Shown piece by piece: positions 1 to 64,000 of a stretch of DNA of 64,000 bases. Source of the stretch: Candidatus Ozemobacteraceae bacterium (lineage in GTDB: Bacteria > Muiribacteriota > Ozemobacteria > Ozemobacterales > Ozemobacteraceae); the NCBI GenBank assembly GCA_035373905.1, contig DAOSOK010000006.1:17102-81101 (forward strand). Reading direction: 5' to 3'. Below the pieces are notes generated by a model. That model worked only from the letters and a program-made list of their open reading frames with translations, was not told the origin of the DNA and made no database searches. Each line of letters begins with the position of its first letter. Position 1 is the first letter of the stretch. The position numbers and the translations under genes are program-made.

Positions 1-285
1 ACCGCCGATCGTTCGGCCCAGGCCAAGGAAAAGATCACCAAGCGGTATGAGGAACTCAAGGCCCGCATTACGAAACGCCGAGAGCAGTTCGAACAGCGCG
101 CCACGCAGCGCCGCGAAAAATTCCAGCAGCGGATCGCGCATCTGAATGATGCGGACAAGGCAAAGGTCATGTCGGCGTTCGAGTCCGCTCAGAAGGATAT
201 TTCCGCGGAGATCACGAAGATTTCGGCGGAGGTTCAGAAGAAACTCGACGACACCTACCAGAAAGTCCTGGCCAAGTTCAACTGA
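1..285 (+). CDS. 3' end of a coiled-coil/charged hypothetical protein (partial; start lies upstream of the window)
   Basis: Frame-1 ORF runs open from nt 1 to TGA at 283-285. Translation TADRSAQAKEKITKRYEELKARITKRREQFEQ...KVLAKFN is K/E/R-rich and heptad-like. No start codon inside the window. Confidence 0.4.
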   Translation, partial: TADRSAQAKEKITKRYEELKARITKRREQFEQRATQRREKFQQRIAHLNDADKAKVMSAFESAQKDISAEITKISAEVQKKLDDTYQKVLAKFN

Positions 286-348
286 TCGCGCTCGAGCAAG
301 GTTCGCGTATCGCCGGGTCCGGCCGCCAAGGCCGGGCCCGGTTTCTCT

Positions 349-1758
349 TCAGCCGTGATTATCGTCGGACCCGGCGATGCCAAGCCTTTTCATGCGATAC
401 AGCAGGTTCGTCCTCGGAATCTTCAGCTCTTCGGCTGCCTTGCTCTTGACCCCGCCGGACCGTTCGAGCGCCTCGAGAATCATGCGGCGTTCGACGACTT
501 CCAGGGCTTCGGTCAGACCGCTGTCCGGAGACACGGGAGCGGGTGAAGACTGTTCCGCCGACGGCGCGCCGGTTTCGATCGAAGCGATCCCGAAGTCCCG
601 AGGCCCCATGAGGTCCGATTCGGCCATGACGGCGGCACGCTCGATGGCGTTGCGCAGTTCCCGGATGTTTCCTCTCCAGCGGTGGGCGCGCAGGATGGGC
701 AGCAGGGCAGGATCGAGCCTGAGCCCGGGCCTGCCGAATTCCCGCCTGAATTGGCCCAGGAGGTGTTCGAGCAGGAGCGTTATGTCATCGGGGCGCTCCC
801 GGAGCGGCGGCATGGTTATCCGGACGACGGCAAGCCGGTAGAGCAGATCCTCGCGAAATTCTCCCCGGACGGCCATGGATTCCAGATCCCGGTTCGTGGC
901 CGCCACGATGCGGGCCTCGATCCTGATCGGCTTCGAACCGCCGACGCGCACGATTTCCTTTTCCTGGAGAGCCCTCAGAAGCTTCGACTGGAGCTCGAGC
1001 GGAACTTCGCCGACTTCGTCGAGAAACAGCGTGCCGCCGCGGGCCGCTTCGAATCTCCCTATCCGCTTTTCCCGGGCGTCGGTGAAGGCCCCCTTCTCGT
1101 GTCCGAACAGTTCGGACTCGAACAGCGTGGCCGGGATCGAGGCGCAGTTGACGCGCACGAACGGCCCCTCAGCCCACGGCGAAAGGCCGTGGATGGCCCG
1201 GGCCGCCACTTCTTTTCCCGTGCCGGTTTCGCCGCACAGCAGGACCGTCGAGGGAAAAACCGCCGCCTTGCGTATCAGGCCTTTCACGGTTTTCATGCCG
1301 TCCGATTCGCCGACCATCGTCGCCAGGGGGTCCTCGAGCCCCTCGATAGCCCGCCACGCGGCGTTGGCTCTCTTGAGCGTGTCGGCCTGTTCGGCCGATC
1401 GTCGGCGTTCGGCGACGCGCGCGATCCGAAAGGCGAACTCCTCGAGCGGCACCGGCTTGGTGAGGTAATCGAGCGCGCCGAGTTTCATCGCGGCGACGGC
1501 CGTTTCGATGGTGCTGAACGCCGTCATGAGGATGACTTCGGCGGGTTTCTCGGCTTCGCGGGCGGCGCGGATCACCTCGAGCCCTTCGCCGTCGGGGAGT
1601 TTCAGATCGGTGATGACCAGATCGAACGGCCGCGCGGCGATCTCGGAACGGGCCTCGGCGATCGTTCCGACGGGAACGGCGGCATGGCCTTCCTGCCCCA
1701 GAAAGGTGCAGAGACCTTTGACGAGCGAGCGGTTATCGTCGACGACGAGAATGTTCAT
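349..1758 (-). CDS. Sigma-54-dependent two-component response regulator (NtrC/AtoC family)
   Basis: N-terminal receiver (DLVITDLKLPDGEGLEV). Central AAA+ sigma-54 interaction domain with Walker A GETGTGKE and a GAFTGA-type motif (GAFTDA). C-terminal Fis-type HTH (KSKAAEELKIPRTNLLYRMKRLG). Start ATG overlaps the upstream kinase stop (ATGA). Confidence 0.9.
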   Translation of the reverse strand: MNILVVDDNRSLVKGLCTFLGQEGHAAVPVGTIAEARSEIAARPFDLVITDLKLPDGEGLEVIRAAREAEKPAEVILMTAFSTIETAVAAMKLGALDYLTKPVPLEEFAFRIARVAERRRSAEQADTLKRANAAWRAIEGLEDPLATMVGESDGMKTVKGLIRKAAVFPSTVLLCGETGTGKEVAARAIHGLSPWAEGPFVRVNCASIPATLFESELFGHEKGAFTDAREKRIGRFEAARGGTLFLDEVGEVPLELQSKLLRALQEKEIVRVGGSKPIRIEARIVAATNRDLESMAVRGEFREDLLYRLAVVRITMPPLRERPDDITLLLEHLLGQFRREFGRPGLRLDPALLPILRAHRWRGNIRELRNAIERAAVMAESDLMGPRDFGIASIETGAPSAEQSSPAPVSPDSGLTEALEVVERRMILEALERSGGVKSKAAEELKIPRTNLLYRMKRLGIAGSDDNHG

Positions 1759-3215
1759 GTCCTGACCGGCACCTCGATGAGGAATGCAGCCCCTCCGCCG
1801 GGGGCCGATTCATACCGTATCGACCCATCATGGGCCTCCACGAATTTCCGCACGAGGGCAAGGCCGATCCCGTGCCCGCCGGGTCTGCCCGTCGCGAACG
1901 GCGTGAACAGCCTTGGCACGAGCTCCTGAGGAACTCCGGGGCCGGCGTCGGCGAACGAGAAGCATACCATATCATTTTTACGATATATGTCTATATTCAT
2001 TTCAACGGGCTTCGGATAACATGCGGAAACGGCATTGTCGATCAGATTTTCGGCGATCTGCCGCCACATCATGATATCACCCTCGACCTCGACCTCAGGA
2101 CACCGGATATCGACCCGGCCGCCCGTGGGCACTCTCGCGGAAATTGCGTCACGGAGAAGGTCCGCAGGCCGGAACCGCTCACGCACGGGCTTCACGTCGC
2201 GCGAATAGCCCAGGAACCTGTCCACGAGGATTTTCAGCTGTTCCAGTTGTCCCTGGATTTCCTTGAACGGCTCGGCATCGGCGCCCTCTGGCAGGTATTT
2301 TCGCTTCAACAACCCTAGGTGCATCCCGATGGCTGAGAGCGGATTCCGCACCTCGTGGGCGATGGCGCTTCCCATGAGCGCGAGTTCGCGGATCCTCTCC
2401 GCGTGGATGTTTCGCAATTGCGTCTCGCGCTCGGACAGGCGCTCGTACAATCGGCACAACCCTTCGCGAAGCCGGTCGAGCTCGAAGATTCCGAGAGGTT
2501 CGGAAGTCGGCGGCTCATTCCTGCCGATGCGCTCGAGGCTCGTCACCAGCATGCCGACCCTGCGCGACACGCTTCCGGCGAGGAACATGGCGGCAACGAC
2601 ACACAGGGGAACGGCCCACAGCAACGCGGAAACGGCCGCACGCCCGATCACCCCGAACAACTCCATATACCTGAGGTCTGCCTCGACGCCCACGACGCCG
2701 CTCAGGATCCCGTCGCGATCGAGGCGGGGAACCAGCACGATCTTGCACCTGCGCGCCACGTTCAGCATCCCCGGATCTGGAAAGAACGCGCGTCCCTCCT
2801 CGAGCGCAAACATGCCGTCCTCGATCAGGTCGTCGACGTCCTCGATGGAGGGAGGCAGGAGGTCCGTCTCCCCGGGCATTTTCACGGAATACGACGCAAC
2901 GAACCGCGGGCTGTGATCACGGAACTCCACCCAGTATACGTTGTTGATCCAGGCCGCAGTTCCTCCCGCGGAAAGCAGTCGTTCGAGATCGGACGACAAG
3001 TCGCCCCCGGTTTGCTCGCGAATACGCGAGTTCCATTCCGCCATCAGCCGTCGCGCCATCGCTTCCAGGTTCCGACCGGCCTCGTCGTCCAGGAGAGCAA
3101 ACGACTGCCTGTATAGCAGAGCCGCCGACACGAGAAGAAGCGCGAAAGCGATTCCGAGCATCGTCGCGAACAGACGTCCGAACAGCGATCTCGGTAGCAG
3201 CCTCAGGCGCGGCAT
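1755..3215 (-). CDS. Sensor histidine kinase (membrane-anchored, HisKA + HATPase_c)
   Basis: N-terminal TM segment. H-box HEVRNPLSAIGMHLGLL. C-terminal ATPase region with G-box-like GPGVP...GGHGIGLALV. Translationally coupled to the downstream sigma-54 regulator. Confidence 0.85.
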   Translation of the reverse strand: MPRLRLLPRSLFGRLFATMLGIAFALLLVSAALLYRQSFALLDDEAGRNLEAMARRLMAEWNSRIREQTGGDLSSDLERLLSAGGTAAWINNVYWVEFRDHSPRFVASYSVKMPGETDLLPPSIEDVDDLIEDGMFALEEGRAFFPDPGMLNVARRCKIVLVPRLDRDGILSGVVGVEADLRYMELFGVIGRAAVSALLWAVPLCVVAAMFLAGSVSRRVGMLVTSLERIGRNEPPTSEPLGIFELDRLREGLCRLYERLSERETQLRNIHAERIRELALMGSAIAHEVRNPLSAIGMHLGLLKRKYLPEGADAEPFKEIQGQLEQLKILVDRFLGYSRDVKPVRERFRPADLLRDAISARVPTGGRVDIRCPEVEVEGDIMMWRQIAENLIDNAVSACYPKPVEMNIDIYRKNDMVCFSFADAGPGVPQELVPRLFTPFATGRPGGHGIGLALVRKFVEAHDGSIRYESAPGGGAAFLIEVPVRT

Positions 3216-3227
3216 GGAGGCGCCCGG

Positions 3228-4970
3228 TTATAAGGTCGCTTCCACTTCTTTCCAGCCGATCAACTCTTTCATGACGGCCATATTATATTTCGTTCCGTAT
3301 CGAACCGGCTTGTCGACCATGTAGTCGTAACTCGACTGGGAAAGGATTTCCTGCCAGTTGTAATAGGTGACCTTGATGTCGTTCGGCATCTTGCGCCGGT
3401 CGAAATAATCGGTCGAAAGGTTCCCGACCACGTGCAGGTTGATCATCTTCTGCATCTTCGACTCGGTGTCCAGTTCGAACCCGCCGGCGGCATGAAAGCA
3501 GCCTTCCCATCGCGGGCTCACGTTGACGAAGGGATGCGTGACGCCAAGCCGCGACCAGTCGCTGTCGTGATGGGGCTTGTAGACGATCTTGCCGGTCGTC
3601 GGATTCTCGGTCGAGGTATCGCGCTCCTTGTCGCGGATGGCGATGATGCCGAGCGCCGACTTGCTGCCGTCGTCGTCGGTCATGGTCAGGATGTCGCCGC
3701 CGACGTAGACGTTCCCCTCGACGACGAGCAGGCCTTTGCCCTTCATCCATCCCTCTATATATACATCGCCCTTTATATATGTCAGACCATTGATCTCGAC
3801 GGCGTGCGACGTGTCGTGCGCACGCGTCGGATTGCCGAGAAACCGCGTGATCTTGTTCGGCACATTCCGCCAGTCGCCCCAGCCGTAGAGGGGAACCACC
3901 TTCCGGTAGGTCACCTCGTTGCGGCCGAACGCCTCGCGGAAATTCACATCGGTGAAGTATTTCGCCTGGCTCGGCGTCTTCTCGGGGTCGACCATCCTGT
4001 TCGACAGACGACGGTACACGTCCTCGTCGTACAGGTTGATCTTGCTCGTCTCGTAAGCCTGGACTTTTTTCGTGTTCGAATTATAGGCCTCATTATTCAC
4101 TTTCGACCACCAGGGCCAGTGGAACAGGCCCATCCACTTATAATACTGTCGCGTCACCGCGTCGTTCTGATACTCGATCGAGTCGGCGCCGGCGAAGTTC
4201 GCGCCGCCGTTCCAGCCCGTCCAGCCGATGCCCATGTCGAGCCAGGGGTTGTCGAGATCCTTGCGAAGGTCGGTCAGCATCAACCACTTGGGAAGATCGA
4301 CCCGGGCGCCGTCGCGCATGAACACCTTGCCGCCCTTCACGGTGAATCCCCATGGATCCCAGAAGTCGAAGGGAAGGATCTTGAAGGAATCCTGGTGAGT
4401 CTTGTTCAGATACAGACCGTGTTCGGGGGCGATCATCCCGACCGAGTTTCCGGGAAACGGCGACTGAACCAGCATGGCGTTGCACGTCTTCTTCACTTCG
4501 ATCTGGCGGCTGGTGCGGTGGTAGGTGCCGCGGGAGTTGATCACGATGAGGCCGCTCCGGAGGACGTCGGGCGGAAGGCCCTTCGCCTCGAGTTCCTTCG
4601 AGGCGTCAGGATTGCGCTTCCAGGTGACGCGCGTCTTGATCTTTCCGTCGCGGATCAGCGGAGGGACGGCAGAATCCTTCCCTTCGAGGCGGGACATGTC
4701 GATGTCGACGCTCCCCTCCTCGCTCTTGGCGATCAGCTTGTAGAAAGCGTTTTCGGGGTCGTTCATCCGGCTCTTGATCGTGAACAGGGCCTCCTCAACG
4801 CCGGCCTCGGCCAACAGCAGGGCGCAGGTGCTGTCCACGTAATTCTCAGTCAGATGGACCTCGCCCCGCATGAAATGGATCATGCCGTAGACGATAATGC
4901 TGATCACGACGATCGTCGCGATCGTAAAAAACAATGCAAGCCCTGAGCGGCGCACCGGTCGACGGATCAT
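3228..4970 (-). CDS. Large PilX/GspK-like (minor pseudopilin-like) protein, membrane-anchored
   Basis: 580 aa. N-terminus RSGLALFFTIATIVVISIIVYGMIHFMRGEVHLTENYVDSTCALLLAEAGVEEAL resembles PilX_N / GspK N-terminal helices (hydrophobic anchor followed by an AEAG motif). Remainder is Trp/Gly-rich with no recognised catalytic motif. AGGAGG RBS immediately upstream. Confidence 0.45.
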   Translation of the reverse strand: MIRRPVRRSGLALFFTIATIVVISIIVYGMIHFMRGEVHLTENYVDSTCALLLAEAGVEEALFTIKSRMNDPENAFYKLIAKSEEGSVDIDMSRLEGKDSAVPPLIRDGKIKTRVTWKRNPDASKELEAKGLPPDVLRSGLIVINSRGTYHRTSRQIEVKKTCNAMLVQSPFPGNSVGMIAPEHGLYLNKTHQDSFKILPFDFWDPWGFTVKGGKVFMRDGARVDLPKWLMLTDLRKDLDNPWLDMGIGWTGWNGGANFAGADSIEYQNDAVTRQYYKWMGLFHWPWWSKVNNEAYNSNTKKVQAYETSKINLYDEDVYRRLSNRMVDPEKTPSQAKYFTDVNFREAFGRNEVTYRKVVPLYGWGDWRNVPNKITRFLGNPTRAHDTSHAVEINGLTYIKGDVYIEGWMKGKGLLVVEGNVYVGGDILTMTDDDGSKSALGIIAIRDKERDTSTENPTTGKIVYKPHHDSDWSRLGVTHPFVNVSPRWEGCFHAAGGFELDTESKMQKMINLHVVGNLSTDYFDRRKMPNDIKVTYYNWQEILSQSSYDYMVDKPVRYGTKYNMAVMKELIGWKEVEATL

Positions 4971-5013
4971 GGCACTACCTCCTGACGGGGCATGAGTAAG
5001 TCCCGTACACTCT

Positions 5014-5043
5014 ATTCTACCAATCGTAGCCCGCCCCCCGCAA
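5014..5043 (-). promoter_or_regulatory. Putative sigma-70-like promoter for the PilX/GspK-like gene (TTGCGG-N18-TAGAAT on the minus strand)
   Basis: Minus-strand sequence gtaTTGCGGggggcgggctacgattggTAGAATagagtg lies about 45 nt upstream of the ATG. Read by eye only; spacer is 18 nt. Confidence 0.3.
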
Positions 5044-5086
5044 TACGAGCGAGGAAATGCCGCTGAAAGATTCTTTCAGGAAACGC

Positions 5087-6001
5087 TCACCGGGCCTCGA
5101 AGGAAACGATATCCCCTTCCGATGCCGTGACGCCCGGCGGAACCGTCGCCATCGAGCCGTCGGGCTGCACGTCCGTGACGCGGACGGTCCCGAGCTCTTT
5201 CTTCGAACACCAGACAACCACGCCTGCGCGGTTACGGATCTCCGTCACCCCATACAAGACGCCTTCCCGGCCCTCCGAGAGGCCGCTCGAGGTTCCCATG
5301 TCGATGACGATGCCCTCCGGGCTGACCGCCTGCACCCGGGCCTCCAGCCGAAACAGGCCGTTCAGGCGCGACATCACCCGATCGAGCGCCTTTCTCGTGG
5401 CCTGGCCGATCATCGACGCGTCGAACTCGGAGGAGCCGAGTTTCAGAGCCGCACCGAGGGCCTTTTTCAGGTCGCCGGCGAGAAGAACCGCTCCGGTCTT
5501 GTCGTGACGGGCTTCGGCATTGTCGGAAAACACGAGCCGGCCGTTCTTCAGATCGATCACTTCGACGCTGAGGCGAACGTATGCCGTGACCTTCGTGTGC
5601 ATGAAGCCGCCGGCGAGCTTGCCTAGGGTCCCGAGTCCGGTGTCCCGCTGGAAATGGCCGAAATCCATCACCTTGCCTCGCAGGATGTAATCGGCGCCCT
5701 GGAACCCGCCCTTGGCCTGGATCGTCGAGACGTCGAAGAAGCCGTCCTGCGCGAGGTTGAGCTCGTCCTTCATCGCCTTCAGTTCTTCCCGTTCGACGAC
5801 GAGCACCTTTCCGGCCTGCATCAGCCGCTGTTTCAGCATTTGAGCGAGCCCCGACCCGATCGGATAGCTGGAATCGAATCCAGACGGGTTCGCGAACGGA
5901 AGGACGGCGATCCGCGGTCGGGCCTCGACCCGGGCCCCGACCACGAGAAAGATTCCGACCATCAGGAGAACCATACGCGCAATTCGACGACACGACCTCA
6001 T
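5087..6001 (-). CDS. CsgG-like periplasmic secretion/assembly component with extra C-terminal domain
   Basis: Signal peptide followed by RIAVLPFANPSG, the IAVLPF motif typical of the CsgG family. 304 aa. No lipobox Cys, so probably a non-lipidated family member. Confidence 0.5.
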   Translation of the reverse strand: MRSCRRIARMVLLMVGIFLVVGARVEARPRIAVLPFANPSGFDSSYPIGSGLAQMLKQRLMQAGKVLVVEREELKAMKDELNLAQDGFFDVSTIQAKGGFQGADYILRGKVMDFGHFQRDTGLGTLGKLAGGFMHTKVTAYVRLSVEVIDLKNGRLVFSDNAEARHDKTGAVLLAGDLKKALGAALKLGSSEFDASMIGQATRKALDRVMSRLNGLFRLEARVQAVSPEGIVIDMGTSSGLSEGREGVLYGVTEIRNRAGVVVWCSKKELGTVRVTDVQPDGSMATVPPGVTASEGDIVSFEAR

Positions 6002-6492
6002 TCAGCCCCCCCGGCTCCGAGAATTTTCCGCAACAACTGCCGGTGACGCCCCGGCCCGAAATGATCCGAAAGGAACTCCACGCTCTCGCATCCGAGCCTC
6101 GAGAGATACAACCCCAGCGCAGGACGGTTTTCCGGATCCACCGTCAGTTCGAGGCTTCTCACTCCTCTGGCCGTCAACGACTCCAGAACCGCATGCATCA
6201 GCATGAAACCGATACCCCGGCGCCGCCACGAGCGCGTCACGGCGAGACTGAAAAGAAACGCCCGCGGTTCCCCCACTCCGCCGATGACGATCGCCTCGCC
6301 GACGATGCCGTCGTCAGGGCGACGGGCGACCCATATTTCGCCGGCCCGTGCCATCAGGGCGAGATTGGGCGCCGTCTGGGCATCGTCCGGGAACGCCTCC
6401 CGCTCGAGCGCCGCGACGCCCTCCACCCCGGCTCGGTCATCGGGCCGGAGCCGGTCAACATCGACAACAGGCGGAGATGCCGTGGGCGCCAT
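5998..6492 (-). CDS. GNAT family N-acetyltransferase (RimI-like)
   Basis: Acetyl-CoA binding motif RRRGIGFMLMHAVLE and ...ENRPALGLYLSRLGCE. Start chosen at MAPTASPP, where ATG overlaps the stop of the upstream beta-propeller gene (ATGA). The 5' extension in the ORF track is Arg-rich and not coding-like. Confidence 0.8.
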   Translation of the reverse strand: MAPTASPPVVDVDRLRPDDRAGVEGVAALEREAFPDDAQTAPNLALMARAGEIWVARRPDDGIVGEAIVIGGVGEPRAFLFSLAVTRSWRRRGIGFMLMHAVLESLTARGVRSLELTVDPENRPALGLYLSRLGCESVEFLSDHFGPGRHRQLLRKILGAGGAE

Positions 6493-8543
6493 CAGACTTC
6501 CAGGAAACCGATCGCGGAAGGCGTGTCCCGACCTTCGGCTCCGGGCGAGTATTTTCCGAACCCGCTCTCGCCGAGAACGTAGACGCTTCCATCGATCCGG
6601 CAGGGGAGCACCTGGAGGATCCTGTCGGGGAACGTCGTTCTTGCCAGCACCCGCCCGTCGGGCGCGACGAGAATCAATTCGTCGATTCCCGTGGCAATCA
6701 CGGCCCCCTGCCTGTTGAGGCACATGCCGGAAACGCCGCCGGTCAGGGGAAGGCGTATCCGCGTTCCGTCGCCGCTCCGGAGGATCGTGACTCCGTCGCC
6801 GGCGGCGCCGCCGATGAACATTGCGTCCTCGGTTTTGTGGATGACGACCTGCTTTGCCCCGCCCTCGACGCTCGCCCGGCGAAGGATGTCGGCCTTTTCG
6901 CCGATCACCAGCACGTCTCCGCTCCGGAGACCCGCGACAAGCTCTTTTCCGGATGCATCCATCCGATGGAACATCGGCTCGGCGGGAAGTTCAATATCGT
7001 GAACAATATTTCCTTCGGGATCGACGCATGCAACCCGACTCTTCCCGACAAGCCTCGCGTAATGCTCGGAACCAAGGAGGGCGGCGACCGTCTCCCCGCA
7101 CTCGATGGTCTTTACGGGTTGTCCGGGATGCCGGTGGTAGTGAACCGTCCCTTTCTCGTCGAGAAGCAGAAGGGCTCCGGATGCGAACAGGTGGGCCGCG
7201 CGGAAGTTTCCGAAAAAGCGGCAGGCCTCGCTTCCGTCGCTCCGAAAGCCGACGACGCCGTTCTTTCCGACCGCGATGGCGAGATCCGCGACGGCTGAAA
7301 CGGCGATATCCGCGACGTCTCCCGCGGGGAGACGCGCGGTCCAGATTTCATCCCCGACGTCGTTCCGGCAGTGAAGGGTATCGCGGCCGTCCCACACCAG
7401 GGCATACTCGATCTGGTCGGCGCCGAGCCAGGTGCGGACGAAGGGCTTCCGGGACGCCCCGGCTCCCCCGGCAAGATCGATCTGCCAGATTTTCCTGAAC
7501 GCGGGAACGCTTGCCCCGTCAGCCGGAGGGGGCTCCACGTCGAGGAACTCGAGGCGGCTGAAGTCGCGGGAAGCCGTCGATACAAGACATCCGACCCGGC
7601 CTTCGGGCGTCGCATACCAGATCGTCTGGCCGTCGCTCGTCAGCCGGGCGCGGATCAGAGGCTCGGGAAACCGGTGTTCCCAGGCGGGCTGGCCTTCGGC
7701 GTTGAGAATGGTCAGAAGGCCTTCCCGGGAATAGAGGAGCGTCTGTTTCGTCTGGTCGGCGTAGGAGACGCCGGAGAAATCCGCATTCAACTTCCCTTTC
7801 CAGATACCGAAGCTCTTCACGCAGTTGATGCAGAAAATACCCTTGCCGCGGTCGAGCGCGACGGTGACCTGTCCGTCGGCGCTGACGGCGAGATCCTGGA
7901 TCGGGTCGAGGCCCATGAATGCGTCGTAATGCCGACCGTCTATCGCCACGGCCTGAAGTCCCTCGCCGCGTTCGTCGCGACAGGCGAACGCGACGGTCAG
8001 CCCGCTCGCCGAGATGTCGAGAGCGGCCGGAACCTTGAGAAGATTCCGGTAGGTCCAGCGTATGCGGCCTTGCCGGTCAGCCAGAACGACGGTCGGCTCG
8101 CGCGTCACGAGGACGATGTAGTGCCCGTCGGAGCTGATGAGCCCGTATACCGCCGGCGCCGGACGCTTCTTCCACTGGATCTGGCCCCTGGCGTCGATCA
8201 GCAGGGAATTGCCGCTGTCATCGACCGCGAGGACGTCGAGCGTATCGGCCAGGCTGATCGTGCGCATGGCGGCCCCGACGAAGGTGCGCCACATCTCCTG
8301 CCCGGCGTGGTCGAGCATGACGACATGCCCCGATACGGTCAGGGCCGCGAGGGCCTTGCGCTCGCTCGTGGCCTGCATCATGCGGATCATGCCGAGCTGT
8401 TTCTGCCACAGTTCCTGGTAGCCAGCCCGCCCCGTCGTACCGATCATCGCCGACTCCGTATCATCCGAGAATCCATTTCGCTTCAGTGTATCCCTGTTCA
8501 TTGCCGGGAGCAAGAGGGGAGTGCGGAACGCACCCGGCTCCAT
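6492..8543 (-). CDS. PQQ-like beta-propeller repeat protein
   Basis: 683 aa of reiterated units of about 40 aa of the form 'DG.v..ld..G...W' (for example LLIDARGQIQWKK, VLADRQGRIRWTY, TILNAEGQPAWEH). No catalytic motif recognised. Confidence 0.6.
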   Translation of the reverse strand: MEPGAFRTPLLLPAMNRDTLKRNGFSDDTESAMIGTTGRAGYQELWQKQLGMIRMMQATSERKALAALTVSGHVVMLDHAGQEMWRTFVGAAMRTISLADTLDVLAVDDSGNSLLIDARGQIQWKKRPAPAVYGLISSDGHYIVLVTREPTVVLADRQGRIRWTYRNLLKVPAALDISASGLTVAFACRDERGEGLQAVAIDGRHYDAFMGLDPIQDLAVSADGQVTVALDRGKGIFCINCVKSFGIWKGKLNADFSGVSYADQTKQTLLYSREGLLTILNAEGQPAWEHRFPEPLIRARLTSDGQTIWYATPEGRVGCLVSTASRDFSRLEFLDVEPPPADGASVPAFRKIWQIDLAGGAGASRKPFVRTWLGADQIEYALVWDGRDTLHCRNDVGDEIWTARLPAGDVADIAVSAVADLAIAVGKNGVVGFRSDGSEACRFFGNFRAAHLFASGALLLLDEKGTVHYHRHPGQPVKTIECGETVAALLGSEHYARLVGKSRVACVDPEGNIVHDIELPAEPMFHRMDASGKELVAGLRSGDVLVIGEKADILRRASVEGGAKQVVIHKTEDAMFIGGAAGDGVTILRSGDGTRIRLPLTGGVSGMCLNRQGAVIATGIDELILVAPDGRVLARTTFPDRILQVLPCRIDGSVYVLGESGFGKYSPGAEGRDTPSAIGFLEV

Positions 8544-8600
8544 GCTATACTAAAGACCGCGCACTCGCGGATCACTCAATCGACAGAGGAGACGTCGAAC

Positions 8601-9983
8601 ATGCCTTTCAGCAGCCTCAAACCGGGCAGATCGCCGCTGACCGCTTTTATATATTGCGTGTTATTGCTTTTCCCTGCCTGTCAGACCGATGCCGGGATCG
8701 AATACCGGATATCGACCGTCAACGGAACCTGGCTGATGAACATGACGACGACCCTGATCCAAGGCGAGATCAATGGAAAACCCGAGGTCGTCTGCCTTCC
8801 GCGGATCGAGTTTACGTCCGAACTCGACCGCGAGGAGTTCAAACAACGGCTGAAAGCGGGTATCCAGAAGCAGGACGTCGTATTCCATATCTATCACGAT
8901 GAATTGAACAAGCCGATCAGGTCGGGAAACGTCCTGTTCGCCTCGGACATCTATCTCAAAACCCTCAAGATGAGCTACTTCGCCACGCTGCGGTCATGGG
9001 GCTACAAGTTCAAGGTCAGCCGCCAGCCGCCGTTCGAGGACCGCGCCTACGTCCAGGAGGTTCAGTCGCAAGGCCTTCTCGAGATGTCGGCCGCGCTGAA
9101 GGACGGCCAGGGAGGCGCACAGAAAGCACCGGGCGTCGCGAAGGCCGGCGCTGGCACGGCGGGAAGCGGCGGCGGAGGGGGGATGATGTCGATCGCGCAC
9201 CTGTTGCCGCAAGGGTACCTGCCGCCAGAAGTCCGGAAGATGAAGAAGGAACTCGACCGCAAGCTCCGGGAGATCAAGACTCGCCCCTTCAAGGCGGAGG
9301 TAATCAGCGTCGATCCGGTTCGATGGGCCGGCGGCCGCATGGGCCGCCTCCTGTCGGACGGCACGGCGTCAGACTGCATCATCGAAGGCCGTTGCACCGC
9401 CATCAGGCTTCCCGCACCGCCCTCGAGCGCCCCCCTGAAACCCGAGGCCTGCGCCGCGCTCGCCTCGCAGCCGTGCGAGTTCATTCTCCAGCGCGACACG
9501 AACGGACGCGAGATCCTCAGGGACGGGGCGTATGTTCTCGCCGACCTGTATCTGACGGATCTCGGGCTTACCTGGAACGACTGGCTCGAGAGCCAGGGAG
9601 TCACGCCCCCGCCGCCCGTTTCCGACCCAGCCTTTGCCACCGCACCGATTCAATTGAGAATTCAGGTGGTGAACGGCGTCTGGATGGGCCTCAAAGCGCC
9701 GGCCCTCGGCGCGGTCACGTTCGACGCCCCCCTTCCCCCAGGCTTGTCGGAAACGGAAATCATCCGCATTCCGCCGGCGGAACAGCCCATCGGCGATTTC
9801 AAGTCCTTTTCTGCCAAACTGGCTGCCGACGCGCCCGTGCGTAGCCCCGTCAACGTCACCCTTCTCCTCTTTCCCGACGGTTCGCCGTATGAGGAAATGG
9901 GGCAGAAGCGGGCCCAGCGCATCTTCTTTCCGAAAAAGCAGGCCACCCTCCTCATGCTCATGAATGCGGCAAACAAGCGCTGA
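8601..9983 (+). CDS. Hypothetical lipoprotein with internal Gly-rich linker
   Basis: Start MPFSSLKPGRSPLTAFIYCVLLLFPAC has a lipobox-like LFPAC. Contains GAGTAGSGGGGG linker. No recognised domain. The ORF-track 5' extension from 7371 is antisense to the beta-propeller gene and is rejected. Confidence 0.55.
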   Translation: MPFSSLKPGRSPLTAFIYCVLLLFPACQTDAGIEYRISTVNGTWLMNMTTTLIQGEINGKPEVVCLPRIEFTSELDREEFKQRLKAGIQKQDVVFHIYHDELNKPIRSGNVLFASDIYLKTLKMSYFATLRSWGYKFKVSRQPPFEDRAYVQEVQSQGLLEMSAALKDGQGGAQKAPGVAKAGAGTAGSGGGGGMMSIAHLLPQGYLPPEVRKMKKELDRKLREIKTRPFKAEVISVDPVRWAGGRMGRLLSDGTASDCIIEGRCTAIRLPAPPSSAPLKPEACAALASQPCEFILQRDTNGREILRDGAYVLADLYLTDLGLTWNDWLESQGVTPPPPVSDPAFATAPIQLRIQVVNGVWMGLKAPALGAVTFDAPLPPGLSETEIIRIPPAEQPIGDFKSFSAKLAADAPVRSPVNVTLLLFPDGSPYEEMGQKRAQRIFFPKKQATLLMLMNAANKR

Positions 9984-10026
9984 CGATCACACGGTTGATT
10001 TCCGTACCTTTCTTCCAGTCAGCATC

Positions 10027-10055
10027 TTGCCACCCCCCCAGCCGATTCTTATAAT
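10027..10055 (+). promoter_or_regulatory. Sigma-70-type promoter (TTGCCA-N17-TATAAT) for the glycine-zipper gene
   Basis: ttgcca at 10027-10032, 17-nt spacer, tataat at 10050-10055. GAGGTG RBS at 10091-10096 and ATG at 10101. This places the true start downstream of the ORF-track start at 10056. Confidence 0.45.
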
Positions 10056-10100
10056 TTGTACATTCGTCTTTTTGAAATCATGTGCGAAGCGAGGTGTCTT

Positions 10101-10850
10101 ATGAACAGCATCGCCTTACGGCGTCATACGTCGATTCATCTTCTGGTCGTCCTGTCGTTCGTCTGTTCGCTGTTCGTCATGCCGGCTCCGGCGAATGCCG
10201 GAGTGCTGTCCAAGGTCTGGTCGTTCGTCAGGCCGGTCGTGAAGATCGCCGGCCACGTCGGCGGCGCCATTGCCGGCGCCACGATGGCCTCGGCGATCGT
10301 TCCTCCCCTCGGCACGATCGTGGGCGGCGTTGCCGGCTGGATCGTCGGCGGGATGATCGCCGATTACGGAAGCGCGAGCCTGTCCAACCTCGCCGCGATA
10401 GCGGCTGGCGTGGCCGGCGCCATCGCCCTCGGGCCGAGCGCCATCGGCATGGTCGGCGGCTTCCTGCTTGGCGGGCTGGTCGGGAAATTGGCTTTCAGCC
10501 TGCTGAAAAAGGCCGACCGCGAAGTGACGGGCGGCGTTCTTCTCAACCAGGCACAGGCTGCACAGGCGCCTTCGATGTCCGTGTCTTCCCAGGTTGGCGA
10601 GGTGAAGAGCGACCTGAACAACGGGATGCAGAAGGTCGTGAACACCGTGAAGGAAAAGGTGGACATCGTCACCGACAAGGCGAAAGACACCAAGGCGAAC
10701 CTGATCCGCGAAGCCCAGGAAAAGTATGAACAGGCTTCGAAGGCCTATCGCGAAGCCGTCGAGAAAGCCCAGGGCTCCGAAGTCGTCCGGAAGGCCAAGC
10801 AGGTCATGGACGCTGCCAAAAACGGTCTCCAGCAGCTTCTTCGCAAATAA
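10101..10850 (+). CDS. Secreted/membrane glycine-zipper protein with C-terminal coiled coil
   Basis: Signal peptide MNSIALRRHTSIHLLVVLSFVCSLFVMPAPANA. GxxxG-rich segments (GHVGGAIAGATMASAIVPPLGTIVGGVAGWIVGGMIADYG...). C-terminal K/E-rich helix. Confidence 0.6.
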   Translation: MNSIALRRHTSIHLLVVLSFVCSLFVMPAPANAGVLSKVWSFVRPVVKIAGHVGGAIAGATMASAIVPPLGTIVGGVAGWIVGGMIADYGSASLSNLAAIAAGVAGAIALGPSAIGMVGGFLLGGLVGKLAFSLLKKADREVTGGVLLNQAQAAQAPSMSVSSQVGEVKSDLNNGMQKVVNTVKEKVDIVTDKAKDTKANLIREAQEKYEQASKAYREAVEKAQGSEVVRKAKQVMDAAKNGLQQLLRK

Positions 10851-10861
10851 TCAGACATCAA

Positions 10862-10901
10862 ACACGAGCGGGGCCGAAGAATTCTTCGGCCCCGCTCGTG
10901 T
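10862..10901. terminator. Perfect 40-bp palindrome (20-bp arms, GAATTC core), likely intrinsic terminator or protein-binding site after the glycine-zipper gene
   Basis: acacgagcggggccgaagaa|ttcttcggccccgctcgtgt is an exact reverse complement of itself. Lies 12 nt after the stop codon. No clear T-tract follows. Confidence 0.5.
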
Positions 10902-10926
10902 CTATCGGACCTTCTCAAACCTCACC

Positions 10927-11025
10927 GTTTCCGTTCGTGCTGAGCCTGTCGAAGCACGAACGGACTCTCGCCCCCTTCGACAGGCTCAGGACAAGCTTCG
11001 ATACGTTCAGGGCGAACGGGGGGTT
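10927..11025. repeat. Dispersed hairpin repeat element, copy 1 (long form)
   Basis: Core CCGTTCGTGCTGAGCCTGTCGAAGCACGAACGG...CCCTTCGACAGGCTCAGG...GTTCAGGGCGAACGG is shared with the copies at 15284 and 17793. Contains nested, mutually exclusive inverted repeats. Translates in one frame to PFVLSLSKHER...FDRLR...RANGG. Confidence 0.6.
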
Positions 11026-11079
11026 CTCACTTTGCCTCTCCCATGAACCTGAGCGTCAGCGACGTCAGGCAAAGCGTCA

Positions 11080-12381
11080 TCATGCATAGGCAAGCTTCAG
11101 GCCTTCATCCATCGCCGCCCACAGCGTCTCGACACCCTCGAGGCCGACGGACCAGCGGACGAGCCCCTGCGTGATCCCGCGCGCGAGGCGGTCGGCCTCG
11201 GGGATACCGGAGTGGGTCATCGATGCCGGGTGCTGGATGTAGCTGATCGCACTGCCGAGACTGACGGCCAGTTCCATGGGAGTAGTATATCCAGCAAAAT
11301 AGTTCATCAGCTTCTGGGCCGGTTCGAAACCGTCCTTGAGCTCGAAGGCGATCATGCCGCCCGCTCTGCGCATCTGTCGTTTCGCCAGTTCGTGCTGCGG
11401 ATGCGACGCCAGCCCCGGGAACCAGACGCGCGCAACGCGCGGATGGGCCTCGAGGCGACGGGCAAGCTCGTCTGCACTGTCGCAGATTTGCTCCATGCGC
11501 ACGGCGAGCGTCTGAAGTCCCTGAGAATTCAGCCAGGAGTCGAAGGGACTCGGCGTCGGGCCGTGATCCTTGTAAACCGGGAACAGATACTCGCCCATGA
11601 ACGACCAGGGCCCGATCACCACGCCTGCCACCGACGTCGAGTGGCCATTCACATATTTCGTCAGGCTCTGGATGACGATATCTGCGCCGAGCCTGAACGG
11701 CTGCTGCAGATAGGGCGTTGCGAACGTGTTGTCGACGACAAACGGTATACGGCGAGCTTCCGCAAGTTTCGAGATAGCCCGGATATCCGATACGTTCAGG
11801 GTCGGGTTGTCGGGCGATTCCAAATACACCATCGCCGCGTTCGGGCTCCGAGCAAGGGCCTCTTCGACCTTTTTCACGTCGCTGGTATCGACGAAATGCG
11901 TCTTCACTCCGAACTTCTCGAGCGACCGGAAAAAGCTGTCGGTGCAGCCGTAGACGCTTCCCGAAATGATCTCTGAGCCGCTTTTCACGAGCGCGAACGT
12001 CGTGCAGGCGATGGCACCCATGCCCGAAGCGCAGACCAGGGAGGCAATCGTGGGCTTTCGTTCGTCCGCGGCCAGCGCGGCATCGATCAGGTGCTGGCAG
12101 TCGAGTCGGAACAGGACTTTCTCGAGGTATTCGGTCGTCGGGTTGCCAAGACGGGTGTAGATGCGGGCGAACGGCTTCTCGCCGCTCTTCGACTCGCCGA
12201 GGAACCGTTCGGCGCCGTCCTTGACGTTCCGGAAGCTGAACGTCGACTTCTGGACGATATTGGGCAGACCTATTCCAACCGCTATAGATGCGAACTGGTC
12301 GGCCGAAAGGAACGGCTCGTCCGTGCGCGCATACTTGTTTTTCCGCTCGAGCCAACTGTCATACCAGGGATGCATCGACAT
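11080..12381 (-). CDS. metY: PLP-dependent O-acetylhomoserine sulfhydrylase / methionine gamma-lyase family enzyme
   Basis: Cys/Met-metabolism PLP fold with active-site lysine motif SLTKYVNGHS, plus GNPT and VDNTFATPYLQ motifs. About 430 aa with an N-terminal extension, favouring the MetY type over MGL. Start at MSMHPW chosen over the upstream in-frame Met. Confidence 0.75.
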   Translation of the reverse strand: MSMHPWYDSWLERKNKYARTDEPFLSADQFASIAVGIGLPNIVQKSTFSFRNVKDGAERFLGESKSGEKPFARIYTRLGNPTTEYLEKVLFRLDCQHLIDAALAADERKPTIASLVCASGMGAIACTTFALVKSGSEIISGSVYGCTDSFFRSLEKFGVKTHFVDTSDVKKVEEALARSPNAAMVYLESPDNPTLNVSDIRAISKLAEARRIPFVVDNTFATPYLQQPFRLGADIVIQSLTKYVNGHSTSVAGVVIGPWSFMGEYLFPVYKDHGPTPSPFDSWLNSQGLQTLAVRMEQICDSADELARRLEAHPRVARVWFPGLASHPQHELAKRQMRRAGGMIAFELKDGFEPAQKLMNYFAGYTTPMELAVSLGSAISYIQHPASMTHSGIPEADRLARGITQGLVRWSVGLEGVETLWAAMDEGLKLAYA

Positions 12382-12593
12382 GGAAATGCTCCTTTCCTTC
12401 CTTCTGGACATTCTGTACAGTCCAGTTTACCCGCATCGGCCGTCCCGGTCAACGGCGCCCATCGGAACGCCCCGAGTTTCGGGCGGTTCTGGGCAAGAAA
12501 AAAAGTACAGAAAACGGTGGAAAAAAGCAGGTTGGAGACGTATGATGCACATCATGATCAAGTCCGGGAAATATCTGTTCATGGAGTGAGCTG

Positions 12594-13877
12594 ATGCCCA
12601 ACGGCCGGGAGAAGGAAACGAAGTATTTCCTCGCCGATCTGATCGGAGCCGACATCCGTTCCGCGGAAGGCGCCGTCCCGGCCCGCGTCGTCGATTTCAC
12701 CCTTCTCCTCGGCGAGAAGTATCCTCGCCTCTCCCATATCGTCATCGAATGCGATGCCGGCGACCGCCGCCTCGTGCGACGCGACCAGTTCGCCCGGTTC
12801 GCCCCCGGCTCGCTCGAACTCGCCCAACCGGTATCGGATCTGCCTCTGCTTTCCGACGTCCCCGACTCGGTGCTCGTCCGCAACATCTGGGACAAGCAGA
12901 TCGTCGACACATCGGACGCGCGCGTCGTGCGGGTGAACGACCTGCAGATCGCCGAAGTCAAAGGGGAACTCCGCCTGCTGGGCGTCGACGTCGGCTTTCG
13001 CGGCCTGCTGCGCCGTCTCGGCTTCGAAAAGTTTCTGTGCCCCCTGATCGAACGGTTCTCGGGCCCCCTGAAGAATGAAATCATCGGCTGGGACATCGTC
13101 GAAAGCGTACCGACGAATTTCACGCATCTGAAGCTCGCCGTTCCCTCGCAAAAAATCCGCGAGCTCCATCCCGCCGACCTCGCCGACATTCTCGACGACC
13201 TCAGCGTCCAGGAAGGCCTCTCCCTGCTGAAAGGGCTCGACACCGAAACGGCCGCCGAAACGCTGGCCGAGGCGGAAGCCGAAACCCAGGCCCAGATCAT
13301 CGCCGAGATGCCCACCGAACGGGCATCCGACATTCTCGAGGAGATGGAGCCCGACGAAGCCGTCGACATCCTCCAGGACCTCGAGGAGGACAAGGCCGCC
13401 GAGATTCTCTCGCACATGGATGCCGAAGAGGCGAACGATGTACGGGAACTGCTGAAGCACCCCGAGAACACGGCGGGCGGCCTCATGAGCGTCGGCTTCG
13501 CCACCATCTTCGAGGAGTTTTCCGTCGATGAGGCGTTCAAGCATCTGAGGCTGATGGCGGTCGACCTCGAGATCATCTACTACCTGTACGTCGTGAACAA
13601 GAACGACAAGCTGCTGGGCGTCGTCTCGATCCGCGACCTGCTCGTGGCCAATCCGTCCGCAAAAGTCGTCGATATCATGAACGACAAGCTGATTTTCGTC
13701 TCGCCCGACACGCCCCAGGAAGAGGTCGCGGCGCTCATCTCCAAATACGATCTGCTCGCGCTTCCCGTTCTCGACGAGGACGGAGGGATGATCGGCGTCG
13801 TCACCATCGACGACGTGATCGAACTGCTGCTCGACAATATGCCGCGTATGTGGAAGCGGCGAGCGCTGACGAGCTGA
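12594..13877 (+). CDS. Soluble MgtE-N-domain + tandem CBS-domain protein (MgtE cytoplasmic sensor module without transporter domain)
   Basis: Acidic helical MgtE_N-like region (ELHPADLADILDDL...EAEAETQAQIIAEMPTERASDILEEMEPDEAVDILQDLEED). Followed by a CBS pair (GGLMSVGFATI...YLYVVNKNDKLLGVVSIRDLL...IFVSPDTPQEEVAALISKYDLLALPVLDEDGGMIGVVTIDDVIELL). Ends without any TM domain. Confidence 0.8.
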   Translation: MPNGREKETKYFLADLIGADIRSAEGAVPARVVDFTLLLGEKYPRLSHIVIECDAGDRRLVRRDQFARFAPGSLELAQPVSDLPLLSDVPDSVLVRNIWDKQIVDTSDARVVRVNDLQIAEVKGELRLLGVDVGFRGLLRRLGFEKFLCPLIERFSGPLKNEIIGWDIVESVPTNFTHLKLAVPSQKIRELHPADLADILDDLSVQEGLSLLKGLDTETAAETLAEAEAETQAQIIAEMPTERASDILEEMEPDEAVDILQDLEEDKAAEILSHMDAEEANDVRELLKHPENTAGGLMSVGFATIFEEFSVDEAFKHLRLMAVDLEIIYYLYVVNKNDKLLGVVSIRDLLVANPSAKVVDIMNDKLIFVSPDTPQEEVAALISKYDLLALPVLDEDGGMIGVVTIDDVIELLLDNMPRMWKRRALTS

Positions 13878-13887
13878 GGACCGGACG

Positions 13888-15189
13888 ATGCCGCAGCGCT
13901 TTCTCGCCTTTGCCCGCGCCAGACGCCGTCTGCTAGCCATTCTCGCCGTTCTTGGCCCCGGCCTGATCACGGCGACGGTCGACAACGATTCGGGCGGCAT
14001 CGCCACCTACTCGCTCGCCGGAGCGTTGTACGGGTTCGACCTGCTCTGGACGCTGTTGCCCATCACCGTCCTGCTGATCATCACGATGGAGATGAGCGCC
14101 CGGCTCGGGGCCGCGACGGGCCAGGGGCTCGCCGATCTTCTTCGGGAGCGATTCGGGGTGAAGGTCACGTTCTGGATGCTTTTGACCGTGCTGATGGCGA
14201 ACTACGGCACGGTCATCAGCGAATTCGCTGGAATAGCAAGCTCTATAGATATTTGCGGCACCGCGACGGGGTATCCGGAAGTCTTCACCTGGCTCAAATA
14301 CCTGCTGATCCCCCTGCTCACCTTCGGCATCTGGAAACTGATCACAGAGTACGACTACAAGAAGATCGAGAAGTTCTTTCTCATCTCGATCGTGTTCTAT
14401 CTCGCCTACCCGATCTCGGCCTATCTCGCGAAGCCCGACTGGGGAAGCGCGATGACCGCTCTCGTCACCCCGAAATTCCGGTTCGACGCCGGGTATTTCT
14501 TCACGATGATCGGCGTCATCGGCACCACCATCACGCCCTGGATGCAGTTCTACCTCCAGTCGACCCTGATCGAGAAAGGGATCACGCTCAAGGATTACGA
14601 CGACGCGAAATGGGAAGTCGGACTCGGATGTGTGACGACCGATGTCATCTCGTTCTTCATCATCGTCGCCTGCGCCGTCACACTCCACTTCACGCCGGGA
14701 GCCCCCGCGGTCACCGGCATCGACGACATCGGAAAAGCCCTCGTTCCGCTCGCAGGCGCGTACGCCGGCTACCTGTTCGCCCTCGGTCTCTTCAATGCGT
14801 CATTGTTCGGCGCCGCGATCCTGCCGCTCTCGACGGCGTTCGCGATCTGCGAGGGCATGGGCTGGGAACGCGGCATGAACAAGACCTACGACGAGGCCCC
14901 CTGGTTCTACTGGATCTTCTCGTCCCTCCTCGTCACCGGCGCCGCGATCGTGCTGATTCCCGGCATCAGCTTCCTGTATCTGGCCGTCATGCGCGTGTCG
15001 CAAGTGGCGCAGGGCCTGATCCTGCCGCCCTTCCTGTATTTTCTCGTCAAACTCGGCGACGACCGCTCCCTGCTCGGAGAATACGCGAACCCGCCCTGGC
15101 TCAGCCGCATCTCGTGGGCCAGCTTTTATATTCTTACAGCGATCGATCTCGTCCTGCTGAGCGCCACCCTCAAGGAGTTCTTCCTGTAG
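13888..15189 (+). CDS. NRAMP (SLC11)-family divalent cation transporter with non-canonical metal-site residues
   Basis: About 11 TM segments. TM1 motif is DNDSGG in place of canonical DPGN. TM6 is GTTITPWMQFYLQSTL in place of GAxxMPHNLYLHS. Start is 11 nt after the stop of the MgtE-N/CBS gene. Confidence 0.8.
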   Translation: MPQRFLAFARARRRLLAILAVLGPGLITATVDNDSGGIATYSLAGALYGFDLLWTLLPITVLLIITMEMSARLGAATGQGLADLLRERFGVKVTFWMLLTVLMANYGTVISEFAGIASSIDICGTATGYPEVFTWLKYLLIPLLTFGIWKLITEYDYKKIEKFFLISIVFYLAYPISAYLAKPDWGSAMTALVTPKFRFDAGYFFTMIGVIGTTITPWMQFYLQSTLIEKGITLKDYDDAKWEVGLGCVTTDVISFFIIVACAVTLHFTPGAPAVTGIDDIGKALVPLAGAYAGYLFALGLFNASLFGAAILPLSTAFAICEGMGWERGMNKTYDEAPWFYWIFSSLLVTGAAIVLIPGISFLYLAVMRVSQVAQGLILPPFLYFLVKLGDDRSLLGEYANPPWLSRISWASFYILTAIDLVLLSATLKEFFL

Positions 15190-15283
15190 GGGCCCCCTAC
15201 ACCGGCTCACATACGTGCGGCAACGGAGTTCCTACTCGTCGCAAAAGGAACACGACACTCATCCCGTATACTCGCACACTCGA

Positions 15284-15347
15284 TGCCGTTCGTGCTGAGC
15301 TTGTCGAAGCACGACAGCTCTCGCCCTTCGACAAGCTCAAGGCGACC
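15284..15347. repeat. Dispersed hairpin repeat element, copy 2 (short, diverged)
   Basis: GCCGTTCGTGCTGAGCTTGTCGAAGCACGACAGC...CGCCCTTCGACAAGCTCAAGGCGA. Same core as copies 1 and 3, with compensatory changes (CCTG to CTTG in both arms). Confidence 0.55.
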
Positions 15348-15419
15348 AGCTGCATCATGTCAGATCGCATACGATATGTTTCATACACGATAGTTGTCGC
15401 CTAACATATGAGACGAGTA

Positions 15420-16445
15420 TTACTGCTGGCGCAATTTCGGCAGGTTGTCGGCACCGGACTGGTATCCCTGCGGATGCAGGCTTACGACCGTGCAAACCAG
15501 CGCATCGGTGGCATCGAGAACGAATTTCCAACGTTCAACCGGTGTCCGGGACGAATTGACAGCCTCGAACGAAAACTCGCCTTCCTTGTCGACCGTCGCG
15601 GTAAAATCGCGCTTTCCGCTGACGGGGATCATTCCATTGTCGTTCACCTTCGTGCTCGAAACGACTTCGACGTTGACATAGCCCGTCAACTTGTCCGTAC
15701 TGCGTTCGACATGAAGGGTCAGATTGACGGTCGCCCGGTGACCTACCGTCGTTCCGTCGAGCGTCTTCGTATACAGCGTTCCCTGACCGGTCCAGGTTCC
15801 CGACATGTCGTTGCCTGTGAAGCGGGAAATCTTGTCCAGCGTATGCTGGCTCGTAATGTCGGCGAGCGCATCCTCCACCCCCTCTTCGAACGTGGCAGGC
15901 GTCATGCCGGCATCGGCCAGCCACACGGCGAGTTTGGTCGCAAGCGAAGCGCAGAACTCATCCAGAATGTCATAGTCCTGAATCTGGCTGATTTTCGCGT
16001 TATACGCCTCGTAGATGAGCGATTTTGCCGTGGAGGTAAGGTTGACGGTTCCCATGTTCATCTGGGTGCCGGTGTATGGTTTTGTCGCGCGCAACGAGAG
16101 GCTGGCCAGGTCGAAGCGGATTTCATAGGCGCCAAAGGGCTCGAGCCCCGTGACCTTGAACGAGCTGTCGCCCGTGTTCAGGCTGAAGGAAACGGCCTTT
16201 CCATTCACCTTGCAGGTGCCTTTCTCGGCAAAGTCCTTCAGAAGCTCCGTATTGTAACCCGACTGGGCCTTCACGGCCGAAGCGCGGGAGGAGCCGCCCA
16301 CCAGCGCCGTCGCGTTGAGAGCCGGCGGCTGCAGCTGGCCGTAAAGTGTCGTGGTTGTGGCAGAGCCGCTGTTCGAAGTGCTGCTCATACCGCATCCGGC
16401 CAGCAAAGGCAACAGGCATATCAGGGCGCACAGCGCACGTTTCAT
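15420..16445 (-). CDS. Hypothetical lipoprotein
   Basis: Signal peptide plus lipobox LLAGCG. Ser/Thr-rich mature protein with no recognised domains. Confidence 0.55.
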   Translation of the reverse strand: MKRALCALICLLPLLAGCGMSSTSNSGSATTTTLYGQLQPPALNATALVGGSSRASAVKAQSGYNTELLKDFAEKGTCKVNGKAVSFSLNTGDSSFKVTGLEPFGAYEIRFDLASLSLRATKPYTGTQMNMGTVNLTSTAKSLIYEAYNAKISQIQDYDILDEFCASLATKLAVWLADAGMTPATFEEGVEDALADITSQHTLDKISRFTGNDMSGTWTGQGTLYTKTLDGTTVGHRATVNLTLHVERSTDKLTGYVNVEVVSSTKVNDNGMIPVSGKRDFTATVDKEGEFSFEAVNSSRTPVERWKFVLDATDALVCTVVSLHPQGYQSGADNLPKLRQQ

Positions 16446-16549
16446 CGGTCGGGTACCTCCTGCGTCACATCGGGCGATTCGGGGTCGGTGAAAGTTTACC
16501 AGCTTCCGCCGAACCGTACAAGCCCCTATCCCGGAACCGCCGGATGAAG

Positions 16550-16584
16550 AAAACCCGCCGATTCATTCTGCTCGGCGGGTTTTC
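16550..16584. terminator. Rho-independent terminator (stem CCCGCCG/CGGCGGG flanked by A and T runs)
   Basis: aaaacccgccgattcattctgctcggcgggtttt lies about 30 nt downstream of the minus-strand gene ending at 16612. Reads as a hairpin plus U-tract on either strand. Confidence 0.5.
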
Positions 16585-16611
16585 CGGAACAACGGGGAAG
16601 AAAACAGGGAT

Positions 16612-17685
16612 CTATTTTTTGAAGCTCTTGTCCGTCAGCGGAAGCATGTAGTCATACCGGGCATCTTTCGGAAGCGGCTGTTTCCAGAGTTCCTTTTCGA
16701 TCAGGCGGTTGAGCTGGCGGCCGAAGATCGCGCCATAGCGGTTGATATAATCTTCCTGCTTGTCCTTGCCTTCGAGAAACAGGGAGCCGAAGCTCTCGAT
16801 CTCGGCGACGGCGCGGGCGACGAACGGAGCCCGGATCAGGCCGTACATCCCGATGCCGAAGAAGTGATACCAGGCGCCGTAGTTGTCACCCAGCGGCTGA
16901 GAATCGTGCCGGATATAGGCGAGCTTCTGCTGAAGCGGCGAATCCCCGCGGTCGATACGGTAGGGGTCGCTCGCGAGCACGTTTTCCGCGGTGAGCATCG
17001 TGAGATACATGTTTCCCTTGTTCAGCAGATAGCTTTCGCGGAACAGTTCGTGCAGCTGAATGCTCCGGTCGGGCTGGTTCATGATCCACCGCTCGAGGGC
17101 GGGTTCCTGCCCCGTGACGGCATACCGCGATGTCCAGCCGCAGGCAAGCAGAAGAAAGATCTTCGAGCGCATGAACAGAAGGGTTGGAAACTCTTTCTGC
17201 TTGCCGATGATGAACCGGCCGACACGGTGCCAGAATCCGTACCACAGATATCGATGGGCTTCGGACGACCATTTGTGCTCTTCGCCCATGACCGGCGTGA
17301 TGGCCGGATACTCTTCGAGGATGACCCGGTGTATGGCATTGATCAGCCGGGGAATGTGAATCGGTTTCGTCCGGCCGATCTTGAGCGGGTCTTCCGCCTG
17401 CCCGGTTTTCTGGGCCGTCTCGATCGCCTCGAGCTCCCGCTCCTTCTCGATCTCGGCCTGTGGATACGAGCCGCCGACGAGGGTTTTCAGCAGTTTCCAG
17501 GGAATCTGGTCGAGTTTGCGGATGAGATAGGCGTCACCCCGTGGATCGACCATCTGGAGCCCGCTCTGCTGATAATGCTCGCCGTTCGAACGTTTCAGCC
17601 AGTCCTTGAACTCGCCCGCCGAAACCGGTGAGAATCCGCACCAGAGAACGATGAGAGCCAGAACCGACACTCGATTCAGACGCAT
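16612..17685 (-). CDS. Secreted hypothetical protein
   Basis: Signal peptide MRLNRVSVLALIVLWCGFSPVSA. 357 aa, Trp/Tyr-rich, no recognised motif. Confidence 0.55.
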   Translation of the reverse strand: MRLNRVSVLALIVLWCGFSPVSAGEFKDWLKRSNGEHYQQSGLQMVDPRGDAYLIRKLDQIPWKLLKTLVGGSYPQAEIEKERELEAIETAQKTGQAEDPLKIGRTKPIHIPRLINAIHRVILEEYPAITPVMGEEHKWSSEAHRYLWYGFWHRVGRFIIGKQKEFPTLLFMRSKIFLLLACGWTSRYAVTGQEPALERWIMNQPDRSIQLHELFRESYLLNKGNMYLTMLTAENVLASDPYRIDRGDSPLQQKLAYIRHDSQPLGDNYGAWYHFFGIGMYGLIRAPFVARAVAEIESFGSLFLEGKDKQEDYINRYGAIFGRQLNRLIEKELWKQPLPKDARYDYMLPLTDKSFKK

Positions 17686-17792
17686 GCGTGCAATGCCCCT
17701 TCAATGAGTTTTTCCTCATTATACCCGGAATCCGCCTATCCCGGAGTACCCCACCAGGGAGGGTGGCGATCCCTGCATGACACGATTTTCTC

Positions 17793-17866
17793 GTTCCCGT
17801 TCGTGCTGAGCCTGTCGAAGCACGAGAGGCCGTTCGCCCTTCGACAGGCTCAGGGCGAACGGGTGG
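17793..17866. repeat. Dispersed hairpin repeat element, copy 3
   Basis: CCCGTTCGTGCTGAGCCTGTCGAAGCACGAGAGGCCGTTCGCCCTTCGACAGGCTCAGGGCGAACGGGTGG. Translates to PFVLSLSKHERPFALRQAQGER. Sits between two co-directional minus-strand genes. Confidence 0.6.
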
Positions 17867-17868
17867 CT

Positions 17869-18519
17869 TCATTCTGCAGGACTCGATTTCAGGGAGGCTG
17901 AATCCGATTCGGCGGGTGATTGTTCCGCGAGAAAAACGGGGCCGGAAGCGCTCCAGGTATGGAGAAGAGTCGCCCTCCCGCCGTGCGGCCCCTCGAGCAG
18001 GACGGTGTCGGTTCCGTAGCCGAACTTCGCGAAAAAATCGGGTTCCCCGTCGGGCTGCTCGTCGCACGTGGTGCGAATGGAGATTCCCGGCTGCGAAGGG
18101 ATGAGAATGCGAAGATCGCCGGCGTAATAATAATCGCGGAGCGAGTCTTCATGAAGCTCCCGCTGGAAACAGGCTTCGAGCTGCCGGGGCTGCTCGGGCG
18201 GAACTCGCAGGAGCGGCACGTATAAGGAATTCCGAAGGACCCATTCCCCGTCGCGTTCGATCATCAGCACGACCGGTTTGTTCCAGGACCACCAGAGACC
18301 GATCAGGAAAGGCCCGTACAGGATCGCGACGCAGACAAGCGTCGGAACGAGGCGATAGGAAGACGCATACGCAGGATCCATCGCCTCTTTCGCCGTCGGG
18401 AAGAGCAGCGGCCGCAGAATCTGGCCGGCGATGATCCAGCCCAGAAACACCAGGAAAAATACGATGATCCAGGTGATAGCCACCGTCCCGAAATCGAACA
18501 CCCTGATTCTTTCGAACAT
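17869..18519 (-). CDS. Hypothetical membrane protein (2-3 TM helices)
   Basis: N-terminal hydrophobic helices (VAITWIIVFFLVFLGWIIAG, LVPTLVCVAILYGPFLIGLWW). No recognised domain. Confidence 0.5.
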   Translation of the reverse strand: MFERIRVFDFGTVAITWIIVFFLVFLGWIIAGQILRPLLFPTAKEAMDPAYASSYRLVPTLVCVAILYGPFLIGLWWSWNKPVVLMIERDGEWVLRNSLYVPLLRVPPEQPRQLEACFQRELHEDSLRDYYYAGDLRILIPSQPGISIRTTCDEQPDGEPDFFAKFGYGTDTVLLEGPHGGRATLLHTWSASGPVFLAEQSPAESDSASLKSSPAE

Positions 18520-18537
18520 CGCCCAGTTCCTGCCCTT

Positions 18538-21075
18538 CTATCCGGCTGTTTTCTCCTGGTCCGGAATTCCCGAATCCGAAACCCTTTCGAGCAACAAAAC
18601 CGTGTAATCGTCCGGCTGCGGCTGGCCCGTCAGGAACGACGGATGATGATCGAGAATGTCGCTGCAGGCGTCGGTCAGCGGAATGAAAGGTCGCGTTCCG
18701 AGATACGTCTGGAGCGCGACGATCTTCATTTCGTCTTCTCCGCCTTCGCCGAGCGATTCGTACAGTCCGTCCGTATAGAACAACCATCGTTCGCCGGGAA
18801 GGATCTCGACGGGCGTGCCGGGAGTCTGGGCCTGCTTCATCACGCCAAGTGGCGGAGCGATCGTGCATCGCTGCTGGGTCCAGGTTCCATCCGGAGCTCG
18901 CCGGAACGGGAATACGTGGCCGCGGTGGTAAATCGTCGCCCGATGTTCGATCGTATCGATCACGGTGAACTGGGCCGTAACCATGAGACGCCGCTCCTGG
19001 CTGTTCATGAGCGTATAGTTGATCGTATTCACGAGATTCTCGATGGAAAACCCGTCTTTCGTCCGCTGAAGGACGGAGGTCTTCACGATCGCCATGCCGA
19101 GCGCAGCCGGGACGCCATGCCCCATGACATCGGCGATCATGACGACCAGATGGCGGTCATCGACGACGAAGTAGTCGAAATAATCGCCTCCCAGCTGTGT
19201 CGCCGGGCGCGAGTGGCCGAAAACCCTGTAGCCGTTCAGTTCGAGCGGCTTCTTCGGAAGGAAGTTCGCCTGGACCTGTCGCGCCAGGGAAACCTCGCAC
19301 GCCATCTCGTACAACCGGGCATTCTGGAGAGCCGTGCCGGAAATGCCGAGCAGAGTCGCCCAGAAATTCTCGCTTTGCCAGGGAAGCCGCTCAGCATCGG
19401 TATCATGGAGACACACCGCGCCCCAGCAGGCCTCGCCGACGAGCAGTGGCATATAGGAGGAGTACAAATGCGATCCCGGAACCGTCAGCGGCCGCTTCGT
19501 CTCGAAGACGGTCCGGAGGCGCTCCGCAAGCTCCGTTCTATATTTTTGTATATACGTTTCTCCGCGCGTGCCGGCGACCTGTCCCAGAGGCTGGGCCTGG
19601 CCGGACTGGGGCTCGAAGAAAACGAGAAGGCCGGCGTCGGCGCCCCGAAGCTCGCAGAACTTCGCGATGACCTCCCGCGACAGGATGCTCATCTCGAGAA
19701 TCGCCGGAAAGCGGCTTCCGGCGCTGTGGAGGGCCATCAGTTCCCGCACCTTCTGATCGAGCTTGATGTTCTGCTCGCTGAGAATCGCGTTCGCCCGCTT
19801 GAGATTGGTTATCAACTGCACGAACCGCACGACGACGTATTGGACGACGGACATCAGCAGCGGGATTGTCATCGGGAGCACCAGCCGCCAGCCCGAAAAC
19901 ATCAGGAAACAGAAACCGGCATACACCGACAGCATGCCGGCAAACACTGCCGTCGAGGCAACGAAGGCGCCTTCCCAGCAGAGAACGCCGAACGTGAACG
20001 AGGCAAACACGACGAGAAGACCGACCTGCGTTGCCAACGAAGGGGCTTCGAGAAAATTCGACGCGAGAATGTTCTCGAGCAGGTTCGCATGAACGATGAC
20101 TCCCGGCTTCAATCCGTGAGGGGTGATCCGGAGGTCACCGAGTCCTTTTGCCGAGGGGCCGACGAAGACGATCGCGTCGCGGAAAATCGACGCGTCACGG
20201 CTGACCGACGGGGCAAACACGTCCCAGAAGGTGGCCGGAAGGGCGGTTTCCCTGACGAGATCCGAAAACTTGCAGGTCGGAAACGGCTCTCTCTGCCTGT
20301 CGCCAAGGAAATTGATGTAGACCGCTTTCCCCGTTCCGCCGTGCCACAGGCCCTTTATCGGCTTCCAGGGCGGCAGGTCGATGAGCGGGATGCACGTATC
20401 GCCGAGAGTCACCCCCCCGTCCGTGATGGCGGCACGCCGGCCCGTGACCTGTTCGGCGATCGCGAGGGAATAGCATCGATACCATTCATCTTCGAATCGA
20501 TGGGTCAGAAACGTCTTCTGCAGAATGCCGTCGGGGTTCAGATACTCGAAGTCAGCGTTGATGTACCCGAACCCCGCGGCGGACTCGGCGAGGCCATCGA
20601 AGGGAAGGGAATAATTCTCGCTCAGCTTCGTCATCGAGGAATCTTCATACCCCTCGTAAAATACCTGGGGGAACAGGACGCGGCCGAATCTGCGGCAGCT
20701 CTCGATGAACGCCGCGTCGCCTCCGGGGTCGGCGGAAGAGAGATCCTCAAACATTATATCAAACGCTATTGTTTTTGCCCCGGCGGAAGCGAGGCGGTCG
20801 ACGAGCGTCGCGTAGAATGAGCGCGAAATCGGCCAACTTCCCAGCTGGGGCAGGCAATCATCCGTGATGAGAACGAGGGCGATCTTCGCCTTTGGCTCCT
20901 GGAGGGCCCGCATGCGGTATCGCCAGTCGATGGTGCGGTTCTCGAGCCCGTCGAGCGAGCCGGACAGGAGAAGGGCCGTGAAGATTCCGAAAAACAAGGT
21001 CCCTATTCCGACCTCGAGCAGGCGAAATCGCCTGGTTCCCGGTTCGGAAGCGTCGCCAGATTGCAATATCGTCAC
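18538..21075 (-). CDS. CHASE2-GAF-PP2C (SpoIIE/RsbU-type) sensor serine phosphatase
   Basis: Periplasmic CHASE2-like N-domain followed by TM helices and a GAF-like region. C-terminal PP2C motifs GGDYFDYF...DVMGHGVPAALGMA...FYTDGLYE. Confidence 0.8.
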   Translation of the reverse strand: MTILQSGDASEPGTRRFRLLEVGIGTLFFGIFTALLLSGSLDGLENRTIDWRYRMRALQEPKAKIALVLITDDCLPQLGSWPISRSFYATLVDRLASAGAKTIAFDIMFEDLSSADPGGDAAFIESCRRFGRVLFPQVFYEGYEDSSMTKLSENYSLPFDGLAESAAGFGYINADFEYLNPDGILQKTFLTHRFEDEWYRCYSLAIAEQVTGRRAAITDGGVTLGDTCIPLIDLPPWKPIKGLWHGGTGKAVYINFLGDRQREPFPTCKFSDLVRETALPATFWDVFAPSVSRDASIFRDAIVFVGPSAKGLGDLRITPHGLKPGVIVHANLLENILASNFLEAPSLATQVGLLVVFASFTFGVLCWEGAFVASTAVFAGMLSVYAGFCFLMFSGWRLVLPMTIPLLMSVVQYVVVRFVQLITNLKRANAILSEQNIKLDQKVRELMALHSAGSRFPAILEMSILSREVIAKFCELRGADAGLLVFFEPQSGQAQPLGQVAGTRGETYIQKYRTELAERLRTVFETKRPLTVPGSHLYSSYMPLLVGEACWGAVCLHDTDAERLPWQSENFWATLLGISGTALQNARLYEMACEVSLARQVQANFLPKKPLELNGYRVFGHSRPATQLGGDYFDYFVVDDRHLVVMIADVMGHGVPAALGMAIVKTSVLQRTKDGFSIENLVNTINYTLMNSQERRLMVTAQFTVIDTIEHRATIYHRGHVFPFRRAPDGTWTQQRCTIAPPLGVMKQAQTPGTPVEILPGERWLFYTDGLYESLGEGGEDEMKIVALQTYLGTRPFIPLTDACSDILDHHPSFLTGQPQPDDYTVLLLERVSDSGIPDQEKTAG

Positions 21076-21091
21076 GTGGTTCGCACGGCTT

Positions 21092-21667
21092 TCAGCATGT
21101 CAGAAGGATGGCATTGCAATAGATGCTCGGCTGCTCGACCCGCTCGACCACGAAGCCGCAACTCTCGACATGTTCGCGGATGGTTTCGAGGGACGGCACG
21201 TGATCGGGAGGCGGCCCCTTGTCGCGTTCCGCCTTTGTCCACTCGACGATGCAGACCCGTCCGCCGCTCTTGAGCACTCGTCGCAGGTCGGTCATCAGCG
21301 CGACGGGATTCTCGATCTCATGGTAGACGAAGGCCAGGAGGGCGAAATCGACCGTTCCCCGCTCGAGGGGCAGCTCGTCTTCGGCAGACCGCATGAGCGT
21401 GACGTTGGACAACGCCTGTCCGGCGATCCTGCGGGCCGCATGCTCGAGCATCGCCGGCTCGGTGTCGAGTGCGGTGACGGTTCCGCAGGAGCCGGCCAGC
21501 CGGCTGAGCGCGGGCAAATAGAAGCCCGTTCCGACGCCGATATCCACCACGTGGGCCCCAGCGGGAAGGCGCAGAGGGGCGAAGAGCGTGTCGGGATCGA
21601 ACACGGACAGCCGCTCGGGATTGTCCAGTTTTTCAAAATTCCGGGGGTCGAACTTGTGACCGCTCAT
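21092..21667 (-). CDS. Class I SAM-dependent methyltransferase
   Basis: Motif I VVDIGVGTGFY. Motif post-I/II LDTEPAMLEHA...DFALLAFVYHEI. Confidence 0.8.
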   Translation of the reverse strand: MSGHKFDPRNFEKLDNPERLSVFDPDTLFAPLRLPAGAHVVDIGVGTGFYLPALSRLAGSCGTVTALDTEPAMLEHAARRIAGQALSNVTLMRSAEDELPLERGTVDFALLAFVYHEIENPVALMTDLRRVLKSGGRVCIVEWTKAERDKGPPPDHVPSLETIREHVESCGFVVERVEQPSIYCNAILLTC

Positions 21668-21679
21668 TGTCGTCTCCCG

Positions 21680-22705
21680 TCAACCGAAGGATGCGCGCCG
21701 GCCGAGAATGCCGCTGATGCCGCGAAGCTTCTCGATCAGTCCCGGAAGGCGCTCCGGTTTGAGGGCCTGGCTTCCGTCGCTCAGGGCGTGCTGGGGATCG
21801 GTATGGACTTCGATCATCACGCCGTCGGCGCCGGCAGCGATGCCCGCGAGAGCGACGGGCTCGACAAGCCGCCACTGGCCGGTCGCATGACTCGGATCAA
21901 TGATGATCGGCAGATGCGAAAGCCGTTTGATCGCAGGCACGGCGCTGATGTCGAGATTGAACCGGGTGTAATTCTCGAACGTCCTGATTCCCCGCTCGCA
22001 CAGCACGACGTTCGGGTTTCCATTCGCCAGAATATACTCGGCCGCCATCAGGAATTCCTTGATCGTCGAACTCATGCCGCGCTTGAGCAGAACGGGCTTG
22101 CGAATTTCGCCCAGGGTCTTGAGCAGGCTGAAATTCGACATGTTCCGGGTTCCCACCTGCAGCATGTCGGCATGTTCCGCGATGAGCTCCGCATCGTGCG
22201 GATCGAGGACCTCCGTGACGATCTTGAGGCCCGTTTTTTCGCGCACGCGGCTCAGGATGCGCAATCCTTCCTCGCCCAGCCCCTGAAAGGCATAGGGCGA
22301 GGAGCGGGGCTTGAAGGCCCCGCCCCGGAACAGTTTGCACCCGTGAGCCTTTACCGCTTCGGCGATCGCGAGAGCGGTCGCCTCATTCTCGACGGCGCAC
22401 GGTCCGGCGATGATATGCACTTCGTCGCCGCCGAACACGACATCCCCGCCGACGCGAACGAACGAGTTTTCCGGCTTGAACTCGCGGGAGGCGAGCTGGA
22501 ACGGCTGCCTGACGGGCATGACCCGTTCGACGCCGGCCCAGGTCTCGAACGCCGCATCGATCGCGGGCTGCTCGTCGCCCATGACGGCGATGATCATGCG
22601 GTATTCGTCCTGGAGCTGATGCGCGTCGAGACCGAGCGTTTTTACATGGTCAAGTATTTTATGGGCGTGATCTGCCGTCGCCCAGGGGGCCAGCACAATG
22701 ATCAT
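21680..22705 (-). CDS. aroF: 3-deoxy-7-phosphoheptulonate (DAHP) synthase, class I-beta with N-terminal ferredoxin-like regulatory domain
   Basis: Co-linear with Thermotoga-type DAHPS: IAGPCAVE, KLFRGGAFKPRSSPY, FQGLGEEGL, LLKRG, CERGIRTFE, IIDPSH, and N-terminal MIIVLAPW...IIAVMGDE regulatory domain. Confidence 0.9.
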   Translation of the reverse strand: MIIVLAPWATADHAHKILDHVKTLGLDAHQLQDEYRMIIAVMGDEQPAIDAAFETWAGVERVMPVRQPFQLASREFKPENSFVRVGGDVVFGGDEVHIIAGPCAVENEATALAIAEAVKAHGCKLFRGGAFKPRSSPYAFQGLGEEGLRILSRVREKTGLKIVTEVLDPHDAELIAEHADMLQVGTRNMSNFSLLKTLGEIRKPVLLKRGMSSTIKEFLMAAEYILANGNPNVVLCERGIRTFENYTRFNLDISAVPAIKRLSHLPIIIDPSHATGQWRLVEPVALAGIAAGADGVMIEVHTDPQHALSDGSQALKPERLPGLIEKLRGISGILGRRASFG

Positions 22706-22735
22706 GGACGCACCTCGCGGCTCCGCATGATGCCT

Positions 22736-24058
22736 TCACTCCAATTCGAAACCATCGGGCGTCATGACGACGATGCCATTCGCTATAACGGTATGCACCT
22801 GGTTCTGGCCGGCCCGGTAGCCGATCGACTTCCAGGAATCGGCGACGATCAGCGCCAGATCCATGCGGCGGCCGATCTCGATCGCGCCCGTCTCGTCTCC
22901 GAGGTCAAGGGCATGCGCGGCATGCAGGGTCCCGGCGATGAGCGCCTCCCCGGCCGTCATGCGCAACTGGAGCATCGCGAGCGTCTGGATCAGCCCGGCG
23001 CCGAGGAACTGACAGCTTCCGGGATTGTGATCGGACGCGACCGCCACGGGCAGGCCGGCCTCGATCATCGCACGGGCGTTCGCGTGATGCGGTTCCATGA
23101 GGTAGGTGGACGTGCCCGGCAGAAGGGTCGGAATGACGCCCGATCCGGCGAGCTTTTTGATTCCCTTCCGATCGGTGCAGATCAAATGGTCGGCGCTGAC
23201 CGCCCCGACCTCGACGGCGAGGTCGACGCCGCCGATGACGGTGATCTCGTCGGCGTGGATCTTGGGTTTGAGACCGTGTTCGAGGCCTGCCAGGAGAATG
23301 CGCCGGGTCTGATCGACGTCGAACGCCTTCTTCTCGCAGAACACGTCGTTGAATTCGGCCAGCCGGTATTTCGCCACCTGCGGAATCCATTCGCGACAGA
23401 TCAGGTCGACGAACGTGTCCGGGTTCTTCTTGAACTCCGGCGGGATGGCGTGAGCGCCCATGAAGGTCGGAACGATGCGGATCGGGAACTCGGCCTGGAG
23501 CATCTTCACGACGTTGAGCATCTTGATCTCGGTGTCGAGGTCGAGACCGTACCCGCTCTTGATCTCGACCGTCGTGGCGCCCCACTCGATCGCCTCCATG
23601 AGGCGTTCGGAGGCTTCCTCGAAGAGATCCTCCTCGTCGATCCGGCGGACGGTCTCGACGGTGTTCATGATGCCACCGCCCGCCGCCATGATCTCGAGAT
23701 AGCTCTTCCCGGCGATGCGCATCTCGAACTCGCCGCTGCGGTCGCCCGCATACACCAGATGCGTGTGCGCGTCGACAAAGCCCGGAAGCGCCGTCAGCCC
23801 CGCGCCTTCGACGAACCGGCAGTCGGGCAGGATCCGGACTTCATCGGAAAGCCTGTCCGACGGGCCGATCCAGACGATGACGCCGTCGAGACCGGCGATC
23901 GAGACCCGGTGATCTTCCCGGATCTCCCATCCGACCGGTGTGCCCTTGCCGCAGTATGGTTTCGGAAACCGGACGGCGCAGTCGAGATCGTGAACGACGA
24001 GATCGGCGGCCGGCTTGCCGGCCTTCGGGGCGGCGACGCGACGGGTCATCGTCGTCAC
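22736..24058 (-). CDS. hutI: Imidazolonepropionase
   Basis: Amidohydrolase fold with VDAHTHLVYAGDRSGEFE, HADEI, DHL and AVASDHNPGS metal-ligand motifs. Confidence 0.9.
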   Translation of the reverse strand: MTTMTRRVAAPKAGKPAADLVVHDLDCAVRFPKPYCGKGTPVGWEIREDHRVSIAGLDGVIVWIGPSDRLSDEVRILPDCRFVEGAGLTALPGFVDAHTHLVYAGDRSGEFEMRIAGKSYLEIMAAGGGIMNTVETVRRIDEEDLFEEASERLMEAIEWGATTVEIKSGYGLDLDTEIKMLNVVKMLQAEFPIRIVPTFMGAHAIPPEFKKNPDTFVDLICREWIPQVAKYRLAEFNDVFCEKKAFDVDQTRRILLAGLEHGLKPKIHADEITVIGGVDLAVEVGAVSADHLICTDRKGIKKLAGSGVIPTLLPGTSTYLMEPHHANARAMIEAGLPVAVASDHNPGSCQFLGAGLIQTLAMLQLRMTAGEALIAGTLHAAHALDLGDETGAIEIGRRMDLALIVADSWKSIGYRAGQNQVHTVIANGIVVMTPDGFELE

Positions 24059-24975
24059 GCCTTCGGCAGCATGCTGTGCAGCACGCCGTTGATCTTGTTC
24101 TCGAGCACGCAGCTCGGCGCGTAGTTCTCGCAGCGCAGGTAGTATTCGGCCGTCTCGAACAGCGCGTCCTGCGGCACCAGGCCGATGATCTCGGAACCGA
24201 CGATCGGCACGCCGTAGCGTTCGGCCTCGGCCTTGATCATCTCGAACACGCGGAACAGCGGCGATTTTTTATAGTTTACCATATTCATGGAAACCTGGAC
24301 GATGTTGCGCTCCTTCAGTTCGACGCCCATGCCCTTGACCGACGAGAGGCCGCCCGAGATGCCGCGCACGGCCTTCGCGATCTTGTCGGCGATCTTGATA
24401 TCGCTGGTGCCGAGATTCACGTTGAAGGCGATCAGCGGCATGCGGGCCCCGACGACGGATGCCCCGGCGCTCTCGTGGGGGGCGCACTCGCCGAAGTCAG
24501 GCTTCCATTCGGGCTTCTTCATCTTCTCGGGCAGGCCCTCGAACTCGCCTTTCCGGATGGCCGCGAGGTTCTTGCGGTCGGCCTGCTTCTGGCTTTCCTC
24601 GTAGAGATACACGGGAACCTTGTAGGTCTCGTTGATCATCTTCGCCACGTCGACGCTGAAGGCGACGGTCTCCTCCATCGTGACATCCTGGATCGGAACG
24701 AACGGAACGACATCGACCGCGCCCATGCGGGGGTGCTCGCCCTTGTGGTTGCGCAGGTCGATCTTCTCGAGCGCACGCCTGTAGAGTTCCTTCACGGCGG
24801 GCATCAGGCTCTGTCGGTTGCCGATGAACGTGATGACGGTGCGGTTGTGATCCGCGTCGGACGAGTAGTCCAGGAGAAAACAACCGGGCGTCTGTTTGAT
24901 AGAATCGACGATATAATCAACGTTTTCCTTGTTCTGGCCTTCGCTGATATTGATGATGCTTTCGATGATTTCCAT
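24055..24975 (-). CDS. ftcD: Glutamate formimidoyltransferase (FtcD formiminotransferase domain)
   Basis: Formiminotransferase N- and C-subdomain signatures (INISEGQNKE, HPRMGAVDVVPFVP, GARMPLIAFNVNL). Overlaps hutI by 4 nt. Replaces hutG/hutF in this hut block. Confidence 0.85.
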   Translation of the reverse strand: MEIIESIINISEGQNKENVDYIVDSIKQTPGCFLLDYSSDADHNRTVITFIGNRQSLMPAVKELYRRALEKIDLRNHKGEHPRMGAVDVVPFVPIQDVTMEETVAFSVDVAKMINETYKVPVYLYEESQKQADRKNLAAIRKGEFEGLPEKMKKPEWKPDFGECAPHESAGASVVGARMPLIAFNVNLGTSDIKIADKIAKAVRGISGGLSSVKGMGVELKERNIVQVSMNMVNYKKSPLFRVFEMIKAEAERYGVPIVGSEIIGLVPQDALFETAEYYLRCENYAPSCVLENKINGVLHSMLPKA

Positions 24976-25071
24976 TTTTATATTCTCCCATGTATTTTTC
25001 GTTCGTCACGCATGTCGTCCGACCTTCGCAGGGGCGCAGCGGGATGCGCCCCTGCAAGGCACGGGATAAGA

Positions 25072-26745
25072 TCACAGGCTGGGCATGTCGACGCCGTTTC
25101 TCTTCGCGCATTCGACGGCCAGCTCGTAGCCGGCGTCGGCGTGGCGGACGACGCCCATGCCCGGGTCGCTGGTCAGGACGCGGCGGATGCGGGCCTCGGC
25201 GGCCGGCGTTCCGTCGGCGACGATGACCATGCCGGCGTGGATCGAGTTGCCCATGCCCACGCCGCCGCCGTGATGAACGCTGACCCAGGTCGCGCCGTTC
25301 ACGGCATTGATCATCGCGTTCAGGATCGGCCAGTCGGCGATCGCGTCGGAGCCGTCCTTCATCGCTTCGGTTTCACGGAACGGCGAGGCGACCGAGCCGG
25401 TGTCGAGGTGGTCGCGGCCGATGACGATCGGCGCCTTGACCTTGCCGGTACGCACGAGCTCGTTGAACAGCACGCCGGCCTTTTCCCGGTCGCCGTAACC
25501 GAGCCAGCAGATGCGCGAGGGCAGGCCCTGGAAATGCACCTGTTTTCCGGCCTTCTCGATCCAGCGTTTCAGCGCGGCGTTCTCGGGGAACAGCTTCAGC
25601 AGCTCGCGGTCGGTCGTGTAGATATCCTCGGGATCGCCCGAAAGAGCGACCCACCGGAACGGGCCTTTGCCCTCGCAGAACAGCGGCCGGATGTAGGCCG
25701 GTACGAAGCCGGGGAAGTCGAACGCGCGCTTCAGGCCGCGATCGAGCGCGACGGTGCGGATGTTGTTCCCGTAATCGAACGTGATCGCGCCCTTGTCCAT
25801 GAGCGCCAGCATCGCCTCGACGTGGGTGCGAATCGAATCTTTCGCCCGCTCGACGTAGGCGGCGGGATCGCTCTTCCGCAGCTTCGCAGCCTCCTCCAGA
25901 GACATACCTGCAGGTATATATCCATTCAGCGGGTCGTGGGCCGAGGTCTGATCGGTAAGCACGTCGGGGACGAAGCCCATCTTCACCATCTGCGGCAGCA
26001 CCTCGGCGCAGTTGCCGAGCAGGCCGATCGACAGCGGCTTCTTCGCGGCCTTCGCCTCTTTCGCCTTCGCGATCGCTTCTTCGACCGAGGCTACCATGAC
26101 GTCGCAGTATTTGTGGTCGATGCGGCGCTTAATGCGGGTCGGGTCGACCTCGACCGCGATGCAGACGCCGTCGTTCATCGTGACGGCGAGGGGTTGGGCG
26201 CCGCCCATGCCGCCGAGGCCGCCGGTGAGCGTAATCGTGCCGGCGAGCGAGCCGCCGAAATGTTTGGCGCCGACCGCGGCGAGCGTTTCATAGGTGCCCT
26301 GCAGGATGCCCTGCGTGCCGATGTAGATCCAGGAGCCGGCCGTCATCTGGCCGTACATGATGAGGCCCTTGCGGTCGAGTTCGTGGAAGTATTCCCAGTT
26401 CGCGAACCGCGGCACGATCATCGAGTTGACGAGCAGAACGCGCGGCGCGTCGGGGTGCGAACGGAACACGGCGACCGGCTTGCCCGACTGAACGAGCAGG
26501 GTCTCGTCCTCCTTCAGCCGCCTGAGGGTGGCGAGAATCGTGTCGAACGCCTCCCACGTGCGGGCGGCTTTGCCAATCCCGCCGTAGACGATCAGTTCCT
26601 CGGGTTTCTCGGCGACCTCGGGATCCAGGTTGTGCTGGATCATCCGGTAGGCAGCCTCGGTGAGCCAGTTGCGGCAGCTGAGCTTCGTGCCGGTCGGCGG
26701 ATGGACGATGCGGGCCTTAGACGAGTTGGACGCGTTTTGCGACAT
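25072..26745 (-). CDS. hutU: Urocanate hydratase
   Basis: Full-length match to HutU signatures ([45 protein letters not shown]). Confidence 0.95.
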
Positions 26746-28234
26746 GGGTGACGAGATCTCCTTTCCACAGAAGCTCCCGGGCCATCTCCAGATCGGGGGC
26801 CTGGAAGCGGTCTTCCTTGAGCGGCGGAACGGCGGCGCGCAGCACCTCGTAAGCTGCGGCGGTGCCTTTTCCGAGAGCGAGGGGCTTGAGGAATTCGTAG
26901 GCCTGGCAGGCGCACAGCCATTCGATCGCGAGCACCTGGGCCGTGTTCGACAGGATGCGGGCTCCCTTGCGGGCCGCCACGGTGCCCATGCTGACGTGGT
27001 CTTCCTGATAGGCCGACGTGGGAATCGAGTCGACCGAGGCCGGGTGGGCCAGCACCTTGTTTTCGCTGACGATCGAGGCCGCCGTGTACTGCACGATCAT
27101 GAGACCGGAGTTCACGCCCGCATCGCCGGCGAGAAACGGCGGAAGGCCGCTGACGAGCGGGTTCACGAGCCGGTCGATGCGGCGCTCGCTGATGTTGGCG
27201 AGTTCGGCCATCGCGATGCCGAAGAAGTCGGCCGCCAGCGCCATCGGCTGGCCGTGGAAATGGCCGCCGGAGATGACGGTGTCGGCGCTGAGCAGGATCG
27301 GGTTGTCGGTGACCGAGTTCAATTCGATCGAGACCTGGGCGGCGAGGTGGTTGAGCGTCTCGCGTGTGGCCCCATGCACCTGGGGAACGCAGCGGAGGCT
27401 GTAAGCGTCCTGCACCTTCGTGCAGTTCACGTGGCTCGAACGCACCTCGCTGTCGGCGACGCAGGCCAGCACGTTGGCGGCCGTCTGCTTCAGGCCCTCG
27501 TAGGGACGCAGGGCAATGAAATCGGGGTTGTAGGGGCTCGTCGAGCCCTTGAGCACTTCGAGGGACAGCGCCGCGATCACGTCGGCGGCCCGCGCGACGT
27601 CGATGCCCCGCTGAACCGCGAGGCCGAGCACGCCGGTCATGACCGATGTGCCGTTGATGAGCGCCAGCCCTTCCTTCGCCTGCAGGGAAATCGCCTTCAG
27701 GCCGGCGCGTTCGAGCACCGGCCCAGTGGGGACGCGCTTGCCGTCGGCATCCATGACGAAGCCTTCGCCCATCAGCACGAGCATGATGTGCGAGAGTGGG
27801 GCCAGGTCACCCGAGCTTCCGACCGAGCCCTGGCTCGGCACCCACGGCGTCACGTCGTTGTTGAGAAGGGCCGCAAGGGCCTCGACGGCCTCGGGCCGGA
27901 TGCCGCTGACCCCGTGAAGAAGGGAATTGATGCGGATCGCGATCATCGCCCGCACCTCTTCCTTGCCGAACGGCTCTCCGACGCCGGTCGCATGGCTGCG
28001 GATCAGGTTCGTCTGGAGCTTGCCGAGGTCTTCTCTGCTGATGCGCGTGTTGCAGAGATGGCCAAACCCGGTGGTAATGCCGTATACGACGCGATCTTCC
28101 GCGATGAGCCGTTCGACGACGGCCCGCGACTCGCGCACCTTCGCCATGGCGGACGAAGCGATCGACACCCGCTCGCCGTCGGCGATCCTACGTAACTGTT
28201 CAAGCGTGAGACGTGTACCGGTTAGTTCGATCAT
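26717..28234 (-). CDS. hutH: Histidine ammonia-lyase (MIO-dependent); MIO triad reads Ser-Ser-Gly
   Basis: Start at [14 protein letters not shown], set by recounting; the Arg-rich 5' extension in the ORF track is rejected. Motifs VYGITTGFG and [14 protein letters not shown]. Overlaps hutU by 29 nt. Confidence 0.9.
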
Positions 28235-28251
28235 GACCTTTCCTTGTCGTT

Positions 28252-29028
28252 CTATTCGGAGTTGGGCGGCCGTAACGCATGCATGGCGGCGCCGAGGGCG
28301 CCGAAAAAGGAGCCTGAGGGGTGAAGCCCGACTTCGAAGCCCAGCAGGGAGCCAAGCTCGGCGGCCAGCGCGGCGTTCGCGCCGCCCCCGACGAGCAGGG
28401 CCGGGGCGCCGAAGCCGGTCCGCTGGAGCATCGCATGGAGTCGCTCCGCAACCGCGCGGAACACGCCTCGCGCGAGGGAGGCGCGGTCGACGCCGTCGGC
28501 CAGCCGTCCGATGATTTCGGATTCGGCGAACACGGCGCACGTGCTCGAAAGCCGCGCCGGTTCGGCGGCTTTCGCGGCGAGATCGGACAAGCCGGCCAGC
28601 GGCACGCCGAGGCTGTTCGCCACGAGCTCGAAAAACTTGCCGGTCCCGGCCGCGCACCGGTCGTTCATCTCGAAATCATCGACCTTGCCGGACTCGTCGA
28701 GGTGCATCGCTTTCGCATCCTGCCCGCCGATATCGATCAGCGTGCGCAGACCCGGCGCCAGCACCTGCGCGCCCACGGCGAACGCGCGGATCTCCGTGAG
28801 GGCCGTTCCCCGGCACGCATCGGCCGCCGGTCGGCGGCTGTAGCCGGTCGTTCCGATCGGCAGCGCATCGGCCGCGCACCGGGCCCGCAGGCGCCCGACC
28901 CAGTCGATGACGACGGCTTTTTCCAGGGCCCAGGACTCGAACACGACCGATTCGCGGATCAGGCCATCCTCGACCAGCACCGCTTTGGTGCGCCGGGAGC
29001 CGAGATCGAGGCCGATGGCGAACGTCAT
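28252..29028 (-). CDS. BadF/BadG/BcrA/BcrD-type ATPase (2-hydroxyacyl-CoA dehydratase activator-like), orphan
   Basis: Actin-fold ATPase motifs IGLDLGSRRTKAV, DIGGQDAK, and the activase signature MNDRCAAGTGKFFE. No dehydratase or reductase partner subunits in the window. Confidence 0.75.
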   Translation of the reverse strand: MTFAIGLDLGSRRTKAVLVEDGLIRESVVFESWALEKAVVIDWVGRLRARCAADALPIGTTGYSRRPAADACRGTALTEIRAFAVGAQVLAPGLRTLIDIGGQDAKAMHLDESGKVDDFEMNDRCAAGTGKFFELVANSLGVPLAGLSDLAAKAAEPARLSSTCAVFAESEIIGRLADGVDRASLARGVFRAVAERLHAMLQRTGFGAPALLVGGGANAALAAELGSLLGFEVGLHPSGSFFGALGAAMHALRPPNSE

Positions 29029-29121
29029 TGCCGTTCACCCGGGCATGAGCCGCCGCGCGTCTGATTCCGTATCCGCCCCGTTCCCATGGGGCGGATTATA
29101 TCACAGTATCCGCCTTCCGGC

Positions 29122-31038
29122 TCACTCTCCGAATTCGGCTTTCAGCTTCACGTAGGCGTTTTCGAGAAGGTCGCGGGCGATCTTGCAGACGTCGCCGATC
29201 ATCGGGAACCAGCGCTTCATCATGCGGACGGCCTGGAGTCTCACGCGCTTTTCGTCGTCGCAGAGGGAGCGAAGTTCGTTGAAGTCCATTTCGAACTTGA
29301 TGATGATCATCTGGACGATATGCATGAGATAGAGATTGAAATATTTCCCGAACATGATGATGCGCCCTCTGGCGCGCGTCAGTTCATCATGAATCTCGTT
29401 CAGGCGCTCGGTGGGAAACCGGTCGAGGAAATCCTTGAGCTCGTGGAAGCCTCCCTCGTCCAGCTCCTTTTCGAAGTCCGTCACCCGCTTCTCGCCCTTC
29501 TCGCAGTATTCGATGACGTTATCCACCTCGATCCGGGTGTTCTCGATCGTCTGCTTGAATCGTTTCCAGAGTTTCTGGACTTCTTCTTCCGTCGGAACGT
29601 GCAGGCTGCGAAACTGGGCGACGGCGTCGACCGGTCGGGTGCAGTATTTCGCGATGGCTTCGCGCAGGGGCATCACCTGGGTTCCCTCGATGAACGCGCC
29701 GCCCTCCGTCGCGTTGATGCATGTTCCCTGGTAATGGGCGACATCGGTCACGAAGCCGTTCCTGAACATGTTGAAGATCTCGGTCGTATACACCCACTCC
29801 TCGCAGTTGCCCTTCACCTTGAACAACTGGTGCTGTTTGAGATTCAGTTTCGTCGCATCGCTCACGCCGTCGGCGTGCGTGACGTCGGCGCTCTTCACGG
29901 CGCAGTCCTGCCCGACGAGGATGATCGGGTTGCAGCCGAGGGCCTCGAGAATCTTGAACGCAAGATTCGAGCAGGAGGCGCCGGACGGGAGAGTTCCTTT
30001 CGGGATGTCGATCCAGTCGAAATGGGCGAAGGCGCGATAGACGATGACGATCGGCCCTTTCCAGTTCGCGTAGGTCTGCGGCATGATGACCGGCGTCGCC
30101 GAAAGCCAGATATCTTTCAGCTGCTCTTCCGTGAACTCTTCAAAGAGACTCGCCGTCTTGAGAATGCGTTCGAGCGACGCCACGGCGTGAGGTTTGATGC
30201 CGTGTTTCAGCAGGATGCGGAGGGCCGAATCGGCGCAGATCATCACGCATTTGCCCTGCGCCGCATGCAGCTCCTCGATGTTTTTGTTGAGCGACGGTCC
30301 GGTCGAGACGATGATGCCCGGAACGTTCCGGAACTTCCCGAACAGGTCCTTGATGCCCGGGTTGCGCATGATGATGCTGAGGTTGGCCATGATGTTCTCG
30401 ACGCCGATCATCGAGTCCTTCGGGCAGTTGCCGTAGTTCAGCACGATCTGGTGCGCCGCTTCCCGGAACGCTTTCACCGCTTCCGTGTGATAGCTGCCGT
30501 GCAGTTTCGACAACGCCGGATGATCGAAGACGACGAGCGTTTTCAGAAAGAGCTGCAGCGATATGCCCGACTGTTTGATCATGTCGTTCATGACGGCAAA
30601 CAGTTCGTTCTCGGGCACGCCGATCACCCAGCGAATTTTTTCCGATTCGAGAAGATCGGAGATGTCGGCATGCTTCACCACCTGCGTCAGGGCCTGCATG
30701 TCCTTCTCGACGACCACGATGAAGAAGTTTTCCTTCAGCTGTTCGAGCGCGGCCCTGATGTGATACCCCAACCCCAGTCCGAGAATCATCAGCAGCTTGG
30801 GGTTCTTGAAATTCATCCCCGCGATCTGCTGCTCGGCTTCGCGAACGGGGTCATACTTGCTGTGAATCTGCGTGACCGTTTCGCCGACCTTCACCGCGAG
30901 AGTCGGAACCTTCGTCTTCGACGGCTCGATGAGATACGCGATCGGGCTCGGTTCGTTCATCTCGACGACTTTTGCGAGCACCGGAAACCGCTTGCGAAGG
31001 ACTTTCATGTTCTTGGCGTAGGGGGTTGGCGATGACAT
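29122..31038 (-). CDS. maf: Motility-associated factor (Maf) family protein, putative flagellin nonulosonic-acid glycosyltransferase (paralog 1)
   Basis: 638 aa. DUF115/MptE-like core (IIVSTGPSLNKN...CADSALRILLKHGIKPH...ILVGQDCA) typical of Campylobacter/Helicobacter Maf proteins. Immediately downstream of the pse genes. Confidence 0.8.
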   Translation of the reverse strand: MSSPTPYAKNMKVLRKRFPVLAKVVEMNEPSPIAYLIEPSKTKVPTLAVKVGETVTQIHSKYDPVREAEQQIAGMNFKNPKLLMILGLGLGYHIRAALEQLKENFFIVVVEKDMQALTQVVKHADISDLLESEKIRWVIGVPENELFAVMNDMIKQSGISLQLFLKTLVVFDHPALSKLHGSYHTEAVKAFREAAHQIVLNYGNCPKDSMIGVENIMANLSIIMRNPGIKDLFGKFRNVPGIIVSTGPSLNKNIEELHAAQGKCVMICADSALRILLKHGIKPHAVASLERILKTASLFEEFTEEQLKDIWLSATPVIMPQTYANWKGPIVIVYRAFAHFDWIDIPKGTLPSGASCSNLAFKILEALGCNPIILVGQDCAVKSADVTHADGVSDATKLNLKQHQLFKVKGNCEEWVYTTEIFNMFRNGFVTDVAHYQGTCINATEGGAFIEGTQVMPLREAIAKYCTRPVDAVAQFRSLHVPTEEEVQKLWKRFKQTIENTRIEVDNVIEYCEKGEKRVTDFEKELDEGGFHELKDFLDRFPTERLNEIHDELTRARGRIIMFGKYFNLYLMHIVQMIIIKFEMDFNELRSLCDDEKRVRLQAVRMMKRWFPMIGDVCKIARDLLENAYVKLKAEFGE

Positions 31039-31174
31039 GCTCTTCTCCTGGTTGCAATCGGTTCCGGAACCTGCGCCGGCCCGGTTTCGGGATATTCAGA
31101 ACGTCACAGCGCCGGCTCGCCGTTCAGGATATACCTTCACGGGGTTTCGTACAACTCCCGGCTTCGAATCGTCG

Positions 31175-31996
31175 TCAGGCCGTTCTGCGCCGGTGAGCGA
31201 TCCAGGCGGTCAGCAAAACGGCTCTGTCGATCGCCGGACCGCCGAAAGAGGCCGCGTCAACGGGCAGTTCGGAAACGAGAATAGTTTTTGATATTATACC
31301 TATCCCGCGCGCCGGTATGACATACACGGCCTCCGCATCCGGGTCTCTCGCCGCTTCGCCCGTCCGGAAATCGTCGTCGAGACGGATCGTGACGAGACCG
31401 GCATCACCCGCAGTTTTTTCAGAGCACCCCAGGGAAGCCAGGATCCTTCGCATCGTGACGGCCTCTTCGCATCCCGAATCGGAAAGAATGCGGCACGCAC
31501 ACCCGGAAAGGCCGACGCCGACGGGCTTGACCCATTCGAAATACCGCCGGTCGCCGCGCACCCGATCGCCGAGAGAACGGAATCCGGCTTTTTCGAAGAT
31601 CCGCCGGGAAGCGAGGTTGTCGAGAAACGTCTCGGCCCGGATCAGCACGGCGCGCTCGATGACTTCGGAGCGTTCGACAGCCTTGCCGAGCAGGAGCGTG
31701 CCGATGCCTTTTCCGAGATGCTCCGGGGCGATGCCGATCGATACGGTCAGCGTTCCAGGCAACGGCGCCGGATCGAACCGTATCTGCCCCACCGGCCCGT
31801 CCGTTGCGTCTTCCATGATGAATCCGACGCGCCTGGAGTCGCCGAGAAACCGGTTGAACCAGGCGGCATGTTCCGCCGGATCGATCGGACGATCCGTGAA
31901 AGACCAGCGCCGATGTTCATCGGAATTGCGCCAGCGCAGCAGCAATTCCATGTCCCCGGGCCGGAACGGGCGAAGCGTTCTCACACCATGTCCCAC
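31175..31996 (-). CDS. pseH: GNAT N-acetyltransferase of the pseudaminic-acid pathway with about 100-aa C-terminal extension
   Basis: N-terminal about 165 aa GNAT domain (LRPFRPGDMELLLRWRN...HLGKGIGTLLLGKAVE...FEKAGF). Sits between pseI and maf. C-terminal extension has no recognised motif. Overlaps pseI by 16 nt. Confidence 0.6.
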   Translation of the reverse strand: MGHGVRTLRPFRPGDMELLLRWRNSDEHRRWSFTDRPIDPAEHAAWFNRFLGDSRRVGFIMEDATDGPVGQIRFDPAPLPGTLTVSIGIAPEHLGKGIGTLLLGKAVERSEVIERAVLIRAETFLDNLASRRIFEKAGFRSLGDRVRGDRRYFEWVKPVGVGLSGCACRILSDSGCEEAVTMRRILASLGCSEKTAGDAGLVTIRLDDDFRTGEAARDPDAEAVYVIPARGIGIISKTILVSELPVDAASFGGPAIDRAVLLTAWIAHRRRTA

Positions 31997-33030
31997 GTGA
32001 GAATATCGTCCTCCTCGATGTCACGGACGGCCCTGCGCCCGACAACGAGATCGAGAAACCTCGTCGGTATACCGAAACCGGGACGTTTCACCTCGATCAT
32101 GTCCCGCGTGATAACCGATCCGCGCGGAATGGCCCGGGCCGCCACCAGGCTTCGCCTGGCGATGCGGTATAGTTCCTGCTCGGCGGCGGTATGGTGCTTG
32201 ATCGGACTGCCGAGAGCCGCTTCGGTCTGGCGGATGGCCGTCACCATCTCCTTCAGTTCGTGCGGCTCGAGGGAAAAGGGATGATCCGGCCCTTCCTGAT
32301 TCCGGCTCAGCGTGCAGTGTTTTTCGATGATACATGCCCCGCGCGCCACGGCGGCGACATCCGTTATATATCCCATCGTATGGTCGGAGAAACCGACGGG
32401 CGCCTGGAACGCCTGCCGGAGGGTGTCCATCGCCCGCAGATGCAGGTTCTCGTATGCCGGCGGATACGCGATCGCGCAATGCAGCAGGGCCACGTCCCTT
32501 CCCCCCGCCTGTTTGAACGTCTGCAGGGCGACCTCGATGTCTTCCAGGTTGGCCATGCCGGTGGAAAGGATGAGCGGCTTGCCCGTCCGCGCGACCCGCT
32601 CGATGAGCGGGAGATGGGTGATCTCGAAGCTCGCGATCTTGTAGGCCTCGACCCCGGCCGCTTCGAGTTCTTCGACGGCGGGAATGTCGAACGGCGTGCA
32701 GAGAAACATGATGTTTTTCTTGCGGCAATGGCTCATCAGCTGGTCGGTCCAGCCACGAGGAATTTCGAGGCGTTTGATGATGTCCCAGAGCGTTTCGCCA
32801 TCCTTCGCCAGCTTCTTGTCTTTCAGGTAGCTGGCCATCGGAGTTTTCTTCGAGTAGATCTTCTCCGCCGCAAAAATCTGGAACTTCACCGCATCGGCCC
32901 CGGCGTCTGCTGCGACGTCGATGAGGCGGATCGCGGTGTCGAAATCACGGTTATGATTGCTGCCGGCTTCGGCGATGATGAAGCACGGCCTCGAGTCTCC
33001 GATATGGCGATGTCCGATGGTTATCTGCAT
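31981..33030 (-). CDS. pseI: Pseudaminic acid synthase (NeuB family with C-terminal SAF domain)
   Basis: NeuB signatures CFIIAEAGSNHN, DAVKFQ, KIASFE, LSTGMA, GFSDHT, and C-terminal antifreeze-like SAF domain. Confidence 0.9.
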   Translation of the reverse strand: MQITIGHRHIGDSRPCFIIAEAGSNHNRDFDTAIRLIDVAADAGADAVKFQIFAAEKIYSKKTPMASYLKDKKLAKDGETLWDIIKRLEIPRGWTDQLMSHCRKKNIMFLCTPFDIPAVEELEAAGVEAYKIASFEITHLPLIERVARTGKPLILSTGMANLEDIEVALQTFKQAGGRDVALLHCAIAYPPAYENLHLRAMDTLRQAFQAPVGFSDHTMGYITDVAAVARGACIIEKHCTLSRNQEGPDHPFSLEPHELKEMVTAIRQTEAALGSPIKHHTAAEQELYRIARRSLVAARAIPRGSVITRDMIEVKRPGFGIPTRFLDLVVGRRAVRDIEEDDILTWDMV

Positions 33031-33039
33031 GCAGCCTCC

Positions 33040-34053
33040 TCAGCCCGTTTTCATCATCGCGGTGAGAGCCGCCGCCACACGGTCCGCTCCCCAGCCGTCG
33101 ATCATGGCGCGCTGTCGCGCGATCATGCCTGCCGTTGCGACCGGTTCGCGTTTCAGGCGGCGAACGGCTTCGACGATCGATTGTACCGGCAGGTCCGAAC
33201 GGGCGTCAACGACCACGCCCGTGTCGTATCTCGCGACGATGTCCAGCGTCCGTCTCTGGTTCTCGACCCAGACGACCGCGACGCTCGGCCGGCCGATGCA
33301 GCAGGTCTCCCACAGCGTCGTTCCGCCGCCCGTCACGGCGACGGCGGCCCCGCCAATAAGGCCGGGAAGCGAGTCCACGTTTCTGACGAGCCTGCGTCGG
33401 GCTCCGCCTTGCTCCCATTCGCACAGTCTGTCGACGGGACAGGCAGGCCCGACGGCCGCGACGACCGGAGCTTCACGCGCCTCGCTCGATAAAGATGCAA
33501 GTATATCCATGAGCCGATTTTGTACGTCGCCTCCGCCAAGCGTGACGAGAATATGCCCGTCGGCCGGAACGGGCGTTCCGGCGAAAGCCCGAATCTCTGG
33601 ACGGACCAGCGCATACGTCTCGCCGCAAAGGCAGAGCGGCACGCCCCGTTTCGCATACGGCTCAGGGACTGCGCCCGGATTGGGGTTTATCACGGCATCG
33701 ACGGGCAGAATGCGATCGGCCAGGTCGTCGATGACGGCAAGGCGGGGTCCGGCGGCCCAAAGCGCGGTGAAATCCTCGGTGGTAAAACCGTAATGGTCGA
33801 CGACCAGGAGGTCGGCCCGGTGCATCTTCGCCGCCATAGCCGTCTTGAACCCCTGCGCCGATCCGCCATCCGTCGGGACCCAGGGCATGGCCGCGCCGGA
33901 TATATCGCTCCATATTTTGCCGGGATCCGAGACGGTCAGGAGCGTCGGCTCCCAGCCCAGATCGCGCATCGCAAGAGCAAGCGTGCGGCACCGCATGACA
34001 TGCCCGAGGCCGATCTCCTCTCCGGCGTCGGCCCGGATCAGCAGTCTGGGCAT
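33040..34053 (-). CDS. pseG: UDP-2,4-diacetamido-2,4,6-trideoxy-beta-L-altropyranose hydrolase
   Basis: N-terminal IRADAGEEIGLGHVMRCRTLA signature of PseG (GT28-C-like fold). 337 aa. Confidence 0.8.
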   Translation of the reverse strand: MPRLLIRADAGEEIGLGHVMRCRTLALAMRDLGWEPTLLTVSDPGKIWSDISGAAMPWVPTDGGSAQGFKTAMAAKMHRADLLVVDHYGFTTEDFTALWAAGPRLAVIDDLADRILPVDAVINPNPGAVPEPYAKRGVPLCLCGETYALVRPEIRAFAGTPVPADGHILVTLGGGDVQNRLMDILASLSSEAREAPVVAAVGPACPVDRLCEWEQGGARRRLVRNVDSLPGLIGGAAVAVTGGGTTLWETCCIGRPSVAVVWVENQRRTLDIVARYDTGVVVDARSDLPVQSIVEAVRRLKREPVATAGMIARQRAMIDGWGADRVAAALTAMMKTG

Positions 34054-34059
34054 TTCATA

Positions 34060-34844
34060 TCATCCCAGCGTCAAGGTGCGCTTTTCGGCCTTGACGGCTT
34101 TTCTGACCCCTTCGTAGCGGTCCTGGCCGCCGTTGATCGCGACGATCTCGGGATGGGCCTCGAGAAGCCGGAGCATCTCGTAGAGGGAGGGAAGTTCGGT
34201 CGCAGGGGGGATAAGCGCCAGAAGAGCCTTCAGAAATTCGTAGTCCTCCGGACGGTCCAGCGTGACCCTGAAACGGGAGGCATCCCTGCCGAACGTAACG
34301 TTTCCGAATTTGAAATGATCGCGGTTTTCGCGGATGAACAGGGTCACGTGCTCCCGGTGCGACGGCAGGGTCGCCTCTTCGGCGACGCGCTTCAGGAGTT
34401 GCGTCGACAGGGCCTCGACGTCCAGTCCGTGCGGGAAGGTCGGCGGATGCAGGTTCGAAACGTAATCGAACGCACCGGTTTCATGCATCGCGATCACGTC
34501 GTCGACGACGCCCGGATCGATCAACGGACAGTCGGCGGTGATGCGCACCACCCGCCGGCAGGGCCATACGGTGACACATTTCGCAAAGCGTTCCAGGACA
34601 TCCATGGCCGAGCCTCGGAAACAGGGCACCCCGGCAGTTTTGCACCAGGATTCCACCGCATCGTCCTCAGGCTGCGTCGTCGTCGCGACGACGACCCGGG
34701 CAATGCGGGAAACGGCGCGGGTACGCCTGACGACGTGGCCGAGAACCGTCATTCCCTGCAGATCGAGCAGGATTTTCCCGGGCAGTCGCGACGAGCCCAT
34801 TCTCGCCTGGATGACCGCCTGCGTTTCGACCCGATCGTTGCCGC

Positions 34845-34848
<4 letters not shown>
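34060..34848 (-). CDS. pseF: Pseudaminic acid cytidylyltransferase (SpsF/PseF family)
   Basis: AVIQARMGSSRLPGK N-terminal nucleotide-binding motif of SpsF/PseF cytidylyltransferases. Stop overlaps pseC start. Confidence 0.8.
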
Positions 34849-38051
<3,203 letters not shown>

Positions 38052-38061
38052 GGTTCCCGTC

Positions 38062-39084
38062 TCAGCGCTTGACCGGGCAGTTCTGCTGGCAGCTGCCCAT
38101 GTCGATGACGCTGTTGTCGCCGATGTTGATCCGCTGGGACAGCCCCGTCAGCTCGACCGAGTCACCCACCAGCGAGTTCTCGAGCATGACGTTCCGAAGC
38201 ACCGAGTTCGCGTTGATGACGGAGTCTTTTATTATAGAATCCTCTATTTTACATCCGCCGGCGATCGAAACGTGAGGCCCGATCACCGAGTGATGCACCT
38301 GCGCCGTCGGGTCGATCGCGACCGGCGGAATGATGACGCAGCCCTCGACGCAGTAATGACTCCGGGTCGAGTTTTCCAGCAGATACCGGTTCGTCGCAAG
38401 CAGGGTTTCGGGCTTGCCGCAGTCGAGCCACTCATCGATCTCGGGCGCGCCGAGCTTCATGCCGTCCGCAATCATCAGCTTGAAGACCTCGGGAAGATAG
38501 TATTCACCCTTCACCGTCAGCCTGCGCTCGATCGCCGTGCGCAGGTATTTCATCAGGGCCATCCCGTCCTTCAGGTAATACAAGCCGACCTGGGCAAGCC
38601 TGCTGACGGGGGTGTCGGGCTTTTCGACCATGTCGACGATCACGCCGTCCTTCATGACGTTGACACCGAACCGTTTGTAATCCTCGACCTCTTTCGAGTA
38701 GATGAGGCCGTCGAGGCCGTCGCAGAGGCGCGGAATGCGCGTGAGGTCCGTCACGAACAGGGTGTCGTTGAATACCACGAGGACTTCGTCGCCGGCCTTG
38801 ATGCGAGGCTCGGCGAGCCAGACGGCATGCGCCGGCCCCAGCCGCTCGTTCTGGACGATGAACGACACGTTCACTTTCGGATAATTCTTTCGCACGAACT
38901 CCTCGATGATGTCGCCGTTCTCGTCGGTGATGAAGATGACCTCGTCGACCTTGATCCGGCCGAGATTCGCCATCACGTGTTCGAGCACGGTCTTTCCGGC
39001 CACGCGGACCATCGATTTCGGCTTGGTGTGAGTATGCGGCCGAAGCCTCGTTCCCTTCCCGGCAACCGGCAGAATGACTTTCAT
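38062..39084 (-). CDS. Sugar-1-phosphate nucleotidyltransferase with C-terminal left-handed beta-helix (hexapeptide) domain
   Basis: Start [26 protein letters not shown] (G-x-G-T-R-L nucleotidyltransferase motif), set by recounting. Its ATG overlaps the ugd stop (ATGA). C-terminal hexapeptide repeats. The 549-aa ORF-track extension is Arg-rich read-through into ugd and is rejected. Confidence 0.8.
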   Translation of the reverse strand: MKVILPVAGKGTRLRPHTHTKPKSMVRVAGKTVLEHVMANLGRIKVDEVIFITDENGDIIEEFVRKNYPKVNVSFIVQNERLGPAHAVWLAEPRIKAGDEVLVVFNDTLFVTDLTRIPRLCDGLDGLIYSKEVEDYKRFGVNVMKDGVIVDMVEKPDTPVSRLAQVGLYYLKDGMALMKYLRTAIERRLTVKGEYYLPEVFKLMIADGMKLGAPEIDEWLDCGKPETLLATNRYLLENSTRSHYCVEGCVIIPPVAIDPTAQVHHSVIGPHVSIAGGCKIEDSIIKDSVINANSVLRNVMLENSLVGDSVELTGLSQRINIGDNSVIDMGSCQQNCPVKR

Positions 39085-40457
39085 CACGGCCTCCCGATCG
39101 ATCTGTATTCGAAGCCGAGCGTCTTCATCCGCGCCGGCTCGTAGATGTTGCGTCCGTCGATGATGACGGGCTTTTTCAGCAGCGTGCGCATCCGCTCGAA
39201 GTCCGGGCGCCGGAACTCGTTCCACTCGGTGACGACGACCAGCGCATCGGCCCCCTCGAGGGCGTCGTAGCTCCGCTTCACGTAGGTGATGCGGTCGCCG
39301 AAGGTTTTGCGCGCCTCGTCCATCGCCTCGGGATCGTAGACGCGAACGGCCGCGCCCGCGGCGAGCAGGCTCTCGATCAGCACGATGGCAGGGGCCTCGC
39401 GCATGTCGTCGGTGTTCGGCTTGAACGCGAGACCCCACACCGCGACCGTCCGGCCTTTGATCTGCCCGTCCAGGGCCTCCCGCAGCTTCGCGAACAGCAC
39501 CTCTTTCTGGCGCTTGTTCACCGCCTCGACCGCCTCGAGAATCTCGAGCTTGTAGGAGTTCGCGTTGCCGGTCCGCACGAGCGCCTGCACATCCTTCGGG
39601 AAGCAGCTGCCGCCGTAGCCGGCGCCGGGGAAGATGAACGAGTAGCCGATGCGCGAGTCGGAACCGATGCCGCGCCGCACGTTGTCGATGTTGGCGCCGA
39701 CCTTCTCGCACAGGTTCGCGATGTCGTTCATGAACGAGATCTTCGTCGCCAGCATCGCGTTGGCGGCGTATTTCGTCATCTCCGCCGAGCGGACGTCCAT
39801 GATCAGGATGGGCTTTTCCGTCCTGACGAACGGGGCGTACAGCTCCTTCATCAATTCCGCCGTGCGGGGATCGTCACAGCCGACGACAACGCGATCGGGC
39901 TTCATGAAATCGTCGATCGCGTTCCCTTCCTTCAGGAACTCGGGGTTGCTCACCACGTCGAACGGCACGTTCTCGCCGCGCCGCGCCAGCTCCTCCGAAA
40001 TGACCTTCCGGACCAGGTCGCCGGTTCCGACCGGCACCGTCGACTTGTCGACGATGATCTTGAAACTCTTCATGTGGCGCCCGATGTCGCGGGCGGCATT
40101 GAGAACGTAGGTGAGGTCCGCCGAGCCGTCCTCGCCAGGAGGTGTACCAACAGCTATAAAAAGCATCAGAGAAGCCTCGACGGCCTCCTCGATCTTCGTC
40201 GTGAAATGCAACCGCTCTTCGGCCATGTTCCGTTTGACGAGCTCGTCGAGACCGGGCTCGTAGATCGGGATCTCCCCGCGGTTCAGCCGCTCGACCTTTT
40301 CCGCGTTGATGTCGACGCAGATGACGTCGTTTCCCGACTCCGCAAAGCAGGTTCCCGTGACGAGGCCAACATAGCCGGTGCCGATCATGCCGATCTTCAT
40401 GGTTTCGAGGTTCCCTTCGATGAATGAGCTGTTGAATACTTCCTTCGAGAGTGCCAT
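39084..40457 (-). CDS. ugd: UDP-glucose 6-dehydrogenase
   Basis: [19 protein letters not shown]-binding motif and catalytic GGSCFPKD. Likely true start at the internal Met about 60 nt downstream of 40457. Confidence 0.9.
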
Positions 40458-40476
40458 AATACTACAAACGTCACAG

Positions 40477-41556
40477 ATGATAAAAACACTCGATCGCTAC
40501 ATTTTCAGCCAGCTCGTCGGGCCGTTCCTGTTCGGCTTTTTCATGTTCGTGGTCGTGATCGCCATCGATCCGCTGATGTCGGCGCTCCAGAACATCGTGA
40601 ACGAGAACGTTCCGGCGACGACCGTCATCCGGTGGTTCCTCTACCGCATGCCCCAGGACATGATGTTCACCTTCCCCATGTCCGTGCTGCTCTCGAGCCT
40701 GCTCGTGTTCGGCCGCATGTCGAAAGACTCGGAAACCACCGCGATGCGGGCCGGCGGCATCAACTTCTACCGCATCATGGTGCCGGTCATCGTGTTCGCT
40801 TTGACCATCACGGGCATCAGCATCGCCTTCAACGAGCTCGTCGTGCCGTATTCGAACCGGCGCGCCAACGAGATCCGCCGCGGCGAGATCATGCGACTGG
40901 TCGATCCCGAAGCGACCGAGAACTCGATCATGCGCGCGTCCGACGGCGGCTTCGTCTACGCCCGAAAAGTGTTCGAAGCCGCGGGAACGATGGAAAAGGT
41001 TCTCGTCGAGTATTACGACGCCGGCGTGCTCGTCAGGCGGCTCTCCGCGACGAGCGCTCGCTGGCTCGGCACCCATTGGCTGCTGAACGGGGTCGTCGAC
41101 CAGCGGTACCGCGACGGCCGCCCCGCCTCGACGACGACGATTCTCGAGATGCCCGTGACCGGCATCAGGGAAACGCCCGCCGATTTCGCGCGGCAGAGCA
41201 AGCGCCCCAACGAGATGAGCTACAGCGAGCTCAGCAAGCGCATCGAGACGTATGAACGGACCCAGTTCATGGAAACGACGGAGCTGAAAGTCGATCTCGC
41301 GATGAAGACCTCGCTGCCGTTCGCGAGCTTCTTCTTCGCGATCATCGGCGCCAGCTTCGGCCTGACGAGTTACCGCAGCGGCGCGTTCATCGGTTTCGGC
41401 GTGGCGATCATGATCATCTTCATTTACTACGTGCTGATGAGCATCTCGACCGCCCTCGGCAAATCCGGGGTGCTTCCGGTCATGCTTTCGGCCTGGATGC
41501 AGAACATCATCTTCGCCGTCGTCGGGTCGTATCTCGTTTCCAAGATCAATGCCTGA
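40477..41556 (+). CDS. LptF/LptG-family LPS export ABC permease
   Basis: Start [20 protein letters not shown] is the canonical YjgP/YjgQ N-terminus. 6 TM segments with a periplasmic beta-jellyroll insert. Confidence 0.8.
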
Positions 41557-41590
41557 TCCGCGCGCGCCCTCCGGCAGCCATCTCCCGCAG

Positions 41591-43021
41591 ATGCCGTTTT
41601 CACGCCTTCCTGTCTTGCTTCTGCTGTTCCTGACGATCGCGTCCGTCTGCCGGGCGGCTTGGCCGACGGATATCCAACTGATCGTCACGGGGAATCTCGC
41701 CGGCAACATCGCGGCCCTGTCGGAAGATGGGAAGATCACGCCGGCCGGGTGCTGGAGCGTGCCGGAACTGATCCGGAAACTCCGCCTCGAGCGCCACGCA
41801 TCGTCTCTCGTCATCGGCGTCGGCAACGATGCGGATTTCCGCTCGCCCCTGTCGATCGCCGGCGGAGGGTCGGTCGAGCGCGACTGGGCGAACGGCGCCG
41901 GAATCGACGTTCTCGCCCTCGGACCGTCCGATCTCGCCGCCTGCGGAACCGCGCGGTCCATTCCCGGCGACCTGCTCAGGCGCATCTGGACGAACGTCTC
42001 GACGGCCCACGGCGACCAGGTGTTTCCCGGCTGGAAGCGAACGCGGATTTCGAATCGGAGCATCACGATTGCATCGCTCATTAGCCGCTCCCGCCTTGCC
42101 GACGTCCCCCTGTCCCGCTGGAGGCAACTGGTTGTCGAGCCGCCCCTCCATGCGCTGCACCGCATGCGGGCCCAGGCCCCCGATTCCGACCTGAAGATAC
42201 TCGTCTGCCATCTCGATGACGGCGATTTCGCTGACCTTGCCGGGGCCGCCCGTGCCGACGAACTGCTGCTCCGGGTTTCTCCCGAAGCAGGCACGCTCGA
42301 ACGGCCGGCCGGCTTCGAAAAGCCGCCGGCGGGCCCCGAAACGCATATCGTCGGGAACGGCAGTCGCTCGTTGCTCGTCATCCGCAGGTATTCGGCCGAA
42401 AGCGGTCGAACCGACGTCGAGGTGCGGCGTCTTCCTCTCGGGAAGATGCGAACGGCGGGCATCTCCGCCGTCCTGTCATCAGCGGCTTCGACGCTGCATC
42501 GCCCTCTCCGCGTCATCACCACCCGCGAGTGCTCCGATCCGCCCCCCTACGCACCGCGCGCGGAAGCCCACGCCGGGATCGTTCGGCGGGTCATGAGGGC
42601 CGACATCGCACTCGTCGCCGATGCAGACGGAGCATCCTGGTTCCGCGACCGCGTCGTCACTCCGTTGTCGGTCGTTTCCGCCTTCAACAACAAGAGGCTC
42701 CGCCTGTACAACCTCCCCGGTTCCGCCGTTCGTCAGTTGTTTTTCAGGCTTCTGCATGGTAGCTTTCCAAGAGGAATCGGCTCCGACGGGATCGCTCTCT
42801 CCCTTTCCTCGGGCATGCCGAAGAACCTCGTCATCAACGGCCACCCCCTCGATGAACGAACGGTGTACAAGGTTGCCGTTTCCGAAGATCTGTTCGACGA
42901 TCCATCCGTTGTATCCATTCTGGGAGGAAACGATATTTCCGAAAACCGAGGTATGACGCTCTGGGACGCCTGGATCGGCGAACTTCCGCAACTTCCCCGC
43001 CCCTTCGAACTCGTACGATGA
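41591..43021 (+). CDS. Secreted hypothetical protein
   Basis: Signal peptide MPFSRLPVLLLLFLTIASVCRA. No recognised catalytic motif. Confidence 0.5.
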   Translation: MPFSRLPVLLLLFLTIASVCRAAWPTDIQLIVTGNLAGNIAALSEDGKITPAGCWSVPELIRKLRLERHASSLVIGVGNDADFRSPLSIAGGGSVERDWANGAGIDVLALGPSDLAACGTARSIPGDLLRRIWTNVSTAHGDQVFPGWKRTRISNRSITIASLISRSRLADVPLSRWRQLVVEPPLHALHRMRAQAPDSDLKILVCHLDDGDFADLAGAARADELLLRVSPEAGTLERPAGFEKPPAGPETHIVGNGSRSLLVIRRYSAESGRTDVEVRRLPLGKMRTAGISAVLSSAASTLHRPLRVITTRECSDPPPYAPRAEAHAGIVRRVMRADIALVADADGASWFRDRVVTPLSVVSAFNNKRLRLYNLPGSAVRQLFFRLLHGSFPRGIGSDGIALSLSSGMPKNLVINGHPLDERTVYKVAVSEDLFDDPSVVSILGGNDISENRGMTLWDAWIGELPQLPRPFELVR

Positions 43022-43033
43022 CAAGGACGCACG

Positions 43034-43894
43034 ATGACTCACACGACCCTGTTGAAACCCGCTCCGCCGGCGGTTCTTGCATATATCCTGCTGATCATGT
43101 TTTCCACGCCTGTCGCAGGGGCTGACGTCGCCGTGCCGAATTCCTCCGCCCCTTCCGTCCTCGCGGCGTCCGCGTCCGTTCCGACGGCCACCTGCTCCGA
43201 ACGGCTCGCGAGCTGGACGCCGGATCCCGCCGTGACGGCCGAACTCGCCTCTTCCCCACAGCTGCTGAAACAGAAACTGGAAGAAGCGATGCGGGCCGTG
43301 GTGAAAGACCCGAAACTGCTCGACATCCGGATCGTGGAATATTCGCCCGAGTATACGAGCCGGGGTCGGCTCAAACAGGTAATCGTCAACACCGAGGGCG
43401 GAGAGGTCGACGGGTTGATCCTCCACCGGGCGTCGTTCAATTTCGACGACGTCCAGCTCGACACGACCAAGCTGCTTCGCGAAGCGAAGATCGACACGAT
43501 CGCGGTCTGCAACATCGACATGGACGTGCTCATCCTCGAATCCGACATGAACGCCTACCTGGGCGAAAAAGCGCGCAAAATCAAGGTCGACAACCCGCGA
43601 GTCGAGCTTGCGACCGGCCAGCTCATCCTCTCGGGATCGACAAAATACTCGCTTGTCAAAGTGAACTTCTGGGCCACCGGCAACTTCGAAGTGCGCGATT
43701 CCCAGCAGATCTGGTTCCACGCGAAAAAGATGAAACTCAACAGCATGAGCATGCCGCGCGCGTTCATCGGGACCATCATCAAGCGGATCAACCCAGTGCT
43801 AAATCTGGAAAAGTTCCCCTTCCGTTTGAATCTGAAGGAAATACGCATCGAGAAGGGCGCACTTCATTTCATCAGCACCCGCAAGGGCGAGTGA
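43034..43894 (+). CDS. Secreted hypothetical protein
   Basis: Hydrophobic N-terminus. 286 aa. No recognised motif. Confidence 0.5.
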   Translation: MTHTTLLKPAPPAVLAYILLIMFSTPVAGADVAVPNSSAPSVLAASASVPTATCSERLASWTPDPAVTAELASSPQLLKQKLEEAMRAVVKDPKLLDIRIVEYSPEYTSRGRLKQVIVNTEGGEVDGLILHRASFNFDDVQLDTTKLLREAKIDTIAVCNIDMDVLILESDMNAYLGEKARKIKVDNPRVELATGQLILSGSTKYSLVKVNFWATGNFEVRDSQQIWFHAKKMKLNSMSMPRAFIGTIIKRINPVLNLEKFPFRLNLKEIRIEKGALHFISTRKGE

Positions 43895-43948
43895 GGAAGC
43901 CGCAGGGACCGCGTGCGGCATGAAGCTGTGCCTGAGAGGAGGCCCGTC

Positions 43949-44761
43949 ATGCCGGCATACCAGCATCGCGTCACCCATGGATTGACCGTTTTTCTTCTCG
44001 CCCTCGTCTGTATCGCCGCGCTGTCTCTCGCCGGCCATGCCGACGTCGAGCGGATCGCGCCCCCGCAGCGCGGAATCACCGTCGAGGTCATCGGCGACGA
44101 GCGCGGAACGCTGTCCCTGGTCTCCACCGGCGGCGGCTGGTGGGAACGCAGCCGCCCGCCGTCGTATGTCGTCGAAGCCATGCGCGGCGAGCGCTATCGC
44201 CTGCGCGTCCGCAACGATTCCGGACGACGGGTCGGCCTGGTCATCGCCGTCGACGGCCGGAACATCATCACCGGCGACCGGTCGTATCTGCGGCCGTCGG
44301 AAGGAATGTACATCCTCAACCCCTGGTCGGAAGGCGAGTTTTCCGGCTGGCGAACCTCGACCCGGAGCGTTGCCCGGTTTTATTTCACCGACGAACAGGA
44401 TTCCTACGCCGGCAGGTGGGGCGACACCTCCCAGTTGGGCTGCATCAACGTCGCCGTTTTCGACGAGCGGCGTCCGATCTTCTATGAAGAACGGCTCTCG
44501 ATGAAGGATGGCGGCGTGGCACCGTCCCCCCGTGCCTCGTCAAAGATAGCTCCGGACCGGATGCGTGAATCGTCCGAAGCCGGAACGGGCTACGGCGAGC
44601 GCGAGTATTCCCCCGTGGAGACCACCACCTTCGACCCGGAGACATTCGCCCGGGAGCGAATTTCCATCCGCTACGAGTGGCCTGAGAGGCTTCGCCGCTA
44701 TACCGACCCTCCCGAGTACGACAACTCGCGGCATTTTTCGCCGCCGCCGCCCCGCCGGTGA
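43949..44761 (+). CDS. Secreted hypothetical protein
   Basis: GAGAGGAGG RBS then ATG at 43949. Signal peptide MPAYQHRVTHGLTVFLLALVCIAALSLAGHA. Pro/Arg-rich C-terminus. Confidence 0.5.
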   Translation: MPAYQHRVTHGLTVFLLALVCIAALSLAGHADVERIAPPQRGITVEVIGDERGTLSLVSTGGGWWERSRPPSYVVEAMRGERYRLRVRNDSGRRVGLVIAVDGRNIITGDRSYLRPSEGMYILNPWSEGEFSGWRTSTRSVARFYFTDEQDSYAGRWGDTSQLGCINVAVFDERRPIFYEERLSMKDGGVAPSPRASSKIAPDRMRESSEAGTGYGEREYSPVETTTFDPETFARERISIRYEWPERLRRYTDPPEYDNSRHFSPPPPRR

Positions 44762-44767
44762 CCTCCG

Positions 44768-45391
44768 ATGAGGACCCGCTCGCGATGGCTCTTTCTGCTC
44801 CCGGCGCTTTCCCTGCTATTGCTGAATGCGTCTGGCGTCGGCCTTTGGGCGGCTTCACGCCTTCCCGGGCCGCTGTCTCTGGAGCGGTTTCTCGAATCGG
44901 CGATGCTGCAGACGCGGCTCACCCTGTTCTACGATCCGTCCTACGTCAAGCTTCCCTACCCCAGCGGCGACGTTCCGATCGAGCGGGGAGTCTGCACCGA
45001 TGTGATCGTCAGGGCGTTCCGGGCCGTCGGCGTCGATCTCCAGAAACTCGTCCACGAGGACATGAAGCGGCACTTTCGCCTCTATCCGAAGCGCTGGGGC
45101 CTGACCAGGCCCGATCCCAACATCGATCACCGGCGGGTTCCGAACCTGGAAACCTTTTTTTCGCGTCACGGCATGAAGATCGCCGATCTTTCGCCGGCCT
45201 CCTTCCGCAAGGGTGATCTGGTCGTCTGGAACCTCCCCGGCGGGCTTCCGCACATCGGCATCGTCGCCACCGACCCCGCGACCGGTTCGCCGCGGCCCCT
45301 CTGCATTCACAACGTCGGTGCCGGCACGCGGCTCGAGGATGTTCTCGTCGAATGGCCCATCACGGCTCATTATCGCTGCGACTTCAAATAA
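44768..45391 (+). CDS. DUF1287 domain protein (secreted)
   Basis: Signal peptide plus YDPSYVKLPYPSGDVPIERGVCTDVIVRAFR, the characteristic DUF1287 motif. Confidence 0.7.
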   Translation: MRTRSRWLFLLPALSLLLLNASGVGLWAASRLPGPLSLERFLESAMLQTRLTLFYDPSYVKLPYPSGDVPIERGVCTDVIVRAFRAVGVDLQKLVHEDMKRHFRLYPKRWGLTRPDPNIDHRRVPNLETFFSRHGMKIADLSPASFRKGDLVVWNLPGGLPHIGIVATDPATGSPRPLCIHNVGAGTRLEDVLVEWPITAHYRCDFK

Positions 45392-45545
45392 ATGCGTCCA
45401 TATATTGCACCACATATCATGAATGTTCTTTCCGGAATGCGGTTTTCCGTACTTGCCAACGAAAACCGTTTCTGATAAACGGATAGAGACGGACGGCGTC
45501 GCCGTCCGGTTCCAACATCTCATCGCATGCATTTCGGGAGGGAAT

Positions 45546-46178
45546 ATGAAGAAATCGTTGTCGCTGGCCCTGGTGGCCATCATGGTTCTTGGCTTCTGCG
45601 TCGCCGCCACGGCCGCCGATGATCTGAAGGGCCGCATGGAAGAACTGCGCGCGATTCGCGCCCAGATCTGGTCGCTCGTTTCCAAGCCGATGCCCACGGC
45701 CGAAGATCGCGCCCAGCTCGAATCCCTCAAGCAGGAATACGAGGCGAAACGCTGGTCCGCCGCCGCTCCCGTCGCCGCTCAGAAAGAGCCCTCGCCCGCC
45801 GTCGAAGGCGACAAGGCTCCCGCCTGCGCGACCTGCCCCTCCGCCGGCATGCCCTGCCGGCCGGCCGGTGATGAGACGAAATGCGTCTGCTCGTGCGGCT
45901 GCCCCTGCTGCAAGGACGGCGTTTGCTCTGCCGACAAGCCCTGCTGCGAAACCTGCTGCTGCAAGGCCGGCTCGCCCTGCGCCAGGATGGAAATGCGCGG
46001 TTCCTGCAAGGAATGCCCCAAGGCCGAAATGAAGAAGTGCGAGAAATGCAGGAATTCCTGCAAAAAGCACGGCCGGAAGCACGGGAAGAAGCATGGGAAG
46101 AAGCACGGCTGCAAGAAGGGCGAAACCAGGAAGAGCGAATGCGCCGGTTCCGCCTGCACCCCCGACGCGGGCAAGTAA
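45546..46178 (+). CDS. Secreted Cys-rich protein with C-terminal HGKKHG repeats (putative metal-binding)
   Basis: Signal peptide MKKSLSLALVAIMVLGFCVAATA. About 27 Cys in CxC/CC/CxxC arrays (CVCSCGCPCCKDGVCSADKPCCETCCCKAG). Then HGRKHGKKHGKKHGCKKG. Confidence 0.6.
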   Translation: MKKSLSLALVAIMVLGFCVAATAADDLKGRMEELRAIRAQIWSLVSKPMPTAEDRAQLESLKQEYEAKRWSAAAPVAAQKEPSPAVEGDKAPACATCPSAGMPCRPAGDETKCVCSCGCPCCKDGVCSADKPCCETCCCKAGSPCARMEMRGSCKECPKAEMKKCEKCRNSCKKHGRKHGKKHGKKHGCKKGETRKSECAGSACTPDAGK

Positions 46179-46201
46179 TCAGCGTTTTCAAGCCTGAACG
46201 C

Positions 46202-46232
46202 AAACCGCGGGGCCGTCGGCCCCGCGGTTTGT
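46202..46232. terminator. Bidirectional rho-independent terminator between convergent genes
   Basis: caaaccgcggggccg-t-cggccccgcggtttg, followed by TTTGTT. Confidence 0.55.
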
Positions 46233-46244
46233 TACATTCACCCG

Positions 46245-46583
46245 CTATTCGACCTGGTCGAAATGCGCGTTCACCTTCGCAGCCATGATGAAATCGTTCT
46301 CGTGCAGTCCCTTGATCTTCGCCGTCCTGAAGACGACGATGCAGAATCCCCAGCCGATGGTGATGACGGGATGGTGGCCTTCTCTCTCGGCTAGCTCGCC
46401 CGTTTTCACGGCGAACGACATGGCTTTGATGAAGTTTTTGAAGGGAAATCGCCGGTGAATGGAGAGGCCGTCTTCCGACAGCTGCCACCCCGGCGTCTGT
46501 GCAAGAAATGCCTGCGCGGCGTCGCGCGACAGAGGCTCAACCCCGCCCTGGCAGGGAACGCAGTTTTTTTCCGTCAGTCCCAT
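46245..46583 (-). CDS. phhB: Pterin-4a-carbinolamine dehydratase
   Basis: PCD signature EREGHHPVITIGWG. 112 aa. Confidence 0.85.
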   Translation of the reverse strand: MGLTEKNCVPCQGGVEPLSRDAAQAFLAQTPGWQLSEDGLSIHRRFPFKNFIKAMSFAVKTGELAEREGHHPVITIGWGFCIVVFRTAKIKGLHENDFIMAAKVNAHFDQVE

Positions 46584-46611
46584 TTCCGACTCCTTCTCCC
46601 GATCCCTGGTG

Positions 46612-47676
46612 TTAGACGCTCATCATGCGATCCAGAGCCTCGCGGGCAGGCTCGCGGATCGTATCGGCAACCCGCACGACATTCAGTTCCCCCGGCCGGC
46701 TCAGCACCCATGCCATGTCCTGAAGGCTGTTCCGAAACATGTTCGGACACCGCGAGAGGGCCAGCGGCTTCACCGTGAGGTGCGGGTACTGTTTCGCCAG
46801 GCGCTCCACGAGACTGATTTCGGTTCCGATCACGAATGAATCGCCGGGCGCGGCGGCCGCAACCCGTTTGATGATCCATGAGGTCGATCCGGCGCCGTCC
46901 GACGTTTCAACGACGTCGCGTTCGCACTCGAGGTGCACCAGCACCTTCGAGCCGGGCAGATCGCGCCGGGCCGCGGCAACCTGTTCCGCCGTGAAGCGGG
47001 TGTGAACGTGGCAGTGGCCATTCCAAAGAAGGACTCTCGCCTTTTTCAGGCCGTCTGCCGTGTTGTCGCCCAGCGGCTGATAGGGCTTCCAGAGAAGGAT
47101 TTCTTCGTCTTTCATCCCCGCCGATCGCGCGACGTTGCCGCCGAGATTCCGGTCGGGCAGGAAGAAGAGCCTCGGACGGCGTTTCAACGCCCATTCGACG
47201 ATGCGCGCGGCGTTCGAGGAAGTACAGACCGTGCCTCCATGACGCCCGCAAAACGCCTTGATCTCGGCGCTGGAGTTCACGTAGGTAACCGGAATCACCT
47301 CGTTTTCCACGTCCATCACGCCCGACAGCTGTTGCCAGGCATCCTCCACTTCGCCGATGGAGGCCATATCGGCCATGGGACAACCGGCATCGGCATCGGG
47401 CAGAATGACCGTCTGCGAGGGAGCCGTAAGAATGTCGGCGGTCTCGGCCATGAAATGGACGCCGGCAAAGAGGATCAGCCGGGCCGTCGTTGCGGCCGCG
47501 GCGCGAGCCAGTTCGAGCGAGTCTCCACGATGGTCGGAAAGTTCGACCACGCCGTCGCTCTGATAATGATGTCCGAGAATGAGCAGATCGGAACCGAGCT
47601 CCCGCCTGCACGACCGAATGCGTTCGGCAGCCTCGGCATCCGACATCACTCGGAAATCTTCTGGAAGTTCCTGCAT
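46612..47676 (-). CDS. nadA: Quinolinate synthase
   Basis: NadA three-fold repeat with Fe-S Cys ligands (HCHVHTRF..., LILGHHYQ, VHFMAETAD). Start at the internal MQELPEDF preferred. Confidence 0.85.
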   Translation of the reverse strand: MQELPEDFRVMSDAEAAERIRSCRRELGSDLLILGHHYQSDGVVELSDHRGDSLELARAAAATTARLILFAGVHFMAETADILTAPSQTVILPDADAGCPMADMASIGEVEDAWQQLSGVMDVENEVIPVTYVNSSAEIKAFCGRHGGTVCTSSNAARIVEWALKRRPRLFFLPDRNLGGNVARSAGMKDEEILLWKPYQPLGDNTADGLKKARVLLWNGHCHVHTRFTAEQVAAARRDLPGSKVLVHLECERDVVETSDGAGSTSWIIKRVAAAAPGDSFVIGTEISLVERLAKQYPHLTVKPLALSRCPNMFRNSLQDMAWVLSRPGELNVVRVADTIREPAREALDRMMSV

Positions 47677-47748
47677 CTCGCACCGCCGCATGATGATTCC
47701 ATAAGAGCCTCTCACCATACCCCAAGGATCCCGGGCGGTCAATGAGCT

Positions 47749-49410
47749 CTATTCCCGATGATACCAGTCCTGACACCGGCGGCAAGGCGATCCCTCGGAC
47801 AGGCTCAGTTCGAGATGCTCGCGCCGGAAGCGGCGCCATGCGTCCCCGCTCCAAGCCTCTTCAAAGGATTTCATGGATCCGAGATTTCCCCATCCATGGG
47901 CCCCCTCGATATCGAACGGACAACGTGCGATCGATCCATCCTGGAGAATATATATCCCGAGAAGGGCATGGAGGCATGGTCTCCGGTTCAGGGGCTCGTA
48001 GCGTACCATTCCGGCATACTCTACGCACCCCAGGAACTCGGCGGCGCCGAGAATCTGGTACCACTGCACTTTCTGCGGCGGCGCATCCGTCGGCCACACG
48101 AAGAAGTTTTTTCGGAAAACCGGGGTACAGACCCGTTTCCAGTAACTGATGAACGGCCCGGCCGCCGCCTCGTTCTCCCGGTGTTTCAGAAAGGAAACGC
48201 CGATTTCCGGTCTGCGGCCCGGCGCTTCGGCCTTTCTGGCCGCCTCGGCCGCGAGGAATCGTTCGACCGCTTCCCACGAGCAGCCAGGTCGCATGGCGTG
48301 GAACTGTTCAGCGTCGAGCGCATCGACGCTGATTCTGACCAGATCGACGTGTTCCCAGGGAAACGCGTCGTGCAGACCGGCGTTCAGCGACGTGTGGATG
48401 GTGACATGTCGGTCCTTCACGCGTTCGACCATGGCACCCAGGCCGGGATTTGCGAGCGGCTCGCCCATACCGGAAAACACCCACCTCAGCCCCTCGACAT
48501 GGTGTATTTTACTCGTTATCGTTTCGAATGTTTCCGGCGACATGAGTCCATGCGGCCGACGAAGATGCGGCTGGGGACAATGCAGACAGGAACCGGCGCA
48601 GACGCTCGACGGCTCCACCCAGGCGGTGAGCGGTCCCTGATCGAGATAGACCTCTTCCCAACCGGATGTCGAAATCCAGTCGAGATACTCGAAGCCGGGG
48701 GTCGCAAAAGCGTCGCCGCCGCGCGCGTCGAGGGTCCGTGAAACCCGTTCGCAGGTGAGGCGGAGATCGGCCGGGAGTCGCGGTCTGTTCCGAGGGGCGT
48801 GATACTCGCCGATCCTGAAGGGATACAGCGGCTCCCTCAATGCCCACGCCAGGCCGCCCCGCGTCGCCATGATGTCGGGATGGCTCGCCTGGAGGCCCGC
48901 CACGAGGGTCCCCTCGAGAATCGCCCAGCCGCCCCCCGAGATTCGGTCTTCGGCAAACGTGACGTCGAAGCCTTCCCTCGCATGCAGGCGCAGACTCTCG
49001 ACGATGCCGCGGCGGTCCGCCAGCAGATTCTCGAGAGGGATGAGAACAAGCCTGTCCCAGCGGCGTTTCGCCGCCGTTGTCGCAATGGGCGTCCCCGCCC
49101 ATGTATCCGTTCCGATGTCGCTTTCGAGCTGCCAGCGCTCCTGCGAGGCCGACCACGGCTTCCCCTTCAGACCGGACGAGTCATATCGCTCGACGCCGGC
49201 GCGAAGAGCGACAGCCTGCTCAGCGAGCGGCTCCATCTCGACCCCGGACGGGGCCAGCAGCACGATCTCGTCGATTCCCGGGATGTTCCCGAGGCGCCCC
49301 GTCAAGATTTCAAGCGGGGTCCCGCGCGAACCGATCCGCCGATCCAGCCGCCAGACCGGCCGGTATCGCGGTTTCAGATCATCGACGAACAGGATCAGGC
49401 CGGTCCGCAC
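47749..49410 (-). CDS. Radical SAM / SPASM-domain enzyme fused to an N-terminal nucleotidyltransferase(cytidylyltransferase)-like domain
   Basis: Central CxxxCxxC (CAGSCLHCPQ) with a downstream GMGEPL glycine-rich SAM motif. C-terminal Cys cluster (CPFDIEGAHGWGN...CRRCQDWYHRE) consistent with a SPASM/twitch auxiliary Fe-S domain. N-terminal about 230 aa resemble SpsF/cytidylyltransferase-type alpha/beta domains. Last gene of the flagellar filament operon side. Confidence 0.75.
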   Translation of the reverse strand: MRTGLILFVDDLKPRYRPVWRLDRRIGSRGTPLEILTGRLGNIPGIDEIVLLAPSGVEMEPLAEQAVALRAGVERYDSSGLKGKPWSASQERWQLESDIGTDTWAGTPIATTAAKRRWDRLVLIPLENLLADRRGIVESLRLHAREGFDVTFAEDRISGGGWAILEGTLVAGLQASHPDIMATRGGLAWALREPLYPFRIGEYHAPRNRPRLPADLRLTCERVSRTLDARGGDAFATPGFEYLDWISTSGWEEVYLDQGPLTAWVEPSSVCAGSCLHCPQPHLRRPHGLMSPETFETITSKIHHVEGLRWVFSGMGEPLANPGLGAMVERVKDRHVTIHTSLNAGLHDAFPWEHVDLVRISVDALDAEQFHAMRPGCSWEAVERFLAAEAARKAEAPGRRPEIGVSFLKHRENEAAAGPFISYWKRVCTPVFRKNFFVWPTDAPPQKVQWYQILGAAEFLGCVEYAGMVRYEPLNRRPCLHALLGIYILQDGSIARCPFDIEGAHGWGNLGSMKSFEEAWSGDAWRRFRREHLELSLSEGSPCRRCQDWYHRE

Positions 49411-49544
49411 ATTCGCTTCACTTTCTATATTGAATATTATTCATGAGCGCCGGGACAAGCCCGGGAAAGCCGGTTTTTTCCAACACCGACTTTCCCGTCA
49501 TGCATCGTTCCATTGCGTGCTCGCGTAGATCGCCCAAGGCTTCC

Positions 49545-49733
49545 TCAGGCATACAGGTCGAGGACGCCCCCCTTGCCTTCCGCTTCGGCAGCGGAAACCT
49601 TGTTCGACGCGGCCGCACCGATCAGTTTCTTGACCATGTCGATCGACTGTTCCTGCTGTTCCTCCAGCATTTTCATGACCTCGGCAAGCTGGGACCCGCC
49701 ACCTACTCCACCCACACTGGACATACGCCCCAC
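49545..49733 (-). CDS. YjfB-like small putative motility protein
   Basis: 62 aa; ...SQLAEVMKMLEEQQEQSIDMVKKLIGAA...GGVLDLYA resembles the YjfB_motility family. Immediately downstream of fliS. Confidence 0.45.
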   Translation of the reverse strand: MGRMSSVGGVGGGSQLAEVMKMLEEQQEQSIDMVKKLIGAAASNKVSAAEAEGKGGVLDLYA

Positions 49734-49749
49734 CCCCTTTCGCCGGGCT

Positions 49750-50181
49750 TCAGACGGCTACGTTCAGCCGCGGTCTGGGCGGCTGTTGCGGCGTGGTCGG
49801 ATTCTTGGCGTTGAGTTTCATCGCCTCCGCCCACGTGTTCCGAAGGTCTTCGATCAGAGGCTTCACCTGCCTCATGGGCTCCGGATTCTTCTTGAGATTG
49901 CTGTCCGTCAGTTTTTCGAGAAAAAACAGGTACAACCGTTCCAGGTTGGTCGCGATCTCTCCGCCCTTTTCCTTGTCGAGCGAGGTCATCAACTCGGTGA
50001 TGATGGCCTGCACCCGCAGCAGGGAGTTGCTGATCTGCTCGTTGTTTTTCGCCAGGAATGCGTCTTCCGCCTGGGCAATGAAGCGAAGGGCCCCGTCGTA
50101 CAGCATCAGGATCAGCGCTTCGGGCGAAGCGGTGTCGATCTGTGTCTTGCGATAGGAGTCCTGTTGGACGTTCTGCATCAT
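49750..50181 (-). CDS. fliS: Flagellin-specific chaperone FliS
   Basis: TASPEALILMLYDGALRFIAQAE...EKGGEIATNLERLYLFF is the canonical FliS four-helix signature. ATG overlaps the maf-2 stop (ATGA). Confidence 0.85.
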   Translation of the reverse strand: MMQNVQQDSYRKTQIDTASPEALILMLYDGALRFIAQAEDAFLAKNNEQISNSLLRVQAIITELMTSLDKEKGGEIATNLERLYLFFLEKLTDSNLKKNPEPMRQVKPLIEDLRNTWAEAMKLNAKNPTTPQQPPRPRLNVAV

Positions 50182-52124
50182 CAGGGCGTTACCGGCCTTT
50201 CCTGGACTGCATCCCGAGCGGGCGCCGCAAGCGAATGGATCGCCGCTTCCATCAGGGGATACTGGTACTCGTGAAACTTCGTCACCGACTCGAGGAAAAG
50301 CCCGATCTCCTCGATCCAGGCGAGCGTTTTCGCCGTTTCATCGGCTCTCAACCGCTTGAGTTCGAGCGCATGCCGGTTGACGAACCTGGTCTGGTGAACG
50401 GCATACCAGCCATACACCGTCATGTCATCGAGAAGATGGTCGTGCAGTTCGAGCAGCTCGCGGTATTGGACGAGCGCGGGGCCGGTCAGGGCGGACGGCT
50501 GCGCATCGCGGGAAGCCGCTCCGGCAAGTTTCCTGCAGAGGGCGGCAGCTCGGCGGACGTCGTCCTGCTGCTGCCGCAGAACCTTCATCAGCTCTTCGAG
50601 GCGGGCGATCATGCCGGGAACATCGGCCCGCACCGGCTTTTCGACGACCTCCCGCATGATCCCGGCAATCGGGGCGCCCTTGTCCGCATACGTTTTCACG
50701 ACGTCCGCCATCGTCATGCAGGTCACGTGCCGGGTCACCACGCCGCCCTCGGTGGCGTTGACGACTTTCGCGGCGGTCTGCCGGAACTGGTCCTCGAACC
50801 AGGCGCGATACATGTGCATATTCTGGTCCGTGTACAGGACCGAACCGTCGGACATCGCGATCCGGTGTGTACCGCGGGTCTGGATATACTCGACCGTCTC
50901 GTGTTCGAGCGACGTCAGAGGATGCACCCGGTCGTAAAAGACGTCGTCGGAATACGAACCTCGGGCGTAGAGTTTGCCGTCCTGGAATGACAGGTCGAGC
51001 CCGACGAAGACGATGGGGTCGCAGCCGCAGCTTCGCGCGAGATCGAACGCGGTCGTCGCGATCGAGCCCCAGCAGACGACCTTGCCGGTCGGCTCGCGAA
51101 ACGGCTCGATCAGCGTCTGCAGGCCGCCGCCGAACGTCATGGCCATCTTCGGTCCCCGGAACTGCTCGATGATGTCGGGATGCGTCATCGGCTCGACGGC
51201 GAGAACGACGCCGGTTTCGTTCTCGACCCCGACGAAGTCGAGCGAATTCAGGTAACTCGGGTCTGCGGCCAATACAATATGAGGACGTATATTTCGTGCA
51301 ACGAGTTGCCGGAACGACGTGTCAACGGCGATCACGAGGAACCGGTCGCGGATGTCGGCGAGCAGAGCGGCGTTCTTCTCGAGCGACGGGCCGGCGGCGA
51401 CGATCACGGCGGGCACCCCGGCGAACCGCCCGAACATCCGCCCTACGCCCGGCAGCGTCAGGGCTGCACGGAGATTGGCGAACGAGTTCGAATGAAACTC
51501 GTTCCCCGTGTGCATCAGCGTGACCAGGTTGCCCTTGGACCGGTTCGCGAGATACAGCACCTTTTCCTTGAGACGTTCGAAATACCCGTGAAAACGCGAC
51601 AGCGACGGCGGATGTTCGACGACGGCCAGCGCATCGAGGTTGACCCAGTCGAGCCCCATCGCCCACCGATCGCCGAACTCGTCCGGCGTCATCCCGACGC
51701 ACCACTCGATTCGCGGATCGTTCAATGCGGGCCGCATGTCGCGGCTTGCCAGGGCTCGCAGAAAGACCTGCGGATCGGGTTCGACGACGTACACCTGGCG
51801 CTCGAACCCCGGCCGGGCGAGCTTCTCCAGGACGACGTCGACCAGGTATCCCAGGCCGGCGCCCAGGATCATGACGTTCGTATGCTGCGGCTGAAGCACG
51901 GAATCCGCCTGGCGGGCGGCTTCCGCGAGGGGGTCGTAGCGGCTGTGATAGGAAAAGGTCTTTCCGCCGGTCGCGATGGTCAGCGTTGGAAGCCCCGTGC
52001 GGGCCGGTTCCACCCGGTAAGAGGCATCGGAGGCAGCATCGGCATGCTGTTGCGCCATCGCAACGAGATGCGGGTGGCGTACCAGCGCCTGCAGATTTGC
52101 CTTCAGGAACGGCGATTCCATCAT
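50181..52124 (-). CDS. maf: Motility-associated factor (Maf) family protein, paralog 2
   Basis: 647 aa. DUF115/MptE-like core (AVIVAAGPSLEKN...IAVDTSFRQLVARNIRPH...VFVGLDLS). Shares architecture but only low identity with paralog 1. Confidence 0.8.
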   Translation of the reverse strand: MMESPFLKANLQALVRHPHLVAMAQQHADAASDASYRVEPARTGLPTLTIATGGKTFSYHSRYDPLAEAARQADSVLQPQHTNVMILGAGLGYLVDVVLEKLARPGFERQVYVVEPDPQVFLRALASRDMRPALNDPRIEWCVGMTPDEFGDRWAMGLDWVNLDALAVVEHPPSLSRFHGYFERLKEKVLYLANRSKGNLVTLMHTGNEFHSNSFANLRAALTLPGVGRMFGRFAGVPAVIVAAGPSLEKNAALLADIRDRFLVIAVDTSFRQLVARNIRPHIVLAADPSYLNSLDFVGVENETGVVLAVEPMTHPDIIEQFRGPKMAMTFGGGLQTLIEPFREPTGKVVCWGSIATTAFDLARSCGCDPIVFVGLDLSFQDGKLYARGSYSDDVFYDRVHPLTSLEHETVEYIQTRGTHRIAMSDGSVLYTDQNMHMYRAWFEDQFRQTAAKVVNATEGGVVTRHVTCMTMADVVKTYADKGAPIAGIMREVVEKPVRADVPGMIARLEELMKVLRQQQDDVRRAAALCRKLAGAASRDAQPSALTGPALVQYRELLELHDHLLDDMTVYGWYAVHQTRFVNRHALELKRLRADETAKTLAWIEEIGLFLESVTKFHEYQYPLMEAAIHSLAAPARDAVQERPVTP

Positions 52125-52159
52125 GCTCCTTCTCCGCCCGCGGTCAGGGCCGGCAGGGT

Positions 52160-52798
52160 CTACTCGGTCTCACCGGGCTCGCTCTTCCCGGGCATCAGAC
52201 TCTTCAGCTCGTCGAACAGTTCGCGCGCCTGGGCGGTGATCGGGGGAATCTCGTATTCGAGAATGTCCGCCAACCCCACCCAGTCGTTGTTTTCATGCGC
52301 TTTCTGCAATGCGGTCATCTGGGCCGCGAGCTGCTCCATCAACTGCGAGCGGCTCGACTCGATCGATCGTTCGCTCATCTCGGGGGCAAATCCGACGGCC
52401 AGGTTTTTCAAAATCGAGGAAAGCCACTCGAGACCGTCCAGCGTTTCGAGCTGTCGCTCCATGGCTTCCTTGATCTTTCCGATCCGGAGATCCGATGCGA
52501 CGCTCAGGGCGCGCTCGTCGATGAAATCGAAGACGTCGGGACCTTCTTCGAGCGCCATTTCCAGCAGATCGCGCGCCGTCGCGGTCAGGATTTCCACCGT
52601 CTGGTACTCGACGATCTTGTGCGCCGAGAGAACATCCGCCTGATCGGCGGACAACCGCGTATCGTCGGCAACCACTTCCATGACCGCCGCCCCGCTGTCT
52701 TTCAGCTCGGCCGATATCAGTTCGACCAGGTCCGCTAACGTCACCTCCGGCGTGATGCCGTCGATCGTGATCGGTTCACCGTTCAGCAGAATATTCAC
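52160..52798 (-). CDS. Hypothetical protein embedded in the flagellar operon (beta-grasp-like N-terminus + helical C-terminus)
   Basis: 212 aa. MNILLNGEPITIDGITPEVTLADLVE resembles ThiS/MoaD-like beta-grasp starts. Acidic helical C-terminal half. Sits between fliD and maf-2. Function unknown. Confidence 0.5.
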   Translation of the reverse strand: MNILLNGEPITIDGITPEVTLADLVELISAELKDSGAAVMEVVADDTRLSADQADVLSAHKIVEYQTVEILTATARDLLEMALEEGPDVFDFIDERALSVASDLRIGKIKEAMERQLETLDGLEWLSSILKNLAVGFAPEMSERSIESSRSQLMEQLAAQMTALQKAHENNDWVGLADILEYEIPPITAQARELFDELKSLMPGKSEPGETE

Positions 52799-52877
52799 TC
52801 GGGCTGCTCCTGGCTGCCTCGCCCGGCAGCATGACGTTCATTCCATTCGATACCCGGCATCATTCGGTCTTCCTCCG

Positions 52878-55853
52878 TCAGCGGCCGCTCAGCTGTGAAA
52901 GCTGGCTGGCGAACGCATCCGCCTGGCTCTGATATTTCGACATCGCGGTTTCGAGAGCCGCAAACTGTTTCAGCAACGTTTCCTCGCGATCCGCGAGTTT
53001 TTCCTCCTGGCGATTGATCTGCTTGTTGAGGAGGGTGATCTGGCGATCCATCGAACTGTCGGCGTTCGTGACGCCCGAGCGGCCGACGCGAAGCGTGAGG
53101 ATACCGTCGCTCTTGGTGAACTCGTTCAGCATGTTTTTGAGCCGGCGGGCGATCCCCATGTTCGATTCGCTGGACGAATCGTTCGCGAACAGCGCCGCAA
53201 GCTTTTCGGGATTGTTGGTCAGCACGTCGTTCAGCTTGTCCTCATCCGTGATGGACAGCTTTCCGACCTGGGTCGTCTGGTAATCCGAACCGACCTCGCC
53301 GGTCGTGATGCCGATATCGGAAAGGCTGTCGAACAGCTTGTCTGCGCCGCCGACGATGCCCGCCATGACGACGCGCATCCTGCTCCGTATCGACGAGAGC
53401 GTCGAATCGCCGGCAAGAAGTCCGATCTTGAATTTTTCCTCGTAGGTGGCGAGTTCTTCCGTAGAGAGGGCCTTCTTCTCGACTTCCGTCAGGGCCTGGA
53501 GCGATGAATCCTTCTCTTCCTTGAGTTTGGTGTATATCAACTCCATCACTTCGTTGTAACTGGCAAGGAAATCGTCGATGGCCTTGCGGGAATTCTTCGT
53601 GTCGGCCGCGACGGTGATCGTCTCGCCGCTTCCGACCGTCGTGCCTTTGAGGGTGAAGGTCAGACCGCTGATGACGTCAGACACGTCATTCGACTGCCTC
53701 ACGATATCCGACCCGCCGTACAGCCCCTCGACGGTGAAGATCGCATTTTTCCCGACGTTCTGGGGGGCTGTGATCATGCCGAGAGCCGACAGGAAGTTGC
53801 TGGTGTCGGTCGAAGCCCCGATGGCGATAGAGGTATTTCCCGTCTGCGTCGAGGTCAGCATGAACTTGCCGGTGTGCGCGTCGAACTCCGCCTTCACGCC
53901 GGCTTTCTTGTTGTTGTTGATCGTCGACATCAGCGATTCCAGGGTCACGGAGCCGGGGCTCGAGATGTTGAACGTCGTGCCGTTGATGGTGAATGTTCCG
54001 GCCGTAATGGCCTGTGCAAACCCCGCCTTGTCGAGCGTCACGGACGTCTGAAGCGAAGAAAGCGGACGACTGCTTTCGAGGGCCGGGCCGGTATCGGATC
54101 CGGTTGCCGTCATTCCTGACGGTATTCCAAGGGCATCGGCGAGTCCGCCGCTCATGTCTTCGAGCTTGAGCCCGGCGGAACTTCCTTTCTGCTCCGACGT
54201 GATCCGGAAAGTCCGGGTGGTTTCATCGAACCAGACGCTTTCGACGCCCGAAATCGCGTCCAGCCGCTCCATGAAGGAGGAAAGCGAATCCGTCGAGTTC
54301 CAGTCGACCAGGCTCGCCACGCCGTTCACCGTCAGCCGCACCTGACCAGCCGTGCCGGGTGAGGCAAGGCCGAGTGTTTCGAGGTTCTGGGAAAGGGCGT
54401 CGGCAGCCGAGAAACCGAGGCTCGAACCGCTCGCGAGCGTTGCCGCCGTCGCCTGGGAACCGCTGATCAGGCCGGCAACGGAAAGGAAGTTGCTCGTGTC
54501 GTTCGCGGCGCCGAGACCGATCGGCTGAGAACTCCCGTCTTTGCGCGTCAGTCTGATCGTGTCTTTGTCTGGATCGTATGTCGCGGCAATGCCGGTCAGG
54601 GAGGTAATCCGCGAAAGCACGTTCTGGAGCGTGTCACTCTGGTTGTTGATCGAGATCTGCACCCCGTCGAGCGTGAACGTCCCGGAGGAAATGATCGAGG
54701 AGAACGTCTCCTGGTAGAGTTTCAACCCGGCGTCCGTCGTCGAGGCGACCGTCGTGTTTCCGAACAGCATGGCCGTGAGATTCCCGCCCGAAGTGCCGAC
54801 GGTGAACTTCGTCACATCCGTGGTGTCTGTGTTCGCCAATATCAGCTTCCCCGTCCCCTGATCGTATTTGAACTCGAGCCGGCGGTCCGCCGGGTTACCG
54901 GTGACCGCGCCGCCCCGAACCAGATCGGGGGAAGCATCGATCCGGCGATTCATCGCGCTCACGAACTCGGATACCGTCGAATTCTCATCGAGACCCGCCG
55001 AAGCCAGGTCGAGCGTCACCGCCGGCCCGCCCTGCCGCTGGATGGTCATGCCGGAGAAGGGGTCGACGCCGAGGTCGCGCAGCGTCGTCTGAAGCCCGGA
55101 CCTGATGGCCATCAGGCTCGAATCCTTCGCCGGTTGGTCCTTCGTGAGGGTGAAATTTCCCGTGGCGGAAAACATCTTTCCGACGACATTGCCCGTGGTA
55201 TCCGCCAGGGCCAGCGTCTTGTTGCTGTCGAGGAGGGTAACGCGGACCCGGTTCGTCTTCAGGTCATACCCGGCGACGGCTTTCCCGTTCATGTTGCCAT
55301 TGCCGGATATCGCCGTATTGATACTGTTGATCAGGTTCTGGACGGAGGCATTCGGATCGACCGTGATGTTCTCCGTCGCAGAACCGATCGTCAGTTTCAA
55401 TTCCCCGGGGGTAATGCCGAGATTGCTCAGCGCCGTGCTCGGTCCGCCAAGCGATTTCGAACTTCGGAGATTCTCCCCCATCTCGATCGCTCCCCCAAGC
55501 CTGCCGGCGGAAGAGACGGTCGTGGCGGAAGCCAGTTGTTTCACGTTGATCGTGTAATTGCCGACTTTCGCCGACGTGTTCGCAACGGCGCTCAGCAGCT
55601 TGTCGCTCGAGGAGGTAACGGTCTTGGAGTTGAAGGTCTTCGAGAAGATCAGGTCGGTGGCCTTGTTCTGAAGGCCGTACAACTTGAGATTGATGTCCTG
55701 CAGCATCGACTTCTGGAAGCCAAGCGTGTTGCGCTTCTGTTCGAGCTGATTCAGCGGCGCCCGCTCGGCTTCGATGATCTTGGTGATCAGGCTCTGCGTG
55801 TCGAGTCCGCTGGACAGGCCACCGACCCAGTTTCTCGAAATATTGCTAACCAT
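52878..55853 (-). CDS. fliD: Flagellar filament cap protein FliD (unusually long, 991 aa)
   Basis: N-terminal GGLSSGLDTQSLITKIIEAERAPLNQLEQKRNTL and C-terminal QEEKLADREETLLKQFAALETAMSKYQSQADAFASQLSQL are canonical FliD terminal helices. Long Ser/Thr/Gly-rich central region. Confidence 0.85.
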   Translation of the reverse strand: MVSNISRNWVGGLSSGLDTQSLITKIIEAERAPLNQLEQKRNTLGFQKSMLQDINLKLYGLQNKATDLIFSKTFNSKTVTSSSDKLLSAVANTSAKVGNYTINVKQLASATTVSSAGRLGGAIEMGENLRSSKSLGGPSTALSNLGITPGELKLTIGSATENITVDPNASVQNLINSINTAISGNGNMNGKAVAGYDLKTNRVRVTLLDSNKTLALADTTGNVVGKMFSATGNFTLTKDQPAKDSSLMAIRSGLQTTLRDLGVDPFSGMTIQRQGGPAVTLDLASAGLDENSTVSEFVSAMNRRIDASPDLVRGGAVTGNPADRRLEFKYDQGTGKLILANTDTTDVTKFTVGTSGGNLTAMLFGNTTVASTTDAGLKLYQETFSSIISSGTFTLDGVQISINNQSDTLQNVLSRITSLTGIAATYDPDKDTIRLTRKDGSSQPIGLGAANDTSNFLSVAGLISGSQATAATLASGSSLGFSAADALSQNLETLGLASPGTAGQVRLTVNGVASLVDWNSTDSLSSFMERLDAISGVESVWFDETTRTFRITSEQKGSSAGLKLEDMSGGLADALGIPSGMTATGSDTGPALESSRPLSSLQTSVTLDKAGFAQAITAGTFTINGTTFNISSPGSVTLESLMSTINNNKKAGVKAEFDAHTGKFMLTSTQTGNTSIAIGASTDTSNFLSALGMITAPQNVGKNAIFTVEGLYGGSDIVRQSNDVSDVISGLTFTLKGTTVGSGETITVAADTKNSRKAIDDFLASYNEVMELIYTKLKEEKDSSLQALTEVEKKALSTEELATYEEKFKIGLLAGDSTLSSIRSRMRVVMAGIVGGADKLFDSLSDIGITTGEVGSDYQTTQVGKLSITDEDKLNDVLTNNPEKLAALFANDSSSESNMGIARRLKNMLNEFTKSDGILTLRVGRSGVTNADSSMDRQITLLNKQINRQEEKLADREETLLKQFAALETAMSKYQSQADAFASQLSQLSGR

Positions 55854-55915
55854 ACATTACCTCCTTCGCGGAGCCGGAACGAGCTCCGCGAGTGAACCGG
55901 GAATCTCCGGGGTTT

Positions 55916-56293
55916 TCAGGCTTTCTTGTCGAAGATGATTCCCAGGTATTCCTGCATTTTCGCGACAAGGTCGAGAGCTTCCTGGGAGGGAATCTCCCGG
56001 ATCACCTTGTCATTGGCCACGTCTATGACCGAAACCATCATTTCCTTCGTCGCGTCATGGATCCTGAACTTCAGAGAACGATCGAAAATCATGGATGTCT
56101 TGTTCAACTTATCGACGGCATCCTTGATTTTCTCCATCTGTTTGGCAGGATCCTCGGCTTCGGCCTGCGCCTTCACCGCTTCCTGCTTCATGGGAGAGTC
56201 GGCGCCGGCGCCGGGGATGGGAAGGGGCACCTCGGGTTCTTTGGTCACTTCTGGCACTTGAATGGTTACAGGTTTCACATTTCCGATTTCCAT
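55916..56293 (-). CDS. flaG: Flagellar protein FlaG
   Basis: C-terminal FRIHDATKEMMVSVIDVANDKVIREIPSQEALDLVAKMQEYLGIIFDKKA matches the FlaG family signature. 125 aa. Confidence 0.8.
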   Translation of the reverse strand: MEIGNVKPVTIQVPEVTKEPEVPLPIPGAGADSPMKQEAVKAQAEAEDPAKQMEKIKDAVDKLNKTSMIFDRSLKFRIHDATKEMMVSVIDVANDKVIREIPSQEALDLVAKMQEYLGIIFDKKA

Positions 56294-56361
56294 ATCGATC
56301 TACCTCCTTTCACGGAATGAATGCTGGCATCCCGTGAATTCAAACCGACCAGCCGGCGGTG

Positions 56362-56396
56362 CGGCCGGGAAGGAAGGCACGCCTTCCCGCCCGGCC
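56362..56396. terminator. Imperfect GC-rich hairpin between flaA and flaG (partial terminator / attenuator)
   Basis: gcggccgggaaggaaggcacgccttcccgcccggcc. Stem GGAAGGC/GCCTTCC extended by an imperfect outer stem. Confidence 0.35.
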
Positions 56397-56440
56397 TGTC
56401 ACTCACCACCTATGACTGTACCATAGTTTTCCCGGAACTC

Positions 56441-58663
56441 CTATTTCAGGAGCTGGAGCACTCCCTGGGGCACCAGGTTCGCCTGCGCGAGCATCGCGGT
56501 CCCCGACTGGGCGACGATCTGGTCGCGCGTGAACTCGACCATCTCAAGCGCCATGTCGGCATCTCTGATCCGCGACTCGGCGGCGCTCAGGTTGGTCTTC
56601 ATCGTGTTGATGCTGTTGATGGAGTATTCCAGCCTGTTCTGGAAGGCACCGAGTTTCGAACGCTCCGACGACACCTTGTCGATCGCCTTGTTCAGCTTCG
56701 AAAGGCTCTTCTGGGCGCCTTCGATGCTCGTCAGGTCGAGATTGTCGACGCCGAGCGCACTGGCCGACATCTCCGAGATCGCGATCTTCATGTTCTGACC
56801 TTCGTCACCGCCAAGCTGGAAACTTGGGGTGTTGTCGACCACGTGCATCCGGAAGTTCTTGTCGCCCGACCCGACGGCCGTCGATTGGCGAGAGAATCCG
56901 AACGTCTTGTCGAGGCCGATAGCGGTGACTCCAGCTGACAGCCCGAAGTTTATCCGAACCTGGCTGATGGTGGAACCGCCGGATGTGTGGTTTTCTTTTC
57001 CGACCCGGAGAGACGTGAACGCCAGACCTCCGTTAATAGCATCGACCCTGATGGCGACACTTTGCGTCTTCAGCGTCTGGTTCACCGACTGCTGCCACAG
57101 CTCGAAGCTGACCATGTCGGCGTTCGTCATGCGGAATTCCGCAGCAATGCTGAGGACTGCCGTATTCACTCCGTCAGAGACGCTGATGAAGTAGGTGAAC
57201 GCGCCTGAGAAATCCGCATACTTGCTGAAGCCGAACGCAACCTTGGTCGTGTCCTTGGACCCCTGCGCGAATCCGCTGTAGGAACCGTTCAGGATACCGA
57301 TCGTGTTCGTCGTGGCATTTGCGATGTTGAACGAGGAGTCCGCACCCGCCGCGACAGGCTCATACATGATACGAATCTGCCCGTCGATCACCATCGCCGA
57401 GGTGCCGCTCATTGCAGTAGCACCAGCTGTCCACTGGGCATTGATGCTTCGGGCAATTCCTTCCATGGTCCATCTGCCAGACCTGATGGTAATCGTCTTC
57501 GACACGCCACCGGCAGATATCGTGAACGATTCGCCACCGGAGCCGATGAGAAGTCCGTTTGCAAGGCCGCCAAGGCCTGCGACCTGAGCCGCCTGCGACG
57601 TGAACTGGACGTCGATTCCCTCCAGCAGGCCGGCCGCCCTGTCTTCAGAGGTCCGAACCTGCATGACATTGCCGAACGCATCTTTCGAGGAGAGTTCGAC
57701 GAGATTGTTCTTCGCGTCGCGAATGGTGGTGAGGCCGAGAGCGGTCATCAGGGCCTGATCGCCGGAGAAGGCGACGTTTCCAATATCGCCGATCGAGCCC
57801 GAGACAAGCTGGAGATATCCGCCGATGCCGGCAATGCCCGTCTGACTGCTGTTTACCACACCTACTTTCGAGTTGGCGATTCCAAGGCCCGAGGTACCGA
57901 CAAGAGCGTTCTGGATTGCGGCTGAAAGCCTATCGAGCGACATCTGCCCGTCGACGGAGATGGACGTCGTCTTGGAATTGCCGCTCAATGACAGCGTCTG
58001 GGCAGAAGCAAGAACGAAGACGCCGTTGGTGTCGTAGAACTGGGCAATGCTCTGGAGCTGCGTCGAGCCCTTCGCAAGAGCGCCTGTCCCGTCGTTCAGC
58101 GTCATGATCTGCGAACGCTGCATCTGGCTGATGCCGGCCTGGACGAGGGTGATGCTGACGTCGTAGTCGCCCCCTCCCTTCCCGACGCCGGTCACCATGC
58201 CGTTGACGGAGTGCGAGCTGGCGCTGATCAACGCCGTCTGACTGCCGTCGAGAAGTTTTTTCGTATTGAACTCGGTGTTGTTCGCGATGCGGTTGATGTC
58301 GTCGCGGAGCTGGTTCACTTCCTTCTGGATTTCCAGGCGGTCATTGCTGGTGAGCGTGTCGTTGCTCGACTGGATGGCCAGTTCGCGCATGCGCTGCAGG
58401 ATGCTCTGCAGTTCGCTCATCGCGCCTTCCGCCGACTGGATCATCGAGACGCCGTCCTGGGCGTTCAGCACCGCCCGCGTCAGGCCTCTGACCTGGCGGC
58501 GGAGCTTTTCGCTGATGGCCAGCCCCGCGGCATCGTCAGCGGCCTTGTTGATCCGCAGGCCGGAACTCAGCTTCTCGATCGATTTTTCGAGTCGGCTCGA
58601 GGTCGTGGCCAGGGTCGAGTGCGCTTTCAGGGATAGGATGTTCTGGTTGATGGTAAGTGACAT
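56441..58663 (-). CDS. flaA: Flagellin (large, 740 aa) copy A
   Basis: Canonical N-terminal D0/D1 (MSLTINQNILSLKAHSTLATTSSRLEKSIEKLSSGLRINKAADDAAGLAISEKLRRQVRGL) and C-terminal (LSAAESRIRDADMALEMVEFTRDQIVAQSGTAMLAQANLVPQGVLQLLK). GGAGGA RBS. About 450-aa variable core. Confidence 0.95.
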   Translation of the reverse strand: MSLTINQNILSLKAHSTLATTSSRLEKSIEKLSSGLRINKAADDAAGLAISEKLRRQVRGLTRAVLNAQDGVSMIQSAEGAMSELQSILQRMRELAIQSSNDTLTSNDRLEIQKEVNQLRDDINRIANNTEFNTKKLLDGSQTALISASSHSVNGMVTGVGKGGGDYDVSITLVQAGISQMQRSQIMTLNDGTGALAKGSTQLQSIAQFYDTNGVFVLASAQTLSLSGNSKTTSISVDGQMSLDRLSAAIQNALVGTSGLGIANSKVGVVNSSQTGIAGIGGYLQLVSGSIGDIGNVAFSGDQALMTALGLTTIRDAKNNLVELSSKDAFGNVMQVRTSEDRAAGLLEGIDVQFTSQAAQVAGLGGLANGLLIGSGGESFTISAGGVSKTITIRSGRWTMEGIARSINAQWTAGATAMSGTSAMVIDGQIRIMYEPVAAGADSSFNIANATTNTIGILNGSYSGFAQGSKDTTKVAFGFSKYADFSGAFTYFISVSDGVNTAVLSIAAEFRMTNADMVSFELWQQSVNQTLKTQSVAIRVDAINGGLAFTSLRVGKENHTSGGSTISQVRINFGLSAGVTAIGLDKTFGFSRQSTAVGSGDKNFRMHVVDNTPSFQLGGDEGQNMKIAISEMSASALGVDNLDLTSIEGAQKSLSKLNKAIDKVSSERSKLGAFQNRLEYSINSINTMKTNLSAAESRIRDADMALEMVEFTRDQIVAQSGTAMLAQANLVPQGVLQLLK

Positions 58664-59222
58664 ACTGATTCCTCCATGAATCGTTTATTAGAGGCCTCCT
58701 TACCTCGAATCCTTCTATAATTTTTAGTATATAATTTCCATGCAGACCTTTTCCGGGAGCGGCTCCTCCTTTCAACGCGGATTCGTGGTGCCTTTGCGCC
58801 TGCGGGCTTCCCCGGCAGGCGCCAGGTACGCATGCGCCCGATGCCGCATCCTCCATGTCAGCGACACCGGCACATCGCGTGCCTGCCTGTTCGGAACCGC
58901 TGATACGCACGCGAGGGCAGTATCAGCCGATTCGTTTGAACCATCTCAAAGAACGCCCGGAAGGAGTTCCTTCCAGGCCCGGCGGGACAACGTCCAGGAT
59001 CTCAGAACCGCATTTCCAAGACTTCGCCGGGAGGAACCGGACCTTTCGCCGAGGGCACGGGCGGATACGCGGAAGATCCGGAAAGGGCGGTATCCCGCCT
59101 TGTCCGTGGACCTGCGGATGACCGGACCGGGGAACCGCCCGGTGTCACGGCCGGGGAAGGAAGGGCCCTTCGCCCGGCTCTGTGACGATCACCTTGCAGG
59201 AGTTACGAACCGGCAGGATGCG

Positions 59223-61454
59223 TTACTTCAGAAGCTGGAGGATGTTCTGCGGGATCAGGTTGGCCTGGGCCATCATCGCCGTCCCGGACTGGGAGACGAT
59301 CTGGTTGCGTGTGAACTCGACCATTTCGAGCGCCATGTCGGCATCCCTGATGCGCGACTCGGCGGCGCTGAGGTTGGTCTTGGTGGTATTCAGATTGTTG
59401 ATCGAGTATTCCAGCCTGTTCTGGAAGGCGCCGAGTTTGGACCGCTCGGAAGACACCTTGTCGATCGCCTTGTTCAGCTTGGAAAGACTCTTCTGAGCGC
59501 CGGCGATGCTGGTCAGGTCGAGATTGTCCACCCCGAGGGCCTTCGCCGACATCTCCGAAATCGCGATCTTCATGTTCTGGCCTTCATCGGCGCCGATCTG
59601 GAACTGCGGCGTGTTGTCGACCACGTGCATCCGGAAGTTCTTGTCGCCGTAGCCGACCGCCGTGGCATCTTTGGAAAGGCCGAACTTCTTGTCGAAGCCC
59701 ATGGCGGTCGCGTCGAACGTGACGCGCACCTGGCTGAGGCTCGTGCCGCCGGAGACGAGGTTCTCTTTTCCCACGCGAAGCGAGGTGAAGGCGAGACCGC
59801 CGTTGACCGCGTCGATCCGGACCTGGACGCCCGCCGACCGAAGCAGTTCTTCCTGTTCCGACTTCCAGGTGTCGAACACCAGCATGTCGGGGCTGAGGAT
59901 CTGGTCGGTGACGGAAATGCCGATATACGTGCTGGACACAACGCCGTCGTTGACTTCGATGTACACCGTATACAGGGTCGATACGAGCTGCGAACTCAGA
60001 ACGTAGTGGCTGAAGCCGAACACGCCCTTGGTGGCATCCTTGGAGCCCTGGGCAAAACCGCTATAGGAACCGTTCAGAAGGCCAATCGTGTTCGCCGAGG
60101 CATTGACGATGTTGAACGACGAGTCGCGACCGGCAACGACGGGTTCATACATGATACGAATCTGGCCGTCGATGACCATCGCCGAGACGCCGCTGAACCG
60201 CACACCGGTGGTGCCGGCGGTGGTGGTGAGCTGGGCATTGATGCTGCGCGCCAGGCCTTCCATCGTCCAGGTGCCGGCCGCGATATTGATTCTCTTCCAG
60301 ACGCCGCCGGCAGAGATCGTGAACGTCTCACCCGTGATCCGAAGCCCGGTTTCGAGGCCTCCGATACCTGCAACCTGCGCCGCCTGCGAGTCAAACTGGA
60401 GATCGATTCCCTCGAGAAGGCCGGACGCCTTGTCTTCCGACGTGCGGACCTGCCGGATGTTTCCGAAAGCGTCACGCGAGGTGAGTTCCACGAGGTTGTT
60501 CTTCGACTGGCGAATCGTGGTCAGGCCGAGAGCCGACATCAGCGCCTGGTCGGCGGACAACGCCACGTCGCCGGCGTCGCCAATGGCGCCCGAGGTCATC
60601 TGGAGGTAGCCGCCGATGCCCGCAACGCCCGTCTGGGCGGTGTTCACAAGACCGACCTTCGAGTTCGCAATGCCGAGCCCCGAGGTGCCGATGAGCGCGT
60701 TCTGAATGGCGGCCGCAAGGCGGTCGAGCGACATCTGGCCGTCAACCGAGACGGAGGTCGTCTTTGAGTTGCCGCTGAGAGAGAGTTCCAGAGGGGAAGC
60801 CAGGACGAACACGCCGTTCGAGTCATAGAACTGGGCGATGCTCTGCAGCTGGGTCGAGCCTTTGGCAAGGGCTCCGGTGCCGTCGTTGAGGGTGAAAATC
60901 TGGGAGCGCTGCATCTGGCTGATGCCAGCCTGCATCAGGGTGATGCTGACGTCGAAATCGCCGCCGCCCTTGCCGACGCCGGTAACCATGCCGTCGACAT
61001 ACTGGGAACTCGAGCTGATCAGCGCCGTCTGGCTGCCGTCGAGCAGCTTCTTGGTGTTGAACTCGGTGTTGTTCGCGATGCGATTGATGTCATCGCGGAG
61101 CTGGTTGACTTCCTTCTGGATTTCCAGACGGTCATTGCTGGTGAGCGTGTCGTTGCTCGACTGGATGGCCAGTTCGCGCATGCGCTGCAGAATGCTCTGG
61201 GTTTCGCTCAACGCGCCTTCAGCGGCCTGAATCATCGAAACGCCGTCCTGGGCGTTCAGCACCGCACGGCTCAGGCCCCTGACCTGGCGGCGAAGCTTTT
61301 CACTGATGGCGAGCCCTGCGGCGTCGTCTGCAGCCCTGTTGATGCGAAGGCCGGAACTCAATTTCTCGATGGATTTTTCGAGCCGGCTGGATGTGGTTGA
61401 AAGCTGCGTGTGCGTTTTGAGCGACAGGATGTTCTGATTGATGCTGAGAGACAT
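59223..61454 (-). CDS. flaB: Flagellin (large, 743 aa) copy B
   Basis: About 90-95% identical to copy A over the N-terminal about 180 aa and C-terminal about 150 aa. Central roughly 400 aa strongly diverged. AAGGAGGA RBS. Confidence 0.95.
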   Translation of the reverse strand: MSLSINQNILSLKTHTQLSTTSSRLEKSIEKLSSGLRINRAADDAAGLAISEKLRRQVRGLSRAVLNAQDGVSMIQAAEGALSETQSILQRMRELAIQSSNDTLTSNDRLEIQKEVNQLRDDINRIANNTEFNTKKLLDGSQTALISSSSQYVDGMVTGVGKGGGDFDVSITLMQAGISQMQRSQIFTLNDGTGALAKGSTQLQSIAQFYDSNGVFVLASPLELSLSGNSKTTSVSVDGQMSLDRLAAAIQNALIGTSGLGIANSKVGLVNTAQTGVAGIGGYLQMTSGAIGDAGDVALSADQALMSALGLTTIRQSKNNLVELTSRDAFGNIRQVRTSEDKASGLLEGIDLQFDSQAAQVAGIGGLETGLRITGETFTISAGGVWKRINIAAGTWTMEGLARSINAQLTTTAGTTGVRFSGVSAMVIDGQIRIMYEPVVAGRDSSFNIVNASANTIGLLNGSYSGFAQGSKDATKGVFGFSHYVLSSQLVSTLYTVYIEVNDGVVSSTYIGISVTDQILSPDMLVFDTWKSEQEELLRSAGVQVRIDAVNGGLAFTSLRVGKENLVSGGTSLSQVRVTFDATAMGFDKKFGLSKDATAVGYGDKNFRMHVVDNTPQFQIGADEGQNMKIAISEMSAKALGVDNLDLTSIAGAQKSLSKLNKAIDKVSSERSKLGAFQNRLEYSINNLNTTKTNLSAAESRIRDADMALEMVEFTRNQIVSQSGTAMMAQANLIPQNILQLLK

Positions 61455-61775
61455 ATCGATTCCTCCTTGAATCGTTATCAGAGGCTTCCTTGCCTCAGAT
61501 TAAAAAATCAGTTGTTCCCACTTGCCCCCTTACTGGCCCCTTTTACCAACCCCCTTCCATGTCGAATTGATAGAATTTCCCGATTCTCTATTATGTTTAT
61601 CGTCCGAACAGGTCAGTTTCTTTTGCGCATTTTTAGCCGATATTCAACGAAGGCACACAGAAAAACATTTATTTTTTTCTTTTTTCACATCGTTTAGCCC
61701 ATTTTTCGATTATTTTCATTACCACAAAATAGTAGTTCTGAATATCTCATCGAGCCCCACGAGGCGAAAAACCCG

Positions 61776-61813
61776 GCTCTCCAGCGGAGAGACCGGGTTT
61801 TCGTCTGGGCAAG
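61776..61813. terminator. Bidirectional rho-independent terminator downstream of flagellin copy C
   Basis: AAAACCCGGCTCTCCAGCGGAGAGACCGGGTTTT: GC stem with flanking A4/T4. Confidence 0.5.
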
Positions 61814-61907
61814 CGTTCTGGTTACCGGAAGATGAGATCCCCGGTTCGAAGAGCGCGATCGCCTGAATGCGTGGTTTTCGAGGTGCGCTTTTTCATGGGG
61901 TGCCTCC

Positions 61908-64000
61908 TTATCTGAGCAGGTCGAGAACGCGCTGCGACGAGACGTTCGCCTGGGCGAGCATCGAGTTGCTGGCCTGCTGCAGGATCTGATACTTCGTGAG
62001 GTTGATGACTTCGCCCGCCATGTCGAGATCGCGAATCTGGGAGTCCGCGGCGGACATGTTCTCGAGGGCGACGCGAAGGCTGTTCGTCGTATAGAACATG
62101 CGGTTCTCGATCGCCCCCAGTCTCGAGCGCTCGGAGGAGATCTTCTGAAGCGCCTGGTCGACGAGGGTGATCGCGTTTTCGGACGAGGCGATCGTCGTCA
62201 GGTCGAGATCCATGATCCCGAGGGCCACCACATCCGTCCGACAGATATGGGCCTTCTCGGTTTCGCCCTGATTCGCGCCGATCTGGAAGCTGATCGACGT
62301 ATCCTTGACATGCACCTTGTAGGAGTAATCACCGATGCCGTTCGCATACGTCTGAGGCGTGATGCCCAGAACGCTCTGAAGGGTATTCATGGAGCCGGCC
62401 ACTCCGCCGAGATCCGAAAGCGTCACTTCCCCCTTTTTCCCGGGAACGGAAGAGAAAAGCCTGAGCGTCTGCGTGGCCGTTTCGACTTCGGCAGCAACCT
62501 GAACCCCGGCTACATTGGCCTGAGCATTGATCATTCGAGCCAGGTCACCGATCGCCAGGAACGAAGCTCCGGCCGTGCCTGCGGCAACGGAGATCGTCAT
62601 GCCGTTTCCGTCGAGATCGGCAACATAGAACCGCAAAGGATCGGCCGTGGCCGTCGCGGTTGATTCGGGGATGTTGAAGCCGTAGACAACGGTGCTGTCG
62701 TTGAATGCGAAACTCTGGACGGCCGCGCTGCCGTTGACTCCGGTATAGGTTCCGTAATTGATGAAGAGGCTCGTCGCGATGGTCCCGGTTGCCGTTGCAA
62801 TCGTGAATCCTGAATTGAAACCCGTCTCCAGAGATTTCATCCGAAGAACGCCATCGACGGCCTCGGCCCGGATCATGGTTCCGGCGAGCTGGTTGTTGAT
62901 GGTCTGCACGAGGGAAGCCAGACCGCCGCCGGTGAAGTTTGCCGTCAGCTTGACGGTATAGACTGCGGTGGAATGGAAATCCGTGACGGTGAACGCGACA
63001 CTTCCGATGCCGCCCGAGGCGGTAGAGGTGAAGTCGAGAAGCGGAGGATTGGTTCCCGTCGTCGAAGCTCCGGTTCCGCCGGTCCCGGAGTAGCGGCCAT
63101 CGGCGACTCCCAAGGCATTTCCGACAGGGGCGTTCGCGATATTGATATACGCGCCCGAACCTGTGTCGGTGGTATAGAATTCGAGGGCGGATGCATCATT
63201 CAGTCGGACACGGACGGTGGTCGCCGCGGTCGAGGTTGAAAGCGTCGTATCGACGATCGAGGCGATCTGCTCCATGCTGAAGGTTCCCGTCGTGATCGTG
63301 ACGGAAACGATGTTCGAAGCGCCCATGCCGGTCGAATCCTGCACCTGAAAGGTGAACCCGGAAGTGATCCTGATGGCGGGGACCGCAGCCTGGCTGGTCA
63401 CGTAGGCCTGGGTGGGCGGCGTGAACACCAGGTCGATTCCCTGGATGAGGCCCACGGCGCGACTGCCGGCGATCTTCGTGGTCGTGCTCGTGCGTTCGCC
63501 GACCGGCAGACCGAGGTTGGTGACGGCGATCGAGTAGACGGGGTCTTCCGGGGCGACGACCTCGCCAAAGCCGAGAGCGGAGATGAGGTTCTGCTCCCCG
63601 GTGAAGTTGATGCGGCCAACGAGGCCCTTCTTGCCGGAGGTGGCAAGCAGCTGGCCGTTCGTCTCGCCCTCGTCGCTGAAGACGACCGTGGAACCGGTGA
63701 AGTTCAGGCCGTTGCCGAGCTGATCCTTGGTGATGGCGGCCTGCATGCGCTCAGCCAACTGGTCCAGCGTGAGGTCTTTGCTGATGACGAAGGAGTTCAG
63801 GTGGTTGTCGCCCTGGACGTAGAGCGTCTGGGGGGTGTCGAGAATAAAATAGCCATCTCTATCGGTGAAATTGGTGATCGACTGGAGGGTCGTCGAGCCG
63901 GAAGCGATCTGACCGTCGGTCCGCATGAAGATGTTCGACCGCTGCTGTTGTGAGGTTCCGGACTTGGTGACCTGCCCCTTGCCGGGCACGTTCGTCGTCT
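61908..64000 (-). CDS. Flagellin copy C (partial; N-terminal region lies beyond the window end)
   Basis: Canonical C-terminus SERSRLGAIENRMFYTTNSLRVALENMSAADSQIRDLDMAGEVINLTKYQILQQASNSMLAQANVSSQRVLDLLR. ORF still open at 64000. Sequence diverged from copies A and B, with a Thr/Ser/Gly-rich core. Confidence 0.9.
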   Translation of the reverse strand, partial: TTNVPGKGQVTKSGTSQQQRSNIFMRTDGQIASGSTTLQSITNFTDRDGYFILDTPQTLYVQGDNHLNSFVISKDLTLDQLAERMQAAITKDQLGNGLNFTGSTVVFSDEGETNGQLLATSGKKGLVGRINFTGEQNLISALGFGEVVAPEDPVYSIAVTNLGLPVGERTSTTTKIAGSRAVGLIQGIDLVFTPPTQAYVTSQAAVPAIRITSGFTFQVQDSTGMGASNIVSVTITTGTFSMEQIASIVDTTLSTSTAATTVRVRLNDASALEFYTTDTGSGAYINIANAPVGNALGVADGRYSGTGGTGASTTGTNPPLLDFTSTASGGIGSVAFTVTDFHSTAVYTVKLTANFTGGGLASLVQTINNQLAGTMIRAEAVDGVLRMKSLETGFNSGFTIATATGTIATSLFINYGTYTGVNGSAAVQSFAFNDSTVVYGFNIPESTATATADPLRFYVADLDGNGMTISVAAGTAGASFLAIGDLARMINAQANVAGVQVAAEVETATQTLRLFSSVPGKKGEVTLSDLGGVAGSMNTLQSVLGITPQTYANGIGDYSYKVHVKDTSISFQIGANQGETEKAHICRTDVVALGIMDLDLTTIASSENAITLVDQALQKISSERSRLGAIENRMFYTTNSLRVALENMSAADSQIRDLDMAGEVINLTKYQILQQASNSMLAQANVSSQRVLDLLR

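Follow-up and report, generated by a model that had tools for sequence, protein, structure and literature searches.

The filament locus and its neighbours

The window, by which we mean the whole stretch of 64,000 nucleotides analysed here, carries on its minus strand three flagellin genes followed by FlaG, FliD, a hypothetical protein, Maf, FliS, a small open reading frame (ORF), a gene for a fusion protein, NadA and pterin-4a-carbinolamine dehydratase (PCD). The order from flagellin to fusion gene had been given in an earlier note on this DNA and is confirmed by the ORFs, by Pfam and NCBIfam matches and by marks on orthologues, the identities of flagellin, FlaG and FliD being taken from Pfam marks on orthologues. 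All three flagellins (56441-58663, 59223-61454 and 61908-63989) are very large, and are of the ordinary type with Flagellin_N and Flagellin_C domains on their orthologues; the start of the gene at 61908-63989 is that of the longest ORF, a GTG, and this gene may be truncated. FlaG (55916-56293) and FliD (52878-55853; FliD_N/C on orthologues) are followed, in the interval between FliD and Maf, by a conserved hypothetical gene (52160..52798) that has no Pfam match itself and whose orthologues bear TP0873_N and DUF8042 marks. The next gene encodes a Maf-type putative flagellin nonulosonic-acid glycosyltransferase with an MptE-like domain (50181..52124; PF01973, E 2.5e-37), which also has a weak Maf_flag10_N match and an NCBIfam match to a PseD-like domain, and is succeeded by the flagellar export chaperone FliS (49750..50181; Pfam FliS, E 5e-39; TIGR00208). 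Directly 3' of fliS lies the conserved small ORF (49545..49733), about 59-62 amino acids long, without cysteine and ending in ...G.G..LDLYA. The name 'yjfB-like', given to it in the earlier note, is unproven and essentially unsupported, PF14070 (YjfB_motility) touching one of 14 orthologues (E 0.03) and giving no match to the copy in the window.

The fusion gene itself (47749..49410, minus strand) starts with GTG and encodes 553 amino acids, an assignment based on the ORF, its homologues and an AlphaFold2 (AF2) model. That it is a real, conserved gene is evident from 32 homologous clusters with 37-100% identity, mostly over the full or nearly full length, and from 70 invariant columns in a family alignment of 18 sequences. 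The 32 clusters come from Riflebacteria alone. Whether the query was the protein or the profile of its family, word-indexed searches returned the identical 33 proteins, with no members of the spiro-SPASM family among them.

Conservation extends to gene order. Of 26 species-level loci that could be assessed, 25 have the fusion gene directly 3' of the series flagellin, FlaG, FliD, hypothetical gene, Maf, FliS and small ORF, at identities down to 36%; orthologues of the small ORF occur in 23 loci and precede the gene in at least 22. The genes 3' of it vary across the same 26 loci while the upstream Maf-FliS pair is kept: PCD is found downstream in 21 and NadA in 10, the latter confined to one sub-clade. 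The earlier note had allowed that conservation beside nadA in non-flagellated relatives would separate the gene from flagellin modification; instead, adjacency to FliS (25/26) far exceeds adjacency to nadA (10/26). Two family members, at loci L005 and L019, are not beside flagellar genes. The link of the fusion gene to flagellin is positional only, and the synteny may be inherited rather than selected, because all carriers belong to one phylum.

The fusion gene had also been described as the tail of a flagellin-modification operon, and here the evidence leans the other way. A stem-loop with a 13 bp stem and no U-tract (49462..49497, minus strand; fold energy -25.6 kcal/mol, z -2.9) sits between the small ORF and the fusion gene, where related loci have clear intrinsic terminators. 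In each of the six related loci that were folded or inspected in detail, a non-homologous hairpin occupies the corresponding place, several of them with T-tracts; every lineage inspected has a strong hairpin after the small ORF, and in several lineages a -10-like hexamer stands between hairpin and fusion gene. A scan of the window for consensus promoters and terminators gave no match in the interval from small ORF to fusion gene, and missed the stem-loop because this hairpin has no T-tract; it is visible on folding and cross-locus comparison. No RNA family in Rfam, including riboswitches, matched positions 46000-50300 at E<=1. On its 3' side the fusion gene is tightly packed with nadA (46612-47742) and, again closely spaced, PCD (46245-46583), both on the minus strand and identified with Pfam and NCBIfam. 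Taken together, the hairpin, the -10-like hexamer and the tight packing with nadA and PCD suggest that the fusion gene is probably a transcription unit of its own, and that the flagellar operon probably ends before it.

About 9 kb from the fusion gene, and separated from its locus by LptF/G and other unrelated genes, Pfam identifies a pseudaminic-acid-type cluster (29122..39070, minus strand). In order of position it comprises a second Maf (29122-31038), with which the cluster ends, a PseH-like GNAT protein (31175-31996), NeuB/PseI (31981-33030), a hypothetical ORF without Pfam match (33040-34053), PseF (34060-34848; matching PDB entry 6oew at E 1.6e-42), DegT/PseC (34845-36053), a PseB-type dehydratase (36050-37066), an epimerase (37059-38051) and an NTP_transferase (38062 to about 39070). 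No PseG was recognised in the cluster with Pfam. The window thus holds homologues of PseB, PseC, PseF, PseH and PseI, together with two Maf proteins, near flagellin genes, an apparently complete pathway of the pse type. A UDP-glucose dehydrogenase gene and NDP-sugar genes are also found near the fusion gene.

Domains of the fusion protein

Three parts had been proposed for this protein, a nucleotidyltransferase-like fold, a radical-SAM core and a twitch- or SPASM-like cysteine cluster, and all three are recovered by Pfam, hhalign and a confident AF2 model (pLDDT 88.3, pTM 0.89), in the form of a degenerate PseF/SpsF-like domain, a radical-SAM core and a twitch-type auxiliary-cluster domain. 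The core (residues 266-387; 48250..48615, minus strand) is defined by Pfam Radical_SAM (PF04055; 44 bits, gathering threshold 29.5), by a match to BtrN and by invariant residues. The motif CAGSCLHC (residues 271-278; nt 48577-48600) conforms to CxxxCxxC, as the earlier note had read it, with C271, C275 and C278 invariant in 18 sequences, and SGMGEP (residues 313-318) represents the GGE-type SAM motif, in which S313, G314, G316, E317 and P318 are invariant.

The C-terminal domain (residues 479-547; 47770..47976, minus strand) is assigned as a twitch/SPASM-type auxiliary [4Fe-4S] domain from alignment with BtrN and anSME, from its invariant cysteines and from Pfam SPASM (PF13186; residues 485-547, 26.5 bits against 21.5), so that Radical_SAM and SPASM both exceed their Pfam cut-offs in this half of the protein; TIGR04085 (SPASM) remains below its own (13.9 against 27). 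The invariant C-terminal cysteines are C479, C497, C543 and C546 and no others, spaced C479-x17-C497-x45-C543-x2-C546; C377, which is near-invariant, lies outside the SPASM domain. A full SPASM domain has seven to eight conserved cysteines and two auxiliary clusters, whereas the pattern found here, C...C...CxxC, is that of a twitch domain with one cluster and four cysteines. We therefore predict a single auxiliary cluster of twitch type and not a full 7-Cys SPASM, because only four cysteines are invariant. The earlier claim of a cysteine cluster of one or the other kind is hence narrowed to the twitch type, the four residues aligning with the auxiliary-cluster region of BtrN. A family-specific segment of 50 residues (approximately 430-478; WP...VQWYQILG) intervenes between core and twitch domain. 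Judged from these features, the best explanation of the catalytic half is a competent, BtrN-like radical-SAM enzyme.

The N-terminal domain (approximately residues 1-258; 48637..49410, minus strand) adopts, in the model, a nucleotide-diphospho-sugar transferase fold that is nearest to cytidylyltransferases of the SpsF/PseF type. Its homology is not evident to sequence profiles: there were no Pfam or NCBIfam matches, including CTP_transf_3 (PF02348) and NTP_transferase, even at E<=10; its profile matched nothing among PDB sequences; and an exhaustive profile search of 1.84e9 proteins returned nine cluster representatives, all from its own family, with no bridge elsewhere. The resemblance to SpsF-type cytidylyltransferases claimed in the earlier note is nonetheless upheld by comparison of structures and of profiles, since Foldseek aligns the domain to PseF/SpsF-type proteins with TM scores of 0.75/0.81, and hhalign against PseF and 6oew, colinear over 216 columns, gives a probability of 73% at E 3e-5. 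Structurally the domain matches the SpsF type far better than it matches MobA, and a MoaA/MobA-type cofactor role was ranked low for that reason.

What was called a fused nucleotidyltransferase-like domain is therefore one in fold; the canonical CTP-loop and Mg-binding residues of PseF are absent. Neither the ARxGSxRLPGK CTP loop, nor the Mg-binding Asp of GDCP, nor GxDxE is conserved. In the profile alignment PseF R16 is replaced by D/S/N, K25 by a variable residue, the DCP-motif Asp by N/H/S and D143 by G/N, while G159, R184 and a (D)LRLT motif are kept; this loss of motifs is graded as probable only, because confidence in the PseF alignment is moderate (73% probability). Of 262 alignment columns, 32 are invariant, and the domain is so well conserved that it must be considered functional, not decaying. 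Invariant arginines (R39, R92, R156, R184, R207, R217 and R222) are joined by a near-invariant R17 in the first loop, and a family-specific insertion of 24 residues relative to PseF (residues 86-109; 49084..49155, minus strand), delimited by the hhalign gap and its invariant columns, includes R92, W93, D98 and G100 without variation. On this pattern of substitution, the domain has probably diverged from a cytidylyltransferase fold of the SpsF/PseF type and lost its transferase activity, and a ligand-binding pseudo-enzyme is more likely than a transferase.

Relatives of the fusion protein

The nearest solved relatives in both sequence and structure are the carbohydrate-acting enzymes BtrN, BlsE and DesII. 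BtrN (PDB 4m7s/4m7t), a 2-deoxy-scyllo-inosamine dehydrogenase with a twitch domain and a small, carbohydrate-like substrate, is the best sequence match among solved structures (E 6.5e-15). The alignment takes in CxxxCxxC as well as the auxiliary-cluster region at the C-terminus, with the cysteines of 'LPC' and 'CKNC', and a single four-Cys auxiliary cluster is common to BtrN and, by prediction, the fusion protein; the twitch assignment follows the numbering of the auxiliary-cluster ligands in BtrN. The same region also aligns with anSME. At about 20% identity, BtrN differs in being a single-domain protein of approximately 250 amino acids that has neither a nucleotide-binding domain nor the 50-residue segment at 430-478. 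DesII is matched in sequence too (E 2e-4), and BlsE (cytosylglucuronate decarboxylase), DesII and viperin are matched at the level of fold with 15-16% identity; the substrates of all three are linked to a nucleoside or nucleotide, and none of these enzymes has a fused nucleotidyltransferase-like domain.

Only one curated model, TIGR04321 ('spiro-SPASM'), aligns across the whole radical-SAM and SPASM part, with residues 268-550 corresponding to profile positions 238-506 of 510. Some 237 N-terminal positions are left over and the N-terminal domain is unaligned; the score of 53.4 bits fails the cut-off of 250. The general layout, an N-terminal domain of about 240 amino acids followed by radical SAM and SPASM, is matched nevertheless, in 553 residues as opposed to 510. 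The name of the model points to spirochaetes, whereas the present family is confined to Riflebacteria, and the two are likened through the model and through a further protein, L034. In Pfam, L034 comprises CTP_transf_3, Radical_SAM and SPASM; it scores 122 bits on TIGR04321 (positions 69-505), and hhalign relates it to the present family over the full length (99.8%, E 3.6e-28). Because L034 bridges model and family in this way, we regard the architecture of nucleotidyltransferase-like domain, radical SAM and SPASM as shared with TIGR04321. Between the N-terminal domains alone, the comparison with L034-type proteins is not significant (E 0.12), so that descent from one fused ancestor is unproven. 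On visual comparison, the N-terminal domains of the family and of L034 share a motif after the first strand, D-[GA]-x-L ... P-[IV]-x4-5-LEIL. When L034 was used as query, no named spiro-SPASM protein was returned.

The relatives occur in glycan loci. L034 is located in a GT2-epimerase-DegT operon, P0043, P0044 and P0045 are found among epimerase, GT2, WbqC, PIG-L and Bac_transf genes, and stand-alone relatives lie beside glycosyltransferases and Wzm/Wzt, or in a clostridial flagellin glycosylation island. With respect to CMP-sugar synthetases of the SpsF/PseF type (6oew, and PseF at 34060-34848 in the window), the N-terminal domain is colinear but shows no HMM-level similarity, and the fusion protein departs from them in its 24-residue insertion, its radical-SAM fusion and its want of the canonical motifs.

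The window resembles the Maf/Pse systems of Campylobacter, Helicobacter, Aeromonas and Magnetospirillum in that its two Maf genes and its Pse homologues accompany the genes for flagellin, FlaG, FliD and FliS. To our knowledge, no described Maf/Pse flagellin glycosylation system includes a radical-SAM enzyme, and we know of no Pse pathway that requires a radical step. A full-text literature search found nothing relevant on a radical-SAM step in nonulosonic-acid or Maf-type flagellin glycosylation. The fusion therefore appears novel for Maf/Pse systems so far as the searchable literature goes, as the earlier note had stated; the architecture itself has precedents in L034 and TIGR04321. The one lead from the literature was a Campylobacter fetus locus whose radical-SAM genes are phase-variable.

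A possible role in sugar tailoring

A BtrN-like radical-SAM enzyme, fused to a degenerate CMP-Pse-synthetase fold and placed after the filament and Maf operon, probably uses radical chemistry to alter an activated sugar. Of the possible substrates a nucleotide sugar has the best support, given the carbohydrate-acting solved relatives and the sequence relatives in glycan clusters. This sustains one part of the earlier proposal of radical chemistry on an activated nonulosonic acid or on the flagellin glycan; the specific reactions named there (C-methylation, epimerisation or a cross-link) and the flagellin target are inference only. More specifically, we propose that the enzyme tailors a nucleotide-activated sugar by radical chemistry, that this sugar is plausibly CMP-pseudaminic acid, and that the product feeds Maf and the flagellins, and give this somewhat less than an even chance of being correct. 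In such a mechanism the pseudo-cytidylyltransferase domain would bind the nucleotide part of the activated sugar, the likeliest ligand being CMP-pseudaminic acid, one of its precursors or one of its derivatives, presumably made by the pse cluster at a distance of about 9 kb, and would hand the bound sugar to the radical-SAM barrel. There, a 5'-deoxyadenosyl radical would take hydrogen from a C-H of the sugar and the auxiliary cluster would handle the electron, as in dehydrogenation of the BtrN type, with epimerisation or deoxygenation as alternative outcomes. The adjacent Maf enzyme or enzymes could then put the tailored sugar on the very large flagellins. Against this reading as a whole, the tightest neighbours of the gene are nadA and the pterin dehydratase, not sugar genes, a canonical PseF is already present in the genome, and the Pse pathways known to us do without a radical step.

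Alternatively, the gene could encode a nucleotide-sugar tailoring enzyme for a non-flagellar glycan (LPS, capsule or S-layer), its position by the filament operon being inherited synteny. The hairpin and the gene's own promoter-like element set it apart from the flagellar operon; its surroundings include LptF/G, UDP-glucose dehydrogenase and NDP-sugar genes; relatives in architecture reside in clusters of the O-antigen or polysaccharide type with Bac_transf and Wzm/Wzt; and the L005 and L019 loci are not flagellar. We think this unlikely, however, with the Maf-FliS adjacency persisting in 25 of 26 loci while downstream genes change, and with an N-terminal domain nearest to the PseF/SpsF subtype, which in this window belongs to a pse cluster ending in a second Maf. 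A cofactor or metabolite enzyme partnered with nadA, PCD or both, for example a pterin or Mo/W-cofactor-type maturase with a MobA-like domain, would account for the tight spacing of the radical-SAM gene, nadA and PCD, for PCD following the gene in 21 of 26 loci, and for the survival of the rSAM-PCD pair in L019, where flagellar genes are not adjacent. Its best partial NCBIfam match is indeed to a tungsten-cofactor radical-SAM maturase (TIGR04317), but this covers the generic N-terminal part of the core only, with 57 bits against 380, and all related radical-SAM proteins from glycan clusters match it likewise. As nadA is restricted to one sub-clade and PCD is missing from five assessable loci, a role of this kind seems improbable.

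A peptide or protein maturase, RiPP-like or modifying a flagellar protein, could act on the upstream small protein or on flagellin, and the conserved ORF of 59-62 amino acids with its C-terminal motif ...LDLYA does precede the gene in at least 22 loci. RRE domains are the substrate-recognition modules of RiPP maturases; here, neither an N-terminal RRE nor a co-transcribed precursor peptide is found. The N-terminal domain is a nucleotidyltransferase fold, a hairpin or terminator divides the small ORF from the enzyme gene, and the small ORF lacks cysteine and belongs to the flagellar operon. Furthermore, relatives of the same architecture sit among sugar genes without any such ORF, and the top scores by sequence and structure fall to carbohydrate-acting radical-SAM enzymes, leaving a maturase a slim prospect. 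Slimmer again is a bifunctional enzyme, whose N-terminal domain would be an active, unusual cytidylyltransferase making a CMP-sugar that is then modified by radical chemistry, or the reverse. The fold is PseF-like, and the seven invariant arginines, with R17 in the first loop, could bind phosphate or carboxylate; yet PseF R16, K25, the DCP Asp and D143 are not kept, there is no CTP_transf_3 signal even at E 10, and a canonical PseF is present in the window.

Tailoring of an activated sugar, as we favour, admits of a bolder version, which is tentative and which we consider more doubtful than probable. The protein might be the first example of an enzyme that tailors a CMP-activated nonulosonic acid by radical-SAM chemistry, in which a dead PseF paralogue serves as built-in CMP-sugar recognition module for a BtrN-like dehydrogenase or epimerase, yielding a flagellin glycan beyond the canonical Pse pathway; fusions of the spiro-SPASM and L034 type might then use the same handle logic in other glycan pathways. 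If the flagellin link is positional and nothing more, what remains is a radical-SAM enzyme that modifies sugars in a single lineage, and its interest would be ordinary. If the sugar-tailoring reading is true, radical chemistry would join the reactions known on bacterial sialic-acid-like sugars, and the protein would offer a clear case of a pseudo-enzyme domain reused for substrate recognition, comparable to the RRE domains of RiPP maturases. It would also provide the first functional handle on uncharacterised proteins that combine a nucleotidyltransferase-like domain with radical SAM and SPASM, including the spiro-SPASM family and the polysaccharide-cluster relatives in uncultured bacteria.

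A radical-SAM core joined to a PseF-like domain

The minus-strand open reading frame at 47749..49410, which starts with GTG and encodes 553 aa, matches the description in the earlier note. It is a real gene, with 32 homologous clusters (37–100% identity in a search of 5.8 billion proteins, the majority full length or close to it) and 70 invariant columns in an alignment of 18 family sequences. Named homologues all belong to Candidatus Ozemobacteraceae or Riflebacteria, and scanning 185,579 species-representative genomes produced 27 family loci (L007–L033), which were compared against the window's proteins; all are of Riflebacteria type, a few with odd bin labels. L023 (labelled Candidatus Methylomirabilis sp.) and L026 (labelled Erysipelotrichia bacterium) each carry a complete Riflebacteria-type flagellar/radical-SAM locus at 41–44% identity, and these bins are probably mislabelled or contaminated.

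The protein belongs to the radical-SAM superfamily and has a twitch-type domain. Pfam places Radical_SAM at residues 266–387 (44 bits against a cut-off of 29.5) and SPASM at residues 485–547 (26.5 bits against 21.5); every NCBIfam match is far under its cut-off. In the 18-sequence alignment each cysteine of CAGSCLHC (C271, C275 and C278) is invariant, as is the SAM-binding motif SGMGEP (residues 313–318). Only four C-terminal cysteines are invariant (C479, C497, C543 and C546, spaced C-x17-C-x45-C-x2-C), and the family profile aligns their region to BtrN, including the BtrN 'LPC' cysteine and the CxxC pair, features that mark the domain, on sequence grounds, as twitch-type with one auxiliary cluster and not as a full two-cluster SPASM; the original wording, 'SPASM/twitch-like', was therefore apt. 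BtrN is also the top sequence match among solved structures (E 6.5e-15, in two segments), followed by anSME (twitch region) and then DesII. BtrN acts on an aminocyclitol, BlsE on a cytosyl-sugar and DesII on a dTDP-sugar, and it is the working mode of such carbohydrate radical-SAM enzymes that our protein is predicted to share. Between core and twitch domain lies a family-specific segment (residues 430–478, about nt 47977–48123; FFxWP...VQWYQILG...RRPC) with 11 invariant residues yet the lowest model confidence (pLDDT 49–76), which could be a substrate lid.

The N-terminal domain has no match in Pfam or NCBIfam, even at E 10, and no sequence match in the PDB, and its profile, run exhaustively with HMMER against 1.84 billion representatives, returned nine clusters only, all from the family itself. 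The SpsF-like fold suggested in the earlier note is nonetheless supported: AlphaFold2 with the family alignment gave a confident two-domain model (pLDDT 88.3; 89.5 for the N-domain alone), Foldseek agrees with an SpsF/PseF-type fold (E 5.9e-11, TM 0.75/0.81), and profile–profile comparison with PseF and 6oew gave a probability of 73% (E 3.1e-5) over 216 colinear columns. The latter is a PDB entry of SpsF/PseF type, matched by the window's own PseF candidate (34060–34848) at E 1.6e-42. The model (pTM 0.89) shows a predicted competent radical-SAM core and one auxiliary cluster packed against this conserved PseF-fold domain.

Neither by profile nor by motifs is the protein a member of CTP_transf_3. 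In the profile alignment the PseF loop ARxGSxRLPGK becomes xxDGLxxLYR, the Asp of the DCP motif stands opposite N/H/S, and the GxDxE position opposite GANW. Invariant columns in the N-domain alignment number 32, with Arg frequent among them, and an insertion of 24 residues (86–109) brings its own invariant R92, W93, D98 and G100. Because the hallmark residues are probably lost but the domain is strongly conserved, we infer, from an alignment of moderate confidence, a functional ligand-binding pseudo-enzyme domain and not an active cytidylyltransferase.

Genomic position and transcription

Of the 26 loci having enough upstream sequence, 25 have FliS as the immediate upstream neighbour, the order flagellin–FlaG–FliD–hypothetical–Maf–FliS–small ORF is found wherever the contig extends that far, and the position after the flagellar genes is kept down to 36% identity. 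A complete pse-type cluster and a second Maf are also present in the window at 29.1–39.1 kb. Exceptions are L019, with divergent genes upstream and the radical-SAM and pterin-4a-carbinolamine dehydratase (PCD) genes by themselves; L005, where the gene follows a histidine kinase and a sigma-54 regulator; and L033 and L030, where insertions separate the small ORF from the radical-SAM gene. The L030 gap (7133–8001) contains a ~100-nt repeat in tandem copies along with a masked stretch and a further small ORF similar to a GIY-YIG nuclease, and has the appearance of a mobile element inserted there.

The gene had been read as the tail of the flagellar operon, of which it is probably not the last cistron. 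Genes within that operon are almost contiguous; the gap between small ORF and radical-SAM gene is 134 nt in the window, 50–350 nt in most other loci and 14 nt in L012. We inspected the window gap (49410–49545, minus strand) and its equivalents in L009, L017, L020–L027 and L031; a strong stem-loop opens each gap that was folded, and several read by eye, with sequences non-homologous between clades. A T-tract follows in L009, L021 and L025, making a canonical intrinsic terminator, and L017, L023 and L027 look alike by eye; the window stem-loop (49497–49462, 13-bp stem, -25.6 kcal/mol, z -2.9) has no T-tract. Rifleibacterium-type loci carry a -10-like hexamer (TATAGT, TACAAT, TAACAT, TAGTAT or TAGAAT) at a conserved distance before the radical-SAM start codon. 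In the window, no known RNA family was found across 46000–50300. The non-homologous hairpins, several with T-tracts, and the conserved hexamer imply a putative terminator–promoter junction. Downstream, gaps between the radical-SAM, nadA and PCD genes are short, from a few nt up to about 30, and the likely transcription unit is radical-SAM–(nadA)–PCD, immediately after the filament/Maf operon, with read-through possible. The flagellin link is therefore circumstantial, resting on conserved position and the PseF-like N-domain and not on operon membership.

Several neighbouring genes deserve record. In most Riflebacteria the radical-SAM gene is followed by the PCD gene (46245–46583 in the window, minus strand; DCoH/PhhB-like). 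The pairing persists where nadA is missing and, at L019, also apart from the flagellar genes; an aromatic amino-acid hydroxylase was not seen near the pair. Between FliD and Maf, a conserved 200-aa protein (52160–52798, minus strand) has orthologues in all loci; these carry TP0873_N and DUF8042 marks, which point to a flagellar-operon component that Treponema has too, the window copy having no match in the Pfam copy used. Three tandem flagellins (56441–63989, minus strand; about 690–743 aa) and a FliD of 991 aa (52878–55853, minus strand) are far above typical size, with large central parts that may offer numerous sites for glycosylation. On the plus strand, the ORF at 45423–46178 is a candidate gene for a Cys-rich protein (...CATCPSAGMPC...CVCSCGCPCCKDGVCSADKPCCETCCCKAGSPC...) whose tail, HGKKHGKKHG, is basic and which looks metal-binding.

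Related fusions in glycan loci

According to the earlier note, no Maf/Pse system described so far includes such a fusion; precedents for the architecture were found here. TIGR04321 'spiro-SPASM', the only NCBIfam model spanning the whole radical-SAM–SPASM part, scores 53 bits against a cut-off of 250, so that our protein is not a member by score; alignment to profile positions 238–506 of 510 means that the spiro-SPASM family, too, has an N-terminal region of ~237 residues. In the genome scan, the closest match beyond the family, L034 (505 aa), combines CTP_transf_3 (residues 37–135, above threshold), Radical_SAM and SPASM in Pfam, scores 122 bits on TIGR04321 (positions 69–505), and aligns full length with the family (hhalign 99.8%, E 3.6e-28). 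Its N-domain resembles PseF/6oew (probability 75%) and keeps ADNP and GxNxE motifs; on its own it has no significant match to the Riflebacteria N-domain (E 0.12). The family is a phylum-restricted branch of an uncharacterised architecture of NTase-like, radical-SAM and twitch/SPASM domains.

These relatives lie in sugar clusters. The L034 operon reads GT2, epimerase, DegT aminotransferase, fusion gene; the P0044 and P0045 clusters read epimerase, GT2, WbqC, fusion, second radical-SAM/SPASM, epimerase, PIG-L, with Bac_transf nearby. At P0043 a second radical-SAM/SPASM and an epimerase follow the fusion, alongside a methyltransferase, a glycosyltransferase and NTP_transferase, and without a GT2, WbqC, PIG-L or Bac_transf gene. 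Stand-alone relatives adjoin glycosyltransferases, methyltransferases and Wzm/Wzt, and in P0060 (775 aa) a radical-SAM/SPASM unit of the same clade is fused to glycosyltransferase group 1 (GT1) domains. A stand-alone 341-aa enzyme (L047, 7929–8954; Clostridioides genome OX246690.1) sits within a flagellin glycosylation island ordered fliC, GT2/TPR, GT4/TPR, GT4, TPR/GT2, radical-SAM, GT4, epimerase, RmlC. Each of the eight contexts examined was glycan-related, and of the independent lines of evidence this one speaks most strongly for a sugar substrate.

In fusion relatives (L058, 8001–10491; L059, 8001–10549; the P0043 locus) the fusion is always followed directly by a stand-alone radical-SAM/SPASM of ~320 aa and then an epimerase, in polysaccharide clusters, which looks like a sugar pathway with two radical enzymes. 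The L047-type enzyme, also noted in L050 (Paraclostridium dentum), seems to carry out a so far uncharacterised radical step on the way to a clostridial flagellin glycan.

Proposed role and alternatives

We propose that the pseudo-cytidylyltransferase domain binds an activated sugar by its CMP (or other nucleotide) handle and sets the sugar at the barrel mouth, where the 5'-deoxyadenosyl radical would abstract a carbinol hydrogen, with the auxiliary cluster as the electron acceptor. The outcome would be a keto sugar by BtrN-type oxidation, or alternatively epimerisation or deoxygenation, and the product would enter Maf-dependent flagellin glycosylation. That the protein acts on a nucleotide-activated sugar we regard as probable; the whole chain, through to flagellin glycosylation, is tentative and falls a little short of an even chance.

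The same chemistry may serve a non-flagellar glycan, a reading consistent with the polysaccharide clusters of the fusion relatives but unlikely given the conserved flagellar neighbourhood. A cofactor role together with nadA and PCD would suit the downstream genes, PCD following in 21/26 loci, but NadA does so in only 10/26, all in an Ozemobacteraceae-like sub-clade; since FliS adjacency is far more frequent, conservation with nadA independent of flagella, which the earlier note had named as grounds for refuting its reading, is not seen, and we hold this role to be improbable. Slightly less probable still is a peptide or protein maturase, for which the small upstream protein or flagellin would be at hand as substrate, the relatives' surroundings speaking for sugars instead. 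Least likely is genuine bifunctionality, in which the transferase domain would be active; the fold would allow this and the altered motifs argue against it.

No paper was found that deals with a fusion of this type, with spiro-SPASM or with a radical-SAM step in Pse/Maf glycosylation; the sole literature lead was a set of phase-variable radical-SAM genes, themselves uncharacterised, at a locus of Campylobacter fetus. The architecture itself occurs elsewhere; what sets this family apart is an unusually degenerate N-domain together with a new and conserved place next to the flagellar filament/Maf operon, and radical tailoring of nonulosonic acids is an attractive, testable possibility.
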